From IMG/VR virus record IMGVR_UViG_3300047094_002472: a DNA stretch of 64,000 nt; one strand, 5' to 3'. Source of the stretch: a virus. The translations under genes were made by a program, and so were the position numbers. The notes below the pieces were generated by a model. It was not told the origin of the DNA. It did not search any database and saw nothing but the letters and a program-made list of their open reading frames with translations. Positions 1 to 64,000 of the stretch are shown here, in pieces (position 1 is the stretch's first letter; every line of letters begins with the position of its first letter).

Positions 1-275
1 TCCCACAACCACGACCACAGTAGCGCCAACCACAACAACGGTTGCTCCCACAACCACGACCACAGTAGCGCCAACCACGACCACGGTTACTCCCACAACA
101 ACTACCACGGTAGTGCCAACCACAACAGTAGCACCAACCACAACAACGGTAGTGCCAACCACAACAACGGTAGTGCCAACCACAACAGTAGCACCAACCA
201 CAACAACGGTAGTGCCAACCACGACCACGGCTGTCCCGACAACTACAACCACAATCGCCCCGACTACTACTCCTT
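1..275 (+). repeat. Coding tandem repeat (ccaaccacaacaacggtag-type units encoding PTTTTV[AV])
   Basis: Directly visible degenerate 18/21-nt units. Confidence 0.9.
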
Positions 276-643
276 CTCCTTCAGCTTTATTACAAAAAGC
301 TTCAACTGGGGTATTTAATACATCTGCGGGTTCTGGAACATCTTCTAGTCCATTAATATGGAATGGATTAGTTGAAAATAATGGCACATATTTAATGTTC
401 ACATCTCTTACTGCCGGAATATTAAGTCTGACAATGACAGTACGCAGTGGTTGTGGTGATTTTGGGTGTGATATAATACAGGTCACGAAAAACAACACAT
501 TGGCTTGGGATCCATCCTTCCCAACCGGAGCCACACTGTCTAGATCTACAACATTTTCTGTGGCTACTAATGATATAATCAGATTGTATATCTTAAACGA
601 ATGGGGAGCGAGAGTACAATCTTTTTCAGCTAATATACAATGA
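2..643 (+). CDS. Thr/Pro-rich (mucin-like stalk) protein with beta-rich C-terminal domain, 5'-truncated by window edge; likely virion/adhesion protein
   Basis: Frame open from nt 2 (PTTTTTVAPTTTTVAP...), continuous with ORF 113..643; PTTTT(V/A) repeats to about nt 275, then about 120 aa of beta-rich sequence. Confidence 0.7.
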   Translation, partial: PTTTTTVAPTTTTVAPTTTTTVAPTTTTVTPTTTTTVVPTTTVAPTTTTVVPTTTTVVPTTTVAPTTTTVVPTTTTAVPTTTTTIAPTTTPSPSALLQKASTGVFNTSAGSGTSSSPLIWNGLVENNGTYLMFTSLTAGILSLTMTVRSGCGDFGCDIIQVTKNNTLAWDPSFPTGATLSRSTTFSVATNDIIRLYILNEWGARVQSFSANIQ

Positions 644-1089
644 ATTTTAAATTAGATAATATAAGCATCAAACATCTATTAAATAATATTAATCGCACAA
701 ATTATGTTAATACGACAGATTTTAATTTTGATAAACTATTCGATAGACCATTAGACTTGTTGGATTATGAAAACAAAACCGGCTATTTTCAAAAAATATT
801 TTTAGAAGAGCACATGGAATTTTTAGGGTATAGATGCAAAAATCTCATATTTTATCCACCACACGGCGGCATGGGGTGGCATACTAACGGTCCAAAATCT
901 GGCAAAAGAATATATATATCGTGGTCAGAAAGTGGTGATAGTGGTATGAATTGGTATGACGTGGAAAAAGATAATATTATAATAGATAAAGATGAAACTG
1001 GTTTTAATATTAGAATTTTTGATATTCCACAGTGGCATTGTGTTTGGTCAAAATGTAATAGGTTTTCTATTGGTTTTGATATAGGTTAA
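640..1089 (+). CDS. Putative 2OG-Fe(II) oxygenase/cupin-like protein
   Basis: YPPHGGMGWHTN ... WHCVWSKCNRFSIGF fits an HxD/N...H...R double-stranded beta-helix pattern; ATGA overlap with upstream gene. Confidence 0.55.
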   Translation: MNFKLDNISIKHLLNNINRTNYVNTTDFNFDKLFDRPLDLLDYENKTGYFQKIFLEEHMEFLGYRCKNLIFYPPHGGMGWHTNGPKSGKRIYISWSESGDSGMNWYDVEKDNIIIDKDETGFNIRIFDIPQWHCVWSKCNRFSIGFDIG

Positions 1090-1142
1090 TATAATTTATA
1101 CTATTATCCTAACTCTTTTATTAGAAAATTTCAAAAGTCAAT

Positions 1143-1173
1143 AAAAAAAGCAGGCCGAAGCCTGCTAATTTTT
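1143..1173 (-). terminator. Rho-independent terminator (probably bidirectional) between converging genes
   Basis: On - strand AGCAGGC-TTCG-GCCTGCT followed by a T-run; T-run also on the + side. Confidence 0.85.
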
Positions 1174-1185
1174 GAACTTAACCGA

Positions 1186-1497
1186 TTAGTATTTATATGC
1201 CTGATAAGGCGCATAATAATATCTAGGTGGCCACATAAAACATCTATGCTTTTCCACCAAGCCCCACGACGGATTAACAACCACAGGATTGGTCCACACA
1301 TAAGTTGTATAATAAACAACTGGCTGACTAACAACTGTTGATATAGGAACCCACGTTGTTTGAACCTGTGGAACATTTACAACTACCGGAGATGCTGGAG
1401 CATAACCATAATTATAAAAGCTTACTTCATTAGCAAATCCCCTCTCACCAAAAACACACAACATCAAAACTAATCCTAAAATAATATTTTTCATCAT
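1186..1497 (-). CDS. Small secreted/membrane protein with N-terminal signal peptide, Tyr/Pro/Val-rich
   Basis: MMKNIILGLVLMLCVFGERGFA signal-like N-terminus; GGGAGAG RBS upstream; own terminator downstream. Confidence 0.7.
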   Translation of the reverse strand: MMKNIILGLVLMLCVFGERGFANEVSFYNYGYAPASPVVVNVPQVQTTWVPISTVVSQPVVYYTTYVWTNPVVVNPSWGLVEKHRCFMWPPRYYYAPYQAYKY

Positions 1498-1515
1498 TCT
1501 CTCTCCCTATAGTTA

Positions 1516-1556
1516 TAAAAAAAGAGGCCCAGCTTTTTGCCAGGCCCCTTTTCTTT
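1516..1556 (-). terminator. Rho-independent terminator
   Basis: On - strand GGGGCCTGGC-AAAAA-GCTGGGCCTC followed by T7, just after the stop at 1564. Confidence 0.75.
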
Positions 1557-1563
1557 GTGATAT

Positions 1564-1794
1564 TTAGCCCACAGTACTACTTTGATCATTAGCCGAAATC
1601 GCCACAACCTTGCGAGGACGACCCCTAGGCTTATTAACGCCCAGCTTTCGTCTTTGCCTTCTAACCATAGCTTGACTAATATTTTCTCCGGTCATACCAC
1701 TAAGCTTATTGGCCAAGTCCTTATCCGCTAAACTATTAAGATTATCTCGAATGAACTGCAGTTCAGCGTCTGTCCACTTTTTATATGTAGCCAT
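1564..1794 (-). CDS. Small HTH DNA-binding protein with AT-hook
   Basis: MATYKKWTDAELQFIRDN...DLANKL...AMVRRQRRKLGV (Myb/GcrA-like HTH) plus KPRGRPRK AT-hook; AAAGGAG RBS supports start at 1794 rather than 1872. Confidence 0.7.
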   Translation of the reverse strand: MATYKKWTDAELQFIRDNLNSLADKDLANKLSGMTGENISQAMVRRQRRKLGVNKPRGRPRKVVAISANDQSSTVG

Positions 1795-1805
1795 ATACTC
1801 TCCTT

Positions 1806-1833
1806 TTGACAAAATTTGTGTATCAACTACTAT
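1806..1833 (+). promoter_or_regulatory. sigma70-like promoter driving the sigma-factor operon
   Basis: TTGACA (1806-1811), 16 nt, TACTAT (1828-1833). Confidence 0.65.
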
Positions 1834-1861
1834 ATAGTATAGCTTGACCATTTTTTCGCAA
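1834..1861 (-). promoter_or_regulatory. Divergent sigma70-like promoter for the HTH/AT-hook gene
   Basis: TTGCGA, 16 nt, TACTAT on - strand; the two -10 boxes form the palindrome TACTATATAGTA (1828-1839). Confidence 0.5.
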
Positions 1862-1870
1862 GAGGCCACC

Positions 1871-2068
1871 ATGGATAATTACCAATTTATTCCTTCCGTT
1901 CTAGACACCAAAGCTAGCGCCTCATTAGAAGCAGAAGTAGCTAAAGAGCTTAAAATTAAAGATCCAGAAAAGAGCATAGCACAATTACTACAAGAAAATA
2001 ATGAAGAAGAAACCCAACCAGACCAAAAAGAAAAAGACCAAAGCGCGCAAGAAGGTCAAAGTATCTGA
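1871..2068 (+). CDS. Small acidic hypothetical protein
   Basis: ATG at 1871 after AGAGG; overlaps start of next gene. Confidence 0.55.
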   Translation: MDNYQFIPSVLDTKASASLEAEVAKELKIKDPEKSIAQLLQENNEEETQPDQKEKDQSAQEGQSI

Positions 2069-2654
2069 AAGTGAACTATTAGAAGTTATTGAAGTTATTA
2101 GCAAAAAATTGGCCTATAAGTTTAAGTTCGGCTATCATGAGCACGAGGATATGAAACAGCAAATAACCATATTTGCTTTGGAGGGTGTTAAAAATTATGA
2201 TGGTGTACGACCACTAGAAAACTTCTTATGGACCCACGTTAGGAATCGTCTTTTTAACTATAAGAGAGATAATTACCAACGCCCCAATAAACCCTGCTTA
2301 ACATGCCCTCTGTATGATGCTCACTGTAAGGTTAGCGTTAGTCAGTGCTCTAAATATAATAACAAAGCGGATTGTGATCTATACGCTAGTTGGAGTAAAA
2401 GAAACGATGCTAAAAAGAACCTTATGTATCTAACAGGAGTAGAAGACTTTTCTTTAATTCATCAAACTCACTCTAAGGGAACCCTAGGAGATAGTGTGGC
2501 AAATAAAGAGATTTTGGACATATTAGATCGTGAACTGGGCGGAGAAGAAAGAGAAATATATTTGAAGTTTCGCGGTGGATCCAAGGTTAATAAAAGCGAT
2601 ATGTTAAAATTAACCAATAAAATACGAGAAATTTTAGGAAATAGTTATGGCTAA
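2001..2654 (+). CDS. Phage RNA polymerase sigma factor (sigma70 region 2-like plus C-terminal HTH) with Cys-rich insertion
   Basis: EDMKQQITIFALEGVKNYDGVRPLENFLWTHVRNRLFNYKR = region 2; CLTC..C..C..C insert; C-terminal EEREIYLKF region-4-like segment. Confidence 0.75.
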   Translation: MKKKPNQTKKKKTKARKKVKVSESELLEVIEVISKKLAYKFKFGYHEHEDMKQQITIFALEGVKNYDGVRPLENFLWTHVRNRLFNYKRDNYQRPNKPCLTCPLYDAHCKVSVSQCSKYNNKADCDLYASWSKRNDAKKNLMYLTGVEDFSLIHQTHSKGTLGDSVANKEILDILDRELGGEEREIYLKFRGGSKVNKSDMLKLTNKIREILGNSYG

Positions 2655-3462
2655 AAAACGTGGACAATTAGGTCTGGACGAGGAAAAATTTATAGAGGAT
2701 AATATTCAAACATTAAGTGTTGAGCAAATAGCTGAGCATCTTAATCGAAGCACATCTCCTATTCAAAGATATATAGATGAGCAAAAACTATATATACCAT
2801 CCGAAGAAAAGAATGACCACGAACTACTCAGAAGAAAGCTACGAAGCAAAAACTTCTGGACAGAGATCGAGCGTCAGTTTGATGAGGACAGTGGCGAATT
2901 AAAGTATTTTGAAGACGTATGGATTAATTTAGTTAAACAATTTAGGGAAGACGTTTTACCAGCAGAAGAACTTCAAATAAAACAATTTATAACCATAGAT
3001 ATTCTTATCAATCGCTCTATGAAAGAGCGCAAACGACACATCACCGAAACCGAGAAGCTCCAAAAGTTAGTTGATAAAGAATACGAAAGACCAGAAGATG
3101 ATAGAGATATTCCAAAATTAGCTAATCTCGAAACCCAGCTTAACTTTGCTCGCAATAGTATAGCTAGTTATACTAACGAATATACCAAATTACTAAACGA
3201 GCAACAAAAAATTAGCAAGGATCTTAAAGCAACTAGAGAGCAAAGAATTAAAAGAATAGAAGATGGTAAAAGTAGCTGGGTAGGATTAATTCGTATGCTA
3301 GAAGACGAAGACATAAGAGAAAAAGAAGGACGAGAACTAGAAATTCTTAGTATGGCAACCGACAAGGCCAAAAACAAACTATATGAATACCATTCTTTTG
3401 CCGACGGAATGGTAGACAGCCCCATCCTCAACTGTGAGTCTGTTAAAAAACATAATGCGTAA
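2647..3462 (+). CDS. Hypothetical protein with N-terminal HTH and coiled coil; possible terminase small subunit
   Basis: LSVEQIAEHLNRS HTH; long coiled coil; position upstream of TerL. Confidence 0.45.
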   Translation: MAKKRGQLGLDEEKFIEDNIQTLSVEQIAEHLNRSTSPIQRYIDEQKLYIPSEEKNDHELLRRKLRSKNFWTEIERQFDEDSGELKYFEDVWINLVKQFREDVLPAEELQIKQFITIDILINRSMKERKRHITETEKLQKLVDKEYERPEDDRDIPKLANLETQLNFARNSIASYTNEYTKLLNEQQKISKDLKATREQRIKRIEDGKSSWVGLIRMLEDEDIREKEGRELEILSMATDKAKNKLYEYHSFADGMVDSPILNCESVKKHNA

Positions 3463-3724
3463 TTACCAAGATCCAGAATATAAGAAGTGGAGAAAAGCGG
3501 TCTATAAAAGAGACAAATTTACTTGCCAATGGCCGGGGTGCTCAGCTAATATAAAACTAAATGCGCACCACATTTATAGGTGGTCGGATTTTCCGGGGTT
3601 AAGGTTTCATCTTAATAACGGTATAACATTATGTAGATATCACCATGACGGTATCAAAGGTTTAGAGGATAGCTATAGTCAGTTTTTTAGTAAACTCATT
3701 TTAAACAAAGGAAAAGAAAAATGA
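3455..3724 (+). CDS. HNH endonuclease (packaging-associated type)
   Basis: WRKAVYKRDKFTCQWPGC...AHHI...NGITLCRYHH; ATG at 3455. Confidence 0.85.
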   Translation: MRNYQDPEYKKWRKAVYKRDKFTCQWPGCSANIKLNAHHIYRWSDFPGLRFHLNNGITLCRYHHDGIKGLEDSYSQFFSKLILNKGKEK

Positions 3725-4323
3725 TTACATATGATCCACCGATTGTTATCACACCACCCCCTTATTCTGACCAGAGCGGAAAAGTAACCCAGCCAGCAGA
3801 TATTGTTCTTTCTGAGCTTAAGGTTACCTACATGGATACTCCACACAACAAGGTGATCCAGGCTCGCATAGAAGGTGTTCCAAATATTATCACATTAATT
3901 TCTGGCGAAACATACGAACAGATTGGCGATTGGACTCAGCAACAGATCGAAGATGGTCTAAAGCTACTATTAGGTTCTGAGCCAGCTAAATATTTAAGAG
4001 CATTGTTTCCTAAAACTATGGAAGAAGACCCGAATGGTCCCGGTACGGTTTTAAGTAAAATGATCAAGAGTCTTGGCATAGTTATGAGCGATAGTTGCTC
4101 TTGCCGTCGGCATGCTATCGAGATGAATACTCAAGGCAACGACTGGTGCGAACAGAATATTGATACTGTAGTTGGATGGCTAAGAGAAGAGGCCAACAGA
4201 AGAGGCTTACCATTCGTGGATATGATTGGTAAGTTAATGGTCGGTAGAGCCATTAAGAAGTCTCGCAAGCTTTTGGCTAATCAACCAGTACCAGAAAACG
4301 ATGAAGATCTGGATAAAGAATGA
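3721..4323 (+). CDS. Hypothetical two-domain protein with C-terminal Cys motif
   Basis: GPGTVL..CSCRRHAIEMN..WCEQN motif; translationally coupled on both sides. Confidence 0.6.
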   Translation: MITYDPPIVITPPPYSDQSGKVTQPADIVLSELKVTYMDTPHNKVIQARIEGVPNIITLISGETYEQIGDWTQQQIEDGLKLLLGSEPAKYLRALFPKTMEEDPNGPGTVLSKMIKSLGIVMSDSCSCRRHAIEMNTQGNDWCEQNIDTVVGWLREEANRRGLPFVDMIGKLMVGRAIKKSRKLLANQPVPENDEDLDKE

Positions 4324-4793
4324 TTGATGACTTTACTGTTATTATAGACACCAGAGAACAACTTCCGTGGGAGTTTGAGCTTCATGCCACGGCCAAAAAG
4401 AAGCTCGATACTGGTGACTATAGTATAGAAGGCCTAGAAGATATTCTTTGCATAGAACGAAAAAGAAGCGTGTCAGAAATAGCTAATAATATATCTGAGA
4501 AGAGATTCAAAGATGTTCTTGAACGCATGAGTAAAATGAGATATCCATTTATGCTCTTTGAATTTGATCTAGAAGATATCTACTCTTTTCCTGTTGGTTC
4601 GGATATTCCCAAGAAGCTTTGGGACAATTTAAAGATTTCTGCTAATTATATTTTAAAATACATCACCCTAATACAACTAAACTACGGCATACATATACTA
4701 TTTTGCGGCGGACCCGAGAACGCAGAAAAAATGGCCGTATCTATTATGAAAAGAGTATATGAAAAACACGCGCCACCAAAAGACAGCATTTGA
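4320..4793 (+). CDS. ERCC4/XPF-domain nuclease
   Basis: IIDTREQ ... GDYS ... IERKRS signature. Confidence 0.9.
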   Translation: MIDDFTVIIDTREQLPWEFELHATAKKKLDTGDYSIEGLEDILCIERKRSVSEIANNISEKRFKDVLERMSKMRYPFMLFEFDLEDIYSFPVGSDIPKKLWDNLKISANYILKYITLIQLNYGIHILFCGGPENAEKMAVSIMKRVYEKHAPPKDSI

Positions 4794-6792
4794 TGATGCT
4801 TGGCTAGAATTAGGAGATCTATCTCTCCTATCCATAGACCAGAATCTTATGATTCACAGAAGCAAAGAGGATATAGAAAATCCTGATTTGCATCTAATGC
4901 GTATTCTTAGGCAGCCTAGAAACTTCGGATTTACCTGTAAAATACTATTTGATATAGAGCTTCATCCTATACAAATAGCTATACTAGAAGAGTTTTGGAC
5001 ACGCCCATTTCCTATGTTTGTTGCTAGTCGTGGTTTTGGTAAGTCGTTCTTGATGGCTCTGTATTGTACATTAAGATGTATACTTAATCCTGGCACCAAA
5101 ATCGTTGTTGTCGGCGCGGCTTTTCGTCAGAGCAAACTAGTATTCGAATACATGGAAACTATTTGGCGAAACAGTGCGATATTACGAAGCATTTTTAATG
5201 GCAATGATGATGGGCCAAGGCGAGACGTTGATAGATGCACAATGAGACTTGGCGAAAGCTGGACAATAGCGGTGCCAATGGGCGACGGGTCAAAAATTAG
5301 AGGTCTTAGAGCACACATTATTATAGCGGACGAATTTGCTTCTATATCACCAGACATCTACGAAACCGTAGTTTCAGGCTTCGCGGCAGTTAGTGCCAAC
5401 CCAATACAGAATGTAAAAGAAGAAGCCAAGAAAAAAGCAATGACAGAAGCAGGTCTATGGAATCAGCAACTAGAAGAAATACAAATAAAAAAGGGCAATC
5501 AGGCTATCATAGCTGGAACCGCAGACTATAGCTTCAAGCATTTTGCCCAATATTGGAGAAGATACAAGGATATTATTCAGAGCCAGGGAGACCAAAGAAA
5601 ACTAGAAGAAATATTTAAGGGTGAAGTTCCGGATAGCTTTAATTGGAAAGACTACTCTATAGTACGAATGCCATACGAACTTATTCCCAAGGGCTTCATG
5701 GACGATAAACAAATCTCCAGAGCCAAAGCAACAATCCATAGTGGCATATATAACATGGAATATGCAGCATGTTTTACTGCTGATAGTGACGGATTTTTTA
5801 AGCGAAGCCTTATAGAAAGCTGTGTTACTAACGAAGCTAACCCAGTTATGGTAAATGGCAATCCGGTGCTATTTGATGTTTCTACCAAAGGCAATCCCGA
5901 CTTGCAGTATGTTTATGGTATCGACCCAGCCTCAGAAAAAGATAATTTTAGTATAGTGGTTTTAGAACTACATAAAGATCATTCTAGAATAGTCTATTGT
6001 TGGACAACCAATAGAAATAATTTTAAAGATCGTCAAAAAACAGGTCTGGTCAATGAGCATGACTTCTATGGATTTTGTGCAAGAAAAATTAGAAATTTAA
6101 TGAAGGTGTTTCCAACCAACGCAATAGGAATAGACGCACAGGGTGGTGGTGTTGCTGTAGAGGAAGCTCTACACGACCCCTCCAAACTAGAGGATGGGGA
6201 ACATCTAATGTGGCCAATTGTTGAAGACAAACCCAAAGATAGCGACACACAATCAGGATTACACATTCTGCATATGATACAGTTCGCTAGAGCAGACTGG
6301 ACAGCTCAATCTAACCATGGATTGCGTAAAGACTTAGAAGACAAGGTTTTATTATTTCCAAGGTTTGACCAACTCAGTTTAGCATTAGCTCTAGATAAAG
6401 AAAATAAAGACATTCTGGAGGCAAGCTTCGAAAATCTATATGACTCCGAGAGTGAGTGCATTTTAGAGATAGAAGAATTAAAAAACGAACTAACAACTAT
6501 TGTAATGACACAGACTAGCACAGGCCCCAATGCGCGAGACAGGTGGGATACGCCCGATATTAAACTACCCAATGGAAAAAAGGGCAAACTAAGAAAAGAC
6601 CGATATAGCGCTTTGCTAATAGCTAATATGTTAGCTAGAAAAGTTTTTAGAGAATTACAGCCAGTCAATTATGATATAATCGGGTCCAACCTAAGACAGT
6701 CTCCCAATTCTGCTTCGGGAGATATGTATAAAGGGCCAAGTTGGTTCCGAGAATCCGCAAATAACGATATTTATAAAGGTATTTATCGCTAA
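4759..6792 (+). CDS. terL: Terminase large subunit
   Basis: Walker A SRGFGKS, IRGLRA, Walker B IIIADEF, RNase H-like GIDPA ... KDRYSA. Confidence 0.92.
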   Translation: MKNTRHQKTAFDDAWLELGDLSLLSIDQNLMIHRSKEDIENPDLHLMRILRQPRNFGFTCKILFDIELHPIQIAILEEFWTRPFPMFVASRGFGKSFLMALYCTLRCILNPGTKIVVVGAAFRQSKLVFEYMETIWRNSAILRSIFNGNDDGPRRDVDRCTMRLGESWTIAVPMGDGSKIRGLRAHIIIADEFASISPDIYETVVSGFAAVSANPIQNVKEEAKKKAMTEAGLWNQQLEEIQIKKGNQAIIAGTADYSFKHFAQYWRRYKDIIQSQGDQRKLEEIFKGEVPDSFNWKDYSIVRMPYELIPKGFMDDKQISRAKATIHSGIYNMEYAACFTADSDGFFKRSLIESCVTNEANPVMVNGNPVLFDVSTKGNPDLQYVYGIDPASEKDNFSIVVLELHKDHSRIVYCWTTNRNNFKDRQKTGLVNEHDFYGFCARKIRNLMKVFPTNAIGIDAQGGGVAVEEALHDPSKLEDGEHLMWPIVEDKPKDSDTQSGLHILHMIQFARADWTAQSNHGLRKDLEDKVLLFPRFDQLSLALALDKENKDILEASFENLYDSESECILEIEELKNELTTIVMTQTSTGPNARDRWDTPDIKLPNGKKGKLRKDRYSALLIANMLARKVFRELQPVNYDIIGSNLRQSPNSASGDMYKGPSWFRESANNDIYKGIYR

Positions 6793-6795
6793 ATG

Positions 6796-6802
6796 TGTGT
6801 AT
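6796..6802 (+). promoter_or_regulatory. KGTGTAT putative late promoter (portal)
   Basis: TGTGTAT 40 nt upstream of ATG 6843. Confidence 0.5.
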
Positions 6803-6842
6803 CATAAGATATAAACATATTACAATACTATCTAATACTATT

Positions 6843-9020
6843 ATGCCAAAAAAATACCCAAAGAGTGATGCCGTACAAAATGCGGCCAATGCTAACCAAG
6901 AAGCCTATGTTACATGGAATGACGGTGATATAGAAGGCAAAAAAGTTGCATTATCAGAAGCGTCGAAATCTTTAGATGAGTTTGGTGGTTTTCAACACGC
7001 AAAGGCAAATAACAGTAGATACAGAGACTTTTCTGGACTTCTACCCAACACTTCTGGAAGACCAGGACTAACCAGAGCAGATTACGACTTTTTCCGACCA
7101 GACGAAGCAGTGCCAAGAGAGATTAAACAAATCTTTATGGCAGCTAACGATGTTTATAGTCGAGTTGGCCTAGTAAAAAACGTTATTGATCTTATGGGTG
7201 ATTTTGCTTGTCAAGGCATTAGGCTGGTTCATCCAAATAAAAGAATAGAAAAATTTTATAGAAACTGGTTCGAGAAAGTAAAGGGTGAGGACAGATCAGA
7301 AAGATTTCTTAATAATCTTTATAAAGCTGGTAATATTGTTATTAATAGACAAACAGCCAAAGTCAGCGTTAAGGTAGCAGATAATCTATATAGATCGATT
7401 GCTAGTCCTGACCTGATAGTAAATTCTGAGGAAATTAAAGTTGAGAAGAGAGAAATTCCTTGGAAGTATACTTTCATAGATCCTACATATGTAGATGTGG
7501 TGGGCGGTTCTTTATCTTCATTTGTAAGCAATAAAACATATGCAATTAATATGCCAGCAATGCTTAGAAAAATGATAAATAGCCCCAAAGGTCCAGAAGA
7601 AAAAGCAATAGTTGATCAACTTCCACCTCAGCTTATAGAGGCAGCAAAAACTAAAAAAGGCTATGTTTTAGATCCAGACAAAACTCTCGTATTTCACTAT
7701 AAGAAAGACGATTGGCAGGTTTGGGCATATCCTATGATTTATGCTATTCTTGATGATATTAATGTTGTTGAAAAGCTAAAGCTAGCAGACCTTGCTGCTC
7801 TCGATGGTGCAATCAATAATATTCGTATTTTTAAATTAGGTAGTTTAGAACATAAAATTGCTCCGACAGCAGCCGCAGCATCAAAGCTTGGAGATATTCT
7901 ACAGAATAACGTTGGTGGTGGCACGATGGATATTGTTTGGGGTCCAGACATTGAACTACTACAATCTAACACTAATGTACATCAATTTTTAGGTGAAGGT
8001 AAATATACTCCACATCTTAATAGTATTTATGCTGGTCTAGGTATTCCTCCAACACTAACGGGTACTTATGGCGCCGCTGGAACCACTAATAATTTCATTT
8101 CGTTAAAGACCCTGACACAAAGACTAGAGTATGGTCGTAAGGTGTTAATGTCGTTCTGGAAGCATGAAATTGCCATGGTTCAAAAAGCCATGGGTTTTAA
8201 GTATCCAGCAAAAATAGAGTTTGACAAGATGGATTTAAGTAATGAAGACGCGGAGAAGGCATTACTAGTACAGCTAGCTGATCGTAATCTTGTTAGTGAT
8301 GAAATGCTACAGAAGATGTTTGGATTTGATCCAGAAATGGAAAAGAGCAGACTCAACAGAGAAAACAAAGACAGAGAGAACGAAAGAATGGTTCCGAAAT
8401 CTGGTCCTTGGCATGATCCACAAACAGAAGAAAGTCTTAAGAAGATTGCTCTACAAAATGGTCTTGCGACTCCTAGTCAAGTAGACCTAGAGCTTAAGCC
8501 AAAGAAGAAGGGTGAAAAAAGCTTACTGGATATGAAAACTCCAGCACTACCAGAGCAGCAGTCAAACCCAGGACAACCAGGACAAGGTAGGCCCAAAAAT
8601 ACAAAAGATAAAGAAAAAAGAAAAACTAAAGACTTTAGCCCAAGAACAGGAGCGTCTTTACAGCTATGGGCTTTAGACACTCAAGAAAAAATAGCCAGTA
8701 TTCTTAATCCCGTCTTACTAGATTTCTATAACAAGAAAAATATGAGAAGTTTATCTAGCACAGAATATTCTGAGGCAGAAAATACTAAAACAAAAATATT
8801 GTTTTCGCTTGAGCCATTCGTTGCTATTAACGAAGACATACTAATGGCGAAGCTCAATACTATCAATAGTATTGATGTATCGACCAAATTTGCCGAATAC
8901 CAGAGCTGGAATATTGAAGCAAGTAAAGATCTCAAAAAACAACTCACCGCCGAAGAACAAAAACATACGAAGGCCTATTTTTATAGTCTGGTGTATTCTG
9001 ATCTATCGGGTCATAAATAA
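6843..9020 (+). CDS. Portal protein
   Basis: Follows TerL; about 725 aa; LVKNVIDLM, FHYKKDDWQ.W..P, LGIPP motifs typical of large-phage portals; ATG at 6843. Confidence 0.8.
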   Translation: MPKKYPKSDAVQNAANANQEAYVTWNDGDIEGKKVALSEASKSLDEFGGFQHAKANNSRYRDFSGLLPNTSGRPGLTRADYDFFRPDEAVPREIKQIFMAANDVYSRVGLVKNVIDLMGDFACQGIRLVHPNKRIEKFYRNWFEKVKGEDRSERFLNNLYKAGNIVINRQTAKVSVKVADNLYRSIASPDLIVNSEEIKVEKREIPWKYTFIDPTYVDVVGGSLSSFVSNKTYAINMPAMLRKMINSPKGPEEKAIVDQLPPQLIEAAKTKKGYVLDPDKTLVFHYKKDDWQVWAYPMIYAILDDINVVEKLKLADLAALDGAINNIRIFKLGSLEHKIAPTAAAASKLGDILQNNVGGGTMDIVWGPDIELLQSNTNVHQFLGEGKYTPHLNSIYAGLGIPPTLTGTYGAAGTTNNFISLKTLTQRLEYGRKVLMSFWKHEIAMVQKAMGFKYPAKIEFDKMDLSNEDAEKALLVQLADRNLVSDEMLQKMFGFDPEMEKSRLNRENKDRENERMVPKSGPWHDPQTEESLKKIALQNGLATPSQVDLELKPKKKGEKSLLDMKTPALPEQQSNPGQPGQGRPKNTKDKEKRKTKDFSPRTGASLQLWALDTQEKIASILNPVLLDFYNKKNMRSLSSTEYSEAENTKTKILFSLEPFVAINEDILMAKLNTINSIDVSTKFAEYQSWNIEASKDLKKQLTAEEQKHTKAYFYSLVYSDLSGHK
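8990..8996 (+). promoter_or_regulatory. KGTGTAT putative late promoter (protease)
   Basis: GGTGTAT 38 nt upstream of ATG 9035. Confidence 0.5.
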
Positions 9021-9034
9021 TACTTGGAGGCATA

Positions 9035-10504
9035 ATGCAAATATTTAAACATGAAAAACTTGATGGAATAGACGAGCTAATCCAATCACAAGCCTCAATA
9101 ACCTACGCATCTCTTGCACAACCATCAGACCCTTCTCTTTCACAAAAAATGAAGGAAATGAAGTCCATTGCCTCATTAGAAGATAAAGACCTTTATTATG
9201 TTCAATCAATTTTAGTAACATCATCTTGGAACAAAAATGACGATATTTTTGATGCTCAAGAAATTTGGATCGCAAGAAACACACCATCCCACAAACCAAC
9301 AAACCTAGAACACGATGAGCATAGTATCATTGGACATATAACAGAAAACTGGCCAATGACCGATGATGGTATCCTAATTGATAATAACACACCAACAGAA
9401 AATTTACCACAAAAATACCATATTTTAACAGGCTCTGTGATCTATACCGGTTTTTCTGACCCTGCACTAAGAGACAGAGCATATAAGCTGATTTCTGAAA
9501 TAGAGTCTGGCGAGAAGTATGTTAGTATGGAATGTTATTTTAAGGGGTTTGATTATGGCTTACTAAACAAGACAAGCGGAGAATTTAGAGTATTATCAAG
9601 AGGAGAAGATACCTCCTATTTGACTAAATATCTTAGAGCATACGGTGGTGACGGCGAGCACGAAAATTATAAAATTGGTAGAGTTTTACGAGAAATAACA
9701 TTCTCTGGTAAAGGTTTTGTAAATAGACCAGCAAACCCAGAAAGTGTTATTTTTACGAAAGATAATATGAAAAATCTAGAGCCGTCCCAAAGTTCTGAAA
9801 TAATTAATTTAGAAAAAAAGACGATTTCCGAAACAATAGGTGTATTTTCTAATCAAGCTAATTTAAAGGAGACGAATATGAGTGAACAGACCGAAGTTAT
9901 CACAAACGAAGTTACCACAACTGAAACAGAGGTAGTAGCTATGAATGACTGCTCAGAAGCACAGGCTTCCGTTACAAGCCTACAAGAAAAAACAACAGAA
10001 CTCGAAACACAACTTGCTGAAGCCAGAGAGACCATTTCGGCTCTAGAAACAGCCCAAGCAGAAGTAGCCAATCTTAAGGCTGAACTAGAAGCAGCATCAG
10101 AAGTTATCGCTGCTTATAAGAAGAAGGACGAAGAGATGGTCAAGAAAGAAAAGAAGATGAAGAGAATGGCCGCTCTCGTAGATAATGGCATCGAGGCCGA
10201 AGTAGCCGAAGCCACAGTAGAAAAATTTGATTCTCTAGACGATGCCTCGTTCGAAGCTATGACAAGCCTCCTAGCTGCTAAAAAAGCAAAAGAGGAGAAG
10301 AAGCCTGTTGTAGAAGAGAAAGAGGAAGAAAAAGAAGAAGCTTCCCAGGAAGTAGATGCTTCTGTACTAGAGAACGTCGAAGTTGAGCAAGAAATCGATC
10401 TAAGTGTTGGTGGTAACGCCTCCACAGAAATCGAAAGCACAAGAGCAGCTTTAGTTGATTTTGTTTATAATAGACTAGGTAAAAAACTTAATAAGGGAGA
10501 GTGA
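9035..10504 (+). CDS. Prohead protease with C-terminal scaffold domain
   Basis: NKNDDIF, NLEHD, VSMEC (catalytic Ser), FSGKGFVNRPANP; acidic coiled-coil C-terminal half. Confidence 0.8.
   Translation: MQIFKHEKLDGIDELIQSQASITYASLAQPSDPSLSQKMKEMKSIASLEDKDLYYVQSILVTSSWNKNDDIFDAQEIWIARNTPSHKPTNLEHDEHSIIGHITENWPMTDDGILIDNNTPTENLPQKYHILTGSVIYTGFSDPALRDRAYKLISEIESGEKYVSMECYFKGFDYGLLNKTSGEFRVLSRGEDTSYLTKYLRAYGGDGEHENYKIGRVLREITFSGKGFVNRPANPESVIFTKDNMKNLEPSQSSEIINLEKKTISETIGVFSNQANLKETNMSEQTEVITNEVTTTETEVVAMNDCSEAQASVTSLQEKTTELETQLAEARETISALETAQAEVANLKAELEAASEVIAAYKKKDEEMVKKEKKMKRMAALVDNGIEAEVAEATVEKFDSLDDASFEAMTSLLAAKKAKEEKKPVVEEKEEEKEEASQEVDASVLENVEVEQEIDLSVGGNASTEIESTRAALVDFVYNRLGKKLNKGE
9839..9845 (+). 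promoter_or_regulatory. KGTGTAT putative late promoter (nested scaffold, decoration, capsid)
   Basis: GGTGTAT 32 nt upstream of internal ATG 9878. Confidence 0.5.
9878..10504 (+). CDS. Nested in-frame scaffolding protein (internal start)
   Basis: AAAGGAG RBS just before in-frame ATG 9878 (MSEQTEV...), preceded by GGTGTAT at 9839. Confidence 0.6.
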   Translation: MSEQTEVITNEVTTTETEVVAMNDCSEAQASVTSLQEKTTELETQLAEARETISALETAQAEVANLKAELEAASEVIAAYKKKDEEMVKKEKKMKRMAALVDNGIEAEVAEATVEKFDSLDDASFEAMTSLLAAKKAKEEKKPVVEEKEEEKEEASQEVDASVLENVEVEQEIDLSVGGNASTEIESTRAALVDFVYNRLGKKLNKGE

Positions 10505-10506
10505 AC

Positions 10507-10962
10507 ATGGCGTTAAAACCAGATCGTATCGAGTCATACACAGACATCTCCTTCTTCTGCAACACAGTTGCTGAAAGAGGCGGTATCGTTGTACACGTAA
10601 CAAGTGGCAATGGGGTCAGCATGGATGATGCTGGTGCTGTCGTTGCTTATCCAACTGCTAACACAGGCACTAAGCCAGCTGGTCTTTTACTAAATGATGT
10701 TGTTAATCTTGATCTTACAAGACAGCACATCAATTGGCACAAAGACGAAGTACAGCTAGGTAGCAAGGTAACACTTCTCCGTCAGGGACAGGTAACAACT
10801 AACATGGTTGCTACTGGCGTTACCCCAGCTGCTGGTGCTGATGCTTACTATGACAATGTTGGTAAGCTTACAACAGTTGCAACAAACAGCGTTAAGGTCG
10901 GTCGTTTTCTTAGCGGCAAAGATGCTGACGGTTACGTTAAAGTAGACATCAATATTACATGA
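10507..10962 (+). CDS. Capsid decoration/cement protein
   Basis: About 150-aa beta-rich Gly/Ala/Val protein between scaffold and MCP; AAGGGAG RBS. Confidence 0.7.
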   Translation: MALKPDRIESYTDISFFCNTVAERGGIVVHVTSGNGVSMDDAGAVVAYPTANTGTKPAGLLLNDVVNLDLTRQHINWHKDEVQLGSKVTLLRQGQVTTNMVATGVTPAAGADAYYDNVGKLTTVATNSVKVGRFLSGKDADGYVKVDINIT

Positions 10963-10976
10963 TAAGGGAGAAAAAT

Positions 10977-11981
10977 ATGGCTAATAAAAGATTCGAAGCA
11001 ACACCAGAGTTAACAGATCTTCTTGTTCGCTCTGGCTCAGTTCAGAAAGAGCAGGCTCTTGCCGCTAATGCAGAATTTGCTAAGGCACTTGAGCTTCCTC
11101 TTCGTCAAGGCGTTTTGAGTGGCGATATTCTAGACGGCATCTATGAGCCAATCGTGCTCCAGCAGGGTGCTACTCCTGAATTCCCACTAGACTTCGTTGC
11201 CCCAGGCACCGAAAAGGACTTTGTGGCCTATACCATCCCAAACCATGGTTATATTCCACAGCGTCACGTTGAAGGCGATTACGTCATGGTTCCAACCTAT
11301 GACATTGGCGCTAGTATCGATTATCTTCTAAAGTATGCCCGCGATGCCCGTTGGGACGTTGTTGGTCGTGCTATGGAAGTTCTCGAAGCCCAATTCGTCA
11401 AGAAGATGAACGATGATGGCTGGCACACCCTTTTGGCTGCTGGCGTTGATCGCAACATCGTTGTTTATGACACCGATGCCAGTACTGGTCTTTTTACAAA
11501 GAGACTAGTAAGCTTGATGAAGACAGTTATGAGACGTAACGGCGGTGGTAACAGTGCCAGCAACAACCGTGGCATGCTAACCGACCTCTATGTTTCACCA
11601 GAGGCTATGGAAGACATTCGCAGTTGGGGCATCGATCAGATCGACGAAGTTACTCGTCGTGAGATCTATCTCGCTGCTGATGGTTCGGTTAACCGTGTAT
11701 TCGGTATTAACCTCCATGATCTCGACGAACTCGGCGAAGGTCAGCAATATCAGCTATTCTACAGTAATGTGCTCAATGGCACACTACCAAGTGGCAAGGC
11801 TGAGCTTGTTGTTGGTCTTGATCTTCGCAAGAGAGACAGCTTCATTATGCCAGTTCGCTCAGAAGTTCAAATCTTCGAAGACGATACACTACATCGTCAG
11901 AAGAGAGCAGGCTTCTACGGCTGGGCAGAGCAAGGCTTTGCTGTTCTCGACAACCGCAGAGTCATCCTCGGCGCTCTCTAA
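10977..11981 (+). CDS. Major capsid protein (HK97-like fold)
   Basis: Position, size (334 aa), strongly biased codon usage, AAGGGAG RBS, followed by strong terminator. Confidence 0.85.
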   Translation: MANKRFEATPELTDLLVRSGSVQKEQALAANAEFAKALELPLRQGVLSGDILDGIYEPIVLQQGATPEFPLDFVAPGTEKDFVAYTIPNHGYIPQRHVEGDYVMVPTYDIGASIDYLLKYARDARWDVVGRAMEVLEAQFVKKMNDDGWHTLLAAGVDRNIVVYDTDASTGLFTKRLVSLMKTVMRRNGGGNSASNNRGMLTDLYVSPEAMEDIRSWGIDQIDEVTRREIYLAADGSVNRVFGINLHDLDELGEGQQYQLFYSNVLNGTLPSGKAELVVGLDLRKRDSFIMPVRSEVQIFEDDTLHRQKRAGFYGWAEQGFAVLDNRRVILGAL

Positions 11982-12006
11982 GATCGTTTGCGATAACCAA
12001 ACAAAG

Positions 12007-12040
12007 AAAAGGCTGGCCTTCGGGCTGGCCTTTTTTTGTT
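12007..12040 (+). terminator. Rho-independent terminator after capsid gene
   Basis: AGGCTGGCC-TTCG-GGCTGGCCT followed by a T-run. Confidence 0.9.
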
Positions 12041-12063
12041 TTACTACATACTAAACAGATATA

Positions 12064-12070
12064 GGTGTAT
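12064..12070 (+). promoter_or_regulatory. KGTGTAT putative late promoter (neck genes)
   Basis: GGTGTAT in intergenic gap after capsid terminator, 42 nt upstream of ATG 12113. Confidence 0.55.
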
Positions 12071-12112
12071 TATACAGATATCTTCTAAAACATTAAAAAC
12101 AAAAGGTTTATT

Positions 12113-12637
12113 ATGAGCTGGCAAAACGAACTAACTATTATCGTACGCACTCTAATTAACGACTTAGACGAACCATATGATTTCACGGACAGTAGAATAC
12201 AGCAGGTTTTAGCTGTTGCGGCTAAATATGTTCAGTTTGACGTTAATCTAGACCATTTTTATCAAGTCGATGTTAATAGTGTCTCTATAACCCCAGATCC
12301 TTCTGCTGATAACGATGACACCTTTATCAGCATTGTTTGCCTTAAGGCCGCTTGTATTATAGACCAAGGAACATTTAGAACCAAGGCTGCAATAGAAGGA
12401 ATTAGAACGGCTCTTGGCCCTGCTTCTATTGGATTTTCTGGTACGCTGTCTGGCTGGTCTGCAATTATAGATCATGGAGCATGCGGCTTGTATGAGGAAC
12501 TGACTAGTCATTGGGACGTTAAGAATGCAACAGCTGTTCGTGCTGTTCTTGGTCCGTTCGTTGGTAATAAGTTTGATCCAAGATACTTGCTTAGAGGCCC
12601 CATCCGAGATAGAACTAACAATGATTTTTATGGTTAA
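12113..12637 (+). CDS. Head-tail connector/adaptor protein (putative)
   Basis: IVRTLINDLDEPYDFTDSRI N-terminus typical of gp6/gp15-like adaptors; synteny after MCP. Confidence 0.6.
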   Translation: MSWQNELTIIVRTLINDLDEPYDFTDSRIQQVLAVAAKYVQFDVNLDHFYQVDVNSVSITPDPSADNDDTFISIVCLKAACIIDQGTFRTKAAIEGIRTALGPASIGFSGTLSGWSAIIDHGACGLYEELTSHWDVKNATAVRAVLGPFVGNKFDPRYLLRGPIRDRTNNDFYG

Positions 12638-12652
12638 TAGAGTATAAAACAT

Positions 12653-13156
12653 ATGGACTATCCACTATATAAAAAACTATTTAACCAGCAAATGGATGCT
12701 TTTCTAGATTCCTCTGGATTAGCAACGGAGTGTTTGCTTACTTATGGCGTAAAAGACCTTGAGCAATGTTCTAACTGCTTATATGATTCAGCTCTTAAAA
12801 AATCTGCTAATATATACAAAACTGGAGGACCAATACCATTTGATCAAGGTCAAATATGTCCTCATTGCAGAGGCGTTGGACTGTATGGTAATGCTAAAAC
12901 AGAATCAGTATATCTAGCAGTTTTATGGGATTATAAATCTTGGGTTATTAAACCAGTAAACATAGAAAACCCTCAAGGCTATATTCAAACTATATGTCAT
13001 AAAAGTTATACTAGTCGTATTTTACAAGCACAAGAGATGACAATACCCAATATGAATCCAGACTCTCCGACCTTTATTTTAGACTCTGAGCCAAATCCTG
13101 GTGGACTAGGCGATCAAAATTATATTATTTGCACATGGAAAAAAATTAGAAAGTAA
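12653..13156 (+). CDS. Head closure/neck protein with two CxxC motifs (putative)
   Basis: CSNC and CPHCRGVG; synteny in neck module. Confidence 0.55.
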   Translation: MDYPLYKKLFNQQMDAFLDSSGLATECLLTYGVKDLEQCSNCLYDSALKKSANIYKTGGPIPFDQGQICPHCRGVGLYGNAKTESVYLAVLWDYKSWVIKPVNIENPQGYIQTICHKSYTSRILQAQEMTIPNMNPDSPTFILDSEPNPGGLGDQNYIICTWKKIRK

Positions 13157-13161
13157 AAATT

Positions 13162-14595
13162 ATGAATATTACTAAAAAATTAACAATGTTAACATATAAT
13201 GGTTCTTCCCTAGTTCTAGCCACTAGCGATATTAAACCTAACTTTAACACTATTTTTAGTATTAATGAAAGTGGTACAGGATATGTCTCTTTCTCCTCCT
13301 CCAGCTTGTTCAATTCTCTACCTAGTCTTCTTGATGGCAATACATATCTTATTGATAGTAAGAGCGAAATGCTCCCGTGGGTTCTTACAGAGATAATTAT
13401 AGATAATGGCTCCGCTACAACACCAGCGCCAACCACAACAGCGCCAACCACAACAGCGCCAGCGCCAACCACAACAGCGCCAACCACAACAGCGCCAACC
13501 ACAACAGCGCCAGCGCCAACCACAACAGCGCCAACCACAACAGCGCCAACCACAACAGCGCCAGCGCCAACCACAACAGCGCCAACCACAACAGCGCCAA
13601 CCACAACAGCGCCTACCACCACGGGCGTTCCAACAACCAGCGGCCCAACCACCACGGGTGAGCCAACAACAAGCGGTCCAACCACAACCGGTGGTCCAAC
13701 AACCACGGGCGTTCCAACCACCACGGTAGCGCCAACCACAACTGTTCCTCCGTATGCAATGTATGCGACACGAAGCAACTCTGCTCCAACAAGGGTTTCC
13801 GCTAACGGCATAGGAAACGGCTCCGCTGGTAACACTGGTAATTTTGCTAATTATGGAAGTAATGCTACCTGGAATGGAGCTATTGGTAATATTACTAGTG
13901 TAGGAACAAATGGTTCCAGCAGCTATTTTGGAACCCAGGATCAATCAGGAAATACATGGGAATGGAATGATAGTATCATACAAAGTACAAACAGAGGCAT
14001 ACTAGGAGGTAGCTATAATACAAGCATAGCTTCTGATCTATCGTCTATATCAAGAAAGTTCGCAGCACCAAACAGCGGCGCTATAAACTACGGGTTTAGG
14101 GTTTGTTCCAAATATCCTATTCCAGAAGGAAATACTCTAATTGAATTTGTACCTGTGCTTGAACAAAACAATCCTGCTAATTCTACAGGGTATGGATCTG
14201 TTTCTTACAGTTATTGTATTTCTAGATATCCTATAACGAACAGTCAATATGCTCAATTCTTATTAAGCATAGAGGGTGCGGATAGCTATAGTGCTTATGT
14301 TTCTACTATGGCATCGAATATACGAGGAGGCATTAATTCCGACTATACAGTAAAAGCTAATATGGGTAACAAGCCAGTAAACTATATTACTTGGTTTAGA
14401 GCTGCTAGATTCGTAAACTGGCTACACAACGGCATGGTATCCGGACCACAAAGCAGTCTAACCACAGAAAGCGGAGTTTATACTTTAAACGGAGCCAACT
14501 CTGGTGTGTCTTTTGCTAAAAATCCAGACGCAAACTACTGGATTCCTTCCGAAGACGAATGGTATAAGGCGGCTTACTATTTACCGACAGTATAA
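13162..14595 (+). CDS. Virion-associated protein: N-terminal domain, Thr/Pro stalk and circularly permuted FGE-sulfatase (SUMF1/CLec-fold) domain
   Basis: GTQDQSGNTWEW and GFRV occur before YPITNSQYAQFL, KPVNYITWFRAARFVNWL and IPSEDEWYKAAYY. Confidence 0.8.
   Translation: MNITKKLTMLTYNGSSLVLATSDIKPNFNTIFSINESGTGYVSFSSSSLFNSLPSLLDGNTYLIDSKSEMLPWVLTEIIIDNGSATTPAPTTTAPTTTAPAPTTTAPTTTAPTTTAPAPTTTAPTTTAPTTTAPAPTTTAPTTTAPTTTAPTTTGVPTTSGPTTTGEPTTSGPTTTGGPTTTGVPTTTVAPTTTVPPYAMYATRSNSAPTRVSANGIGNGSAGNTGNFANYGSNATWNGAIGNITSVGTNGSSSYFGTQDQSGNTWEWNDSIIQSTNRGILGGSYNTSIASDLSSISRKFAAPNSGAINYGFRVCSKYPIPEGNTLIEFVPVLEQNNPANSTGYGSVSYSYCISRYPITNSQYAQFLLSIEGADSYSAYVSTMASNIRGGINSDYTVKANMGNKPVNYITWFRAARFVNWLHNGMVSGPQSSLTTESGVYTLNGANSGVSFAKNPDANYWIPSEDEWYKAAYYLPTV
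13421..13745 (+). repeat. Coding tandem repeats (APTTT/APAPTTT, then G[VEG]PTTT/SGPTTT)
   Basis: Near-perfect gcgccaaccacaaca 15-nt units with a 51-nt higher-order period. Confidence 0.9.
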
Positions 14596-15236
14596 TGAAG
14601 CTATCTTTAAAACTCATAGAGAATAATTCAGAAATAGGAAATGGTATCCTTAATGCTTTATTACCTGAGGCGTCCGCCTTTATGAATAAAGCAAGTAAAT
14701 ATGTACAAAGTAATATATTCTCTATAATTAAAGAAAGTATTTTAGTTCAACCAGAATATAATTCACTTGTTAATGGGCAACTTAGACTAGAGCTTGGAAT
14801 ACCAGACGCAGCAATGAGAGTGGAAGATTTAATTAATGCTTGGATAAATAACACTATTGTAGAATATAAACCACCTCAAATAATGAACAATAGAATTAAA
14901 AGTAGTTTTACTATCAAAATGATTAGAGCTAATTTTTCTGATGTATTAAGTTTAAATTTAGCTAGTATTGAAAGAAGTGCTGTTGGGGCTACTATACCTT
15001 GGCTAGAGTGGCTATTATTAGAAGGTACGACCACTCTAGTAGACAACTATGAAGTGTTTATAGGTCCTCATAGTAGATCTAGAACAGGAGGAGCTATCAT
15101 GAAAGCTTCGGATGGTCAGGGTTGGGGAGTACCACCAGAATACTCAGGAACTATCAATGATAACTGGATAACTAGAGCAATAGAGGCTTGCAAGCCCGAC
15201 GTACAAAAACTTTTAGAAAAGGCCCTCTCACAATGA
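14595..15236 (+). CDS. Neck/tail-completion protein (putative)
   Basis: IPWLEWLL..G, SRTGGAIM, NWITRAI motifs; synteny. Confidence 0.5.
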   Translation: MKLSLKLIENNSEIGNGILNALLPEASAFMNKASKYVQSNIFSIIKESILVQPEYNSLVNGQLRLELGIPDAAMRVEDLINAWINNTIVEYKPPQIMNNRIKSSFTIKMIRANFSDVLSLNLASIERSAVGATIPWLEWLLLEGTTTLVDNYEVFIGPHSRSRTGGAIMKASDGQGWGVPPEYSGTINDNWITRAIEACKPDVQKLLEKALSQ

Positions 15237-16177
15237 ATAATATATGTCAGCCAAGCCCAGTATTTAAAAATGTGAAGAATATCACAGAAGACCTTTTATT
15301 AAATAGCATAGAGGCTAATCTAAAGCTTTTCTTGGACTGGGCATTTCTTAGCATAGGAGGATGGTTTGACGTAACTATTAATGAAAATACTCTTCAAAAT
15401 GACTCATACGATAAACTTATAGTAGCAGATGATAAGGCTTATACTGCTAGAACTGTTTGGGAAGCACAAAGAAAAGACTGGGTATGGGAAAATATAACTT
15501 ATTGCAATAGGAGTCCTATATCCAATCTTAATGTGACAGTAAATGGTAGCGTGGTGCCGAATACAGACTATACAATTAACTATCCACTTGGTCGTATTAT
15601 TTTCAACACCCCGATATCTGCATCATCTAATGTTAGATGTAACTATAGCTATAGATATGTTCAGACATATAGGGCTAATGATAGTGATTGGTTTAACTTA
15701 ATTCAATATAATGGGCCAACAACCACAAAAAATATAGATAGACTATCTAATGGTAGTTGGAAAATTGGAAAGAATCACGTTATTCAACTTCCTGCTATAG
15801 TCGTTGAGTCTTTGCCAAGATCGCGCTCTAGACCCCACGAAATAGGTAGTGGTGGATTGGTTCTGGAGCAAGATTTTGCTTTTCATATATTGGCCGATAA
15901 TAAAAACGACAGAAATAAAATTGTGGATATTTTAAGATTACAGCAAGATCTAATGATTTGGCTATTTGATACTAATGCTCTAACAGCCAACAATAAATAT
16001 CCCTTAGAGTATAATGGTTCTTTAAAGGCTACGCCCTTAATGTATCCTGATATAATTGGCCAATACCCTTGGAAGAAATGCTGGCTTAAGAATATTAGCG
16101 TTTTTGAGGTAGAATCCATAGATCCGAACATGCACAGAGCCGCTGTTAGAATGACAGCAGAAATAATTTATACATAA
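15233..16177 (+). CDS. Tail terminator-like protein with inserted beta domain (putative)
   Basis: QLPAIVVE..SRPHEIG..QDFAFHILADNKNDRNKIVD terminator-like core; YTINYPLGRIIF insert; precedes tail tube. Confidence 0.5.
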   Translation: MNNICQPSPVFKNVKNITEDLLLNSIEANLKLFLDWAFLSIGGWFDVTINENTLQNDSYDKLIVADDKAYTARTVWEAQRKDWVWENITYCNRSPISNLNVTVNGSVVPNTDYTINYPLGRIIFNTPISASSNVRCNYSYRYVQTYRANDSDWFNLIQYNGPTTTKNIDRLSNGSWKIGKNHVIQLPAIVVESLPRSRSRPHEIGSGGLVLEQDFAFHILADNKNDRNKIVDILRLQQDLMIWLFDTNALTANNKYPLEYNGSLKATPLMYPDIIGQYPWKKCWLKNISVFEVESIDPNMHRAAVRMTAEIIYT

Positions 16178-16189
16178 ATCTTGAGATTT

Positions 16190-16196
16190 TGTGTAT
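16190..16196 (+). promoter_or_regulatory. KGTGTAT putative late promoter (tail tube)
   Basis: TGTGTATAAT in intergenic gap, 71 nt upstream of ATG 16268. Confidence 0.5.
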
Positions 16197-16267
16197 AATA
16201 GTGTTGTATCGTACTATTAATCCATAATGGCGTAAAATCTTTAATAATAAAGACCGGAGATTAAAAC

Positions 16268-17542
16268 ATGTCAAATAAACGTATTTACTACGCAATCCAA
16301 CAGGTAACACTAGGCACAACAGGTGCTGATGACACAGAAGCAGCGATTCACGGTCTACAAACCGTTGGTATTACCACAAACTTCAACCTAGAGCAAGTAT
16401 TCGAGATGGGTCAGCTTGCTATCTACCAGAACATCGAAGGCATCCCACAGATCGAAGTAACCCTCAATAAAGTTCTAGATGGCTATCCATTAATTTATGT
16501 GTTAGCCACAGAAACTGGTTCCTCTCTTGGCACCAACCTTGTAGCCACCTCCGCAGACTTAGCTGGCCGTCAAAATGCTAGAACAGATATGAGACTATCG
16601 ATCTACCCAGATACGGAGTTATCTGCCACAGGTGCTACTCTTGCCAAGGGTCTTGTAACATGCACAGGCATGTACGTATCCAGTGTTAGTTATACCTTCC
16701 CTGTTGATGGCAACTTTACAGAAGACGTAACTCTAGTCGGCAACGACAAGGTTTGGAGTGATGGGGCTGTTGTAAATTCTGGCAAGTTTACAGGAAATAA
16801 TGATGTTCCTGCAGCTAATTCTGGCGTTAATCGTAGACAGCATCTAGATATGAGTGCGTGTCTATTTCCAACAGAAATTCCTGGTATCACCAACGATACT
16901 GCCAGTATTAATCATGGTAAAAATGAAGAGGGCGCAACAGATGGTGATGGCTTTAATACTCACTTCCAGAATATCACAGTAAGTGTGGATCTTGGTCGTG
17001 AAGCTATTCAAGAGCTTGGTTCTTTTGCTCCTTATCATCGCTATGTTACATTCCCAGTTTCCGTAACATCGGAGTTCTCGGTATTAGCAACAACTGGCGA
17101 CGGTATCAATGCCACAGAAGACGGCTACTATACAGCAACTAGTATTAATGGCACACCCTCTGTCGCTACAGGAAGCGAAGGTGCTTGTACTCCACGCTTC
17201 AATCTAAGAGATAATAAGATTTATCTCAAGACATGCGAAGGTACAAACATTTATCTTGGCACCAAAAATAAGTTAACATCTGTTAACTATACTGGTGGTG
17301 ATACTGGTGGTGGTAATGTTACTGTAACATATAGTTATCAAACCTTCAACGATTTCGTTGTTTGGCATGCGAACTCCCCATCAAACCCTCCCATTAGCTA
17401 TACCTTACCAACAACAACAACAACAGCACCAACAACAACATCAGCACCAACAACAACCAGTGCCCCTGGTGGTCAATCGGTAAATCGTTCGGTGCCAGTT
17501 GAAATTAAGGCTGGTGAAGTTAAGTTTCCAGGCAGAGCTTAA
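16268..17542 (+). CDS. Major tail tube protein with C-terminal Thr-rich extension
   Basis: Strong codon bias, GGAG RBS, IHGLQTVGITTNFNLEQVFEMG, position before chaperones and tape measure. Confidence 0.7.
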   Translation: MSNKRIYYAIQQVTLGTTGADDTEAAIHGLQTVGITTNFNLEQVFEMGQLAIYQNIEGIPQIEVTLNKVLDGYPLIYVLATETGSSLGTNLVATSADLAGRQNARTDMRLSIYPDTELSATGATLAKGLVTCTGMYVSSVSYTFPVDGNFTEDVTLVGNDKVWSDGAVVNSGKFTGNNDVPAANSGVNRRQHLDMSACLFPTEIPGITNDTASINHGKNEEGATDGDGFNTHFQNITVSVDLGREAIQELGSFAPYHRYVTFPVSVTSEFSVLATTGDGINATEDGYYTATSINGTPSVATGSEGACTPRFNLRDNKIYLKTCEGTNIYLGTKNKLTSVNYTGGDTGGGNVTVTYSYQTFNDFVVWHANSPSNPPISYTLPTTTTTAPTTTSAPTTTSAPGGQSVNRSVPVEIKAGEVKFPGRA

Positions 17543-17594
17543 TTAGTTAATAAATAAGTATTGTTGATATTGAGAACTGGATCGTGGACACTTT

Positions 17595-18644
17595 ATGGAC
17601 AAGCAAGCAGTAAATCTGTACTTATCCAGAATTTTATCTGGATTCTATATCTTTTCTTTTCAGGAGAGAAGATATAAGCTTGTTTATCCAAACATGGAGC
17701 TAAAGTATAAGTCGGAACTCTATGCTTCCGAGTGCTATGAGCAGCAAAAGTTTAATGATTGGATATACGAGGATAATATTGTTGATTATCTTGTGGATGC
17801 TGGCTTGTGGAATTATGGTGGAGACGATCAGCTTAAGAAGATAGAAACTCAAATAGAAGATAATAAGGTTGAGTTATATCAAAACTTTCTTAATCCACCC
17901 AAGCAAAAGCAAGTGCGCAAAACACTAGCTAGTCTCAAAAAAAATTACAACAGGATGTATAACGTGAGACATTCCTTAGACTCTCTCACACCCCACGGGT
18001 ATGCTGAATTACTCAAGAACCAATATATACTTATTCACAGTATCTATAATTTAAATAATACTAGAATATTTAAGTCAACTAAAAATACAGACTATAATAA
18101 ACTTAATGAGATATCTAATATTTTAGCAGAGTATACGGTGGACATAGGAACCTTCCGAAAAATAGCTAGAAATGATTTGTGGAAAAACTATTGGTCCGCT
18201 AATAAACACAATATTTTTGATAAGGCTACAATAGACTGGACAGACGAACAAAGAACGCTGGTTGTTTTAACCAAAATGTATGATAGTGCTTATGAACATC
18301 CAGAGTGTCCTGTGGACTCCGTATTTGATGATGACGATATGTTTGATGGGTGGATGATTCATCAGAGAAGAGAGGGTGAAAAAATAAGAAGTAAAAATAG
18401 AACTGAAAAACTATTAGAGGATAAAAATCTTAGTAAGGCTAATGAGGTCTATATAATGGCTTCGTCTAAGGAAGAGGCCCATAGTATATATAACTTGAAC
18501 GATAATACTGGTATGCATATAATAAAAGAAAGAAGTCGGATGTTGGTTCCTGGAAAGGAAATAAAAGAGTCAGACTTACCGGATGTTCAACGAAGTCTAC
18601 AGATGATGCAAAATCAGCAATTGGTAGACTCTAGGAAAGGATAA
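17595..18644 (+). CDS. Tail assembly chaperone-like protein
   Basis: Between tail tube and tape measure; helical; paralogous to 18943..19839. Confidence 0.5.
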   Translation: MDKQAVNLYLSRILSGFYIFSFQERRYKLVYPNMELKYKSELYASECYEQQKFNDWIYEDNIVDYLVDAGLWNYGGDDQLKKIETQIEDNKVELYQNFLNPPKQKQVRKTLASLKKNYNRMYNVRHSLDSLTPHGYAELLKNQYILIHSIYNLNNTRIFKSTKNTDYNKLNEISNILAEYTVDIGTFRKIARNDLWKNYWSANKHNIFDKATIDWTDEQRTLVVLTKMYDSAYEHPECPVDSVFDDDDMFDGWMIHQRREGEKIRSKNRTEKLLEDKNLSKANEVYIMASSKEEAHSIYNLNDNTGMHIIKERSRMLVPGKEIKESDLPDVQRSLQMMQNQQLVDSRKG

Positions 18645-18649
18645 TTAAA

Positions 18650-18943
18650 ATGGATGATCAACAAGACATGCTTTCTAAACGGTTTCAAACCACAATGATC
18701 GGAGCCCTATTTCAGTTCGAAGAAGCTTTTGGTTATTTATGGGGATTTGATAAAGATGATGAAGACTTGACAGAATCCGAACATAACTTTAGATTAAAAT
18801 GGGAAGATGTAAGATACAGAATTTTGAATAATGGGAACAATCAGCTCCGATCTGCTATAAAAGATCTAGAGCAGATAAAGTCTCGCAAAGACCACTATCA
18901 CTATAACTATCGTTTTAACAATAGATCAGAAAGAGGACAATAA
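18650..18943 (+). CDS. Hypothetical protein
   Basis: 97-aa ORF with AAAGGA RBS, coupled to next gene. Confidence 0.6.
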   Translation: MDDQQDMLSKRFQTTMIGALFQFEEAFGYLWGFDKDDEDLTESEHNFRLKWEDVRYRILNNGNNQLRSAIKDLEQIKSRKDHYHYNYRFNNRSERGQ

Positions 18944-19839
18944 TGAAGACAAGAACATTTACAGGCAGTATCGACAATAAGGAAGTCACATTTTTAGTAA
19001 GGTCGCCTTCTTTGGCTGATCAAAGGGAAGCTACAAAAGTCTATAATACGGCTTTTAGCGATGCTCTTAAGGCTAAGGCAGTAGTTAGAGCAAAGCTAGA
19101 TGATCTTCTTGTTGAGCAGGGTCTGTGGGACGATAAGAAGCAGTTTGAATTTAGTGCTCTCCAATCCAAGATTCTGGAGAGTGAAAGAAAGCTAGCAAAG
19201 GGTGGCATCCCACTACAAGAAGCCAAGAAAATAGCCCTAGACATGAAAAAGGATCGAGAAGACCTAAGAGACCTAATTGCGGTCAAAACCAATCTCGATA
19301 CCCATACCGCAGAAGGTCAGGCTGATAATGCTAGATTTAACTATCTAGTTTCTGCTTGTACGGTGTATAATGATAATAAGAAGCCATATTTTAATAGCTA
19401 TGACGAGTATTTAAATAAGGCTTCCGACCCAGTGGCAATACTAGCCGCACAGAACTTGGCCGGTATGCTATATGGTTTGGAAAACAATTACGAAGAAAAG
19501 CTTCCGGAAAATAAGTTTTTGAAACAGTATAAGTTTGTTGATGATAAGCTACGACTAATTAATAAAGAAGGTAAGTTGGTAGACCAAGAAGGTCGTTTGA
19601 TTGACGAGAACGGCAGATTTATTAATGAAAAGGGTGAGTTTGTAGACAAGGATGGAAATCCTGTTAGTGATACTGGAGATTATGTACTAGAATTTAAACC
19701 ATTTTTGGATGATAGTGGCAACCCCATTAATCCGGAACCAGAAGTTGTTACACAAAAACCAGAAGAGATTAAGGAACCAGCTAAAGATGAGACTAAACAG
19801 GAAACAGTCGATACCACCCCAACCCCCACAGCTTCATAA
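18943..19839 (+). CDS. Tail assembly chaperone-like protein with C-terminal 7-aa repeats
   Basis: Immediately upstream of tape measure; LINKEGK-LVDQEGR-LIDENGR-FINEKGE-FVDKDGN repeats. Confidence 0.55.
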   Translation: MKTRTFTGSIDNKEVTFLVRSPSLADQREATKVYNTAFSDALKAKAVVRAKLDDLLVEQGLWDDKKQFEFSALQSKILESERKLAKGGIPLQEAKKIALDMKKDREDLRDLIAVKTNLDTHTAEGQADNARFNYLVSACTVYNDNKKPYFNSYDEYLNKASDPVAILAAQNLAGMLYGLENNYEEKLPENKFLKQYKFVDDKLRLINKEGKLVDQEGRLIDENGRFINEKGEFVDKDGNPVSDTGDYVLEFKPFLDDSGNPINPEPEVVTQKPEEIKEPAKDETKQETVDTTPTPTAS

Positions 19840-19862
19840 AGATTGTGTGGATTTATTGACAT

Positions 19863-19907
19863 GCGGCATTTTCCCCATAAGACAAGATCTTACTGGGGAA
19901 TTGCTGT
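19863..19907 (+). promoter_or_regulatory. Long imperfect hairpin directly upstream of tape measure gene (attenuator/processing site?)
   Basis: TTCCCCA-TAAGA / TCTTA-C-TGGGGAA stem, extended by GGCA/TGCT. Confidence 0.45.
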
Positions 19908-19927
19908 TTATATAGGAATAAATTATT

Positions 19928-22900
19928 ATGGCCCAAGCTTTTAATCTAACAGCACAGATCAATCTACAAGCACCAAGTAACCTAAAGACAGTAGTTGCCC
20001 AGATCCGTAGAGAATTTCAAACAGTTTCTGCGGACGTAAAAGTTAATGTTAGTCCCCAAGCAGCAAGATCTATTGATAATGTCACAAATAGACTAGATGC
20101 TATGAACGCATCATTAATTCAAGCAAGGAACAATACTACAGCTTTAGACTCGGCTCTTAGAAACCTATCGTCCTCCCTTTCTTCTGTACAATCTACTACT
20201 AGTAAAACAGATAATGCTTTTTCTAAAACCTCCACATCCGTTGGTCAAACAGCAAAAAATATCAAAGTTGCTACAACAGAGATGGAAGAGTTCGGAAAAC
20301 AATCAGCTCTTGCTATTCGAAGATTTGCCGCATTTAGCGTTGTTACTAGCGGTGTCTTTGCATTAATCAATGCTGTTAATAGTGGGTTTCAGGCTTTCGT
20401 AGAATTCGACAAAGAACTAGTGAAACTACAACAGGTAACAGGTAGGGGTGAAATTGGTCTTAAGAGTCTAGAAAAAGAAATATCCAACTTATCCACAACT
20501 CTTGGTGTTAGCAGTAAAAGCTTAATGTCCGTAGCTTCTACCTTAGCACAAGCTGGCTTGAGTGCTGACGAGACCAGAGTAGCACTAGCAGCCTTGGCAA
20601 AAACCGAACTAGCTCCATCTTTCGACAATCTTACAGATACAACAGAAGGTGCTATTGCCGCTATTCGCCAGTTCGGTCTCGAAGCCGGAGACCTAGAAAA
20701 AGCGCTAGGCTCGATCAATGCTGTGGCAGCAGCTTTCGCTGTTGAGTCTAAAGATATTATTGCTGCTATTCAGCGTACCGGTGGTGTGTTCGCCGCTTCT
20801 AGTAGAGGAGTTAGCGAAGGAACGGACGCTCTGAACGAGTTTATAGCAGTATTTACAAGTATTCGACAAACTACTCGTGAAAGCGCAGAAACCATTGCTA
20901 CTGGTTTGAGAACAATTTTTACACGTATTCAAAGAGCTAAAACTATTGATCAGCTTAAGGAATACGGGGTCGAGCTAACTGATCTAGAAGGTAAATTCGT
21001 CGGCCCGTATGAGGCAGTGAAAAGACTAAGCGCCGCATTAAGCCAATTGGATCCTAGAGACCTAAGATTCTCGTCCATAGTTGAAGAGCTTGGTGGATTC
21101 CGTCAGATCGGCAAGGTTATTCCACTTATTCAACAATTTAAAACAGCACAGGACGCATTGGCAGTAGCGCAAAAGGGACAGGGTAGCTTATACGACGCCC
21201 AGGTTACCGCACAAAAATCTTTAGCCAATCAATTAGCAAAGGTTAGAGAACAATTTTTAGCACTGATTAGAGATGTTGGTAAGAGTCAGTCATTCCAGGC
21301 TTTGTTCAAAATTGTAACCGGGCTTGCCAGTGGTTTAATTAGTTTAGCTAGTGCTTTCAAACCTATCCTACCCATACTTGCTATTATGGGTGCAGTAAAG
21401 GGCGTTTCCGCTATTAGACAGTTTGGTAGCGGCTTTATGGGCGGTATTTCTAAGGGTGGTGGTGCTCGTGGTGTTGGCAGCAATATTGGAGAAAGTCTTA
21501 GTGGAGCCAAAGATAAGGAGAGAGACGATACAACAGCTAGAGCTAGTGATGCTATAAGAGAAAATACATCAGCTTTAAAAATATTAACAGACTCAACCAA
21601 TAAATTAAATGCTTCTGTACTTAAACTTGATGATACTATTAAGTCGAGACCGTCTACTGGAACAGGACTAAATAGTGGAGGAATTGTTAGAAAATTTGCT
21701 AGGGGTGGACTGGTTCCTGGCTCTGGTAACGGAGATACTGTTCCGGCCATGTTGGAACCGGGTGAGTTCGTTATACGGAAGAAGGCGGTCGAAACGCTAG
21801 GGGCCAGCAGTCTTCACAAGATGAATAGGTATGCTAACGGTGGTGCTGTTAGCATACAGAACTTAAAGGGAACTGGCAAAAGGGGATATGGCAAAAAGAC
21901 TATTTCTGAATATCAAAACAAAAACGTAAACATAGAAGACGATGATTATATTAGCAGCCAAGGTTCCTCCATCGAGAGAGAAAAAATATCTAAATACTTG
22001 AGCGTTGCAGATTTTGCTAGCGGGATAAAGGAATTAGAGCCGCTATTAAATACAAAAGATACACTACTTCGTAAACAAAAAAGCTATGACGCACGAATAG
22101 GACCACTGGCAGAAGAACTACTTAAGAAAAAACTAGGAGCCTCCAAATATCTTGGATTAGGCACATCATCCTCCAATGAAAGTAATGCTCCTATTGATCT
22201 AATAGGTGATGATAATTTATATGAAGTTAAACTTAAAAATGAATCAACTTCCGACGCCGAGCTATATAGTAAGCTATTAAGATATAAACTTGAACAATCT
22301 CCAGAATCTGTTTTATCACAATTTAAAGAAGCTCAAAAAGAAAAGCAAGACTCTATATCATTAGGATCAATTAAGCTTCTAGAAGCTCAAGAGTTAAGAA
22401 AAGAACTAGATGCGACATATAGACCCAAAGCTGCTGGTGGTATAATTCAAAAACTCGCCAACGGCGGTTTCCCGCTAATAGACGATCTACCAAATGCTAA
22501 GGGCTCTATGCTCCCAAGACCGGGAATAAGCCCAGGATCACCACTAGACAAGATTATCAAAGAGGGTGGTGGTGCGGTTGATTTTGATAGAACTTTACAA
22601 AGAACAGTTGGAGATGCCGCATATGCTAGTGCCAAAACAGCATCCGCTAAAGATGAAGTTTTACAAAAATACTTTAGAGACCCAAAAGCTAGATTAAAAG
22701 ACGCCAAACAAGCACGACTAACACAGTTTGGTAAACAACTACAAGATCTTATCAAGCAGGGGGTAATCGAACCCAGTAATCTATCTATCATTTCTAAATC
22801 AAAAAGAGTAGAAGGACTAGCCGAACATATTCAAGAAATGTTTGGGATACCAGTACAAAACATGGTATTTACCTCTGGTGGTTCAAAAGAGCCAGCTCTT

Positions 22901-25900
22901 GAAGCTATGAGAACCAAAGGCCCAAGAGTAAATAGAGTAAGAAAAGCTCTAGGTGGTCTAGTACAGAGATTCGCAGTCGGTGGAGAAGCAGAAGCACTAG
23001 AACAATTAGGTAGGGCCAAGCTTATATCACTTGCACAAAAGGCTGGCATACCATACGACTACGAACTGCTGGGTAAAAAATCTCTTGAGCAATCAGACAG
23101 AGCTAAAAAAGATTCATTCTTACAGCAGCTAGTTGATGCTGGTATAATATCAAAAAATAAAGCCGCTAGAGATAGCACTGTTGCTGCTTCTAGATCATTA
23201 GCAGTAGTTGGTATTACTGGAGATAGATCAGAGCAAGAGATCAAAACCCCCGGAGCTTCTGATGACAAATCAGGTCTGTCTGTGAGAGGCGTTCCTGCTA
23301 CACTAGAAACCGGCGCATTACCACCTAATGTTGCTAAGAGAGTTCAAGCTAAAATTAGGGCAGGTATTGAAAAAATGGTCAGAGAAGTTGGGGAGCAAAT
23401 ATCTAAAGCTTCTGGCAGCATACCTAATTTGGATCGTAAGTTTGTAAGATCTGTTGCCTCAAAGGACATAGAAGATATTGCTGGTTCAATTTTCGAGAAA
23501 GCTCTTGGCGTTGCTGGTGGTGGTTATGACCCAATGGCTAAGGCTATAGACTTCCCCGGTGGACTAAATGAACAACTGGCTGGTTTACTAGGTGTTAGTT
23601 CTGGTGTTATGACAGATGTTACTAATAGAGCTTCAAAAGCAACAGCAAATCGTAAAGTAGCAGATGGTCAGTTTGATAGGGGTCGTTTAGAGGCTAGACA
23701 AAGATTTGGTCGCTCACAATTTGCTCTTGGTGGACAAGTATATGGTCTTCAAAAGGGTACAGGATTAAAAGATAGTGAGTTTGATGCCCTAGTTAAGTAT
23801 GCTAATACTAATGCTTTTACAGAACAAGAGTTTAAGGACTACCTAGCTCTAGAGCTTAAGAGAAAAGCATCTAAAAAAGATTTATTAATCAACAGCAATC
23901 AATTAAGACAGGTATTATTAAGCGGAACCACAACACCACAAGCAAGCTCCTCACAACTAGATCTTGCTAGACAATTAATGGGTGCTCCAGACGCTAAGTT
24001 TAATCCAAAATATGATAATGCTAGAAAGCCCTTTGCAACAGGTGGTTCTGTAGAAGATACTGTACCAGCACTATTAACTCCTGGTGAATTTGTTATCAAT
24101 AAAAAGGCCGCACAACAAATTGGTTATAGTAAATTAAATAGAATGAACAAGGCTGATAAGATTAAGGGATATAACAAGGGTGGTCCAGTAGGAGTCCAAA
24201 GATTTGAGGTTGGAGGAGAAGTAGCTGGAGTATCAGAAAAAATCTTAAAATCTATTCTTGTAGAAGTGAGTGCGAAAGAAAATAATAGTGGTGGAAAAGA
24301 ACTAATTAATACTATTAAAGACGCGATAGCCAATCAAGCTCTTGGAACAAAGAGTGCAAGTGAAGCTATTGTGGATGTGGCCGCAGGTATTAGAAAATTA
24401 TCCATAGAAAAGAGAGCATCTGGTAATGAAGACAGAGCACAAAGTCTTAAGAAAATTTTTGATCGTCTAGATGAACTTCAAAAGAGTCGGGGTGGATCAT
24501 CCTTGGTGGAGGCCACTAATACTAGAGTAGGAATAGATACAGCTAAGCCCACAGGTGAAACTGCACCTGCTTCCGAGACTCCAGCATCCGGTCCATCCCC
24601 ATCCGGCCCATCCCCGTCCAGTACAAGCACAGCGAAAGACGAGGTTAAAAAACGCAAAGAAGAACAAAAAGAATATTTTGCATATAGAGCTAAACAATCC
24701 GGACAAACAGCAGATGCTTTCCGCTCAACATTAGCAGCAAAGGTTGTGAGTCGGGAAAAAGACTTGGCTGAAAATCTTAAAAATCAACAAATTGGCTTTA
24801 GATACAGCGCACTCAGTCAAAGCAGTAGCCTCAAAGGATCAACAGATAAAGAGCAACTCGATGCGGCTAAAGAAGAATTTGCCGCAAAATTAAAAGAGAT
24901 GGATCCTTCAAGAAATGCTGAAGAGATAGATAAAGCAGCGGCCAGACTTGTGGGTTCTCTGAAAAAGGGTGCGGATTCTTTCGATACGATTGTAGAAAAA
25001 GATACCGTCCTGTCAGATATGCTCAACAAAACCAGAACCAGCGCAGAGAATGCTGCTATAGCTTTTGACGATATCGCCAAAGAGAATGGACTAACCTCAG
25101 ACGTTCTAAGGGAAGAGGTATCTAGTAAGAATAATAAACAATATCGTCAACAAAGATTTATGCAGAGCGAGTCTGGTCAAAAATTTGGAAAACTTGCTGA
25201 GATAGCCCCAGATGCTGTTTCTAGATTTGCTAGTTCCGGAATAGGAAAAGCCCTTAGTTCTGCATCTGATATAAATTCTAAATTATTTGGCAAAAGCTTA
25301 GGAATTTTTGGTAAAACTATGGGTAAAATTGGAGAGAGTCTTGATAAAAAATTCCAATCGGTTGGCGGTTCATTGGTGGCTTTTGGCGGAGGACTAGCCG
25401 TCGCTGGCGATCAATTACCAAAACTTATAGAGTCTTTTGGGATGAGAGACAGCGTGGCAGCTGCTGGTGTAGTAGGAGGAATACAGGGTGCTGGTCAGGG
25501 ATTGGCTAGCGGAGCTTTATTGGGCGGTCAAATAGCCGGGCCAGTAGGAGCTCTAATAGGAGGAGTTACCGTAGCTATTGTAAAAGGAATAGAAGGAGCT
25601 TTTAATGCTATAAATAATAAAAAACTAGAGAATACACTGAAGGCTTTAGACAAAACCTCTTCCGACCTCAGTGTAGCATTTAAAAAATTAGATGCGGCAG
25701 CCACCGATGTAAACTTCTCTAATGCTCAGTCTAGTTTTCAAAAAGAAGTATCTGTTGCTAATTCTTTGAGAGCACAGGCTAATTTTACTGGAGGGTCCGA
25801 GCTGGTGCGTATGTCTAGGGCTTTTGATTTTACTGGTGTGACAGGAGCTTTGACTGGCCAAAGCGTAGAAGGAGAAGCTGGTAGGTCTCTGGTTACACAG

Positions 25901-28900
25901 ATAGGGAATCAGCTTCAGGCAGCCGAAAAACTAGGAGATGTTGCATTATCCCAAACAAGTACAGAAAGCATAAATAGCTTTTTAGACTCATTAGTCAAAT
26001 TACCAGAAAAAAGAAAAGATCAGACGCAAGAGCAATACAACGAAGAAAATAAAGACTCTATAGATCAAAGAAATACTCAACTTGCTAGAGCCAGCCAAAC
26101 ATATCAGCAACTTGCCGAGTCTGGATTAAGCGAAGAAGATATCTTTATGGATAAGTACATAGACTACGCAGCCAAACAAGGTAAAACACCAGAGGATATC
26201 AGAAAACAGCTCAGCACAGAAGAAGGTAAAAAGGAAGCGCTGAATATAGGCAAGGAACAACTAGCAGTTGATAGCGAACTAGCATTAAAACAACAAGTAT
26301 TAGCTAGAGCATCTAGAGAACTAGCAACAGCGACAGACAATCTTATAGACATATATAAAAGAGCCCAAGGAGGCCTGCTCAGATATAGTCAAGAATTAGA
26401 AAAATTTGAAGCAGATGCTGTTATGAGAGCCAATAGTCTTACGGGCGATGCTAAGATTAGAAGCGTGGATAGATCCAATGAAAATGCCTTAGGAAATATT
26501 AGCGCATACTCAATGGCTGAAGTTGAACAAATCGCTAATCAAACAGCTTCTATTGCAGGCGGAGGCGATGCAGGAGATACGCTAAAAAATAATATTATAA
26601 CTGCTAAAATTTTACAAGACGAATTACCAAAAGCTCTCAAGGGTGCAAAGGATGGTGATGTTGATTCTATTATGGAAAAACTAGAAAAGTCTTTTGATGC
26701 TGCTGGAATTGAGATGAGCGAACAAGTGAAGACCCAGCTGAGAGAAAAGCTACAGGAAAAAATCCAGAATAGACAAGGTAACGTTGGCTTAGCCGATCTT
26801 GCAGAAGATATGTCGTTTGTACAGGACGCAACAAAACTTACAGAAGAGGCACTAAAGACCGGGCAGGCGATTCAAAAGGCTTATAATGACACTCTTCAGG
26901 CATCTATTAATTTATTAGATCAATATAATTCTAATCTAGATAAAAGCGATGAGTGGAATAGAAAGGTAGCAGATATTAGAATTAATGCGGAGCTTGATTT
27001 AGCAAGAGCTTTGGGTCAGTCCCCAACACTAGAGCAGCTAAATGATCCCTTCAATACTAGGGTTAAAAGCTTAACTTCTGGTTTAATTCCGGGTGGATCC
27101 ACAGATCCAAATGCTATTAATAATTCTATGAAAAATAGTATTGAACAGAAAAATATAATACAAGCCCGTATAGATGAAAATAAAAAGAAAATTGGTATGC
27201 CCGGTGAAAACAGAGAGGCTATTAATAGTCAAATTAAAAAAGATCAAGAAGCATTAGCCAAACATACGAGAGCTATCAATAATGGCAATAAAGCCCTAGA
27301 AGAACTAGCAAATAATAGCGAGGCAGCAAGTAATGCCTTAAATGCTATACAGGATAGACAACAACTAGGGGACAATGCTAGGGGCTTGGCTCGCAGACTA
27401 TTAACATCAGACTCTGGAGAGCTTGCCGATTTTACTCGCCAAATGGGTGCTTACACAAAGACCATAAGCGGAAAAGCGTCAGGACGGGAACTAGGAAGTC
27501 TGCAATTCAGACAAGACGCTTTTGCTGGACTAGACAATATTAAGTCTGTGATACCGGAAAATATTGCCAAACAAATGGAAGCGAAACTAGCACGTTCTAT
27601 GATAGAGGCCAATCCACAAGGACAACAAATACTTCAGTCCGTGATAGGCGTTGATGCTAAAGGCAATCCAATGACCGTTGATCAGAGTTTAAAGATGGCC
27701 GAAGAAGGCAAGGATCCAGTACAAGAACAATATATAGAAGCATATAGACAGGCCACAGAAGTTCAAGCACAAGCAGCACAAGCACTAGCAGATAATGCTC
27801 TTTTAGCCGCTGAAGAATTAAGAATGGATATCGAATCATTATTTGCTGGCCTAGAGACAAAGTTAGCGAAAATACTAGAAACAGCAAAGACTGACTCTGA
27901 AGTACCAAGACCACCCGTAGAAGCACAACCAGCACCACAAAAACCCTTGTCAACAGGTAGATCAAAAGGAAAATCTCAACCTCCAGATGAATCGAATAAA
28001 GATGCTGGAGCTGTAGTTGGTAGTATATTTAATGCCTTGGTAGTAGCACTAGGCGCTGGGGTTGGTGGACTATTTGCGGTAAATGAAGTAAATCGGTTTA
28101 GAGATAGAAGAGAGGACAGAAGAAACAAAAATAAAGAGAAGACACCAGCAGAAGCAGATAAAAGCAAGGATACGCCTGATTCTGACACAGACAGCAAAAC
28201 AAAAACTCCAGATGCTGATACCGATAGTGGTAGAAGTTCAAGGTCTCCTCGTGGCGGCGGAAGAGGCTTTAGTAGAAAAGCTGCTAAGGCGATTCCCGGA
28301 CTGGGATTAATATTTACTCTTATGGGTGCGTTTTCGGCTCTTGGTGCTGGGTATAGCTCAGAGAGCGGCGAGTCTGCTGATGATTATGGCATGTCCGGAG
28401 ATAGCGCATTAGACGTATTGATGGATATAAGAGCAATACTAGACGAAAGGCTGTGCTGCTGTTGTAAAGAAATGTCTGATGCTTTAAAAAAGGAACCACA
28501 AAAACAGCCTTCAGAAATGAAGATATCTCCAGTTCCCCCAAAGCCAGATCAAATAAAGCCGCTCGAAAACAATAATATCAGAGTAGAAGAAAACAAACCA
28601 AAAGAAGCACTCTCAGAAGCAAAAGACCAAAAAACAGAAGTAGAAACAAGAAGCTTGGGTTTAGATGTGCTACAGGGCGCATTGGAGCTAGGCGGCTTTA
28701 TACCAGGAATAGGAGAATTTGCGGATCTTGCAAATGCAGCCATATCATCAGGAAGAGCTGCTATGTCTAAAGATCCTAAAAATCGCATGGACTTTGGTAT
28801 CGACGCGGGTTTAAATGCAGCCGCTGCTATTCCTTTCGTTGGATATGCAGCAAATGCTACTAAGATTACCAAAAGAGCAATTCAAAATCCATTAGTCGAG

Positions 28901-30832
28901 GCTGGTGCTAATATGGCTGTGGATACCGCGGCTGAAATAGCACTATCTCCTCTTCAGCAAGATCCTGTGAATGTTCCCAAGACAATGACTGGTAAAGATG
29001 TATCAACTAAAGAAGCCGAGCGCATAATTGATAAACAGCGCGCCGATGCCGGAGAAGCCCCACTGTATAAGGGTGTAAAACAGCCGTCTACAGACTACGA
29101 AAAAGAATATGAAAAGTGGAAAGAAGCGCAGAACGACTCCGCTATGATTGATCTTACAAATCCATCAACATCATCATCTCCGGAAATCAATACTATTGCT
29201 GATATGGCTAAACAAGCTATGACGCCGGGCAGCATATACACTCACGATACACACGCTGAAGAGATTTTAAATAAAATTCTTGTTGCTCTTAACGAAATAA
29301 AACAAGTTATAGAAAGTAAGACATCTTCTGTTGGGACTACAGAAAGAAAAGAACTAACCTCTGACTCTTCGGCTAGTTCCGCATCCTCTCTACTTCAAAC
29401 TCCTACCCAGACAGAAACCCCACAGCAATCTACACAAACCCAAGTTTCTACAACCAGTGCCTCGAAACCACAAGTATATAGTTCAACAACTCCTAAAAGT
29501 GATACAAAGCAACCGGTTGCAACAAATAACAGAACAGCAGAACAAGAAAAAGCTATTAAAGATAAAGAGAAAGCAGATAAAGAATTTGCTGAAAAATATA
29601 GAAAAGAAAAGCCAGAATACGGAACAACTGCCGATCAAATTGCTGGAGGAAAATCTTCATTAGAAGCTAAGTCTGCTAGGGGTGAAAAACTATCTGAACG
29701 CGAAGAGTTCGAACTAGAGCAAGGTAGAACAGACGAATATTTCCGTAGGCGCAATAATGGAGAGAGAGATTTAGACTATGATCAAATGGTATATGCTAGA
29801 CAACAAAGGGCAGTAGCATATGAAAACAAAGATAGTTCACTTCGAGCCCAAACCTCTCCTATCAATGCAACCGAAGCTAACGTAGCAGCAAATGGTGGAT
29901 CACCAGGACCACAAAATGGATTAACCGCCCCTCAATCTGCTGCAACCGAGGCTTCTGTTGCTAGTGCAACATCTCCGCAGGTCTATGGATCGCCTACCGC
30001 TCAACTATATGCTAATAAAATAGATAAAACTAAAAAGTGGAGAACACTAGAAAAAGCTCACGGAAATGTAGAATCCCTAGAAAGAGCACAAGCGGAAAAA
30101 CTAGGAATGAGTTATGGTGATTTCCTAGCAGATAAAGATAAAATTGGAGCATTTAGACAAACAAAGGAATATAAGTCTGCTAAAGACAAAGTGTCTTCCG
30201 CTAGAACAGATTACTTGGCCGTTAAGGATGCTCCTACTGTTGGCGATGATTTTGATAAGTCAGGACACAGAAAAAACGTCGGATATGAACAAATGATGGC
30301 TAGCAGAAGAGACTCATATTTATCAAGATTCCGACCAGAAGTTAGAGAAAAGATGATGACGGATAAAGATAGAGAGAGATATATGTCCGCAGCATCTGGT
30401 CCTATTCCGACCGCCGTACCGACCCAACAAATGTCTCAGCAAACTGGCACGGGTCCGCAGACCCAACAACAGAATAGCGGTGCAACAGCAACGATGATCA
30501 CTTTAGATCCAAAAGCACTAGAAGCCATGACGTCGTTCAATAATAGTTTTGGAAAATATGTTGCAGACCTTGGGAACATAACAATCCCCAATGAAGTAAA
30601 GATTAGCGGCAACTATACTGTGGATCTTAAGATCAGTGGTGCTGCTGCTATTGAAGCTCTAGATAAGAAGATAAAAGAAATTGCTAACACATTAGTTAGT
30701 GGTACAGATTTTACATCTGCTCTTAACCAGCTCAGAGATGAAACATCTTTGGCAACAAAGAATGCAGTCAAATCGTCTAGTTCTCGTGGAACAACAAGTT
30801 CTGGAGGAAGTCAACAAGGACAAATAGCATGA
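19928..30832 (+). CDS. Tape measure protein (TP901-type core) with internal cargo domains, 3634 aa
   Basis: TP901-like core (FDKELVKLQQVTG..LAQAGL..ESAETIATGLRTIFTRI); two DTVPA(M/L)L.PGEFV motifs; Gly/Ala hydrophobic segments; position after chaperones. Confidence 0.9.
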   Translation: MAQAFNLTAQINLQAPSNLKTVVAQIRREFQTVSADVKVNVSPQAARSIDNVTNRLDAMNASLIQARNNTTALDSALRNLSSSLSSVQSTTSKTDNAFSKTSTSVGQTAKNIKVATTEMEEFGKQSALAIRRFAAFSVVTSGVFALINAVNSGFQAFVEFDKELVKLQQVTGRGEIGLKSLEKEISNLSTTLGVSSKSLMSVASTLAQAGLSADETRVALAALAKTELAPSFDNLTDTTEGAIAAIRQFGLEAGDLEKALGSINAVAAAFAVESKDIIAAIQRTGGVFAASSRGVSEGTDALNEFIAVFTSIRQTTRESAETIATGLRTIFTRIQRAKTIDQLKEYGVELTDLEGKFVGPYEAVKRLSAALSQLDPRDLRFSSIVEELGGFRQIGKVIPLIQQFKTAQDALAVAQKGQGSLYDAQVTAQKSLANQLAKVREQFLALIRDVGKSQSFQALFKIVTGLASGLISLASAFKPILPILAIMGAVKGVSAIRQFGSGFMGGISKGGGARGVGSNIGESLSGAKDKERDDTTARASDAIRENTSALKILTDSTNKLNASVLKLDDTIKSRPSTGTGLNSGGIVRKFARGGLVPGSGNGDTVPAMLEPGEFVIRKKAVETLGASSLHKMNRYANGGAVSIQNLKGTGKRGYGKKTISEYQNKNVNIEDDDYISSQGSSIEREKISKYLSVADFASGIKELEPLLNTKDTLLRKQKSYDARIGPLAEELLKKKLGASKYLGLGTSSSNESNAPIDLIGDDNLYEVKLKNESTSDAELYSKLLRYKLEQSPESVLSQFKEAQKEKQDSISLGSIKLLEAQELRKELDATYRPKAAGGIIQKLANGGFPLIDDLPNAKGSMLPRPGISPGSPLDKIIKEGGGAVDFDRTLQRTVGDAAYASAKTASAKDEVLQKYFRDPKARLKDAKQARLTQFGKQLQDLIKQGVIEPSNLSIISKSKRVEGLAEHIQEMFGIPVQNMVFTSGGSKEPALEAMRTKGPRVNRVRKALGGLVQRFAVGGEAEALEQLGRAKLISLAQKAGIPYDYELLGKKSLEQSDRAKKDSFLQQLVDAGIISKNKAARDSTVAASRSLAVVGITGDRSEQEIKTPGASDDKSGLSVRGVPATLETGALPPNVAKRVQAKIRAGIEKMVREVGEQISKASGSIPNLDRKFVRSVASKDIEDIAGSIFEKALGVAGGGYDPMAKAIDFPGGLNEQLAGLLGVSSGVMTDVTNRASKATANRKVADGQFDRGRLEARQRFGRSQFALGGQVYGLQKGTGLKDSEFDALVKYANTNAFTEQEFKDYLALELKRKASKKDLLINSNQLRQVLLSGTTTPQASSSQLDLARQLMGAPDAKFNPKYDNARKPFATGGSVEDTVPALLTPGEFVINKKAAQQIGYSKLNRMNKADKIKGYNKGGPVGVQRFEVGGEVAGVSEKILKSILVEVSAKENNSGGKELINTIKDAIANQALGTKSASEAIVDVAAGIRKLSIEKRASGNEDRAQSLKKIFDRLDELQKSRGGSSLVEATNTRVGIDTAKPTGETAPASETPASGPSPSGPSPSSTSTAKDEVKKRKEEQKEYFAYRAKQSGQTADAFRSTLAAKVVSREKDLAENLKNQQIGFRYSALSQSSSLKGSTDKEQLDAAKEEFAAKLKEMDPSRNAEEIDKAAARLVGSLKKGADSFDTIVEKDTVLSDMLNKTRTSAENAAIAFDDIAKENGLTSDVLREEVSSKNNKQYRQQRFMQSESGQKFGKLAEIAPDAVSRFASSGIGKALSSASDINSKLFGKSLGIFGKTMGKIGESLDKKFQSVGGSLVAFGGGLAVAGDQLPKLIESFGMRDSVAAAGVVGGIQGAGQGLASGALLGGQIAGPVGALIGGVTVAIVKGIEGAFNAINNKKLENTLKALDKTSSDLSVAFKKLDAAATDVNFSNAQSSFQKEVSVANSLRAQANFTGGSELVRMSRAFDFTGVTGALTGQSVEGEAGRSLVTQIGNQLQAAEKLGDVALSQTSTESINSFLDSLVKLPEKRKDQTQEQYNEENKDSIDQRNTQLARASQTYQQLAESGLSEEDIFMDKYIDYAAKQGKTPEDIRKQLSTEEGKKEALNIGKEQLAVDSELALKQQVLARASRELATATDNLIDIYKRAQGGLLRYSQELEKFEADAVMRANSLTGDAKIRSVDRSNENALGNISAYSMAEVEQIANQTASIAGGGDAGDTLKNNIITAKILQDELPKALKGAKDGDVDSIMEKLEKSFDAAGIEMSEQVKTQLREKLQEKIQNRQGNVGLADLAEDMSFVQDATKLTEEALKTGQAIQKAYNDTLQASINLLDQYNSNLDKSDEWNRKVADIRINAELDLARALGQSPTLEQLNDPFNTRVKSLTSGLIPGGSTDPNAINNSMKNSIEQKNIIQARIDENKKKIGMPGENREAINSQIKKDQEALAKHTRAINNGNKALEELANNSEAASNALNAIQDRQQLGDNARGLARRLLTSDSGELADFTRQMGAYTKTISGKASGRELGSLQFRQDAFAGLDNIKSVIPENIAKQMEAKLARSMIEANPQGQQILQSVIGVDAKGNPMTVDQSLKMAEEGKDPVQEQYIEAYRQATEVQAQAAQALADNALLAAEELRMDIESLFAGLETKLAKILETAKTDSEVPRPPVEAQPAPQKPLSTGRSKGKSQPPDESNKDAGAVVGSIFNALVVALGAGVGGLFAVNEVNRFRDRREDRRNKNKEKTPAEADKSKDTPDSDTDSKTKTPDADTDSGRSSRSPRGGGRGFSRKAAKAIPGLGLIFTLMGAFSALGAGYSSESGESADDYGMSGDSALDVLMDIRAILDERLCCCCKEMSDALKKEPQKQPSEMKISPVPPKPDQIKPLENNNIRVEENKPKEALSEAKDQKTEVETRSLGLDVLQGALELGGFIPGIGEFADLANAAISSGRAAMSKDPKNRMDFGIDAGLNAAAAIPFVGYAANATKITKRAIQNPLVEAGANMAVDTAAEIALSPLQQDPVNVPKTMTGKDVSTKEAERIIDKQRADAGEAPLYKGVKQPSTDYEKEYEKWKEAQNDSAMIDLTNPSTSSSPEINTIADMAKQAMTPGSIYTHDTHAEEILNKILVALNEIKQVIESKTSSVGTTERKELTSDSSASSASSLLQTPTQTETPQQSTQTQVSTTSASKPQVYSSTTPKSDTKQPVATNNRTAEQEKAIKDKEKADKEFAEKYRKEKPEYGTTADQIAGGKSSLEAKSARGEKLSEREEFELEQGRTDEYFRRRNNGERDLDYDQMVYARQQRAVAYENKDSSLRAQTSPINATEANVAANGGSPGPQNGLTAPQSAATEASVASATSPQVYGSPTAQLYANKIDKTKKWRTLEKAHGNVESLERAQAEKLGMSYGDFLADKDKIGAFRQTKEYKSAKDKVSSARTDYLAVKDAPTVGDDFDKSGHRKNVGYEQMMASRRDSYLSRFRPEVREKMMTDKDRERYMSAASGPIPTAVPTQQMSQQTGTGPQTQQQNSGATATMITLDPKALEAMTSFNNSFGKYVADLGNITIPNEVKISGNYTVDLKISGAAAIEALDKKIKEIANTLVSGTDFTSALNQLRDETSLATKNAVKSSSSRGTTSSGGSQQGQIA

Positions 30833-32502
30833 GTTACGACCCAGGAAGCAAAGTATATTACGGAACCAACGGATCAGCATCGGACAGGTTAGTTCCTGCT
30901 CCTCAAGTATCTTTTAGTACCGAGATGGTTTATGCTAATGATACCGTTGCTGGATATTCTTATATTGTTAGCCTTAATGGTTATGCTACAGCATTAGATC
31001 TAACTACCGGTGGAGCTAATGAGTATGGGTTAAAGGATATGTCTGATGCTATTCACAAAGTAAGGGAAATTTTTAGTTTAAACGGCGGCTCTTTATATGT
31101 AACCGATAAAAATGATAGTGTTATTATGGAGTGTAGGGGCGGCACCATACGCTCCTTATCTTTTGAAGAGTCCGCAAATAACTGGGTTAACTATGCTCCA
31201 TATAAGGTGGAAATAGAGTTTAGTGAAATTATTATTAGCGGATGTAATATTAGTAATACTATTAATTGCAATACTTTGAGCGTAGACTCCAACGGTACCG
31301 CCCCCAATCTCATAGATCTAGTCAAATATAAGGTAAAGTCTTTTAATGATAATTGGTCATTTAATATATCAGAAGCTGCATATAATAATTATGGAAATTT
31401 TCAAAACCAATACATAGAAATAGAATACTCTGTATCGGCCACCGGAAAAAACTTTTATAACGATCAGCAAAAACTTTTACCGGCCTGGGAGCAGGCAAAA
31501 AACTTCGTACAAGACAGAGTACATGATCAGGTTAAAGGTTTGATAGGGAATATACTCAATAGAGATTCTGCAGGTGATGGCTGTACTTCCTCAAAAACCT
31601 TGTCTCAACTCCATGATATTACTTCCCCTGGTGGTATAGACGGCATTAGTTCCACAACACATAAAATATACAACGAAACTATTACTTGTGAGGCTGGTGA
31701 AGCGGAAGGAACATTCAGTGCAACATATAAATCTATTCTTAAATATAATTCAACAGATCCACTAGCTATAGATTGTATACACACATTTAATAAGAGCAAA
31801 TCTATACAAAAAGACGGAAGAACGACCAACGTATCACTTTCTGTACAAGGCAGTATTACTGGATTAGTTCCTGGTGGACTAATTAATACTCCTAATATTA
31901 TAGAATTTCCACAAAATGGCCAGCTATTTATAGCGCAAGAAAATAATACTACCAAGTATAATACAGCCCTATCAGCTTACAATTTGGTTGGAGACGGACA
32001 AGATCTTTCTTTATCAATGAAGACACTACTAAATATTAATGCTGCCGAACTATTAATTTCTGGTAGCTGTATATCTTCTCCAAGAGCTTCTTCTTTTAGC
32101 TCCACCCACGACTACACCACTGGAACCATATCATATTCTGCAGAATACAACTCAAGTAGAGCCTGCTTAAACAACTCATCGTATAGAAGCATAAGTATAT
32201 CGGTTGAGGATAGCACTCCTATGGTTGCGGAATTCGTTATTCCGGGAAGACAAAACGGGCCAATTATTCAAAAACTTGGACCGTACACCCCCAAAAGGGT
32301 TAATGTAAACATAGAGGGTTTTTCTGAGAGCCTTATATCGTGTTGTCCTAATGTTTCTAATGTATGCTCGGGATTGGGTCTACCAGCAGATATCCCCGAT
32401 AAAGAAATAGGTGGCATGATTCTTGTGCAAAATCAAGAGACGATTAATAGTATAGATGGCTCATATAATATTAGTAGATCATATATTAAAAGAGATAATT
32501 AA
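30829..32502 (+). CDS. Tail-tip/distal tail protein, paralog 1 (putative)
   Basis: Follows tape measure; collinear similarity to next gene (RL.PAPQ.S.STE, CRGGT.RSLSF.ES.NNW, PAWEQAKNF.QDR). Confidence 0.55.
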   Translation: MSYDPGSKVYYGTNGSASDRLVPAPQVSFSTEMVYANDTVAGYSYIVSLNGYATALDLTTGGANEYGLKDMSDAIHKVREIFSLNGGSLYVTDKNDSVIMECRGGTIRSLSFEESANNWVNYAPYKVEIEFSEIIISGCNISNTINCNTLSVDSNGTAPNLIDLVKYKVKSFNDNWSFNISEAAYNNYGNFQNQYIEIEYSVSATGKNFYNDQQKLLPAWEQAKNFVQDRVHDQVKGLIGNILNRDSAGDGCTSSKTLSQLHDITSPGGIDGISSTTHKIYNETITCEAGEAEGTFSATYKSILKYNSTDPLAIDCIHTFNKSKSIQKDGRTTNVSLSVQGSITGLVPGGLINTPNIIEFPQNGQLFIAQENNTTKYNTALSAYNLVGDGQDLSLSMKTLLNINAAELLISGSCISSPRASSFSSTHDYTTGTISYSAEYNSSRACLNNSSYRSISISVEDSTPMVAEFVIPGRQNGPIIQKLGPYTPKRVNVNIEGFSESLISCCPNVSNVCSGLGLPADIPDKEIGGMILVQNQETINSIDGSYNISRSYIKRDN

Positions 32503-32514
32503 AAGAGGATTATT

Positions 32515-34227
32515 ATGACTAAAACATATTATGGACCAGAGGACAGCCAATCTTCTGCATATAGGCTTTCACCAGCCCCACAAATTAGTATTAGTACAGA
32601 ACCGTATTATAGTGGGGATATTATTATCGGATATACACACAACGTATCAATTAGGGGCTATGCAACAGCCTATAGACAAACAACAGAGACCAATACTTCC
32701 AACTCTTCTATTAACAGCTTGGGTTTGGTAACAGACAATATAGCCATGGTGCAGAAAATTTTAAGTCGTAATGGTAGTACTTTATCTATCAGAGAAGACG
32801 ATAATACGGAGACTATTAAATGTAGGGGTGGTACTCTTAGATCTTTATCTTTTAATGAATCTCCTAATAATTGGATGGGATATGCGGAATACTCAGCAAC
32901 TATCGAATTTAATGAAGTAGAACTCATTAACGGCTCCTCTCTCCATTCCATAGCTTGCTCAGACTCATACCTAGACCCCTCAAGCAAGTCTGATGGTATA
33001 ATTGATATAGATAAATATAAGATAAAAGCTTTTACAGACAACTGGTCTATTGCAACAGACGATAATCTTTACAATAGAGTTATAAACACAAATTATGGAG
33101 TGATGGATACTGAAAATTCTAGCATGACCGTAACCTATACCATATCTGCAACAGGAAAAAACCACTACGTCGATGATCTGCTAATCCCCGCATGGGAACA
33201 GGCCAAGAACTTTGCACAAGACAGGCTATATCGTAAGGTTGTAGGTATGCTATCTTCCACATTGGGATTAACAGCAAATACAGCGTGCTCAGCATCGTCG
33301 TCTTTAAGTGCAATAGGCTCCGCAACATCTGGCTCTTTACAAAACCTGGGTTCTGCCTACGGCGTTTACAACGAGACATTATCATGTAACACTTCCGAAT
33401 CTGATGGTACTTTTTCTGTTACTTATAATGCTATAATTAAGAAAAATAATAATACAGACGTTAACCATCCAGCTAGTAAGCATACTTTTAATAGAGCTAC
33501 TAATGTTCAAAACGATACTAGAAAAATAACAACAATTAGCATACAAGGAACAATAGAAGGTCTTCTTGAAGGCGGTATCATTAGAAGTGCAGGAACAGGG
33601 TTTAGACTACCCCAAAATGGATCTATTTTAATTAGCTCATCTTCTTCCACAAAATACGCACAGGCTCTTACCGCACTGAACAAGATTATCTCCGGGGAAG
33701 ACCTAATAGAAAATGTTAAAACAAAACTAGGAATCACAGCCACCAACCTAGGAATTAGCGCTCAACAATTAGCTGGATGCGGTAGCGCTAGTTTAGAACC
33801 TTCTTCTTTTAGCTTGACACATAACTACCACGAAGGTACTATTAATTATAGTGTTGAATATTCTAGTAATATTATATGTGGACAATCTGGGTCAGCAGCA
33901 AGTATAAGCATTGCTGTCGAAGATTCTTCACCAGTATTAGCAGAACTACCTATTCCCGGAACGGGTGTATTAGTAATACAAGATATGAAAACAAAGACAG
34001 CCAAAAAGATCAATATTAGTATAGAAGGAAGACTAGGTGGTAGGAGTTGTTGTTTAACTGGCAATTCTATAACTGGACAAATAGCATCAGCTGGCTTTAG
34101 TATTCCTGCTGGGATAACATTACCAAATATGACCAACTATATAGTAACACAAAAACAAAGAACGGACAATCCCATTGATGGTTCTTATAGCATTAGCTTG
34201 GGATATATGTGTGCTTCAGGATGTTAG
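32515..34227 (+). CDS. Tail-tip/distal tail protein, paralog 2 (putative)
   Basis: Full-length paralog of 30829..32502. Confidence 0.55.
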   Translation: MTKTYYGPEDSQSSAYRLSPAPQISISTEPYYSGDIIIGYTHNVSIRGYATAYRQTTETNTSNSSINSLGLVTDNIAMVQKILSRNGSTLSIREDDNTETIKCRGGTLRSLSFNESPNNWMGYAEYSATIEFNEVELINGSSLHSIACSDSYLDPSSKSDGIIDIDKYKIKAFTDNWSIATDDNLYNRVINTNYGVMDTENSSMTVTYTISATGKNHYVDDLLIPAWEQAKNFAQDRLYRKVVGMLSSTLGLTANTACSASSSLSAIGSATSGSLQNLGSAYGVYNETLSCNTSESDGTFSVTYNAIIKKNNNTDVNHPASKHTFNRATNVQNDTRKITTISIQGTIEGLLEGGIIRSAGTGFRLPQNGSILISSSSSTKYAQALTALNKIISGEDLIENVKTKLGITATNLGISAQQLAGCGSASLEPSSFSLTHNYHEGTINYSVEYSSNIICGQSGSAASISIAVEDSSPVLAELPIPGTGVLVIQDMKTKTAKKINISIEGRLGGRSCCLTGNSITGQIASAGFSIPAGITLPNMTNYIVTQKQRTDNPIDGSYSISLGYMCASGC

Positions 34228-34241
34228 TTTAAGGACTTATT

Positions 34242-37200
34242 ATGACAACAGAATATCAGAATATAGGATTAACTAACCCAATCACATTTTTAGATGCTAC
34301 AGTAGTATCATTTAATGGTAATCTTGGCGTTGGAAGCCAAGAAAGTTCATTAACTGTAGAACTTGTTGAGGATTGTGATTCTGGTCAGACGTTTGCCGGA
34401 GGTTTTCCTGATAGTCTCATAGGATCACCAGTATGTTTTCCAGAAAATCCTGGAGGAATGAACTTTTCTTTTTGTGGAATCATAACAAACTGGACCAGAA
34501 ATATCGGCACGTCAGGAAATACTTATAGCGTAACATTAACAGACCCAAGAAGAATACTTGAGAACTGCACACTAATCATAGACACATATGCTGGTACAGC
34601 ACTTAATAACATACCCAATGTATTTAATGTTTATAATTTCTATGAATCCGAATCGGCTATTACTAGCGGACAATGTTCAACCTTCGGAACATCTGGGATA
34701 TCCGGAGATCGAGGCATATCATATCAGGCTATTATCAATGCTCTTCAACAATCTAATTTGACTATACGAACTCCAACGGGATCTCCTTTGAGTATAGACC
34801 TTAGCGATCTCCCGTCTGGCTTTCCTCCTTCCTATAGGGCCAATGGTCCGTCGATGACTCTTCTTCAATTGATTACCGATGTTTGTGACGCTACTGGCTA
34901 TGATTTTTATGTCTACTTAAACTCTAACAGCGTTATAAAAATTGGACTAGTAGATCTTAGACAAAACCCATCATCTTTCTCTTATATACAAGGTATATCT
35001 GGCTATATTACCGATAGGTCTTTTGGTCGAGAATTAAGAATTGAAAAACAAAATTCTATTATTTTTGGTGAAAAAAGACACTATATGGCCACAGCATCTA
35101 ATTTTCTTCCTTATTTTGGAGAAAATACTAGATGTGAGCCAGTAACAGCGGTCCCCGGAGGCGGATCATGTGGCTTTAATGTCTTGGTATATACAAAACC
35201 TCTCGCCGCATCCCTTAGAAACCCAGGAGTTTTTGCTGGCGGAGAAGATCTCTATATCAATGAGTTCGACTTGAGAGCAAACTATGAATTATGGGTAGAC
35301 GCTGTACTAGCGGGCAATGCTGATTTAAGTTCATATGCTTTGACAGCTAAAGCTTGGTTTGAAGATAACGGTATGACTGGTAATTTTGCAAATGCTTTTT
35401 TTGCAGCTGGAAATGGAATAAAAGCGAGTGCCAAAATAAGTTCTGTACAAGACGTAACAGCAGGAAACCCTTCGCAAAATACATCCAGAAAGACACAAGA
35501 ATATATTAATGAAGATGCTAAAAAAATACATGGTTATATAGAGTCTCTTAGGCAAACATATTACGGTAAGCAGTTTCTGTGTACATTAAGTGAAAATATT
35601 TGTGTTGGTAATACACAAGACATAATGACCTCCGGAAATTCTGCCTCATCAGTAACTTGTTTAAGCACAGAGAAATTTTACAGTGCGGAACCAACAAATG
35701 ATGGTGGTTGGGTGGAAACTGGTGGAACTGTTATGGGCGTATCCGATCCCTACCTCGGTTTTTTTAGACAAGATGACGGTCGAGTAGGAGCGTTTGCTAA
35801 ATTTACTACCGGTAATGTTGGCTCTGGCCGTAAATTAAATCTAGATAATATTTCTGCTGATGAGGTATTAGTAAATGATAATGGGTCAGAGGCATACGTT
35901 AAGGCAGAGGTTGGAGAAAAAATCTATAAGATTAATAATCAAACATACGTATTAATAAAGTTTAGTGACGCCTGTTTAACGACCCTTAATTCTCAAGAAG
36001 CACAGTTTCCAGCAGCATTTCTTGCCGCGGCATCCGCAATAGCAAAAAGCTCTGGTTTAACCAGTGGTGGCTCGGGAGTTACAAATCAGGCTATGTATAT
36101 ATGTGATAGCTTGAATATGTCTAGTATGAATGAGGCTGTATCTGGGTTAGATGTTTCTTCTACTAATAAATACCAGCTAACACCCGGAGCTGTTACGCCA
36201 ATCATTGCCGCAATTCCGATGAGAAGCAATATTAGCACATATGGTCCATACTCTAATCCGAATATTGGTCAAAACGCCGGCGGTTGTAGTGCGGAACAAA
36301 ATACAGACCTTGCCCCATGGGTTTTTGGTGGCTCTAATGCTATGAATACTGCTGGAAATTTATTAGCACGACTATCCCAGATGGGATTAAATCAGGCAGA
36401 GAGTGGCTCTGTCACCCTCGTTGGTTTGCCAGACCTACCATTTCTAGGGAATGATTATAATAGCAATCCTAATCTTAGTGGTATTAATGTTAATTTTGGA
36501 TCTTCTGGTATTACAACAACCTATACCTTTCAAACATTTACTCCAAAGTTTGGTGACTTAGCAAAATCTGCTGTGGAGCAAATGAAGAATGCCGCTAAAA
36601 ACAGACAAAAGCAGCTCCAGTTTTTAAGAAACCAAGCTATAATGTCTCATAACATTAATAGAAAACTAAAAACCGTGGGTGGAGGAACAAGGAAACCGGC
36701 AGATAAAAATGTGGCAGACGGACAAACCCTTCATAGATGCATGATTGCTGATATGAAGGATTGGTACGAACAGCCGTCGGGAGATAGTCAAAGAACTGTT
36801 GTAGGTATAGATACTCTGCCAAAATCAGTACTAGAATTAAGATTTAACTACGCCAAAAAAGCATTTATGAGTTTGGATGGTTTATTTGGACCAGTATGTA
36901 AAGCTGGGGATAATGGTTGTGGCCTACCTAGATATGCTAATTATCAAAATAATAATTTTGTACAAATTAATAAAACTAATAGTTCTCCATTATCACCACA
37001 ACCGCCTTTTGATAAAGAGGGAAATTGTAACGATCCAATAACTATGGATCAATATAATCTACGAATTAATCAAAAATATTTAGATCCTCTTACTAATAAG
37101 GTTTCAGGAAGTAATCATCATCACGATGGAGATGGCGCCGGTCACGCCATAGACCTTTTAGGTAGGGGTGATACTCCGCCGGATGAGACGATGTTAATGA

Positions 37201-39326
37201 ATGCTTTGGCTCAAAATGCTAATAATAGATATTCTGAGGACTATAGATTTTTAGGATTAAGAGGTCCGTTGGTACTACATGCTTGGGGGTATGATCTTGA
37301 TGGTAAGCCAGTACCCAACGAAGCGGACACTGACGCTGCTGCTGGCAATGGTACGTTTAAAGATACGGAACTCAAAGACAAGTTTTTAAAAGACTGGTTA
37401 AACAAACCCAAAACATGGCCAGTTGCTCCTGTTGACTTGCGTTTTGATCGAGAGCGCGGCATGTGGGTTAGTCCACAAGCATATAAAATTGTGGTGGCCA
37501 AAATTGTTAAAAAAGTATCAGCTTTTGGAGAGGGCAGAGCAATACTTATAAATGAGAAGGGTGGAAATAAATACTACAAGAATTTATATGATGAAAATGG
37601 AGAGTTAGTAGCAGCCGCCGATCAAGAGGGGAAGAGTTGCGAAAGTACAGGAGGAGAGAAAGAATATAAGTGGATTTTAGTTAATGCAGGACTATGCTCA
37701 AAGAAATATTATTGCTATACTATTGGCGGTCAAAGCAGCGAGTGTAAGCAGTCTAACTTACCCAATGGAGAATATCTAGACCCCATAAGAGGCCCAATAC
37801 CACCAGTTGGCGGTCCTTACGACTCCTGTGCCGGAAATCCGTGTAAACAGTTTGGGGCGTGTTGTTATTCGGATATATGCGAAGATGGAGTAGAAAAGCA
37901 AGACTGCGAAACATATTACGGTGGAACGTTTTATCTAGAAAAAACTTGCGATGATATAGACTCTATATGCAGAAAACCGGGAGCTTGTTGTTACTACAGT
38001 ACGGATAGAGATGATTATTATGGGTGTGACGAGAACATTCCAAAAAATACCTGCGAAAGTGAAGGAGGTGTTCACTATTTAGGTAAAACTTGCGACCAAG
38101 CAAATTGTGAACCTCCAACAACTACGCCAGCAGGAACTACGCCAGCGGGAACTACGCCAGCGGGAACTACGCCAGCGGGAACTACGCCAGCGGGAACTAC
38201 GCCAGCGGGAACTACGCCAGCGGGAACTACGCCAGGGGGAAGTACAACACCACCCCCATCATACTACTGCATTAACGACGGACAAGGCAATTGTTATTGC
38301 TCTCAAAACGGTAGTGGACAAGCCTATTCTGGATATGATGCTTGTTATCAAGCTTGTTGCGGTACCACCAGCCCACCCACAAGTCCACCCACAAGTCCAC
38401 CAGGATGTAATCTTAGCGACGAATGTATCGACCAGATTTTTGACAGAGTTTGGTCTAGGATTATGGAGAATACTACCTCTTGCGACAGCGGAGGTGGCAC
38501 TACCAGTGGTCCGGGCGAAGGCACTACCAGTGGTCCGGGCGAAGGCACTACTAGTGGTCCGGGCGAAGGCACTACTAGTGGTCCGGGCGAAGGCACTACC
38601 AGTGGTCCGGGCGAAGGTACAACCAGTGGTCCGGGCGAAGGTACAACCAGTGGTCCGGGCGAAGGTACAACCAGTGGTCCGGGTACCACACAGGCTCCTA
38701 TTCGATGGAGATGTGATCAAAATACTAATCAGTGCGTAGTAGATCCGAGCGGACCATATGAGAATGAATTTGGTTGCAACTATGACTGCTTATATGCTAC
38801 CACAACCACAGGCAACCCAACCACAACAACGACCACAACAACGACCACAACAACGACCACTACTACCACGAGAAGACCAACAACAACCACTAAGGCTCCT
38901 CCACCCACACAGCCTCCAGTACCAACATCTCCACCACAAACAACAGCGGCCCCACCAACCGCTCCACCGTCATCAACATCAGACCTTAGTGGCAGCACCC
39001 CTATGATCAAGGTCGTAGATAGAATCGGTAAAACACATGCTGCTGGAGATATGGTTTATGCTTATTATGATACTTATAAGAGTGAATATATAGTATTAGA
39101 TAAGTATGAAGAAGTGTCTACTCCAACAATATACGGTCAGTGGGATGGAACCACTATTAAAGTGGAGGGCTTATCTGGAATAACCACAGAGAACAACATT
39201 GATATAGGATCATCAATAACTGTAGAGAATACCTTAAATCTTACAACACCAGATGAAGACTGTACTGTTAGAGGAGTTGCTATAAAGTTCTTAACTAGCG
39301 ACAACCCATACAAAGAGAATAGTTAA
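34242..39326 (+). CDS. Large tail-tip/hub (central fibre-like) protein with Cys-rich GACC modules and Thr/Pro/Gly tandem repeats
   Basis: 1694 aa, last gene of tail operon; hub-like N-terminus (LTVELVED, VTLTDPR, LLQLITDVCD..GYDFYV); GACC repeats; tandem repeats. Confidence 0.65.
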   Translation: MTTEYQNIGLTNPITFLDATVVSFNGNLGVGSQESSLTVELVEDCDSGQTFAGGFPDSLIGSPVCFPENPGGMNFSFCGIITNWTRNIGTSGNTYSVTLTDPRRILENCTLIIDTYAGTALNNIPNVFNVYNFYESESAITSGQCSTFGTSGISGDRGISYQAIINALQQSNLTIRTPTGSPLSIDLSDLPSGFPPSYRANGPSMTLLQLITDVCDATGYDFYVYLNSNSVIKIGLVDLRQNPSSFSYIQGISGYITDRSFGRELRIEKQNSIIFGEKRHYMATASNFLPYFGENTRCEPVTAVPGGGSCGFNVLVYTKPLAASLRNPGVFAGGEDLYINEFDLRANYELWVDAVLAGNADLSSYALTAKAWFEDNGMTGNFANAFFAAGNGIKASAKISSVQDVTAGNPSQNTSRKTQEYINEDAKKIHGYIESLRQTYYGKQFLCTLSENICVGNTQDIMTSGNSASSVTCLSTEKFYSAEPTNDGGWVETGGTVMGVSDPYLGFFRQDDGRVGAFAKFTTGNVGSGRKLNLDNISADEVLVNDNGSEAYVKAEVGEKIYKINNQTYVLIKFSDACLTTLNSQEAQFPAAFLAAASAIAKSSGLTSGGSGVTNQAMYICDSLNMSSMNEAVSGLDVSSTNKYQLTPGAVTPIIAAIPMRSNISTYGPYSNPNIGQNAGGCSAEQNTDLAPWVFGGSNAMNTAGNLLARLSQMGLNQAESGSVTLVGLPDLPFLGNDYNSNPNLSGINVNFGSSGITTTYTFQTFTPKFGDLAKSAVEQMKNAAKNRQKQLQFLRNQAIMSHNINRKLKTVGGGTRKPADKNVADGQTLHRCMIADMKDWYEQPSGDSQRTVVGIDTLPKSVLELRFNYAKKAFMSLDGLFGPVCKAGDNGCGLPRYANYQNNNFVQINKTNSSPLSPQPPFDKEGNCNDPITMDQYNLRINQKYLDPLTNKVSGSNHHHDGDGAGHAIDLLGRGDTPPDETMLMNALAQNANNRYSEDYRFLGLRGPLVLHAWGYDLDGKPVPNEADTDAAAGNGTFKDTELKDKFLKDWLNKPKTWPVAPVDLRFDRERGMWVSPQAYKIVVAKIVKKVSAFGEGRAILINEKGGNKYYKNLYDENGELVAAADQEGKSCESTGGEKEYKWILVNAGLCSKKYYCYTIGGQSSECKQSNLPNGEYLDPIRGPIPPVGGPYDSCAGNPCKQFGACCYSDICEDGVEKQDCETYYGGTFYLEKTCDDIDSICRKPGACCYYSTDRDDYYGCDENIPKNTCESEGGVHYLGKTCDQANCEPPTTTPAGTTPAGTTPAGTTPAGTTPAGTTPAGTTPAGTTPGGSTTPPPSYYCINDGQGNCYCSQNGSGQAYSGYDACYQACCGTTSPPTSPPTSPPGCNLSDECIDQIFDRVWSRIMENTTSCDSGGGTTSGPGEGTTSGPGEGTTSGPGEGTTSGPGEGTTSGPGEGTTSGPGEGTTSGPGEGTTSGPGTTQAPIRWRCDQNTNQCVVDPSGPYENEFGCNYDCLYATTTTGNPTTTTTTTTTTTTTTTTTRRPTTTTKAPPPTQPPVPTSPPQTTAAPPTAPPSSTSDLSGSTPMIKVVDRIGKTHAAGDMVYAYYDTYKSEYIVLDKYEEVSTPTIYGQWDGTTIKVEGLSGITTENNIDIGSSITVENTLNLTTPDEDCTVRGVAIKFLTSDNPYKENS
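38121..38240 (+). repeat. 8 x 15-nt coding tandem repeat (TTPAG)
   Basis: actacgccagcggga units. Confidence 0.95.
38496..38684 (+). repeat. About 8 x 24-nt coding tandem repeat (GTTSGPGE)
   Basis: ggcactaccagtggtccgggcgaa units with synonymous variants. Confidence 0.95.
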
Positions 39327-39377
39327 TGGTAGCTAATAAATAATATATAAGTGAGCTTTTACTCTTACTTATTATTC

Positions 39378-40082
39378 TTAACCGGGGTGAGGTGTTGTTG
39401 TAGTCGTCGGGGTGGATTCGCAAATGGCGTTGTAATAAGAGTCTCGGAGGCTCCCGTAATAGGGTGAGGAGGAGTATTCAGCTTGAAGATCCTCTAAGGC
39501 AGCACAATCCCCGGGCAAACTGGTATCTGTGCGGTTTGGATCGCAACAAGTCGCCCAGTCCCCAGTTTTTTTGCCTTGAATATCAATCCATTTTAGCTGA
39601 TATGGAAGTTCGAATACTGGCAGATCCCCAATGGGACCAATAGGGAAGAACGCCTCGGTAACAGCCACAAATTCCCCCGTTTTTTCCCACCCAGATGGAA
39701 TCACACTTTCGCATGGAAGATCACCTGGAACATTGTACATCATCCAGGTATCGACTGTAACCCCACTCGAACCAAGATCTTTATAACTTTGAGGTATGTC
39801 TGACAAATATTTTATACAATCTCTGTATTGTCCACCCCCAATTGCCACGCACTGTGAACCGGGAGGGCATCCTGGCGCGAACCAGTTGGCCGCGATGCCG
39901 GCCCAGAGAAACCCGAGCATCGCCTCGGCCGAGTAGCGGCTTCACCACGCTCGCCCCCTGCACTTCGTGATCGTATTCGATGAAGCCAACCGAGCTGCCG
40001 AAGGTCTGGCGGGCGGGCCGCCACTGAAAGCCCGCGAAATCTCATTAAGGAGAGACTCAGGAAAAAAAAGTTTGCTACTCAT
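39378..40082 (-). pseudogene. Cys-containing accessory protein gene apparently disrupted in its 5' part; intact ORF 39378..39920
   Basis: ATG 40082 (MSSKLFF) is in frame with 39378..39920 but meets TGA at 39944-39942; GC3 pattern suggests compensating -1/+1 frameshifts near 40040 and 39938. Confidence 0.45.
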
Positions 40083-40085
40083 AGG

Positions 40086-40835
40086 TCACGCTCCAGGACA
40101 GACGCGGATGGACACGCACCGCGAGCCATCTGGGCAGCCGCCATTGTCGCCGCACGGCGTGTCAATCCAAATGTCTGAACGCACACTGTCGGGGCAGTTG
40201 AACGCAAGATAGTCCTCTAGGCTGCATTCGTTCGCCAAGCAAAAGTAGGCTGTGTTGTAACCAGGGAAGCACTCTCCTTTTTGAAACTGTTCCTCAGGAG
40301 GCCAGGCAGGGTTGAAGTAAAACTTTCCACAGCAGAATACAGTCGCCTCATCTCCGCTAATTTCCGGAGGAGGGCAACCGTTGGTCGCGCAGTCGCCCGA
40401 CTCCGCCACGCACTGCCCATCCACGCACTCGCACCCTTCGGGGCACGGGTTCGACTGTTTCTCTGGCGGGCACTCAAGCCCGAGTTCTTGCGAAGTGAAA
40501 ACATACATACCGCAGCCAAACTGCCAAGAGGGATTGTCGGCGTTGAAGTTGTCGGCAAACTCCTGAGCTTCCGCACCTGTCGCGAAAAACGCAGGCGCGT
40601 TCCATCGTTCTTGGCAGCCAAGGAAATCGGCGCAACCGTCGCCATTGGGGCCGCACTGGCCGTCAGGCGAGCAGCAATAGGCGACATAGCAACTGGTGTC
40701 GCACGGGCCTTCACACGGTGGCGGTGTAGTGGTAGTGGTAGGACAGCAACAAGAAGGGGGTCCTTCCCCAGAATGCATAACCAATTTTCCATCTAATAAA
40801 TATAGTGTACCGTTCTCTGCTAAAAATAGAGACAT
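40086..40835 (-). CDS. Cys-rich protein with Thr/Pro linker; mostly GC-rich (foreign) coding sequence
   Basis: PSCCCPTTTTTPPP then repeated Cys modules (CPEGCECVDGQC, CPDGSRC). Confidence 0.75.
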   Translation of the reverse strand: MSLFLAENGTLYLLDGKLVMHSGEGPPSCCCPTTTTTPPPCEGPCDTSCYVAYCCSPDGQCGPNGDGCADFLGCQERWNAPAFFATGAEAQEFADNFNADNPSWQFGCGMYVFTSQELGLECPPEKQSNPCPEGCECVDGQCVAESGDCATNGCPPPEISGDEATVFCCGKFYFNPAWPPEEQFQKGECFPGYNTAYFCLANECSLEDYLAFNCPDSVRSDIWIDTPCGDNGGCPDGSRCVSIRVCPGA

Positions 40836-40841
40836 AATTTA

Positions 40842-41162
40842 TCACTTTTCTTTAGAATATTTGTGCCATCCCTTGTTGGGTAAGTATTCGCCGCTATCGT
40901 CCTTGCGCTTTGGAAATAAGGTTCCTCCCTTTTTATGTTGACCAAAAGAGAGAATCCCACCACAATCCATACACCTTAGTTCGTAAAAGTCGTTACCTTC
41001 TACGTTTCTAACAACGAACTTTATGTTGTTTTTAGAGCATAATCCACACTTATCTTCTCCGAATATCTCTTGCACAGAGGCTAGTTCCTTGAAGATCTCT
41101 TTTTGACCTTCGCCCTCTATGGTAAACTCTAATTTATCACTAATTTTATATTTGGCCAACAT
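40842..41162 (-). CDS. Zinc-ribbon protein
   Basis: CGLC ... CMDCG; AAGGAG RBS before MLAKY. Confidence 0.7.
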   Translation of the reverse strand: MLAKYKISDKLEFTIEGEGQKEIFKELASVQEIFGEDKCGLCSKNNIKFVVRNVEGNDFYELRCMDCGGILSFGQHKKGGTLFPKRKDDSGEYLPNKGWHKYSKEK

Positions 41163-41173
41163 AACTTTTCTCC

Positions 41174-41893
41174 TTATTTCCAACCAGCGTCGTATCCTTT
41201 AATCTTTTCCGGAACAGAATCTAGGTTGGTTTGAAGTGTGGATAATTCTTTGATAGTTTTGACACCATCATCATGGGACATATCATATATACTAGTAACC
41301 TTAATATCTAAACTGTCTAGTAAATTTACCACATTAATATTTAATCTTTTAGCCAACACATCTATAAAATTAATTTGATTATTGCTAATTTTAGATACGG
41401 TATTAGCATCTGGATGATCCTCAATATCTTTTGCTAATTCTTCTGCTGCTACTACCTTACGCAGCTTAAGAGCTCGTCTTAATGCTCTTCCTTCTGCTCG
41501 TGTATCTGCAACAGCAACAGCGTGGTTTCGAAACACCTTGTCGCAGTTGCCCCAATAAACGTCAGCAGCGCCCGTAACAACCCTATGTTTAGATTCTACT
41601 GGCACAGACCCATCCTTTAAAAAATAAGATATGGTATGAACCACGGTGGCTCGTTTTTCATTGTCTGGACTAGGACTCTGAACCACATTACTCGATGATT
41701 CTACGATATCACAATTAAGAGCAATTTCGAAAATTCTTCTGAGTCCATCTGTGGTGGGATTACCACTTATTTTCTCATCATCTGACAGTAAACTTAGAAC
41801 ATGGTCGGTCCACTCGATATCATTAGGTGTGACAGTCTTGGTTGGGGTGTTTGTGGTTGTTGTCTCGACATCTTCCTTCTTGGCTTTTGCCAT
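41174..41893 (-). CDS. Rad52/Sak-like single-strand annealing protein (putative)
   Basis: GLRRI ... ATVV ... GAADV ... VADTRAEGRALRRAL; C-terminal ISNNQINFI helical tail. Confidence 0.55.
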   Translation of the reverse strand: MAKAKKEDVETTTTNTPTKTVTPNDIEWTDHVLSLLSDDEKISGNPTTDGLRRIFEIALNCDIVESSSNVVQSPSPDNEKRATVVHTISYFLKDGSVPVESKHRVVTGAADVYWGNCDKVFRNHAVAVADTRAEGRALRRALKLRKVVAAEELAKDIEDHPDANTVSKISNNQINFIDVLAKRLNINVVNLLDSLDIKVTSIYDMSHDDGVKTIKELSTLQTNLDSVPEKIKGYDAGWK

Positions 41894-41894
41894 A

Positions 41895-42683
41895 TTATTC
41901 TCCTATTTCTATATTTCTGTTATCACTGTCTGGGTATTTATTCTTTATACTTTTTAGATGATCTATTAGTTGGTCATAAATGACTAAAGAACGAGCTTTT
42001 GAGAACTCTCGCGTTTGCTTTATTCTAATCAGAACCAGACCCTTGCCGAGTATCAAGCCGGTCTTCTTGTTATCGTATTTGATATTTTTATCTAGAACAT
42101 GGTCTCCCCACACTGGTAAAAAATGAGAAGGGCCATCCACCTCTATAGCCACGTTTAGTTGTGGTAGGAAAAGGTCTATTTGTAGTTTTGTGTTGCTTAA
42201 GCTTTGCTCTTTGTGAAAATCTACCCTATATCCATCGCCTAATAGTTTTTCCAATAAAAACTTCTCAAGCTTAGATCCCTCCTTACTGGAAGCTCTTACA
42301 GCAACATTCGCTTGTTGTCTAATATGTTCTCTCTGCTCCTCGGACATATTATTCCAATTGTCTTTAGCAATTTGCCTTCTTTGATCCAACTCACTTTCTG
42401 TTAAACTATCCCAAAATCCCATTACAGAAGCACCTATTTTATTTTTAGTAGCTTCATCTCTTTGGGTTCCTTTTGTGGGGTGTTTATGTTTTCCTGTCTT
42501 AAGGGCGTTTTTCTGTGCTTCGCTCTTATCTCTAATTGCTATATTAAATTTCTTAGCATCTCTCCTTACCTTATTAGCATATGTATCATACATAGCTGCT
42601 ATATCCTGGAAACTTTTATTTTGTTCTGTATATAGACTAGAAATCAACTTCTTTTTTTCTTCATCGTTAAGTTTAGAGTACAT
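41895..42683 (-). CDS. Free-standing homing-endonuclease-like protein (HTH + NUMOD3-like repeats + Vsr/DUF559 nuclease)
   Basis: KGTQRDEATKNKIG NUMOD-like; SKLEK..IDLFLP..AIEVDGPSHF..DNKK..GLVLIRI. Confidence 0.7.
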   Translation of the reverse strand: MYSKLNDEEKKKLISSLYTEQNKSFQDIAAMYDTYANKVRRDAKKFNIAIRDKSEAQKNALKTGKHKHPTKGTQRDEATKNKIGASVMGFWDSLTESELDQRRQIAKDNWNNMSEEQREHIRQQANVAVRASSKEGSKLEKFLLEKLLGDGYRVDFHKEQSLSNTKLQIDLFLPQLNVAIEVDGPSHFLPVWGDHVLDKNIKYDNKKTGLILGKGLVLIRIKQTREFSKARSLVIYDQLIDHLKSIKNKYPDSDNRNIEIGE

Positions 42684-42685
42684 AA

Positions 42686-43312
42686 TTACTTTGCTGTTTG
42701 AAGAGCCTCCAGTTTTCCTTTACGGGCAATAATATTATTCATAATTTCAAACAAAAACATATTATGAATTTTCTCATGTTCTAGACATTCTATTAAGATG
42801 TTTATTTCGGGTTTTTTGAGCAGGTATATATCTGATATATGATTGTCTAAATCAAAAAAGATATGACTAATCATTTTAGTATTATTATCTAGCACACAAC
42901 CAAGCTTTGATTGGTTTTTTGTATCTAGTAACACCGAAGACTTTTTTGTTTTCTTGGCAGCCTTTATTATTTTGGTAGATATCGGTTCATATCCTAATAA
43001 TATTAAACATTCGTCTGATTGTGCGATTCTGTCTTTAGCCAAATATAAACTATGACCATGGTTATACTCAGAGTATTCACTATTCAGAATATATTGTGTA
43101 CTACTTGTTTCGCCAGTGTCTTCTATAAATCCGCTAAATCTTTTTGCATCAAACCCATAAATATAAACTATATCGGACCTGGGAAACACACCACGAATAG
43201 AGTCTCTTTGCTGCTCAAATAGATTGTTCTTCTTATTATACGGCAATAATCCAACACAACCACGAGACTTCATACCTTTTTTAAAGCCATCAGCTATGAT
43301 AATAGTAATCAT
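42686..43312 (-). CDS. Nucleotidyltransferase-like protein (LicC/NTP_transf fold), degenerate motif
   Basis: IIIADGFKKGMKSRGCVGLL resembles IILAAGxGxRM...PKxLL; YIYGF; NSEYSEYNHGHSLYLA. Confidence 0.55.
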   Translation of the reverse strand: MITIIIADGFKKGMKSRGCVGLLPYNKKNNLFEQQRDSIRGVFPRSDIVYIYGFDAKRFSGFIEDTGETSSTQYILNSEYSEYNHGHSLYLAKDRIAQSDECLILLGYEPISTKIIKAAKKTKKSSVLLDTKNQSKLGCVLDNNTKMISHIFFDLDNHISDIYLLKKPEINILIECLEHEKIHNMFLFEIMNNIIARKGKLEALQTAK

Positions 43313-44076
43313 ACTATTTTAAAACCACCCGTGTCTGCAAGGATATCCTTACCATGTTCAGCCAAAGAGAACCTATATACTCCGGAACCAAATAACACAC
43401 AAGAGTTGTCCGGATCTGTTAATACTATAAACTTATTGAGTTGGCTATAAACTATATCATTAGCAGCTTCCACTACGTTGTTTAGATTATTACAACTCGA
43501 CTTTTTCATATGGCAAACAAATCTATAAGACTTATTCTCAGTTATTACTCCATGAAGGATATTCTCATTAGAGATAGAATCATCCACCATTGTTTGAATA
43601 CGCCATTTGCAGTCTATTTTTGAGTCTGCCATTAGTTTTTGTATAGAGGCATATATGGTTGTTTTTGACCCTTCCGGACCTCTAACAAATACTATTTTAG
43701 CTGGATGTATACCTAGAGAAGAGAAAGCCCTCTTGATATTTGCGATATCTTGATCGGAGTCGCCAATTTCTATAAAATTAACAACTAGTACATAATCTAT
43801 ATGATTAGATTCCCTGAACTTCTTCTCTTTTTCTTCTAGGCTTGCGTTCTCTAGTCCATATTGTGCGAACCATTGATTTTCTCTATACCCTACGCATTTC
43901 TTACCATTAATGATATAGAATTCTTTATTATCATCATATGCTTCTAGTATCTGTTCGCCATTTTCTTTATATTTTTCGATATAGTTTAGGCGACAACCCG
44001 TTTGAGTATTTTCATCGTATTCAGCGAATACGCAGCTTTTACATGGTGTGTGTACGATGCTTAGTTGGTGTTCCAT
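43309..44076 (-). CDS. Hypothetical protein with N-terminal Cys cluster
   Basis: CKSCVFA..GC..KKC; coupled to downstream gene. Confidence 0.6.
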   Translation of the reverse strand: MEHQLSIVHTPCKSCVFAEYDENTQTGCRLNYIEKYKENGEQILEAYDDNKEFYIINGKKCVGYRENQWFAQYGLENASLEEKEKKFRESNHIDYVLVVNFIEIGDSDQDIANIKRAFSSLGIHPAKIVFVRGPEGSKTTIYASIQKLMADSKIDCKWRIQTMVDDSISNENILHGVITENKSYRFVCHMKKSSCNNLNNVVEAANDIVYSQLNKFIVLTDPDNSCVLFGSGVYRFSLAEHGKDILADTGGFKIV

Positions 44077-44098
44077 AGTTTATCCCTAATGATAGAAT

Positions 44099-44130
44099 TA
44101 CGCCTAGGGCGATTTCTCACCCTAGACGTA
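44099..44130 (-). terminator. Stable hairpin downstream of ssb (terminator/mRNA stabiliser)
   Basis: TACGTCTAGGGTGA-GAAA-TCGCCCTAGGCGTA, 14-bp stem with GNRA loop; weak U-tract. Confidence 0.6.
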
Positions 44131-44151
44131 TCCCATTGTATAGATATATAA

Positions 44152-44529
44152 TTAAAACGCGACCGTCTCTGATTCTTGATCCGATGTCTGGTCGTTCTTC
44201 TTAGTCTTAAAGATCTTACTGAAGTTATTCACTCGGATCTTAAGAGTGCTATGCTTAACGCCATCCTTCTCCCAGCTATCGTTCCTGAGAGATCCTTCGA
44301 TCATAACAAGATCGCCCTTCTTAAATGTAGACGCAATAGCCTCCGCACCGCTATCCCATGCTTCGCACGGAATAAAAGAAGTAATCTTGTCCTGTGATCC
44401 ATTAGCCTTAGTAAACTCACGAGAAACAGCAACCGTGAAGTTGACCACAGAAGTCTGTCTATCGCCAGAGCCTACCACGCGTAGCTCAGGATCTCTTGCC
44501 AAATTACCCTTTAGAATCGTAATATTCAT
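44152..44529 (-). CDS. ssb: Single-stranded DNA-binding protein
   Basis: GNLARDPELR, NFTVAV, CEAW, KKGDLVMIEGSL; acidic tail ending in F. Confidence 0.95.
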   Translation of the reverse strand: MNITILKGNLARDPELRVVGSGDRQTSVVNFTVAVSREFTKANGSQDKITSFIPCEAWDSGAEAIASTFKKGDLVMIEGSLRNDSWEKDGVKHSTLKIRVNNFSKIFKTKKNDQTSDQESETVAF

Positions 44530-44573
44530 TCAAAGTCTCCTAAAAAATGATTAAAAACCAATACCAACACCAT

Positions 44574-44601
44574 ATAGTAGTTGTGGCCCGTACTTGGTCA
44601 A
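44574..44601 (-). promoter_or_regulatory. sigma70-like promoter for ssb
   Basis: TTGACC, 16 nt, TACTAT; shares CAACTACTATAT with the promoter at 1824-1835. Confidence 0.6.
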
Positions 44602-46217
44602 GACCTGGGAATATAACACTTTTCTACCACAAAGGCATCTCCCGACCTCGACCTAGACCCCTTGACTATTACTACATTTCCCTGAAATAATACATTTCTG
44701 TATTCTCTGTATTGATCAGGAAAGAATACTACAGAATCCATAGATCCAGTACTGTCAACCAGCGTTACAAACGCCATCTCTAATCCTGGGGTTTTCCCTG
44801 TTTTTGTTTTTGTAACGTTTATATAGTCTATTTCACCACCAACAATAATATTTTCTCTAACTATACCATTCTTAAAGTCTTTACATGTAGCATTAGTCAT
44901 ACTAATATCATACATATCAACCTTGGAACAAGTTATAGAGCATCCAAGGGCCGCATATTCCGCATCAGATAGCCATTCGGGACTATCTACTAGGGATCTT
45001 GGTGGGTTCATAGCGGTAGATAATACCGTAGAGATTATGGCTTTACGGTTCTTATTAGCCTTACCAAAAGCTACGAGATCCTTTAAAGCCTGCTCAATAC
45101 AAGAATACTTATCTATACCACCTTTGATAAACTCTATTTCTTTCTTAGTTAGTTCTGATAGTAGCTCATATTCAAACAGCATACTATTTCTGGTCTTTTT
45201 CACATAGGACAAAGCGCCACTTTGTATTAATGCTTTGGCTGCTGTTGAATTAATATTCATAAGCACATTAATAGCTATGTACAACCAGCTTGTGCTGTTT
45301 AGATCAAGATTCTTTTCTTTAAGCTCCAAGAGCTTATTAAAAACAGACTGGCCTACCCCCTTTATGTCTGTTAGTCCAAAAAAGATCTTATTATCATTAA
45401 GAATAAAATATTGGTTTAGATTTCTGAAGTCTGGAACAGATACCGTAATATCCATTTCATTAGCATTCTGTGTTAATTCTTTGATCTCTGCTTGTGGGTC
45501 TATTTTATCTTTAGCAAAACGTAGGTATGAAGCAAAGAATATTTTGGGGAAATGCGCCTTGGCATACGCTGATAAGTATGCGTTGATAGCATAACTTACA
45601 GAATGAGACTTATTAAATGAATATCTTTGACTCTTTTCAATCCATCCGAATATCTGCTCTGCTTCGTCCACATTAACTATCCCGAGACCCTTACTGCCCG
45701 TTAAAAACTTTTCTTTAACCTTTGCCATTTCTTCTGGCTTTTTCTTACCAATAGCCTTTCTTAACATATCCGCTTCTTGGAGATTGAATCCAGCAATAAC
45801 CTTGGCAATTTCCATAGCCTGTTCTTGATAAATCATCTCTCCATAAGTGGTTTTAAGAATTGGCTCAAGAGCGGGATGAAAATAGTCTACAGACTCTTGC
45901 CCATTTTTTTTATCAATATAATGATTACTCACACTTTTGCCGTCTCTCATAGCCTCCAAGCAACCGGGTCTGAGAATCGCAATCAAAGCGGAAAGCTGCT
46001 CTATATTGGTGGGTTTTAGCTTTTTAGCCATAGACCTACCAAGTCTAGACTCTAACTGAAAGCAACCCTTTGTATTCCCATCAGAAATCAGATCCCATGT
46101 TCTCTGACAATCTAGATCTATATTTTCTATAGTTGGATCAAAATCAATATGTCTTATATTGCCGTCTTCTGTGGTGGGGAAAGAACAGCCACAAGGATAC
46201 TGAAAGGTCTTAGGCAT
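44598..46217 (-). CDS. dnaE: DNA polymerase III alpha, C-terminal part (fingers, HhH, OB)
   Basis: GCFQLES, LRPG, IYQEQ, ADMLRKAIGKK, YSFNKSHSVSY, FGLTDIKGVG, MAFVTLVDSTG; ATG 46217. Confidence 0.92.
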   Translation of the reverse strand: MPKTFQYPCGCSFPTTEDGNIRHIDFDPTIENIDLDCQRTWDLISDGNTKGCFQLESRLGRSMAKKLKPTNIEQLSALIAILRPGCLEAMRDGKSVSNHYIDKKNGQESVDYFHPALEPILKTTYGEMIYQEQAMEIAKVIAGFNLQEADMLRKAIGKKKPEEMAKVKEKFLTGSKGLGIVNVDEAEQIFGWIEKSQRYSFNKSHSVSYAINAYLSAYAKAHFPKIFFASYLRFAKDKIDPQAEIKELTQNANEMDITVSVPDFRNLNQYFILNDNKIFFGLTDIKGVGQSVFNKLLELKEKNLDLNSTSWLYIAINVLMNINSTAAKALIQSGALSYVKKTRNSMLFEYELLSELTKKEIEFIKGGIDKYSCIEQALKDLVAFGKANKNRKAIISTVLSTAMNPPRSLVDSPEWLSDAEYAALGCSITCSKVDMYDISMTNATCKDFKNGIVRENIIVGGEIDYINVTKTKTGKTPGLEMAFVTLVDSTGSMDSVVFFPDQYREYRNVLFQGNVVIVKGSRSRSGDAFVVEKCYIPRS

Positions 46218-46902
46218 TTGTGAACGCACCCTGGAATTTGATTTTCTTGCTTAAGTTTCTATGAAGTCGCAAAAACCTAATCAGTATATCGGCACTATCC
46301 TTTACGTCCTTAAGTGCGTCGTGAGCACCCTCTTTAGATATTCCAAAATAATCTCTTAGCGCGTCTAAGGTATAGTTTTTTAGATCATTACTGTTCTCAA
46401 ACCAGTAAAAAATCATGTTCATAATATCTACTACGTCTCTAGGATAAAAAATATCGGTACGTCCTTCTTTATTAACATTACCGAACTTCTCGCTCAGTCT
46501 ACCGATAATAGGAAGATCAAATCTATTTATATTATACCCAGCGGCTATCGGAGCTGAAAACTGACTCTTCTTGGAACTTCTTGTGTGATACTGTTCTAGA
46601 TAACTGGTAAACATCTTCCAAGAGTGCTCCTGCTTAGGATATGTTTGCCATTCGGCATATACCTTTTCCTTAGAAGACCCCTTGACCCTAGCGTGAAAAT
46701 CTAGAATATCTGTAGTATACTCATACTTATCGTCTTTCTCCATAACCTCTGGTTTGATGTTTATATTAAACTCAGAGTCCTTGATAAGCTCCAGCTTAAT
46801 AGGATCAATCATAACAGCGGCTATCTGAACAGGGCTACAAATCCTAGGATCCGATCCGTCTGTTTCTAAATCAAATACGCAAATTTTATTATAGTTGATC
46901 AT
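46210..46902 (-). CDS. DEDDh 3'-5' exonuclease (DnaQ/epsilon-like)
   Basis: FDLETDG, AGYNINRFD, AHDALKDV. Confidence 0.9.
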   Translation of the reverse strand: MINYNKICVFDLETDGSDPRICSPVQIAAVMIDPIKLELIKDSEFNINIKPEVMEKDDKYEYTTDILDFHARVKGSSKEKVYAEWQTYPKQEHSWKMFTSYLEQYHTRSSKKSQFSAPIAAGYNINRFDLPIIGRLSEKFGNVNKEGRTDIFYPRDVVDIMNMIFYWFENSNDLKNYTLDALRDYFGISKEGAHDALKDVKDSADILIRFLRLHRNLSKKIKFQGAFTNA

Positions 46903-47077
46903 TTACCTGTACTTCCGATAGTGGCTGAATAAATGTTTTTGTCTTTGTTTCATCGGTTAACGCAGCGTTGTTACTTCTGCAACAACTAATTTTTTCATCA
47001 GCGATCCTAACATATTCTACATTATTGAAGATAAAAGTATCGCCAACGCCTAGGTCTTTAAATTGCTTTGTAATCAT
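46889..47077 (-). CDS. Small hypothetical protein
   Basis: 62 aa, overlapping both neighbours; FKDLGVGDTF. Confidence 0.6.
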   Translation of the reverse strand: MITKQFKDLGVGDTFIFNNVEYVRIADEKISCCRSNNAALTDETKTKTFIQPLSEVQVNDQL

Positions 47078-48954
47078 ACTGTAACTCCTGATTTGAGAAG
47101 ATCTGTTATAGTCATCACCTTATCCAACATTGCCACACCCAAAATATCAAACTTGATAATTCCAATAGATTCTAGATCTTGCATTTCCATACCAGCTATT
47201 AGCTGATCGTTTTTGCTGTCATAAACCATTGGACAAGATTCTTTTAGTGGGTGAGAACTGATAGCGATACCAGCGGCATGTTTAGACTGATTGGACTTTG
47301 TGCCCTCTAATCTTATAGCTTGTTCGAACCTTTTAGCAAGAGGTCCTTGTAGTTCGTTTTTCTCATCTATGAAACACCATTCTCTGAGCTTATCTGGGTT
47401 GTTTTCCAGAGCCCATCTAATAATGGAAGACTCTCCGGTCTCTTCTTTCATCTCTTGTAGTTCGTCAGCAATCTTTGCTTCGTCTGGTATGTTCTTAGTA
47501 ATCTTATTCATTTCTTCGAAAGAGATATTTCCGTAAACTCTCAATACGTCTTTTAACGCCCCTCTACCCTTAATAGTATTGAAGGTAATCATTTGAGATA
47601 CCTTGTCTTGACCATACTGGTTTTTAATATACTCAATAATATCTTCTCTCTTATTGATAGGTACGTCCACATCGATATCTGGCATTGAAATATGATCCTT
47701 AGAATTTCTACCAGCATTATAAAATCGATCAAACATTAGGTTATATTTTATGGGGTCTATACTGGTAATGCCCACAAGGTATGAAACCAAACACCCAGCA
47801 GCAGAACCTCGTCCGGGACCGGGAAGCCAGCCATTTTGACGAACATAATTCACGATATCTTGCACAATTAAGAAGTAACTGGAAAGCCCAGCCCCCTGTA
47901 ATACCTCAAGTTCGTATTTGATTCTATCAACATACTCAGGCTGACTATCTTCTGATATCTTATTGGCTATCTTACCTTTCCATCCACCACGACAAAGATG
48001 TCTTAAGTATTCATCTGGGTTTAGTCCGTTAGGACAAGGGAATGGTGGCAGCAAAGGATTATTAAGAATACTATATTCCTCGCACATATCCGCTACTAAA
48101 TTAGTGTTCTCTATTTCTTCTTCAGTATGAAGCTCTGCTATTTCTTCTTGAGATAAAATATGAAAATTATCGGAGGTAAAGAAGCATGACATTGGTACTT
48201 CTTCATTATTACTAACCTTACGACTAATATCTGGTAGAGTTGTTTTTAGATTATTACAAAGCAAGATTCTTTGATCAACAGCATCAGATTTTTCACAATA
48301 ATGAGCGTCGGGTGTGCAGACTACTTTTGTGTTAGTCTTTTTTCCAAGTTCACGAATCATATCCGACAGATCTTTTTGAATTGGAGTATTATGCACATCC
48401 ATTAGTTGGGATTCTAGAAACAGGTTTTCTTGACCAAAAATACCCTTTAATTTGCCAATAGTTTCCGTACCCACCGATAGCCAATCCTTAGACGGTTTAT
48501 TCTCTGGTAAGATTTTATCGGCTAATAGAGATCCTAGGTGACCACACATACCAATCAGATTACCGTCACAAAAGGCTCCCAAAGCCTCCAGATTGAGCCG
48601 TGGCTTGTGATAATAAAAGTCGGGTCTGTTGGATTCAGATACCAAACGTATTAAATTTTTCCACCCCTTGAGGTTTTTGGCCAACAACAAGAAATGGGTC
48701 AAGTTTCTATTAGAAGGATCTTGAATGGAGGGATCCTTATCGCATAGATAGATCTCGCAACCCAACAAGGGCTTTATACCATTCTGCTTCATCTCTGTAT
48801 AAAACTTAACAGCTCCGGCTATATTGCCATGGTCTGTTAATGCACAAGACGTAGCACCAATATCTATACATCTTTTAGCTATATTTTTAGGCTTACTCAA
48901 GCCATCCAATAGTGAATACATTGAATGGCAATGGAGAGGAACATATTTTTTCAT
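47074..48954 (-). CDS. dnaE: DNA polymerase III alpha, N-terminal part (PHP, palm/thumb)
   Basis: LHCHSMYSLLDG, TDHG, DAHY, GPGRGSAAG, MPDIDVD, KHAAG, KFDILG. Confidence 0.93.
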   Translation of the reverse strand: MKKYVPLHCHSMYSLLDGLSKPKNIAKRCIDIGATSCALTDHGNIAGAVKFYTEMKQNGIKPLLGCEIYLCDKDPSIQDPSNRNLTHFLLLAKNLKGWKNLIRLVSESNRPDFYYHKPRLNLEALGAFCDGNLIGMCGHLGSLLADKILPENKPSKDWLSVGTETIGKLKGIFGQENLFLESQLMDVHNTPIQKDLSDMIRELGKKTNTKVVCTPDAHYCEKSDAVDQRILLCNNLKTTLPDISRKVSNNEEVPMSCFFTSDNFHILSQEEIAELHTEEEIENTNLVADMCEEYSILNNPLLPPFPCPNGLNPDEYLRHLCRGGWKGKIANKISEDSQPEYVDRIKYELEVLQGAGLSSYFLIVQDIVNYVRQNGWLPGPGRGSAAGCLVSYLVGITSIDPIKYNLMFDRFYNAGRNSKDHISMPDIDVDVPINKREDIIEYIKNQYGQDKVSQMITFNTIKGRGALKDVLRVYGNISFEEMNKITKNIPDEAKIADELQEMKEETGESSIIRWALENNPDKLREWCFIDEKNELQGPLAKRFEQAIRLEGTKSNQSKHAAGIAISSHPLKESCPMVYDSKNDQLIAGMEMQDLESIGIIKFDILGVAMLDKVMTITDLLKSGVTV

Positions 48955-49994
48955 TCTGCACTTCCAGGCGCCTTGTATTTTCCAACAGTATACCCAGGGA
49001 CAGTGTATTCGTCAACAACGTTCTTCATGCCCTTGAGTTCGATATCGTGTTTAACCTGTTCACACTTGGTCATTGTTTTATCTTTACCACAAACCTGCCC
49101 GTCTCTATATTCGAGAATAGGCAGTATATTAGAGTTCTCAAATGTGTTTTTGCCAAAATGACATAGCTTATTGCATTTCCATGTTTTATTTAGTTTTGGT
49201 CTTTGACTATTCTTTATAACTTCGAACTTTTGCCTTAGCATATTTTCGGTTTGGGCAAGGTCTGACTTATCGAAACACACAGAAAAGGCGCCGCCGTCAT
49301 TTACGAAATATATAGACACCATACAATGATCCATCTTTGGATATAAATGACTAATGGCATAGTGGTATATTCTTAACTGTGGATCGTTTTGTAGTTTTTC
49401 CAGAGTCTTCTCCTGCCCAGTCGCCCAGTCTAGTCTACGACCAGTTTTATAGTCCACAATTTCTATAGTGTTATCGTTCACCTTGGTAATTAAGTCTATA
49501 GTACCCTTGATAGCAAGGTGTCCTTCTAGCACACCTTCTGGAGTATCAAACTTATATTTTGACCAAGGCTTGATTATCTCAATATCAAAATGTTGCTCTG
49601 GTTGTAGAATATCACTGTTTCTTGGATCAAACATGCCCTCGTTGTATGCTAGAGCCTTGTGAACCCATGCGTGGCAGTCTTTGTAGTCTTTGATATCCCA
49701 TTCGTGATGAGTAAATCGACTAGTATAATAATTATAAACCTTTTCTATAAGAGTATTAAGATTATATTTATCTACTTTAACCTCTCCCACAATGTCATCC
49801 ACAAATGACTTCTCATTGTTTTGCTGAGTAAGCTTAATATAGGCCAAGATTTCCATCACCTTGTGGAAAATTGTGCCCTTATCAGCCTTTTTATTGGATG
49901 GAGATCTATATCCCAGTACATATTCAAGAAAATACTGGTGCTCACACATAGAATGAGTACCATAACTAGAAGACCTTAGATACGTTATAATCAT
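48951..49994 (-). CDS. PD-(D/E)XK exonuclease, Cas4/RecB-like with probable Fe-S Cys set
   Basis: C near N-terminus, KGTIFH, GTIDL, IVDYKTG, QLRIY, C-terminal CNKLC. Confidence 0.85.
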   Translation of the reverse strand: MIITYLRSSSYGTHSMCEHQYFLEYVLGYRSPSNKKADKGTIFHKVMEILAYIKLTQQNNEKSFVDDIVGEVKVDKYNLNTLIEKVYNYYTSRFTHHEWDIKDYKDCHAWVHKALAYNEGMFDPRNSDILQPEQHFDIEIIKPWSKYKFDTPEGVLEGHLAIKGTIDLITKVNDNTIEIVDYKTGRRLDWATGQEKTLEKLQNDPQLRIYHYAISHLYPKMDHCMVSIYFVNDGGAFSVCFDKSDLAQTENMLRQKFEVIKNSQRPKLNKTWKCNKLCHFGKNTFENSNILPILEYRDGQVCGKDKTMTKCEQVKHDIELKGMKNVVDEYTVPGYTVGKYKAPGSAE

Positions 49995-50578
49995 AGGAGA
50001 TTCTTTGCCCTTATAAACTTTAAAATCTCGTGGTTTTTACCTTCGGCAGTCATGGCGCTATTGTTTATAACGCAACTGAATCTATTCCAGTCATAGTATT
50101 CTGGATCTAATGCTTTTTCACTATCCGAATCCGAATGAAAAGGGTCTAGGTCTAATCTAATCACATGTCCCTTAATATCTAGTATAGCGTCAACCTCATT
50201 AGGAAACCTACAGTCAACAATAATGGCTAAGTCCAGATTCTCCCTTAGAATTTTATTGATAGTGGCCTCAACCCAAACCTGTCTCTTTATCTGCCTAAAT
50301 ATATTTGTGCCAATAACCTCCATAGCCCTTCTGGCGGTTAGCTTCTCCCCGTTCCATTCCAAGTCTGTCATGGTATTCTTATCGTCATCTGAACCATAGC
50401 ATTGAGAGTGGCTCATACCCAAAATATTCATACAAATATCTTGCTTAAGAGGGTCAGCAAAGCTATAGATTTTATGGGATGTCTCAATACCGCTGGCTTG
50501 AATAAAAGAGCTAATAAATTCGCCAGCGGTACTCTTACCAGATTGTTTTCTACCAGAAAACGCTATAATCTTAGTCAT
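49991..50578 (-). CDS. Deoxynucleoside monophosphate kinase
   Basis: SGRKQSGKST, SFADPLK, DCRFPNE, SE. Confidence 0.85.
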   Translation of the reverse strand: MTKIIAFSGRKQSGKSTAGEFISSFIQASGIETSHKIYSFADPLKQDICMNILGMSHSQCYGSDDDKNTMTDLEWNGEKLTARRAMEVIGTNIFRQIKRQVWVEATINKILRENLDLAIIVDCRFPNEVDAILDIKGHVIRLDLDPFHSDSDSEKALDPEYYDWNRFSCVINNSAMTAEGKNHEILKFIRAKNLL

Positions 50579-51728
50579 ATAGTCCTTTGAGTATGGGTTT
50601 AATTTCTGTTTCTATTTCTTCTTTGGTCATTTCCCCAACATCGGGCTTGCTAATGGTGGGTATATAAATCCTATAGGCTTGTTGACATTTTTGTTTAATT
50701 TTTTCTGCTGCTAATCTACCGGCCTCGTCATTATCTGTTAGAATAACTAAATTCATGGCTCCGGAAGAATCAAGATAAAACTTTTGTCTGTCGCTCATTG
50801 AAGACCCGAAAATGGCCACACTATTATGTATGCCGTTTTCTTCTAGTCTCCATACATTCCCTGGACTTTCCACAACAATGGCTGTGCCTGTCTTTAGAAT
50901 ATAGTCTTTCGCAAACCATAGGTTGTACAGGTGGTTTTGACTCTTAAAGTCAACATTGTGCTTCCATTTTGGATATTTCCAAACGCTTTCCTCGTTAGGA
51001 CAACCAGCGTCAGAACTATGAAAACCTTTGCAGTTATAGCATTTTTCAAAGATGCTTCTTCCTGTGCAGCCAATCATATGGGTGTGATCATTATTGTATA
51101 TGGGCACCACAACCCTATTATACATTTCTTTATTGGGATTGGAGCATAGGCCAACATCATACTTATCAAGTATTTCTTTGCTGTATCCTCTATCAATATA
51201 GTATTGTGCGGGAACGGATAGAGATTTTCTAACCGTTTCTCTTAAAATACCGCTTTGTGTGTTTTTTTCGATTGATGGATTTATGTAGTGTACAACACTA
51301 GAAAAGTTCTTTTTTTCTGTATCTGCTCTGGATATCTTGATATTCTTAAGGTCTTGTTTCGTAAAAGACAATGCAAAATCAATCGCTTCTTGAAAAGAGC
51401 ATGTATCGTCTCCGTTTTTAGTCCACCCGTGTTGCTGGTGAGATAAAACTCCTCGTATAAATCCTATTATAGAACCCCTGAATACCTTTTCGCATCCGTG
51501 GGTTCTACAAGTCCAGTTGCCCCTATATCGTTCGCCGTCTGGATATATGTTAACGGCAGATATGTTATCTCCACCATGTATTGGGCATGCCATGGAGATC
51601 ATCTTAGGATTTGTTTTGTATTCGATATTGAAAAGCTCTAATAGACTTTCAATATTATCACAAACAGAATCTCCAACAACTTTGAGCTTAGCCTGATCAT
51701 TCGAATGGGATCGATTCATCGTTTTCAT
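50571..51728 (-). CDS. dnaG: DNA primase (Zn finger + TOPRIM)
   Basis: CPIHGGDN..WTCRTHGC; RVVVPI; VVESPGN; TDNDEAG; KPDVGEM. Confidence 0.88.
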   Translation of the reverse strand: MKTMNRSHSNDQAKLKVVGDSVCDNIESLLELFNIEYKTNPKMISMACPIHGGDNISAVNIYPDGERYRGNWTCRTHGCEKVFRGSIIGFIRGVLSHQQHGWTKNGDDTCSFQEAIDFALSFTKQDLKNIKISRADTEKKNFSSVVHYINPSIEKNTQSGILRETVRKSLSVPAQYYIDRGYSKEILDKYDVGLCSNPNKEMYNRVVVPIYNNDHTHMIGCTGRSIFEKCYNCKGFHSSDAGCPNEESVWKYPKWKHNVDFKSQNHLYNLWFAKDYILKTGTAIVVESPGNVWRLEENGIHNSVAIFGSSMSDRQKFYLDSSGAMNLVILTDNDEAGRLAAEKIKQKCQQAYRIYIPTISKPDVGEMTKEEIETEIKPILKGLYD

Positions 51729-53154
51729 TATCTACTATAAATCCGTCTTTAGGTTTGTTAACATTATTCAATATTTCGAGTCTTGTGCGTCCTTCCGAAA
51801 TTTTTGCACACCACCCCTTCATATGACAATTAATATAGTCGTTATCATCCAATCCTCCGCCATGACGACTAATTAAAGGCACCAATTTACGATTACCACT
51901 ATCCGGACCATCCTCAGCAATTTCTTCATCAGACTTGCGCTTGAAAATACTAAAATTACTGCACAGCCAAATAATTCTATCTGAACCAGAGGCAGTATCC
52001 GTACTTTCTTTGGTTATGCCGTCTCTATTAAGCTGGATAAATGCAACAATTGGAACCTTGTACCTGACTGCAAAGTTATGCAGGCTGGTCATCATAAAGC
52101 CTAATACCTGATACTCTTTCATATCTTGAGAGATACCGGTACTATCCATAAGCTTTAGATAGTCATAAAATATAACGCAGTCTTTTGCGGTTCCATCATC
52201 ATTTAGGCCAACGTCCTTCATAATCCATCTACGCATGATAGCCAATTGTTCTTCAAATGGTTTTCCGGCAATGGATTTGTGATAGAGCTTTATGGACTTT
52301 AGTTGTTCCACAGCGTCCATGATTTTATTTCTGGCCGCTGGCGTTTGGCTAAACTTGCCGGTTTCAATAGAGTTTATCTCCGTTTCAGTCATCATAGCAA
52401 GAACTCTATTAATATGGTCTTGCTTTGTCATTTCTGTATCCATGTTTAATACAGGAATATTTAACTTAGCAACATTATAGCCCATATTATCAGATAATAG
52501 TGTTTTACCAGTTTTCGGTCTTGCTGCAATTACATTAACAGTACCCTTTCTTAGACCACCACCAATAGCTTGATCATAAACAGGAAACCCTGTAGAAATA
52601 CCAACCTGATCAACCTTGTTTTCCTCCAGATATTTGATGTACTCGTCCAACCCCTGCCCCATTGTTTCTGGATTATTATCGTTTCCATCATTAAGCAGAG
52701 ACGAGAAGTTGAAAATAGCATCTTCTGCTATGGCTAGTATAGAGGTTATGGGTTCTGATCCGTTAACCTCTAGGATCTTATCTTTTGCCCCTTCTAGCTG
52801 AGTTCTTAGTAGTCTAGCTATTTCAAGTTTCCTGATTTTAGCAGCAAACTTTCTGACATTTTCCAGACTAACAGGAAAATCCATGATAGCCTTTAGGTGC
52901 TGGGCCTCTTCTTTTTTGGATAGAATATTAGAGACACCAATTTCCTGAGCTATAGAATATATTGAGGCTATATCAATAGTAGGCTTATGTTCTTTTTCAC
53001 AGATAGTCTTGATACACTTAAATATAATACCATTACTATCTATAGTAAAAGATGTTGGCTGTAGTATATCGGCAACATCTAAGTAAGCATCTTCTCCGTA
53101 TTTGCAGATACCGGCCAAGACGGCCCTCTCTGCTGCTGGATCACACAAAATCAT
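51697..53154 (-). CDS. dnaB: Replicative DNA helicase
   Basis: AERAVLA, ISTGF, AARPKTGKT, DTEM, YDYLKLM, QLNR, SRHG. Confidence 0.92.
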   Translation of the reverse strand: MILCDPAAERAVLAGICKYGEDAYLDVADILQPTSFTIDSNGIIFKCIKTICEKEHKPTIDIASIYSIAQEIGVSNILSKKEEAQHLKAIMDFPVSLENVRKFAAKIRKLEIARLLRTQLEGAKDKILEVNGSEPITSILAIAEDAIFNFSSLLNDGNDNNPETMGQGLDEYIKYLEENKVDQVGISTGFPVYDQAIGGGLRKGTVNVIAARPKTGKTLLSDNMGYNVAKLNIPVLNMDTEMTKQDHINRVLAMMTETEINSIETGKFSQTPAARNKIMDAVEQLKSIKLYHKSIAGKPFEEQLAIMRRWIMKDVGLNDDGTAKDCVIFYDYLKLMDSTGISQDMKEYQVLGFMMTSLHNFAVRYKVPIVAFIQLNRDGITKESTDTASGSDRIIWLCSNFSIFKRKSDEEIAEDGPDSGNRKLVPLISRHGGGLDDNDYINCHMKGWCAKISEGRTRLEILNNVNKPKDGFIVDNENDESIPFE

Positions 53155-53166
53155 ATTTATCCTCTA

Positions 53167-53538
53167 TTACCCTGCTGATATGGCGCATTTGTTGCATTTG
53201 TATCTGTCTGCGGACTCTATGATAGATGGATCGACCGCCTCTGTCTTGCCGCAAACTCTACAAGCGAGTTTCAAAGGCTTGAACTCATCTCTTCTAGGTG
53301 TTGGGGGAGATTTATTTAGTTTTTTGTCTATGGCTACGTCTTCTTTGTGCATTCTGCTTTCTGCCATTTGATCAAACATATTAACTCTAGTCGGCTTCTT
53401 TGGTGTGGTATCGGCCGACTTTTTTCTGCTTTTGGTCTTTTTTGGGGTTGTTGTCTCAACAGGATCTGCCTCGTCCTGAGTCAACCCTCTTTGCAATATG
53501 GCTATTAGTTGTTTAATGTCGTCGTTATTAAGACCCAT
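53167..53538 (-). CDS. Hypothetical protein with C-terminal Zn finger
   Basis: CRVCG ... CNKC. Confidence 0.65.
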   Translation of the reverse strand: MGLNNDDIKQLIAILQRGLTQDEADPVETTTPKKTKSRKKSADTTPKKPTRVNMFDQMAESRMHKEDVAIDKKLNKSPPTPRRDEFKPLKLACRVCGKTEAVDPSIIESADRYKCNKCAISAG

Positions 53539-54010
53539 GTTTCACCTTTGTTTTTTGAATAGATAACATAATATCAGATAGATGCTTCACACTATTTGCT
53601 AAATACTGAAGCCTATCACTTCTTTGTTTCGCATATTTCTTTATCTTATTTAATGATAGGGCTTTGTCATTATGCTTTATAGCTTGTAAAGACTTCTCAA
53701 TATAACCATATCCCTTATAATTATTTATCTCATCGGCTATAATCTCTTTTATCGTCTCATCTGCCCAATTCAATCTTGATATTTCTCTATTAATACTACG
53801 CTGAATATGGAACGCAAACTGACCCAGCCTATATGCTATCTCACCACAAACTTCTGGTGTGGTTTTTTCCAATTCGTCTCGACTCATCTGAAAATAGCCA
53901 TTAAGTTCTTCCTCTGAGAAAGAGTCTGGTTTATAAGACCCCATGCCGATGCTTTTTTCATACTCATCAAGCACCCGATCCCATTCGTTAACTTGTTCTT
54001 TAGTGTTCAT
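53528..54010 (-). CDS. Coiled-coil protein, possibly UvsY-like recombination mediator
   Basis: Helical 160 aa between RecA cluster and helicase; function inferred from synteny only. Confidence 0.4.
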   Translation of the reverse strand: MNTKEQVNEWDRVLDEYEKSIGMGSYKPDSFSEEELNGYFQMSRDELEKTTPEVCGEIAYRLGQFAFHIQRSINREISRLNWADETIKEIIADEINNYKGYGYIEKSLQAIKHNDKALSLNKIKKYAKQRSDRLQYLANSVKHLSDIMLSIQKTKVKHGS

Positions 54011-54407
54011 TTTTTATCCTTGATATCCATTGGTTTGTTTCGTCAAAGGGAAGCTCTATGTATTCTATGCCATTTAATTCACACCAATCTTTTTTTTCTT
54101 GGTCTCTTTTTTTGTGTCTAATAAATCCAAGAGGGGTATTGTGAAAAAACCGACTAAATTTATAATGTTGTTCCCCATGAACTTCTATGCATTTTTTTAT
54201 AAGTGGTAAGTAAAAGTCTAAATAAAGAGTTTCCGAACGCCTAGGATTAATTGGAACTTCTTCTAGTATCTGTAGGGTTGGAAAACACTCGCGTATTAAG
54301 TCCCTAGCCTGCAAATGCAAACTAGACTTATTCTGTATAGATCCATGTGCTATATTACCTATTAATTGCCAATTATGGGTATTGCCATCTAAATCTTTTA
54401 CTTGCAT
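54000..54407 (-). CDS. Vsr/DUF559-like endonuclease
   Basis: LYLDFYLP..CIEVHGEQHY..RDQEKKDWCELNGIEYIEL. Confidence 0.8.
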   Translation of the reverse strand: MQVKDLDGNTHNWQLIGNIAHGSIQNKSSLHLQARDLIRECFPTLQILEEVPINPRRSETLYLDFYLPLIKKCIEVHGEQHYKFSRFFHNTPLGFIRHKKRDQEKKDWCELNGIEYIELPFDETNQWISRIKNEH

Positions 54408-55417
54408 TGTATTCCCATGGTCTCCTTAACCTTTGTCCATAAATCATTATAGACTTCAGGATGGTCTAATAGATACTGTCTTGTTTTCTCAAGACCCTGA
54501 AACTTTGGCTTTTCTTCCACCGAAGAAATAGTATACCACGCACCACCCTTAGATATTAACCCAAGGTCTACAGCGAGCGTGAGCAGTTCCATTTGTTTAT
54601 CTATACCCTGCCCGTACCTTAAATAACTAGTAATCTTTCCACCCGGCGCTCCTAGAGCAGAACAGACAACTTGCCAGTGAACCTCTTGCCCAATTTGTGG
54701 ACTATCTGTGGTAAGGTTCCATGGACTAAAGTAGTTGGCCTTGATCTTAATATCTGTTTGATATGCGATAGCCTGACCGCTCTTTTCTTTCCATTCACTA
54801 TGACCCATACCTGGATTACCCATTTGATGAGTAATACCAATCACTATATTCCTATTTACAGGAATCACATTAGCGACTTTTCTACAAAACTTAGCGAGTA
54901 ACTTTGCACCATCCGCTCTTTGCATCTTATTCATATCGCTTGTAATTTCTGTCTCGGTACATAGAGCAGAATATGAGTCTATGATAACAACAGATCCCGG
55001 CACTTCATTAATAATTCTTTCGGCTATTTGTAGGTATTCCTCTGCATGTAAGATTTTACCTTCTTGGGATCCTATGATATTAAATTTTTCTAGATTAAGT
55101 CCGGGTATACCTTCTAGATCTCGCTTTTTCAATCTACCTTCTATGTTCAGGTAGTACACTTCTCTCCCATCCTTAAATGACCCGTGAGCATATTCCTTTT
55201 TCTGTGCGGTTGCGCAAAAGTCTAGTGATGTTGTGGTTTTACCACACTTGGGTTGACCGGTAAAAATAACGAAAGAACCTTCTGGTATTCCGCCGTTCAA
55301 AACTACATCTAGTGCTGGACTTACCGGTATCGTTACTAGAGTTTTATCAATAACAGCATTGGCTGTTAACATTACATTATCACCAAAATTCTTCTTTACA
55401 TCTTCTTTAAGACTCAT
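54398..55417 (-). CDS. recA: RecA/UvsX-like recombinase
   Basis: SPALDVVLNGGIPEG, GQPKCGKTT, VIIDSYSAL, YGQGID, GGAWY. Confidence 0.88.
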   Translation of the reverse strand: MSLKEDVKKNFGDNVMLTANAVIDKTLVTIPVSPALDVVLNGGIPEGSFVIFTGQPKCGKTTTSLDFCATAQKKEYAHGSFKDGREVYYLNIEGRLKKRDLEGIPGLNLEKFNIIGSQEGKILHAEEYLQIAERIINEVPGSVVIIDSYSALCTETEITSDMNKMQRADGAKLLAKFCRKVANVIPVNRNIVIGITHQMGNPGMGHSEWKEKSGQAIAYQTDIKIKANYFSPWNLTTDSPQIGQEVHWQVVCSALGAPGGKITSYLRYGQGIDKQMELLTLAVDLGLISKGGAWYTISSVEEKPKFQGLEKTRQYLLDHPEVYNDLWTKVKETMGIQCK

Positions 55418-55832
55418 CATCTAGCCCCTTTAGTTTCGATATGATATTATTAGTAGTTCTTTCTTTTCTAAATACAGTTTTTTCTGTTCTGTCTAGTTCC
55501 AAAGAAAGTTCCTGGTTCCTTTGTGCTAACGCATTTTCTTCTTGTTCTATGATAGGTATAAGATGAGGCGCTCGCAGAGAGTAAATTTTTTCTGCCTTCT
55601 TGCTATTCAAGGCTTTTACTATTGAAGTATCAGAATAGGTTTTTAATAACTTATGTGCTGAAGCTATTTGATTACGGTAATAAGCCGCCCATGTTTTTGT
55701 TACCCAAAATCTATAGTGAAGATCCTGCTTATTTATTTTAGCTTTTCTTTCACATATTATCTCGGTAATATACTGAGCAGCCGATACAGTCTTCCCATTG
55801 GAATACTTGGACGGATATTTATTAGCAGACAT
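55407..55832 (-). CDS. Hypothetical protein
   Basis: 141-aa ORF coupled to recA. Confidence 0.65.
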   Translation of the reverse strand: MSANKYPSKYSNGKTVSAAQYITEIICERKAKINKQDLHYRFWVTKTWAAYYRNQIASAHKLLKTYSDTSIVKALNSKKAEKIYSLRAPHLIPIIEQEENALAQRNQELSLELDRTEKTVFRKERTTNNIISKLKGLDDES

Positions 55833-55838
55833 TTTGTC

Positions 55839-56174
55839 TTAGTTCTTGGGTCGAAATATAGCGTTTCTGGCTGTTCTAGAAATAATAGGTTCTGCTGATT
55901 TATTAACTTCTTCTGCCTTGGTAGATGCCGCAGCTGTCATAATACTAACTCCACCCCTATTGCCCTGAGTTTTAGTTATCATAAGCTCAGGATCCCTATT
56001 ATCAGTGCTGGATGTGGTTGTGGGAATGTTTGCCTTCTTAGTATTGATATTAAGTATTTTTTCGACCTGCTTTTGGGTCAGCCCTATCTCCTTTGCTATA
56101 TTCTTTATGTCCATTTGAATAGTAACATGAAGATATCTAGCAGCATACTCGTGTGTTTTCGTAACAGCTCCCAT
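55839..56174 (-). CDS. Hypothetical protein with N-terminal HTH
   Basis: IKNIAKEIGLTQKQVEKIL; GVSIMTAAAS motif. Confidence 0.6.
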   Translation of the reverse strand: MGAVTKTHEYAARYLHVTIQMDIKNIAKEIGLTQKQVEKILNINTKKANIPTTTSSTDNRDPELMITKTQGNRGGVSIMTAAASTKAEEVNKSAEPIISRTARNAIFRPKN

Positions 56175-56567
56175 TTAGATCAGCTCCCTTTCCGCATTGT
56201 TAAGCCATGCTATGTTTTTTGTTCTTAAAAAGTTAACGTACTGGTCAAAGATACCCTTATTAACCTCTGTAAAATTCCACTCATTCTTTCCTATTTTTGC
56301 TAAAAACTTTCCAGACGTACCTTCCGTATACATACCAATAGGGTTGTATATTCTGCCGTGGGTTCCGGTTTTAATAAAATACCTACTCGAAGCCGCTGTG
56401 CTCACGCTCTTTGCTAATACCTTTGAGCTATCTTTCAAAACCCTGGGATTATTGTTTTCGTCTAGAAATTCATGTTCTCCCAAAAAGCAATACAGTGTCT
56501 CTTTTCTTTCTGTATTGTAGGACTTATTAGCGTTAGGTGTGAAAATAAAGTCTTTTTCATTTTTCAT
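56175..56567 (-). CDS. Hypothetical protein
   Basis: 130-aa ORF in tightly packed operon. Confidence 0.65.
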   Translation of the reverse strand: MKNEKDFIFTPNANKSYNTERKETLYCFLGEHEFLDENNNPRVLKDSSKVLAKSVSTAASSRYFIKTGTHGRIYNPIGMYTEGTSGKFLAKIGKNEWNFTEVNKGIFDQYVNFLRTKNIAWLNNAERELI

Positions 56568-56570
56568 AGT

Positions 56571-56921
56571 TTATACCCACTTTGTTTTTGTTTTTTGCCT
56601 AGTCATTCTAGACATACCCTTTGGAAGAGGTGCATCCGGCTTATTCTCTTTGTATTCGTTGTGTTTTGTCTTAAGATACTGCTTTTCGTCATTGCTCATT
56701 CTGTCGGTGTTTCTTTTAGCTAAATCACCAACGGTCTTTAATTCAGAGTCGGATTTTTTAACGGAAGAACTAAGAGTAGCAGCATCCTCTGTATACATTC
56801 TATGAACAGAAACATTAGATTCACAAAATTCACAAGGAAGCTTGTCGTGATAATCTTTAATCGAACAAACTACTTCGTACTTCTTATTACAGGCTTCGCA
56901 AAAAAATGTATATGCAGGCAT
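56571..56921 (-). CDS. FmdB-family zinc-ribbon protein
   Basis: MPAYTFFCEACNKKYEV...CEFC; ATG 56921 overlaps upstream TAA. Confidence 0.8.
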   Translation of the reverse strand: MPAYTFFCEACNKKYEVVCSIKDYHDKLPCEFCESNVSVHRMYTEDAATLSSSVKKSDSELKTVGDLAKRNTDRMSNDEKQYLKTKHNEYKENKPDAPLPKGMSRMTRQKTKTKWV

Positions 56922-57502
56922 TATAAGTATGATTCCGGTAGATAGGCAGACCACTCTTCTGGCAATTCTTTCCTTATCTTAAACAGGAAGTGTGTGATAG
57001 GCAAGTATTTGGAACTCTTCTTTGGTGCTATTGGGAGATTATGTAGTGGCATATTAGCTTGTTTTGGCGTTCTATTTCCCTTTTTCCTATTGCACTCAAC
57101 ACACGCGGTTACTATGTTGGTCCAATTAGTCGGAGACCCCGACCTATCTTTCCATGAGGATTTGGGTATAACATGATCATAGGTTAGCTTATTAAGCTCT
57201 TGTCTAATCCCACAATATTGACAGCTATAATTATCTCGTATAAATAAATTCTTACGAGAAAAATTAACCCTTTGATCATGAATCCTAAAATATTTAGAAG
57301 TTTTTACAACCGCTGGGATAGGGTATTTTTTATTATTAACACCCTGAATAAAATCATTTTTATAGAAATCTATAATCTCCACCCTCGGCTTTTCATCCGC
57401 TTCGTTTTGCATCGACCATATTAAAGCTTTTTTCCACCCAATAATACCCAAAGCCGAATAATCTGCATTAAGAATTAAACATTTACTGTTTTCTATTTTC
57501 AT
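56921..57502 (-). CDS. HNH endonuclease (McrA-like)
   Basis: LILNADY; FSRKNLFIRDNYSCQYCG; TYDHVIPKS; WTNIVTACVECNRKKG. Confidence 0.9.
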   Translation of the reverse strand: MKIENSKCLILNADYSALGIIGWKKALIWSMQNEADEKPRVEIIDFYKNDFIQGVNNKKYPIPAVVKTSKYFRIHDQRVNFSRKNLFIRDNYSCQYCGIRQELNKLTYDHVIPKSSWKDRSGSPTNWTNIVTACVECNRKKGNRTPKQANMPLHNLPIAPKKSSKYLPITHFLFKIRKELPEEWSAYLPESYL

Positions 57503-58211
57503 AAGATTCTAAGCGTCCCAAAATCTTTGCTATAATTGGGTTTCTCACGATATCACTGGCTTCCAGTTGAGAAACGCCGATTCCTTCTAAACCATCAAGA
57601 GTTCTAATCAGATCAATAAACCCACCTTGAAGATGTCTGCTTAAATCTGATTGTCCAACGTCGCCAGTCAATACCATTTTACTCTCTTGTCCGGTTCTAG
57701 TCAAGAGCATTTTCAGTTGATCGTATGATGCGTTCTGACACTCATCCGCTACGATAAAAGAGTTATGGAAGTTACGTCCTCTCATAAGACCAAGAGGCAC
57801 CACCTCTATCTTATTATTAAGTCTTAGTGAAGCATATTGTGCAGATGATATGAAGTGGTTTATCTCGTCTATAATGGGTAATAGATAGGGGTGCAGTTTT
57901 TCTTCTGCTGTTCCGGGAAGATATCCAATCTTTTCTCCTGCTTCTATTACTGGTCTGGTAATAATAATCTTTTTGACTTTTTCATCTAATAGGTACTCTA
58001 TAGCCATACCTATAGCGATATGTGTTTTACCAGAACCAGCAAGGCCCTGACAAAAGGTTATGGTATTTTCCGCTATGTTCCTAATGTAGTCTCTTTGATT
58101 TTCTGTTCTTGGTTTCAGTCTGTTTCTATAAGCATATCCATTACTGTTTATTTCATTTGTTAAGTCTATGACCTTAGACTTCTTCTTGGACCCTTTATTG
58201 TTTTTTCTCAA
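57483..58211 (-). CDS. phoH: PhoH-family ATPase
   Basis: GLAGSGKT, ITRPVIEAGEKIGYLPG, MRGRNF, DECQN, GDVGQSDL, DIVRNP. Confidence 0.95.
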   Translation of the reverse strand: MRKNNKGSKKKSKVIDLTNEINSNGYAYRNRLKPRTENQRDYIRNIAENTITFCQGLAGSGKTHIAIGMAIEYLLDEKVKKIIITRPVIEAGEKIGYLPGTAEEKLHPYLLPIIDEINHFISSAQYASLRLNNKIEVVPLGLMRGRNFHNSFIVADECQNASYDQLKMLLTRTGQESKMVLTGDVGQSDLSRHLQGGFIDLIRTLDGLEGIGVSQLEASDIVRNPIIAKILGRLESYENRKQ

Positions 58212-58260
58212 GGTGTGTCCTTTATTATGAGATATGATATATTAAAAATACGCTATACTT

Positions 58261-58267
58261 ATACACC
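58261..58267 (-). promoter_or_regulatory. KGTGTAT putative promoter (phoH operon)
   Basis: GGTGTATAA in intergenic gap, 49 nt upstream of start 58211. Confidence 0.5.
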
Positions 58268-58293
58268 CTTTAATCATTTATATATGGATATAT

Positions 58294-60486
58294 TTATAGT
58301 AAACATGCCCCTCCAGCGCAGCTAACCTCTTCTATTCCGGCCGTATTATCTTCTGTTTCAGAAAGCTGCGTATAATCAACCTTCTTAAAACTATCAAATA
58401 AATCACAATATATTTTCCAATTATAAACGTCCTTCATGCAATAGGTTAGTCTCTTAAGGTCGTCCTCAAAGTACTTACTTGCGAACCTTCTCATCTTGGT
58501 TAAGAATAATAACTTATTTTCTTCGTCATCAATCTTGTTCTGAGACATAATAATATAGTCACAAGCGGCCCAAAGGTTATTGTTAAAAGCATTTAGTCCT
58601 AACTCTATTAGACCAGAACACCACAGAGCCGCATCACCATATTCTTTTACAATTTCTCTACTAGTATAAACGGTAGTGAATGGGGCTTGTGGATAATCCT
58701 TATCACCGCTTTGTGGAATAAGCGATATGCCAGCAAAATACTTTCTATTATCATAGATGTATCTTGTTACATCGTCCCACTCATCCGGTTTAACCGTAAC
58801 AGTATTGCTAACATTATGACTCAAATACTCTTGAGTACACAGTGCTCTATTTTTACCAGAATTAACCCAATTTTTTTGTGTTTCCTTTACCACCTGTAGC
58901 ATCTCTACTGCTGGTAATTGATTCTTTAATTTTGCCCCGTCCGGAACCTCAATAGGAAACTTGATTACTTCGTCTGTATTATTGGCCGACCACGAGGATT
59001 TTTCGCAGGCTTGCGGGTTTAGTTTCTTGAAGTGTTGGTATGGTGCTTCTAAAACGTTCGCCTGTACGTGCCTGATATAGCGTTTAGCGTGGTGTGGGTG
59101 GATACCCGAGCTTGTACCCAACATACTACTACTAGTACCCTCTGGCTTTAAACAGGTCACTCTAGCGGCTTGATTAATACTAATCTTTTTGGATATTTGC
59201 TTATTGGTGTCTACGGCAATTTTTGCACCCTTGGTTAATACGTTTTCGGATAATACCAAATCGTGCTTTTCCATAGTGCCGGTTAGCGAAACACCAAGCA
59301 GTGCTTCTCTATTAAAAATATTTTCACTAATCTTGCCAAGATAGTCTAGCTTAGTAAAACCAGCTTGTAAAGTGCCGATAATGGCTGCTGCCTTGCATCT
59401 CTCATAAAAGTCTTCTTCGTCAACAACGCTAGAGCAATTAATAGTCGATAGGTTACAGCCCTGCCAACCACTTTTTCCGGTTTGTTCATCAATTGGCCAC
59501 ATGCCTATTTCTACGCATGGATTAAAAATCATTTCTGTTGATTCGCTCCAAATAAATCCTGGCTCGCCAAACTCTTTCACAGATTGCATGAGAGTATTAA
59601 ATTCTTCGAACGTAGTCTCATTCTTAAGAAGTAGGGCCGAGTTGTTACTTCTTGCCCTTTGCGGATTTTCTACATACCAGTTTCCGGTCTTGGCCTTGGC
59701 CATTTCTTCATCATCAGGACTAAAGAGAGCCAAGGATGCGCTTCTGCGTACACCGCCAGATAGAACAGCATCGCTACTATGCATTACGATATCATATGCA
59801 TCAATTGGTCGAAGTCTTTTTTGACCATTGGCCACGCATCTGTCTAATAAGGCTCGAATTTTTTCTAGACCCTTTTGCAGCGGTTCAAAGCCTGGGGCTT
59901 TACCAACGCCAGAACTTAACGAAGACCCCTTAGTTCTAATATTTGAGTAATCAAAAACAATGTGGCAATTTTTGTATTCTTTAAACTCGTCTACTGGCTT
60001 ACTAAAGTAAGAACTTAGCAGAACTCCCAAAGCGTCCGCCCAGCCTTCTATACTATCTTCTATAACGTATTTTGTACCGATATCCTGCTCTACTTCATGT
60101 TCTAGTGTTGGCAGCTTGGCGACATGGTGTTTTTGTACGCTAAAGCCCGTCCCGCTCCCGCAGAGCAGTAGCCAAAAACATTCCTGAAAAAACCTCAACC
60201 TGTCACAGTATGAACTTGTGCAATTATAGATCTTGGCGTGTCTCTTTAGAATGGGATCTCCGCCAAACTGTAGCGCTCTTTGACTACCTAGAACCTTCTT
60301 CTTATACATCATATCGTATGCCCAGTTGATTTCTTCCGAAATCCCGTAGGAATCATACTTAGAATGCATCATGTTTTTGACGCGCTCAACCGCTTCTTTC
60401 CATGTCTCTCTACGATTCTTGTCTTCGATCCATCTGGCATATTTACTAACAAATGTATAATTCTGTAGTTCTTGTAGAGCAGACAT
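58294..60486 (-). CDS. nrdJ: Class II (adenosylcobalamin-dependent) ribonucleotide reductase
   Basis: YNC, GSGTGFS, GGVRRSA, SNNS, NPCVEI, GCNL, TCLKPEGT, C-terminal CAGGAC; no nrdB nearby. Confidence 0.88.
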   Translation of the reverse strand: MSALQELQNYTFVSKYARWIEDKNRRETWKEAVERVKNMMHSKYDSYGISEEINWAYDMMYKKKVLGSQRALQFGGDPILKRHAKIYNCTSSYCDRLRFFQECFWLLLCGSGTGFSVQKHHVAKLPTLEHEVEQDIGTKYVIEDSIEGWADALGVLLSSYFSKPVDEFKEYKNCHIVFDYSNIRTKGSSLSSGVGKAPGFEPLQKGLEKIRALLDRCVANGQKRLRPIDAYDIVMHSSDAVLSGGVRRSASLALFSPDDEEMAKAKTGNWYVENPQRARSNNSALLLKNETTFEEFNTLMQSVKEFGEPGFIWSESTEMIFNPCVEIGMWPIDEQTGKSGWQGCNLSTINCSSVVDEEDFYERCKAAAIIGTLQAGFTKLDYLGKISENIFNREALLGVSLTGTMEKHDLVLSENVLTKGAKIAVDTNKQISKKISINQAARVTCLKPEGTSSSMLGTSSGIHPHHAKRYIRHVQANVLEAPYQHFKKLNPQACEKSSWSANNTDEVIKFPIEVPDGAKLKNQLPAVEMLQVVKETQKNWVNSGKNRALCTQEYLSHNVSNTVTVKPDEWDDVTRYIYDNRKYFAGISLIPQSGDKDYPQAPFTTVYTSREIVKEYGDAALWCSGLIELGLNAFNNNLWAACDYIIMSQNKIDDEENKLLFLTKMRRFASKYFEDDLKRLTYCMKDVYNWKIYCDLFDSFKKVDYTQLSETEDNTAGIEEVSCAGGACLL

Positions 60487-60487
60487 C

Positions 60488-60622
60488 TCATCTCCTGTTT
60501 AAAATTATTGAAAGTAAACCTAGCACTATTATCGCACGAAAACTATTTTCTTGCATTGTGCGATCATTATAAATAAGCGCATATACATATAAACCAATAG
60601 ATATATAAAAACATATTGTCAT
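60488..60622 (-). CDS. 44-aa two-TM membrane peptide (below ORF-track cutoff)
   Basis: MTICFYISIGLYVYALIYNDRTMQENSFRAIIVLGLLSIILNRR; ATGA overlap with deaminase stop and ends just before nrdJ start. Confidence 0.55.
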   Translation of the reverse strand: MTICFYISIGLYVYALIYNDRTMQENSFRAIIVLGLLSIILNRR

Positions 60623-61095
60623 ATTACACCAGACAAATCTTTCAACCACGAAAGATCCGGATTGACTTTGAATATTTTTATACCACTCATGGTAACAAAA
60701 GTATCAAATCTTTGCTGTGCATCAGAATCAAATAAGTGAGTTCCATGATCATCTATCATATAAACAGTACCCACGCCCTCTTGCCAAAGAGCCATAATGC
60801 AATCATTACAGCATTGACCGGTTACATAAGCAATTCCATTATCCGGCCTAACTACGCAATTAGATAATGCGTTTCTTTCAGAGTGTACCATCCATGGATA
60901 TTTTTCTGGCCTAGATGTTGGTAATTTTTCATCGTCCAATCCTCTTGGAAATCCATTGTATCCCACACCAAGAATTCTATGATTCTGGTCAGTAATTACG
61001 CAGCCGTGTTTTGTGTGTATATCGTGGCTACGTTGAGATACAACCTTGGCCAATCCCAAGAAATAGTCAGTCCATTGTGGTCGTTGGTGCTTCAT
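60619..61095 (-). CDS. dCMP deaminase (ComEB-like)
   Basis: GVGYNGFPRG, VHSERNAL, CCNDC. Confidence 0.92.
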   Translation of the reverse strand: MKHQRPQWTDYFLGLAKVVSQRSHDIHTKHGCVITDQNHRILGVGYNGFPRGLDDEKLPTSRPEKYPWMVHSERNALSNCVVRPDNGIAYVTGQCCNDCIMALWQEGVGTVYMIDDHGTHLFDSDAQQRFDTFVTMSGIKIFKVNPDLSWLKDLSGVI

Positions 61096-61103
61096 GATCC
61101 CTT

Positions 61104-61131
61104 ATTGTATCAAGGATCAGTTCGTAGTCAA
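61104..61131 (-). promoter_or_regulatory. sigma70-like promoter, probably giving a near-leaderless dCMP deaminase mRNA
   Basis: TTGACT, 16 nt, TACAAT; ATG only 8 nt after the -10 box. Confidence 0.6.
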
Positions 61132-61140
61132 GCGTGTATT

Positions 61141-61395
61141 TTACTTGGAGACAAGTTTATTATATAGGAGCAAACTTAATACGCCGCCAGCAACTCCCAT
61201 AAAAATACCAGCTGGACTAAGACTTTGGTATGTTCCTAATAGATATAAAACAGCGCCGCCCATATATGAGCCAGCAACCCCTAGGGCAATTGTTTTGGTC
61301 ATATTGAAATTCTCATCGCCCGGCACCAAGCTTTTGGCTATGGAACCAACAAATAAACCATAAACACACCATACTAAAATATTAAACATTTGCAT
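61141..61395 (-). CDS. GlsB/YeaQ/YmgE (transglycosylase-associated) family 3-TM membrane protein; holin candidate
   Basis: GLFVGSIAKSLVPG..TIALGVAGSYMGG..GVAGGVLSL. Confidence 0.8.
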   Translation of the reverse strand: MQMFNILVWCVYGLFVGSIAKSLVPGDENFNMTKTIALGVAGSYMGGAVLYLLGTYQSLSPAGIFMGVAGGVLSLLLYNKLVSK

Positions 61396-61789
61396 TCTCC
61401 ACTAAGGTTTTAATTTCATCGTCCGTGAGGGTTTCTCCTATACTTAATATTGATTCTATAAGCTTAAATCCGTATTGTTCGTACTCTTCTTTGGTCATTT
61501 CTCTCTTTAGTACTCTTTTTATTCTTAGGCGAGTGAACCAGCCTCTTTTATTGCTAAATTCTTTTATCTCTTCTCCGTATGCTGCACATTTTTCGTCATG
61601 TGTCATATACTGAGTTCTATTTTTATTGCATTCCTGTAATATACGAATAGAGGTCAAAATAACACTAATAATCATTAGTATAGCTATTACACTACCAAAT
61701 TTTTCATCACCAGCCAAACCCGCGTCTACCAGAACCTTTTTAGCTATCGCCTCTAGTTTCTCAGAGTCTTGTTTATTTGGCTTATGCAT
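61382..61789 (-). CDS. Single-TM membrane protein
   Basis: FGSVIAILMIISVILTSIRILQEC hydrophobic segment. Confidence 0.65.
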   Translation of the reverse strand: MHKPNKQDSEKLEAIAKKVLVDAGLAGDEKFGSVIAILMIISVILTSIRILQECNKNRTQYMTHDEKCAAYGEEIKEFSNKRGWFTRLRIKRVLKREMTKEEYEQYGFKLIESILSIGETLTDDEIKTLVENANV

Positions 61790-61791
61790 AA

Positions 61792-62082
61792 TTATTTTTT
61801 ACTCACCTTGGTTTTGCACTGACCATCTTCGCACTCCGACTGACTCGCACCTTCTTCTGGTTCGCAATATCCGCAGTCAACTTTTTTAATGTTGTCTCCG
61901 CTCATATACCAACCTTTGCCTTTGCAAACTGGGCAGTCTTTTCTTTTGTATTTTTTTGTATTCTCAATGCTTTTTGCTTTGATTATGGCGCCAGATAAAG
62001 TTACTACTGCTGTTGTTGATCCATAATAAGATGAACCAAATAACATAGTATAAATTACCAAACCAGAAATTAATTTATTCAT
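61792..62082 (-). CDS. Membrane-anchored/secreted protein with DnaJ-like CxxCxGxG motif
   Basis: Hydrophobic N-terminus; CPVCKGKG..CGYC..CEDGQC; ATG 62082 overlaps upstream TAA. Confidence 0.65.
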   Translation of the reverse strand: MNKLISGLVIYTMLFGSSYYGSTTAVVTLSGAIIKAKSIENTKKYKRKDCPVCKGKGWYMSGDNIKKVDCGYCEPEEGASQSECEDGQCKTKVSKK

Positions 62083-62258
62083 TATTTTCTCCAAGGGAGT
62101 GGAACAATATCTATTAATCTCTTAAGAGGTTTTGGTCTAACGGGTTTAGAGGGATTGTTTACGGGTGATTTATCCGCAAAAATTTTAGCTAAACGAATTA
62201 CAAGATCGGCTATAATAGAAATTAGCCTATTTAAAGCGATTTTATCAATAAGTCTCAT
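62082..62258 (-). CDS. 58-aa basic amphipathic peptide (below ORF-track cutoff)
   Basis: MRLIDKIALNRLISIIADLVIRLAKIFADKSPVNNPSKPVRPKPLKRLIDIVPLPWRK; AAAGGG RBS; TAATG overlap. Confidence 0.6.
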   Translation of the reverse strand: MRLIDKIALNRLISIIADLVIRLAKIFADKSPVNNPSKPVRPKPLKRLIDIVPLPWRK

Positions 62259-62299
62259 CGGTCAACCCTTTTAAAAAGGACTTCTCTAATAATATTTAG

Positions 62300-62306
62300 A
62301 TACACC
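62300..62306 (-). promoter_or_regulatory. KGTGTAT putative late promoter (membrane-protein cluster)
   Basis: GGTGTAT in intergenic gap, 41 nt upstream of ATG 62258. Confidence 0.5.
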
Positions 62307-62310
62307 GATT

Positions 62311-63237
62311 TTATAGATAGCTATCAAAACCGTAGTCTGGTAGTTTTTGCAGAGGAAAGCCGTTGAAACTAGAGAATGAGTATGACCCGTTTTGTTTCAA
62401 CATGCCTTCGGCCACATCAGAATGGATTAGGAAAGAGCCGTCTGGTATTGGACCCCACTCTGGATGTCCACCATCATTCCATTTACCCCAGCTATTTTGT
62501 ACTAAAAAGCTTGTATCACCTTTGGTGTCGTCACAAGCAATAAAAGCCATACAATGAGCCCAACTTCCGCTAGTTCTAGAGTAGCCCTTGCTATCTCTCT
62601 TATTACTAAAGCCATAATTAGAACAAACAGCTATTCCATATCCATTAGCTAGGGCGTCGCGAGCTTCTTCTACTGTTCTTACCAACGAAGCTGTTTTAAT
62701 TTGGTGGTCATTAGCCAGATCTATTACCGCATCTGGAACGCCTCGACCGCCCCAACCAGCTCCCAGCATACCATTATATTTAGTTAGATCCACAACGCCC
62801 TTATAATTTTGTCTAACAAGAATACCGCCAATTTTACTAACAAACTCAGCAGCCTTACTGCCGGTCATGCCTTCGCCACTCCATCCTCTACTACCATAGA
62901 TTGCTTCAGTAGCACCTCTCGCTATCCATGCTTCTCTTTCTCCCCCAACATGTATTTCTACAGCTCTGCTAATGTCGCAGGCGTTTCTCGTTCCATGGCT
63001 TACGCAATCCCCAGTAACTTGTCTTTCTTCGTATGGTTTTTTATCAAACTGATATACAGATTTGTATGGTAGGCTTAATTTGTTTTTTCCAGTATTAGTA
63101 ATTCTTTTACTAGCATCACCAAACAATGGATACTTTAAAGTTTCCATCAAGTGGTCAAACTCTTTTTGATTCCACAATGCGCCTTCGTATCCCTGTCTAT
63201 ATTTATTATACCATTCTTGGGGTGTTAGTCTTGGCAT
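62311..63237 (-). CDS. Papain-like (C1 family) cysteine peptidase
   Basis: Q..GDCVSHG (oxyanion Gln and catalytic Cys), WAHCM (His), VQNSWG (Asn). Confidence 0.88.
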   Translation of the reverse strand: MPRLTPQEWYNKYRQGYEGALWNQKEFDHLMETLKYPLFGDASKRITNTGKNKLSLPYKSVYQFDKKPYEERQVTGDCVSHGTRNACDISRAVEIHVGGEREAWIARGATEAIYGSRGWSGEGMTGSKAAEFVSKIGGILVRQNYKGVVDLTKYNGMLGAGWGGRGVPDAVIDLANDHQIKTASLVRTVEEARDALANGYGIAVCSNYGFSNKRDSKGYSRTSGSWAHCMAFIACDDTKGDTSFLVQNSWGKWNDGGHPEWGPIPDGSFLIHSDVAEGMLKQNGSYSFSSFNGFPLQKLPDYGFDSYL

Positions 63238-63740
63238 TATTTACTAGCCTCATTATATGCCCACGCAAGAGCATTAAAACCTTCTACAGCTTTTACTCTT
63301 AATTCTGGTGATAGATTAATATTATCATCACCAACAGCAGCCACAACCACCTCTTTGGACTCTTTAGCCAAGTCGGGATATTTACCCTTAATATCTAAAC
63401 GCAACATAACCCCCGACAAACTATTAGCCTGACGAATTTCTTCGGTATTTTTAATAACAGTATCCTCACCATCCAACTCCACTAGTCTGCCCAAATCCAA
63501 CATTAGATCTCTCAATCTCTTGAGGTCTGACTTAGCAGCACTATAAGACTTTAATAGAGATACTACTTCTTCTGCCTCTTTTTTAAGATTGGCTTCTGTT
63601 GGGGCTGGTAGCTCTAGAACATCTATTGCTACGGGTCTGTTGGGCAGAACTAATAGGTTTGAGAGGTCTGGTTTAATTAGACCAATAATTATTAGTATCG
63701 CACCAACGACCAATACTAAATTTTTTGTATTCAAAGTCAT
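63237..63740 (-). CDS. Membrane-anchored helical protein
   Basis: LVLVVGAILIIIGLI N-terminal TM; ATG 63740; TAATG overlap with peptidase. Confidence 0.65.
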   Translation of the reverse strand: MTLNTKNLVLVVGAILIIIGLIKPDLSNLLVLPNRPVAIDVLELPAPTEANLKKEAEEVVSLLKSYSAAKSDLKRLRDLMLDLGRLVELDGEDTVIKNTEEIRQANSLSGVMLRLDIKGKYPDLAKESKEVVVAAVGDDNINLSPELRVKAVEGFNALAWAYNEASK

Positions 63741-64000
63741 GATAAGGTATCCTGCTTTTTTGCGCACACATTTGGGGATAAAAAGGGAAACATTTGATCG
63801 GCCACCTTTACCGCCTCAACACAACCACTTTGTACGGCCAAATCTCTAGTTTGTTTCCAGCTAACAATTAACTTAAAGAAAACATCTTCATTGTTCTTAG
63901 TCTCAACACTCACCACTGGCTTGGCTACTACTGGTAGTACCGGTGCGCCGGGATTTAAAACCCCTTTGACCTTTTCTGTTAAATTTAGAACTAATTTTTG
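63737..64000 (-). CDS. Hypothetical protein, 5'-truncated by window edge
   Basis: Open frame from 64000 (QKLVLNLTEK...FFKLIVSWKQTRDLA...DTLS*) ending in ATGA overlap. Confidence 0.6.
   Translation of the reverse strand, partial: QKLVLNLTEKVKGVLNPGAPVLPVVAKPVVSVETKNNEDVFFKLIVSWKQTRDLAVQSGCVEAVKVADQMFPFLSPNVCAKKQDTLS

Follow-up and report, generated by a model that had tools for sequence, protein, structure and literature searches.

The FGE-sulfatase domain carried by a 477-aa protein of the virus IMGVR_UViG_3300047094_002472 is a complete circular permutation, in which the normally C-terminal half of the domain precedes the normally N-terminal half. The virus record comprises 152,676 bp and is rated by CheckV as 100% complete, and the gene lies within the stretch of 64,000 nucleotides that was analyzed here (hereafter the window). 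It occupies positions 13162-14595 of the plus strand as one open frame without stops, and its product has three parts, namely an 86-aa N-terminal domain, a Pro/Thr stalk of ~110 aa and a 282-aa FGE-sulfatase domain (aa 196-477); the coordinates given for the domain in a first-pass annotation of the sequence (13753-14595) span this last part. The protein is probably a virion-associated, tethered binding protein with a permuted, non-enzymatic head of the FGE-sulfatase (C-type-lectin-like) type; its location on the virion, binding function, ligand and evolutionary route are what we infer from the evidence given below. The gene is organized as follows.

13162..13419, plus strand: N-terminal domain (aa 1-86), presumed virion-attachment module, conserved in stalked relatives.
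13420..13746, plus strand: Pro/Thr-rich tandem-repeat stalk (aa 87-195), defined by TRF repeat units.
13747..14106, plus strand: segment A (aa 196-315), which in an ordinary FGE-sulfatase domain is the C-terminal part and runs from Y.YAT to GFR, defined by Pfam, the canonical-order HMM and superposition.
14017..14097, plus strand: loop (aa 286-312) corresponding to the segment that is variable in DGR proteins and to the active-site segment of FGE (alignment to the T. curvata FGE), a candidate ligand-binding surface.
14107..14136, plus strand: new linker (aa 316-325, SKYPIPEGNT) leading from the old C-terminus to the old N-terminus, defined by the canonical-order HMM.
14137..14592, plus strand: segment B (aa 326-477), which in an ordinary FGE-sulfatase domain is the N-terminal part, with EWYKAAYY at its end, defined by Pfam and the canonical-order HMM.

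The Pfam profile PF03781 (FGE-sulfatase) matched the open reading frame at 44.1 bits (cut-off 23.3, E 2.6e-11) in two stretches. When the halves were scanned apart, aa ~224-314 corresponded to profile positions 144-253 and aa 349-471 to positions 35-122, i.e. two partial matches in swapped order, as the first-pass annotation had anticipated. A canonical-order HMM made from 27 normal single-domain relatives, with its domain core at ~27-305, placed aa 191-325 at positions 179-311 and then aa 326-476 at positions 27-180, with scores of 140 and 196 bits for the two halves. By these coordinates the pieces amount to exactly one domain, with nothing missing and nothing duplicated, and the cut separates the KAAYY helix from the Y.YAT motif, precisely where it had been placed from the motifs alone. 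The canonical linear order, with the N-terminal half first, is therefore not that of the phage domain (144-253 precedes 35-122, and 179-311 precedes 27-180), and the swapped order of the halves marks it as a permuted variant rather than a classical member of the FGE-sulfatase family. The family profile, when run against PDB sequences, matched pFGE, CarF and bacterial FGEs in swapped order as well. The linker, which falls between positions ~305 and 27 of the canonical HMM, varies more than any other block in the alignment of the domain. A scan of the whole 152,676-bp genome detected exactly one FGE gene and recovered the same two pieces. A PHROG 'kinase' label for the B half (phrog_18508, E 5e-4) was set aside as a carry-over from FGE-like 'kinase' PDB titles.

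Structure prediction treats the swapped halves as a unit. When AF2 was supplied with only the 29 same-register homologues, its model was poor (pLDDT 65) and Foldseek returned no matches for it, indicating that a good model depends on an alignment with tandem relatives; with a 109-sequence alignment of all sequences collinear with the query, tandem proteins included, a single compact domain was obtained (pLDDT 95.6, pTM 0.94, no segment below 50, segment B at about 90-99). The top ~35 PDB matches of this model in Foldseek were all FGE-fold proteins, among them CarF, pFGE, FGE, TvpA, EgtB, PvdO, CalU17, ToxD and PorK, and each alignment covered 81-108 columns with E about 0.02, such short alignments being expected where a sequential aligner meets a permutation. 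In VIA-align, model residues 1-123 superposed on TvpA 212-329 (Z 6.0, rmsd 1.9 A over 100 residues, 24% identity), residues 1-125 on human FGE 239-371, and residues 132-279 on EgtB 196-334, the N-terminal part of the EgtB FGE domain (Z 3.2). Among 48,161 PDB representatives, Z values above 3 were reached by FGE/CLec-fold proteins only and no full-length, in-order match to the model was found; sequential aligners covered one half of the model at a time, with a best Z of 5-6. The superposition on FGE and TvpA suggested earlier thus holds for segment A, the sequential alignment being confined to one half, and it bears out the notion that the normally C-terminal segment, which is variable in DGR proteins, now lies mid-chain. 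The swapped halves are accordingly modeled, and predicted, to fold as one normal domain.

The same arrangement occurs in independent assemblies. L090, a viral contig of another sample, encodes (gene at L090:1857-3140) a domain that is 96% identical to that of the window and has an identical junction, GFRVCSKYPIPEGNTLIEFVPV, and an identical linker. The two alleles differ synonymously at 29 codons and non-synonymously at 12, which points to purifying selection. Two further contigs, L001 (91 kb) and L004 (141 kb), carry a gene with the same succession of N-terminal domain, PT stalk and permuted domain, located directly upstream of the same block of 213-aa, 314-aa, ~395-aa and ~350-aa ORFs that leads on to the tape measure. 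In these two contigs the gene is preceded by a 2,042-2,355-aa protein and a ~440-aa Laminin_G_3-like protein (L001:1-8004, L004:11-7473), and the large protein of L004 has a weak PATR match. As the upstream genes differ, being head-completion genes in the window and other genes in L001 and L004, the permuted-FGE gene appears to travel with the downstream tail block. Taken together, the HMM coordinates, the independent contigs with the same junction and the confident single-domain model support the clean circular permutation that the first-pass annotation had claimed.

The N-terminal domain is conserved in all stalked relatives, being present in P0004 (66% identity), P0006, P0007, P0008, P0019 and the L004 ORF, a full-length 473-aa frame (7470-8891) that starts with the same N-terminal motif and continues into a PT stalk; in L090 it is 97% identical. 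Comparison of this domain with Pfam, PHROG and NCBIfam gave nothing meaningful, a word-indexed homologue search with it retrieved P0004 only, and a search of the ESM Atlas led to unnamed clusters at 0.91-0.92. Its presumed role is that of a virion anchor. The stalk that follows is genuine, as had been proposed: TRF identified a 51-nt unit present in 3.8 copies with a 99% match (13420-13613), and degenerate 18/33-nt units continue it to ~13741. Stalk length varies among homologues, and the near-identical L090 allele has a stalk that is 51 aa shorter, which, in combination with the almost perfect 51-nt repeat, indicates that stalk length is evidently changing fast. Pro/Thr linkers resembling the stalk were also observed in at least three other genes, namely ORF 2..643, the C-terminus of a 424-aa ORF (16268-17542) and a 1,694-aa ORF (34242-39326), where they lie at window positions 1-300, 17400-17470 and 38100-38960; judging from their sequences, PT linkers appear to be a general connector in this phage.

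The 477-aa gene is preceded, in this order, by genes for the large terminase (TerL), the portal and a cement-protein homologue, a 340-aa ORF and two small ORFs. The large terminase and portal were identified by PHROG matches, and the 340-aa ORF, which has no family match, is a putative capsid protein by position only. Downstream are ORFs of 213 and 329 aa, then of 424, 349 and 298 aa, and then a 3,634-aa tape measure; the 329-aa ORF is a 'virion structural protein' according to PHROG and is the sole ORF so named in the conserved block downstream of the 477-aa gene. Positions within this order suggest the roles of the remaining ORFs, and the gene order alone is the basis on which the 477-aa gene would be assigned to a neck module. 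Several neighboring genes are also recognizable. The 153-aa ORF just 5' of the putative capsid gene (window 10501-10962) matches Phage_cement PF22758 (E 1.6e-9) and the XM1_gp53 minor capsid protein, a 157-aa ORF overlapping the start of the large terminase gene (window 4320-4793) contains an ERCC4 nuclease domain (PF02732, E 7e-10), and a 217-aa ORF (window 2001-2654) has a weak Sigma70_r2 match that is below the cut-off (E 2.5e-4); Sigma70_r4 proteins occur near FGE genes in related phage contigs. The terminase is only ~25% identical to those of Bacillus and Microcystis phages, and no cultured-phage relative of the 477-aa protein was found among 50,697 records by tblastn at E <= 1e-5.

The best 78 loci in IMG/VR are essentially all permuted, mostly at a register of ~210 (see below), while the best 80 loci in a set with one genome per prokaryote species are all canonical and all have a C-terminal PEP-CTERM-like tail. 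Sixty-eight of these 80 belong to two phyla, Verrucomicrobiota (33) and Planctomycetota (35). The resemblance to PEP-CTERM surface proteins noted in the first-pass annotation is therefore sound, but its restriction to planctomycetes is not, and the look-alikes from Verrucomicrobiota and Planctomycetota offer a weak hint, from sequence likeness, as to the host. The closest cellular sequences are the PEP-CTERM/signal-peptide FGE surface proteins of these phyla, single and tandem, which show 40-57% identity per half and belong to the same non-catalytic subtype, and the tandem ones, with their B-A-B-A arrangement, give a collinear A-B alignment. They are canonical and have a PEP-CTERM-like tail, whereas the phage protein is permuted and lacks PEP-CTERM: the PEP-CTERM sorting signal (PF07589) gave no match in the 477-aa protein, which ends six residues after EWYKAA, and no signal peptide is visible in it. 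All seven contexts of permuted proteins that were inspected are phage-like, and several permuted relatives lie in fibre-type cassettes beside Mtd_N, fn3 or Phage_tail_C proteins. For instance, in L009:712-7313 a 610-aa protein of tandem permuted FGE type and a second, 286-aa FGE protein adjoin Mtd_N (526 aa) and fn3 (732 aa) proteins in what looks like a receptor-binding cassette. In L097:2953-6738, a 1,262-aa viral protein combines an N-terminal permuted FGE domain of the ~210 register with a C-terminal lactonase/NHL-type beta-propeller.

Several lines of evidence converge on a tethered virion adhesin: the protein combines an anchor-like N-terminal domain, a fast-evolving flexible stalk and a non-catalytic head of lectin fold, its gene has the head genes on one side and the conserved tail block on the other, its relatives are found in fibre cassettes, and it is kin to bacterial surface proteins and DGR binding proteins. 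In the proposed mechanism, the small N-terminal domain would presumably fix the protein to the particle, and the ~110-residue Pro/Thr repeat would serve as a flexible stalk of quickly changing length, with the complete permuted FGE-sulfatase domain held at its end. In the head, the old C- and N-termini are joined by the 10-residue linker, and the new chain ends lie where the KAAYY helix would otherwise lead on to the Y.YAT strand; both catalytic cysteines have been lost, and the domain is non-enzymatic. The head would most likely bind a host-surface ligand, like DGR variable proteins and PEP-CTERM surface proteins, probably through the loop region before GFR that is now mid-chain, for which aa ~286-312 represent the candidate surface.

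The alternative that survives best, although we regard it as unlikely, is that the protein is a binding module with a purpose other than host adsorption, either a capsid or neck decoration that makes virions stick to particles, polysaccharide gels or non-host surfaces (a Hoc-like 'adherence') or a sensor for fibre deployment. T4 Hoc and similar decoration/adhesin proteins combine a flexible tether, a small attachment module and an outward-facing binding domain, and their genes are located among head or neck genes. The likeness to Hoc would be a functional analogy only, as Hoc has an Ig-like fold as opposed to the CLec/FGE fold, and the 477-aa phage protein is known from genes alone. Nevertheless, the gene lies beside the head-completion genes and well away from the distal tail genes, which follow the tape measure, and the long flexible stalk, with no trimerization or fibre motifs, is closer to decoration proteins than to tail fibres. 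The location of other permuted relatives in fibre-type cassettes argues against a decoration and for the adhesin.

It is very improbable that the protein is instead a phage-borne enzyme of the FGE/EgtB/PvdO superfamily that modifies, for example, a host or phage protein. Membership in the Pfam FGE-sulfatase family would be in line with catalysis, as would the 'formylglycine-generating enzyme' labels that its relatives bear in several databases. However, the catalytic hallmark of FGE, two copper-binding cysteines after RGGS, is absent: in an alignment to the T. curvata FGE (PDB 5nxl, 6s07), both cysteines of the FLCHESYC segment face non-cysteine residues in the whole clade, in agreement with the early remark that the pair was not evident, and the domain of the 477-aa protein has only two cysteines, at unrelated positions. 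Moreover, there is no DinB or other partner domain of the EgtB kind, the domain is mounted on a long PT stalk behind an N-terminal domain of structural-module type, and the sequences most closely related to it are surface proteins of PEP-CTERM type and phage proteins from fibre cassettes. On this sequence evidence the permuted domain appears not to be an enzyme. FGE and pFGE/SUMF2 (PDB 1y1e, 1y4j; PF03781) show sequence homology to both phage halves, and pFGE likewise lacks the catalytic cysteine pair; the phage protein differs from them in its swapped halves, its PT stalk and its origin in a phage structural gene.

A shade less probable still is that the permuted domain is a variable protein of a DGR, hypermutated in the loop before GFR. 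Its best structural match is indeed a DGR variable protein, TvpA (Treponema denticola variable protein 1, PDB 2y3c), over the part that contains the variable region, and the amino acid differences from the L090 allele cluster in aa 296-310, where 5 of the 12 are found compared with 3 of the 29 synonymous differences (Fisher p = 0.003 for a region picked post hoc). Against this reading, no match to a reverse transcriptase (RVT_1, PF00078) was found in the complete 152,676-bp genome, no template repeat of 13750-14595 was found in the 64-kb window (direct repeats, seed 10, minimum length 40), and the genome has a single FGE gene; a DGR target was rejected on the first two grounds. The earlier view of the fold as a DGR-diversified scaffold thus remains valid for the position of the usual variable segment, now mid-chain, but not for diversification of this gene. 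By analogy, TvpA and the permuted head would both represent a non-catalytic, ligand-binding FGE subtype of the CLec fold with a variable loop before a GFR-type strand; TvpA has the canonical order and a C-terminal, DGR-diversified variable region, whereas in the phage protein the order is permuted and the segment is mid-chain, and neither a reverse transcriptase (genome) nor a template repeat (window) was found.

The weakest alternative, that the swapped order is an artefact produced either by an assembly chimera or by a decaying tandem FGE-FGE remnant without ends and without a functional domain, is refuted in practice, for even though tandem B-A-B-A proteins can be aligned collinearly over 99% of the domain (35-48% identity), so that a truncated tandem gene would look alike at first sight, the pieces sum to exactly one domain (179-311 plus 27-180), the same junction recurs in the different-sample contig L090 and, within the ~180 register, in 26 or more protein clusters, synonymous changes exceed non-synonymous ones by 29 to 12, and AF2 predicts one confident domain.

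Relatives of the domain are numerous, with 3,194 word-indexed homologues and 6,833 representatives at E <= 0.001, and both the permuted homologues and the tandem FGE-FGE relatives whose existence the first-pass annotation had considered were found among them. The 258 retrieved proteins that were classed by the canonical HMM comprised canonical singles, canonical tandems, many of them with PEP-CTERM, and three permuted registers that are 'closed', the second piece ending at the HMM position where the first one starts.

Register ~180: the 477-aa protein of the window; 26 clusters, in a stalked clade (n=8) and a stalkless clade of ~305 aa (n=18).
Register ~155: P0065 and P0117.
Register ~210: P0067 and P0208; many modules within proteins of 300-2,200 aa.

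Tandem permuted forms occur in the ~155 and ~210 registers (P0003, P0009). Additional 'overlap' forms (HMM start 184-195, end 208-212) were discounted as proof of incomplete trimming, as they probably reflect PT linkers matching a Thr/Ala-rich part of the HMM. In ~210-register proteins Pfam sees only positions ~35-135, and the permutation therefore escapes routine annotation. The ~210 and ~155 domains of uncultured phages share with the 477-aa protein the rewiring principle, the clade and the fibre-like cassettes, with Pfam seeing a half-domain; the 477-aa protein differs in its cut at ~180 and in having a single head on an anchor and PT stalk rather than a module in a giant fibre.

With respect to evolutionary origin, FastTree grouped every permuted unit into a single clade (support 0.894), while in a quick IQ-TREE search the backbone was not resolved and some canonical singles fell among the permuted units; AU tests rejected neither the monophyly of the ~180 register (p 0.78) nor that of all permuted units (p 0.63). 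A single permutation origin followed by later register shifts would be compatible with these trees, and the fact that canonical and tandem forms exist side by side with single forms cut at different positions appears to fit the classical route of duplication and then truncation. Most plausibly, the permuted form would have arisen from tandem FGE-FGE proteins via loss of the outer half-domains. It is possible, though we propose it only tentatively, that permuted FGE-fold heads constitute a large family of binding modules, almost confined to phages infecting Verrucomicrobiota or Planctomycetota, which originated once from host-type tandem PEP-CTERM FGE proteins and were re-cut by phages at ~155, ~180 and ~210 for N-terminal, C-terminal or internal positions in fibres, the ~180 form on its rapidly length-variable stalk being a first-contact adhesin displayed on the capsid or neck.

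Few natural scaffolds for variable ligand binding are as well known as the FGE/C-type-lectin fold, of which a natural and well-populated circular permutation is described here; no description of a permuted FGE-sulfatase domain was found in the literature searched, the scope of which excluded most subscription journals. It provides what is most plausibly a clean case of permutation by duplication, in which canonical, tandem and three differently cut single forms are all extant, and it accounts for the half-domain FGE matches that annotation pipelines report in many phage proteins. To this the present case contributes the ~180 register, a head carried on a stalk and anchor, the polymorphism in stalk length and a side-by-side comparison of three registers. 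The scaffold evidently tolerates having its putative binding loop moved mid-chain, which may be useful for protein engineering. To our knowledge, few phages of Verrucomicrobiota and Planctomycetota have been described, and the permuted heads are likely to represent a class of phage adhesins for which these two phyla provide the nearest cellular look-alikes.

Follow-up and report, generated by a model that had tools for sequence, protein, structure and literature searches.

An apparently swappable cassette of linker-joined domains, probably host-delivered, in a giant phage tape measure protein

Tape measure proteins (TMPs) are usually seen as rulers that also form a channel and that carry a single muralytic part at most. 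We analyzed a window of 64,000 nucleotides from IMG/VR virus record IMGVR_UViG_3300047094_002472 and found that its giant TMP departs from this view. Between two modules homologous to a part of lambda gpH (M1 and M2), residues 640-1366 probably form a cassette of hypervariable, independently folding domains that are joined by linkers and delivered to the host at the start of infection as a helper or anti-host set. The features that make up this cassette and its surroundings are collected in Table 1.

ORF 19928-30832 encodes the TMP of an uncultivated phage with a genome of about 153 kb. The protein matches PF10145 at aa 183-377 (E 8e-22, 78.5 bits, curated cut-off 33.2), the TP901-type TMP family TIGR01760 (E 2e-23, 82.8 bits, cut-off 28.8) and the PHROG tape-measure families, and the gene lies in a tail-module position, with a terminase and a portal (PHROGs) and a cement protein (Pfam) encoded upstream on the same strand. 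The first 575 residues are 45-97% identical in 119 of 120 relatives, and aa 1-640 look like an ordinary TP901/lambda-type TMP with an N-domain, a hydrophobic Gly-rich stretch and then M1. At least 1095 giant TMPs of the protein collection and 439 IMG/VR contigs belong to the family; no cultured member was found, as none of 50,697 phage records matches beyond the module. One relative TMP has a Pfam Gly-zipper_YMGG domain at a location comparable to that of the hydrophobic stretch at aa 1813-1890 of the window TMP.

Table 1 Features of the giant TMP gene, with positions in the window
Feature	Position	Strand	Basis
Giant TMP gene P0001, 3634 aa	19928..30832	+	single open frame
PhageMin_Tail domain, N-terminal, conserved	20474..21058	+	PF10145; within aa 1-575
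Linker pair 1, LNSGG ... FARGG (FARGG also opens M1)	21668..21709	+	weak match to module-HMM tail; pLDDT <50
Module M1, aa 590-639, FAxGG-x-DTVPAxLxPGEFVI-x-A-x-LG-x-L-x-MN-x-YAxGG	21695..21844	+	homologous to lambda gpH ~719-786
Domain A, aa 640-833, PD-(D/E)xK-like motif E...PID...EVK	21845..22426	+	motif conservation; low-confidence model
Linker pair 2, KAAGG ... LANGG	22427..22468	+	motif positions, relatives, disorder prediction
Domain B, aa 851-1005, alpha/beta, weakly HAD-like, invariant DxDRT after strand 1	22478..22942	+	AlphaFold2, Foldseek, VIA
Linker pair 3, KALGG ... FAVGG	22943..22984	+	motif positions, relatives, module HMM
Domain C, aa 1020-1262: helical N-part 1020-1080, disordered loop, C-part (CC) 1118-1262	22985..23713 (CC 23279-23713)	+	AlphaFold2
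Single linker FALGG	23720..23734	+	right-hand breakpoint of block exchanged vs closest relative
Domain D, aa 1270-1366, small, helical	23735..24025	+	pLDDT ~75; in 43/193 TMPs
Module M2 (FATGG ... YNKGG), aa 1369-1419, and linker pair 4 (YNKGG ... FEVGG)	24032..24217	+	HMM 114 bits
Gly-zipper-like hydrophobic stretch, aa 1813-1890, TMP body 3' of cassette	25364..25597	+	translation reading

The original prediction had placed eleven xxxGG motifs in this part of the protein, and we found every one of them where it had been located and in the frame of the TMP. Residues 576-1435 contain 17 GG dipeptides against 9.6 in shuffled sequences (P 0.0065), and the more specific patterns are enriched far more strongly: [FYLK]AxGG occurs 8 times (0.22 expected), [FY][AEN]xGG 7 times (0.10 expected) and the close pair GG-x(3-7)-[FYL]xxGG 4 times (0.08 expected), with no copy of any of the three elsewhere in the 3634 aa. 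Gly is slightly more frequent here than in the whole protein (10.6% against 8.1%), as a chance or compositional origin of the motifs would have it, but such an origin is next to impossible: none of 2000 shuffles reached the counts of the specific motifs, and more than 100 relatives keep these motifs where domains meet. On these two grounds it was ruled out. The six GG dipeptides absent from the first list (two each in EGGG 880 and AGGG 1197, and one each in TSGG 984 and FPGG 1211) sit at conserved positions inside domains B and C and are not linkers. Around the linker GG the pattern is (K/R)(F/Y)AxGGxV, with K/R at -1 followed by F/Y, Ala, any residue, GG, any residue and Val, and it is often doubled. 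All cassette linkers are predicted to be disordered (AlphaFold2 pLDDT <50). Judged by their sequence, the paired linkers and the (K/R)(F/Y)AxGGxV joints are copies of the module tail.

Both bracketing copies of this module, which had also been predicted, proved to be real (family HMM, 71 bits at aa 590-639 and 114 bits at aa 1369-1419). A phmmer search of 177,635 PDB sequences with M1 matched lambda gpH (8iyk_H; E 0.007, 67 residues aligned) as well as the JBD30 TMP (8rk3_A), and the family HMM matches lambda gpH at 751-786 (iE 3e-9). The motif is also present in TMPs of Clavibacter, Gordonia, Achromobacter and Nitrincola phages; from lambda to actinophages the module always occurs within TMPs. 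Members of the giant TMP family carry between 1 and 8 modules, and half of the complete relatives have a copy 100-133 aa before the C-terminus, as in lambda. In lambda gpH the motif (FHFATGG 733-737 ... YATGG 778-782) starts 15-25 aa past a Gly-rich stretch. It is known that the C-proximal part of gpH carrying the motif remains with the hub protein gpI, that the motif stretch is not resolved in the cryo-EM study cited here, and that gpH is cut to gpH* in the Gly-rich region beside the motif, by an agent that is not named and at a site that is not mapped (PMC12617516).

Four unrelated, globular-looking segments had been proposed to lie between the motifs. The segments are indeed unrelated to one another, and AlphaFold2 predicts a compact fold for B (pLDDT 83-94), for C (75-96, in two sub-domains) and for the small helical D; this part of the proposal did not extend to A (mostly <50), which is poorly predicted because few homologues were available for modelling. 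Domain A, present in 19 of 193 TMPs, has no Pfam match and no PDB profile match, and its named neighbours in the ESM Atlas all belong to the PD-(D/E)xK clan, with scores of only 0.81-0.83. Residues E90, P116 and D118 are invariant in six homologues, five of which have EVK, EAK or DAK and the sixth ETR. Domain A carries an intact PD-(D/E)xK motif of the nuclease type.

Domain B is found in 105 of the 193 TMPs. Its best Foldseek matches are all HAD phosphatases, at E 0.15-1 (AphA: E 0.15, prob 0.84), and VIA returned class C acid phosphatases (Z 5.6, 5.4 and 5.3; 126-129 aa, rmsd 4-4.5 A). HAD motif I, DxDx(T/V), is represented by D35, D37, R38 and T39, invariant in 25 sequences and directly preceded by the modelled strand at aa 882-885. 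The acidic HAD motif IV (DD or GDxxxD) was not found, the corresponding stretch MVFT-x-GG-x-K having no conserved Asp, and a profile of the domain had no match among the PDB sequences. By the two structure aligners the model of B looks weakly HAD-like. The CC part of domain C occurs in 118 of the 193 TMPs and in 397 cluster representatives (50% identity) out of 1.84 billion, nearly all of which are giant proteins. Its confident model (pLDDT 85.8) is mainly helical with a single two-residue bridge and shows no recognisable enzyme fold, no structural match above Z 5.9 and no nuclease among the VIA matches. The family consensus of CC, compared with the D ... (D/E)xK motif of PD-(D/E)xK nucleases, is E..L..LGA...IDFP...TDxKRT; in the window copy (TDVTN) Thr replaces the Lys of D-x-K. 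B and CC are the commonest cassette domains, show 50-80% identity and both lack a full catalytic signature. No free-standing homologues were found for A or B.

An alignment of related TMPs had been set beforehand as a test of the original prediction, and it came out in its favour: linkers and flanks are kept while the inter-motif domains vary and shuffle. In more than 170 related giant TMPs the region after module 1 is a mosaic, whose 378 inter-motif pieces fall into 102 clusters (66 of them singletons), and 93 architectures were counted among 173 giant TMPs. The cassette domains always lie after module 1 and occur patchily (A in 2, B in 97, C in 19 and D in 30 of 120 relatives) and in varying order, with C-B-D, B-C and D..B all seen. 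They are nearly always flanked by (K/R)(F/Y)AxGG. For B a motif lies within 30 aa upstream in 102 of 104 cases and downstream in 94 of 104, irrespective of the adjoining domain. A Pfam ADP-ribosyltransferase (ART, ADPrib_exo_Tox) occupies the same cassette slot in 21 of the 120 relatives, with FASGG and LAIGG on its two sides. The closest relative matches at 91% DNA identity over nt 1-1900, not at all over aa 640-1263 and at 86% from aa 1264; the breakpoints fall on YANGG and FALGG, identity returning one codon before FALGG. Across the family the nearest motif is no more than 5 aa away for 43% of 127 breakpoint ends, which are not independent events since kin sequences share breakpoints, and for 4.8% of random positions (median distance 12 aa against 104 aa). 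Breakpoints may fall at linkers because chimeras joined there in frame survive, and not through a mechanism of recombination. The mosaic pieces, the altered orders and the concentration of breakpoints at the motifs bear out the proposal that these are recombination joints, and the comparison of relatives strongly supports the reading of the region as a swappable cassette.

TMPs exit the tail first and can carry enzymatic parts, as in T5 pb2 (10.1101/2022.09.20.507954), and a TMP-like injection-system effector with a swappable functional domain has been described (PMC13277306). Since the TMP leaves the tail before the DNA, the cassette would be in the envelope or cytoplasm of the host when infection begins, where its domains would act as early helper or anti-host functions (ART in relatives, HAD-like and PD-(D/E)xK-like domains here). 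The cassette would thereby correspond, on a TMP, to the polyvalent proteins packaged in phage heads. The standard linker would have two uses: as a flexible joint it would let the globular beads fit into a narrow tube and pass through it, and as an in-frame splice point it would tolerate the exchange of domains. The original prediction of enzymes delivered at injection was sustained in part: it agrees with the Pfam-certified ART of the relatives, the weak HAD-like fold of B and the PD-(D/E)xK motif of A, but not with CC, the domain predicted best of all, and its lack of a recognisable enzyme fold. On these sequence data injected effectors are plausible.

Alternatively, the modules and linkers could mediate docking or oligomerisation at the tube lumen, at the tail assembly chaperone or at the tail-tip hub. 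The domains would then be building parts of a plug or trans-envelope conduit and not effectors, and their shuffling an adaptation to different host envelopes. The conservation of the module from lambda to actinophages and only in TMPs speaks for this, as does its frequent place near the C-terminus, whose lambda equivalent stays with gpI (PMC12617516). So does the restriction of B and CC to TMPs, together with their good conservation, and the CC fold is not enzyme-like. The conservation of B and CC, the want of free-standing homologues of A and B, the near-confinement of CC to giant proteins and the incomplete catalytic signatures are compatible with structural parts and with effectors alike. 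However, the ART and the nuclease-type motif have no obvious structural role, the linkers are predicted to be disordered, and diversity as extreme as 66 singleton clusters is typical of conflict-related payloads and not of structural parts; we consider this explanation unlikely.

A polyprotein, in which phiAxGG would mark processing sites and the TMP would be cut at tail assembly or after ejection to free the domains, is compatible with a delivered cassette and would add a step to it. We regard such processing as possible but rather doubtful. The linkers are predicted to be disordered and exposed, the pattern around GG is specific and not just flexible, T5 pb2 is cut between its body and its enzymatic C-part (10.1101/2022.09.20.507954), and a cut at the Gly-rich stretch 15-25 aa before the homologous lambda gpH motif would yield the reported C-terminal fragment of about 14 kDa. 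That same estimate, however, places the lambda cut upstream of the motif and not at it. Moreover, the 153-kb genome yielded no C39 (PF03412), C48 (PF02902), S78 or M23 peptidase, only a ClpP-like gene at a great distance from the tail module, and no Pfam peptidase domain was found in the TMP (E up to 0.1), in its segments (E up to 10) or in the cassettes of 53 relatives; a search of the genome for C5 (PF00770) also gave no match, but its control was silent too. The GG cleavage patterns of adenain and PLpro are (M/L/I)xGG or LxGG, and with phi at P5 and Ala at P4 the present motif is neither. It is more improbable still that the lambda-type module and its phiAxGG mini-copies form a self-contained processing signal, by which giant TMPs would be cut at every linker, as the tail matures or once the TMP is ejected, to release an injected effector array (ADP-ribosyltransferase, nuclease, phosphatase-like) and which would also be the long-sought determinant of the cleavage of lambda gpH to gpH*.

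In a large TMP family known only from metagenomes, the TMP is the carrier of a multi-domain cassette that evolves fast and has a fixed linker grammar. Provided that the domains are delivered as we propose, phages would have a second route, beside head-packaged polyvalent proteins, for pre-loading infection with enzymes, and new anti-host or anti-defence activities could be drawn richly from the cassette. The standard linker would offer a natural splice point for engineered cargo in phage tails. The family also gives a testable handle on the old question of the role of the conserved lambda gpH motif and of the place and manner of gpH cutting.

Lambda gpH shares with the window TMP the aligned FAxGG ... 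GEFV ... L..(M)N ... YAxGG module, the hydrophobic Gly-rich stretch that precedes it and the exit from the tail ahead of the DNA. Whereas gpH has a single C-proximal copy with no domains inserted, the window TMP has two copies, separated by about 780 aa and lying 2200 aa from the C-terminus, which enclose the domain cassette, and four additional mini-copies serving as linkers. T5 pb2 with its C-terminal peptidase, TMPs with peptidoglycan hydrolase motifs and Sle1 (PMC13277306) likewise combine a TMP scaffold with a functional domain acting after ejection, which in Sle1-type proteins is exchangeable. In these proteins it is a single domain, usually C-terminal and muralytic or membrane-active; the window TMP has several serial internal domains from many families, with a dedicated bracketing module and a linker grammar.

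Polyvalent proteins (Iyer et al. 2017, PMC5512222) are also very large and are predicted to accompany the DNA into the host, and ADP-ribosyltransferases and nucleases are among their disparate, shuffled domains; TMPs are never mentioned in that paper. Polyvalent proteins unite several unrelated catalytic domains in one chain; here an ART is Pfam-certified in relatives only, and the candidates in the window TMP itself are the weak HAD-like fold and the PD-(D/E)xK motif. Polyvalent proteins are head-packaged or transferred by conjugation, typically have a zincin-like metallopeptidase as their hub and lack a standard linker; here the carrier is a TMP in which no peptidase hub was found and one joint motif is conserved. 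Polymorphic toxins (Rhs, LXG, CDI) similarly join a conserved delivery part to hypervariable domains swapped at defined junction motifs. Unlike these toxins, which have a single variable C-terminal tip and a cognate immunity gene, the window TMP has an internal, multi-domain variable part, and its target would be the phage's own host.

Within the 152,676-bp IMG/VR virus record to which the window belongs, complete according to CheckV, the gene under study forms a single open frame encoding a 3634-aa protein, P0001. This protein matched PF10145 (aa 183-377, 78.5 bits) as well as TIGR01760 and the PHROG tape measure families, and its gene lies downstream of the terminase, portal and cement protein genes. 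By these matches and this position the product is the tape measure protein (TMP) of a tailed phage that is large and uncultivated. PHROGs mostly gave no match on the genes neighbouring the TMP gene. A 477-aa ORF contains an FGE-sulfatase (SUMF1-like) domain (aa 349-471, Pfam E 2.6e-11), and, downstream of the TMP gene, an ORF of 1694 aa extends into a patch with a G+C content of 0.49 against about 0.38 in the remainder of the window.

Location of the features discussed in the text (window nucleotides unless indicated)
Feature	Location	Strand	Remark
Cement protein ORF	10501-10962	+	PF22758, E 1.6e-9; helps to locate the head module
477-aa ORF	13162-14595	+	head/neck module
TMP gene	19928-30832	+	
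Module M1	21695-21844	+	FAxGG...GEFV...YAxGG
Domain A	TMP aa 640-833	+	
Domain B	TMP aa 851-1005	+	
Domain C	TMP aa 1020-1262	+	C-terminal half (CC), aa 1118-1262
Domain D	TMP aa 1270-1366	+	
Module M2	24032-24217	+	FATGG...YNKGG, with linker pair YNKGG...FEVGG
TMP aa ~2700-2845	27990-28470	+	
1694-aa ORF	34242-39326	+	
Raised-G+C patch	38001-40000		
ClpP-like protease gene (L123)	G000:C1:12909-13385		outside the window; PF00574
Block replacing A-B-C in the closest relative	L003:10302-12170		

The first 640 residues by themselves resemble a small TMP that is complete as far as the C-proximal motif. A modular cassette comes next and is closed by a second copy of the module; its joints all carry the standard linker, and it is there that domains are exchanged. 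The eleven xxxGG motifs noted between positions 21668 and 24217 were all recovered in place and in the TMP frame. GG dipeptides as such numbered 17 in aa 576-1435 against 9.6 in shuffled sequences, six of them, absent from the original list, being conserved sites within domains. The specific linker forms far exceed chance: [FYLK]AxGG occurs 8 times for 0.22 expected, [FY][AEN]xGG 7 times for 0.10 and close motif pairs 4 times for 0.08, and the rest of P0001 holds no copy of any of the three. Pooling 2552 instances from 174 related proteins gave the linker consensus (K/R)-(F/Y/L)-A-x-G-G-x-V. Since the paired linkers weakly match the final 20 positions of the HMM built from the modules, we consider them to be mini-copies of the tail of the module. 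DNA-level repeats at the linkers were rejected because within the gene these share at most 14-25 nt at 68-94% identity; the linkers are therefore conserved at the protein level.

The bracketing module itself is an old TMP motif. M1 aligned with residues 719-785 of lambda gpH (tail-tip entry 8iyk; 67 residues, E 0.007), with FAxGG at the start, GEFV in the core and YAxGG at the end all included, and it also aligned with the JBD30 TMP (8rk3). An HMM of 494 family modules retrieved lambda gpH 751-786 (iE 3e-9). Matches of isolated phages to the cassette region were confined to this module of about 60 aa, in the TMPs of Clavibacter, Gordonia, Achromobacter and Nitrincola phages, and none of the 50,697 isolated-phage records matched beyond it. 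The last module in P0001 lies 2202 aa before the C-terminus. Half of the relatives have a lambda-like module close to the C-terminal end, which this protein lacks. Its C-terminal third has, around aa 2700-2845, a pair of hydrophobic Gly/Ala-rich helices, a low-complexity stretch of high charge and a run of four Cys (CCCC).

Searching with aa 560-1460 alone identified 1095 related proteins, 2000-6360 aa long, of which almost every one has PF10145; IMG/VR relatives numbered 439. When parts of the TMP were compared by BLAST with 120 related proteins, the N-terminus was found in 119 and the modules in all 120, against 97 for B, 30 for D, 19 for C and 2 for A. Iterative searches of 193 TMPs recovered A in 19, B in 105, CC in 118 and D in 43, every occurrence being downstream of the first module. 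The order of the domains varies among relatives (C-B-D, B-C, B-D, D..B). The flanks of B nevertheless stay constant when its neighbours change, with ...(K/R)FAxGG-x-PLVDD before and R-x-x-R-V-x-(K/R)-FAxGG after it, and a motif lies within 30 aa upstream in 102 of 104 cases and downstream in 94 of 104; C and D are likewise flanked by linkers whatever their neighbour. Cutting 173 proteins at the motifs yielded 378 pieces that fell into 102 clusters (66 singletons) and 93 distinct architectures. Across related tape measures, then, the linkers are kept and the domains between them differ in kind and order.

The same borders were apparent at the DNA level. The gene of the closest relative, L003 (protein P0016, IMGVR_UViG_3300037189_022334), is 91% identical to this TMP gene over nt 1-1900 and 86% identical again from aa 1264, with no detectable DNA similarity over aa 640-1263. 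Both edges of the exchange sit one codon ahead of a linker, the left one of YANGG and the right one of FALGG. More generally, we collected 127 internal ends of DNA matches (at least 80% identity) among 63 non-redundant genes. A phi-xxGG motif lies no more than 5 aa away from 43% of these ends, but from 4.8% of random positions, and the median distance is 12 aa against 104 aa. The ends are not independent of one another, so this ratio serves only as an indication. That breakpoints and linkers coincide may be due as much to in-frame chimeras surviving as to a hot spot of recombination. Together with the architectures of the relatives, the breakpoints strongly support the original prediction of a swappable cassette. 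The exchanged blocks are of nearly equal length (624 aa for A-B-C here, 620 aa in L003); a ruler constraint was considered and dropped, given a difference of 370 aa between the complete proteins and a family range of 2000-6300 aa. The replacement block of L003 holds what, by eye, is a HAD-like stretch (FDFDETL / ILTAR / IDDN), and also a CC-type domain with D...EVK intact.

The segments between the motifs had been described as globular-looking. AlphaFold2 models of aa 576-1440, built from 87 aligned fragments, agreed for B (pLDDT 83-94), for C (75-90 in one half, 78-96 in the other) and for D (about 75), but A was poorly predicted; the linkers scored below 50 in every case. Pfam searches with each inter-motif segment returned noise alone at E up to 10, the profiles of A, B and CC had no meaningful match among all PDB sequences, and Foldseek comparison of the cassette model with BFVD viral models gave only long, poor alignments. 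For B, the top Foldseek matches were all HAD phosphatases (AphA, phosphoserine phosphatase, Lem4; E 0.15-1), and an independent aligner found class C acid phosphatases (Z 5.3-5.6 over about 128 aa). An invariant DxDRT directly follows the first strand of B, and LSIISKS lies on the second; the acidic HAD motif IV was not found. The models thus weakly suggest that B is HAD-like, and it may not be a classical phosphatase. In the ESM Atlas B fell with unnamed viral clusters (0.81). Of six sequences of domain A, five keep E...PxD...(E/D)xK and the remaining one has ETR, and the language-model neighbours of A all belong to the PD-(D/E)xK clan with weak scores, which lends weak support to a PD-(D/E)xK nuclease. 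The same assignment, made by eye for CC from E...IDFP...TDxK, was not borne out, as the confident model of CC alone (pLDDT 85.8) is mostly helical; in the copy of the window Thr replaces the Lys of TDxK, and no structural match exceeded Z 5.9.

No free-standing homologue was found for A (86-340 aa) or B (78-277 aa). CC had 397 cluster representatives among 1.84 billion proteins, almost all giant, and the few short ones appear to be contig fragments or chimeras. In 21 of 120 relatives the same slot, between FASGG and LAIGG, is occupied at varying positions by Pfam ADPrib_exo_Tox, and the cassettes of two relatives matched HIGH_NTase1_ass. Precomputed Pfam annotation of the relatives P0021, P0109, P0094 and P0117 lists EF-hand (PF13499, PF13202), Gly-zipper_YMGG (PF13441) or DUF1269 (PF06897).

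The original prediction had also proposed that the linkers are cut by a protease, for which we found no direct support. Peptidases of the S78, C39, C48 and M23 families are absent from the whole 153-kb genome, no peptidase domain was found in the TMP or in the cassettes of 53 relatives, and the sole protease-like gene found, which is ClpP-like (E 2.5e-15), lies about 60 kb from the tail and structural genes. The C5 profile had no hit in the genome, and its positive control had none either. Counted from GG, the hydrophobic residue of the linker is at P5 and its Ala at P4, a pattern that differs from the (M/L/I)xGG or LxGG of adenain and PLpro. The case for cleavage comes from the disordered, specifically patterned linkers, from the proximity of the lambda motif to the processing region of gpH and from the precedent of the T5 TMP, pb2 (10.1101/2022.09.20.507954). 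In gpH a C-terminal piece of about 14 kDa is removed "from the glycine-rich region", neither the site nor the agent being established, and residues ~690-817 were not resolved by cryo-EM (PMC12617516). By our calculation, a fragment of 14 kDa places the cut near residues 706-722, 15-25 aa upstream of FHFATGG.

With the linkers read as joints for domain exchange, each could serve both as a flexible joint that lets the beads fit the lumen of the tube and as a tolerated splice point. Because the TMP would leave the tail ahead of the DNA, the cassette would reach the host as soon as infection begins, and there it could provide helper or anti-host domains in variable sets. The modules may dock to tail-tip or chaperone proteins, and B and CC may be either enzymes or structural parts. 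TMPs with a single embedded muralytic part are already known, whereas the cassette described here is multi-domain. Polyvalent proteins are known as well, but these are packaged in the head and their description makes no mention of tape measures (PMC5512222), whereas the carrier here is the TMP. A TMP-like effector of an injection system with a swappable domain has also been described (PMC13277306). Our literature search found no description of a multi-domain TMP cassette with a fixed linker grammar.
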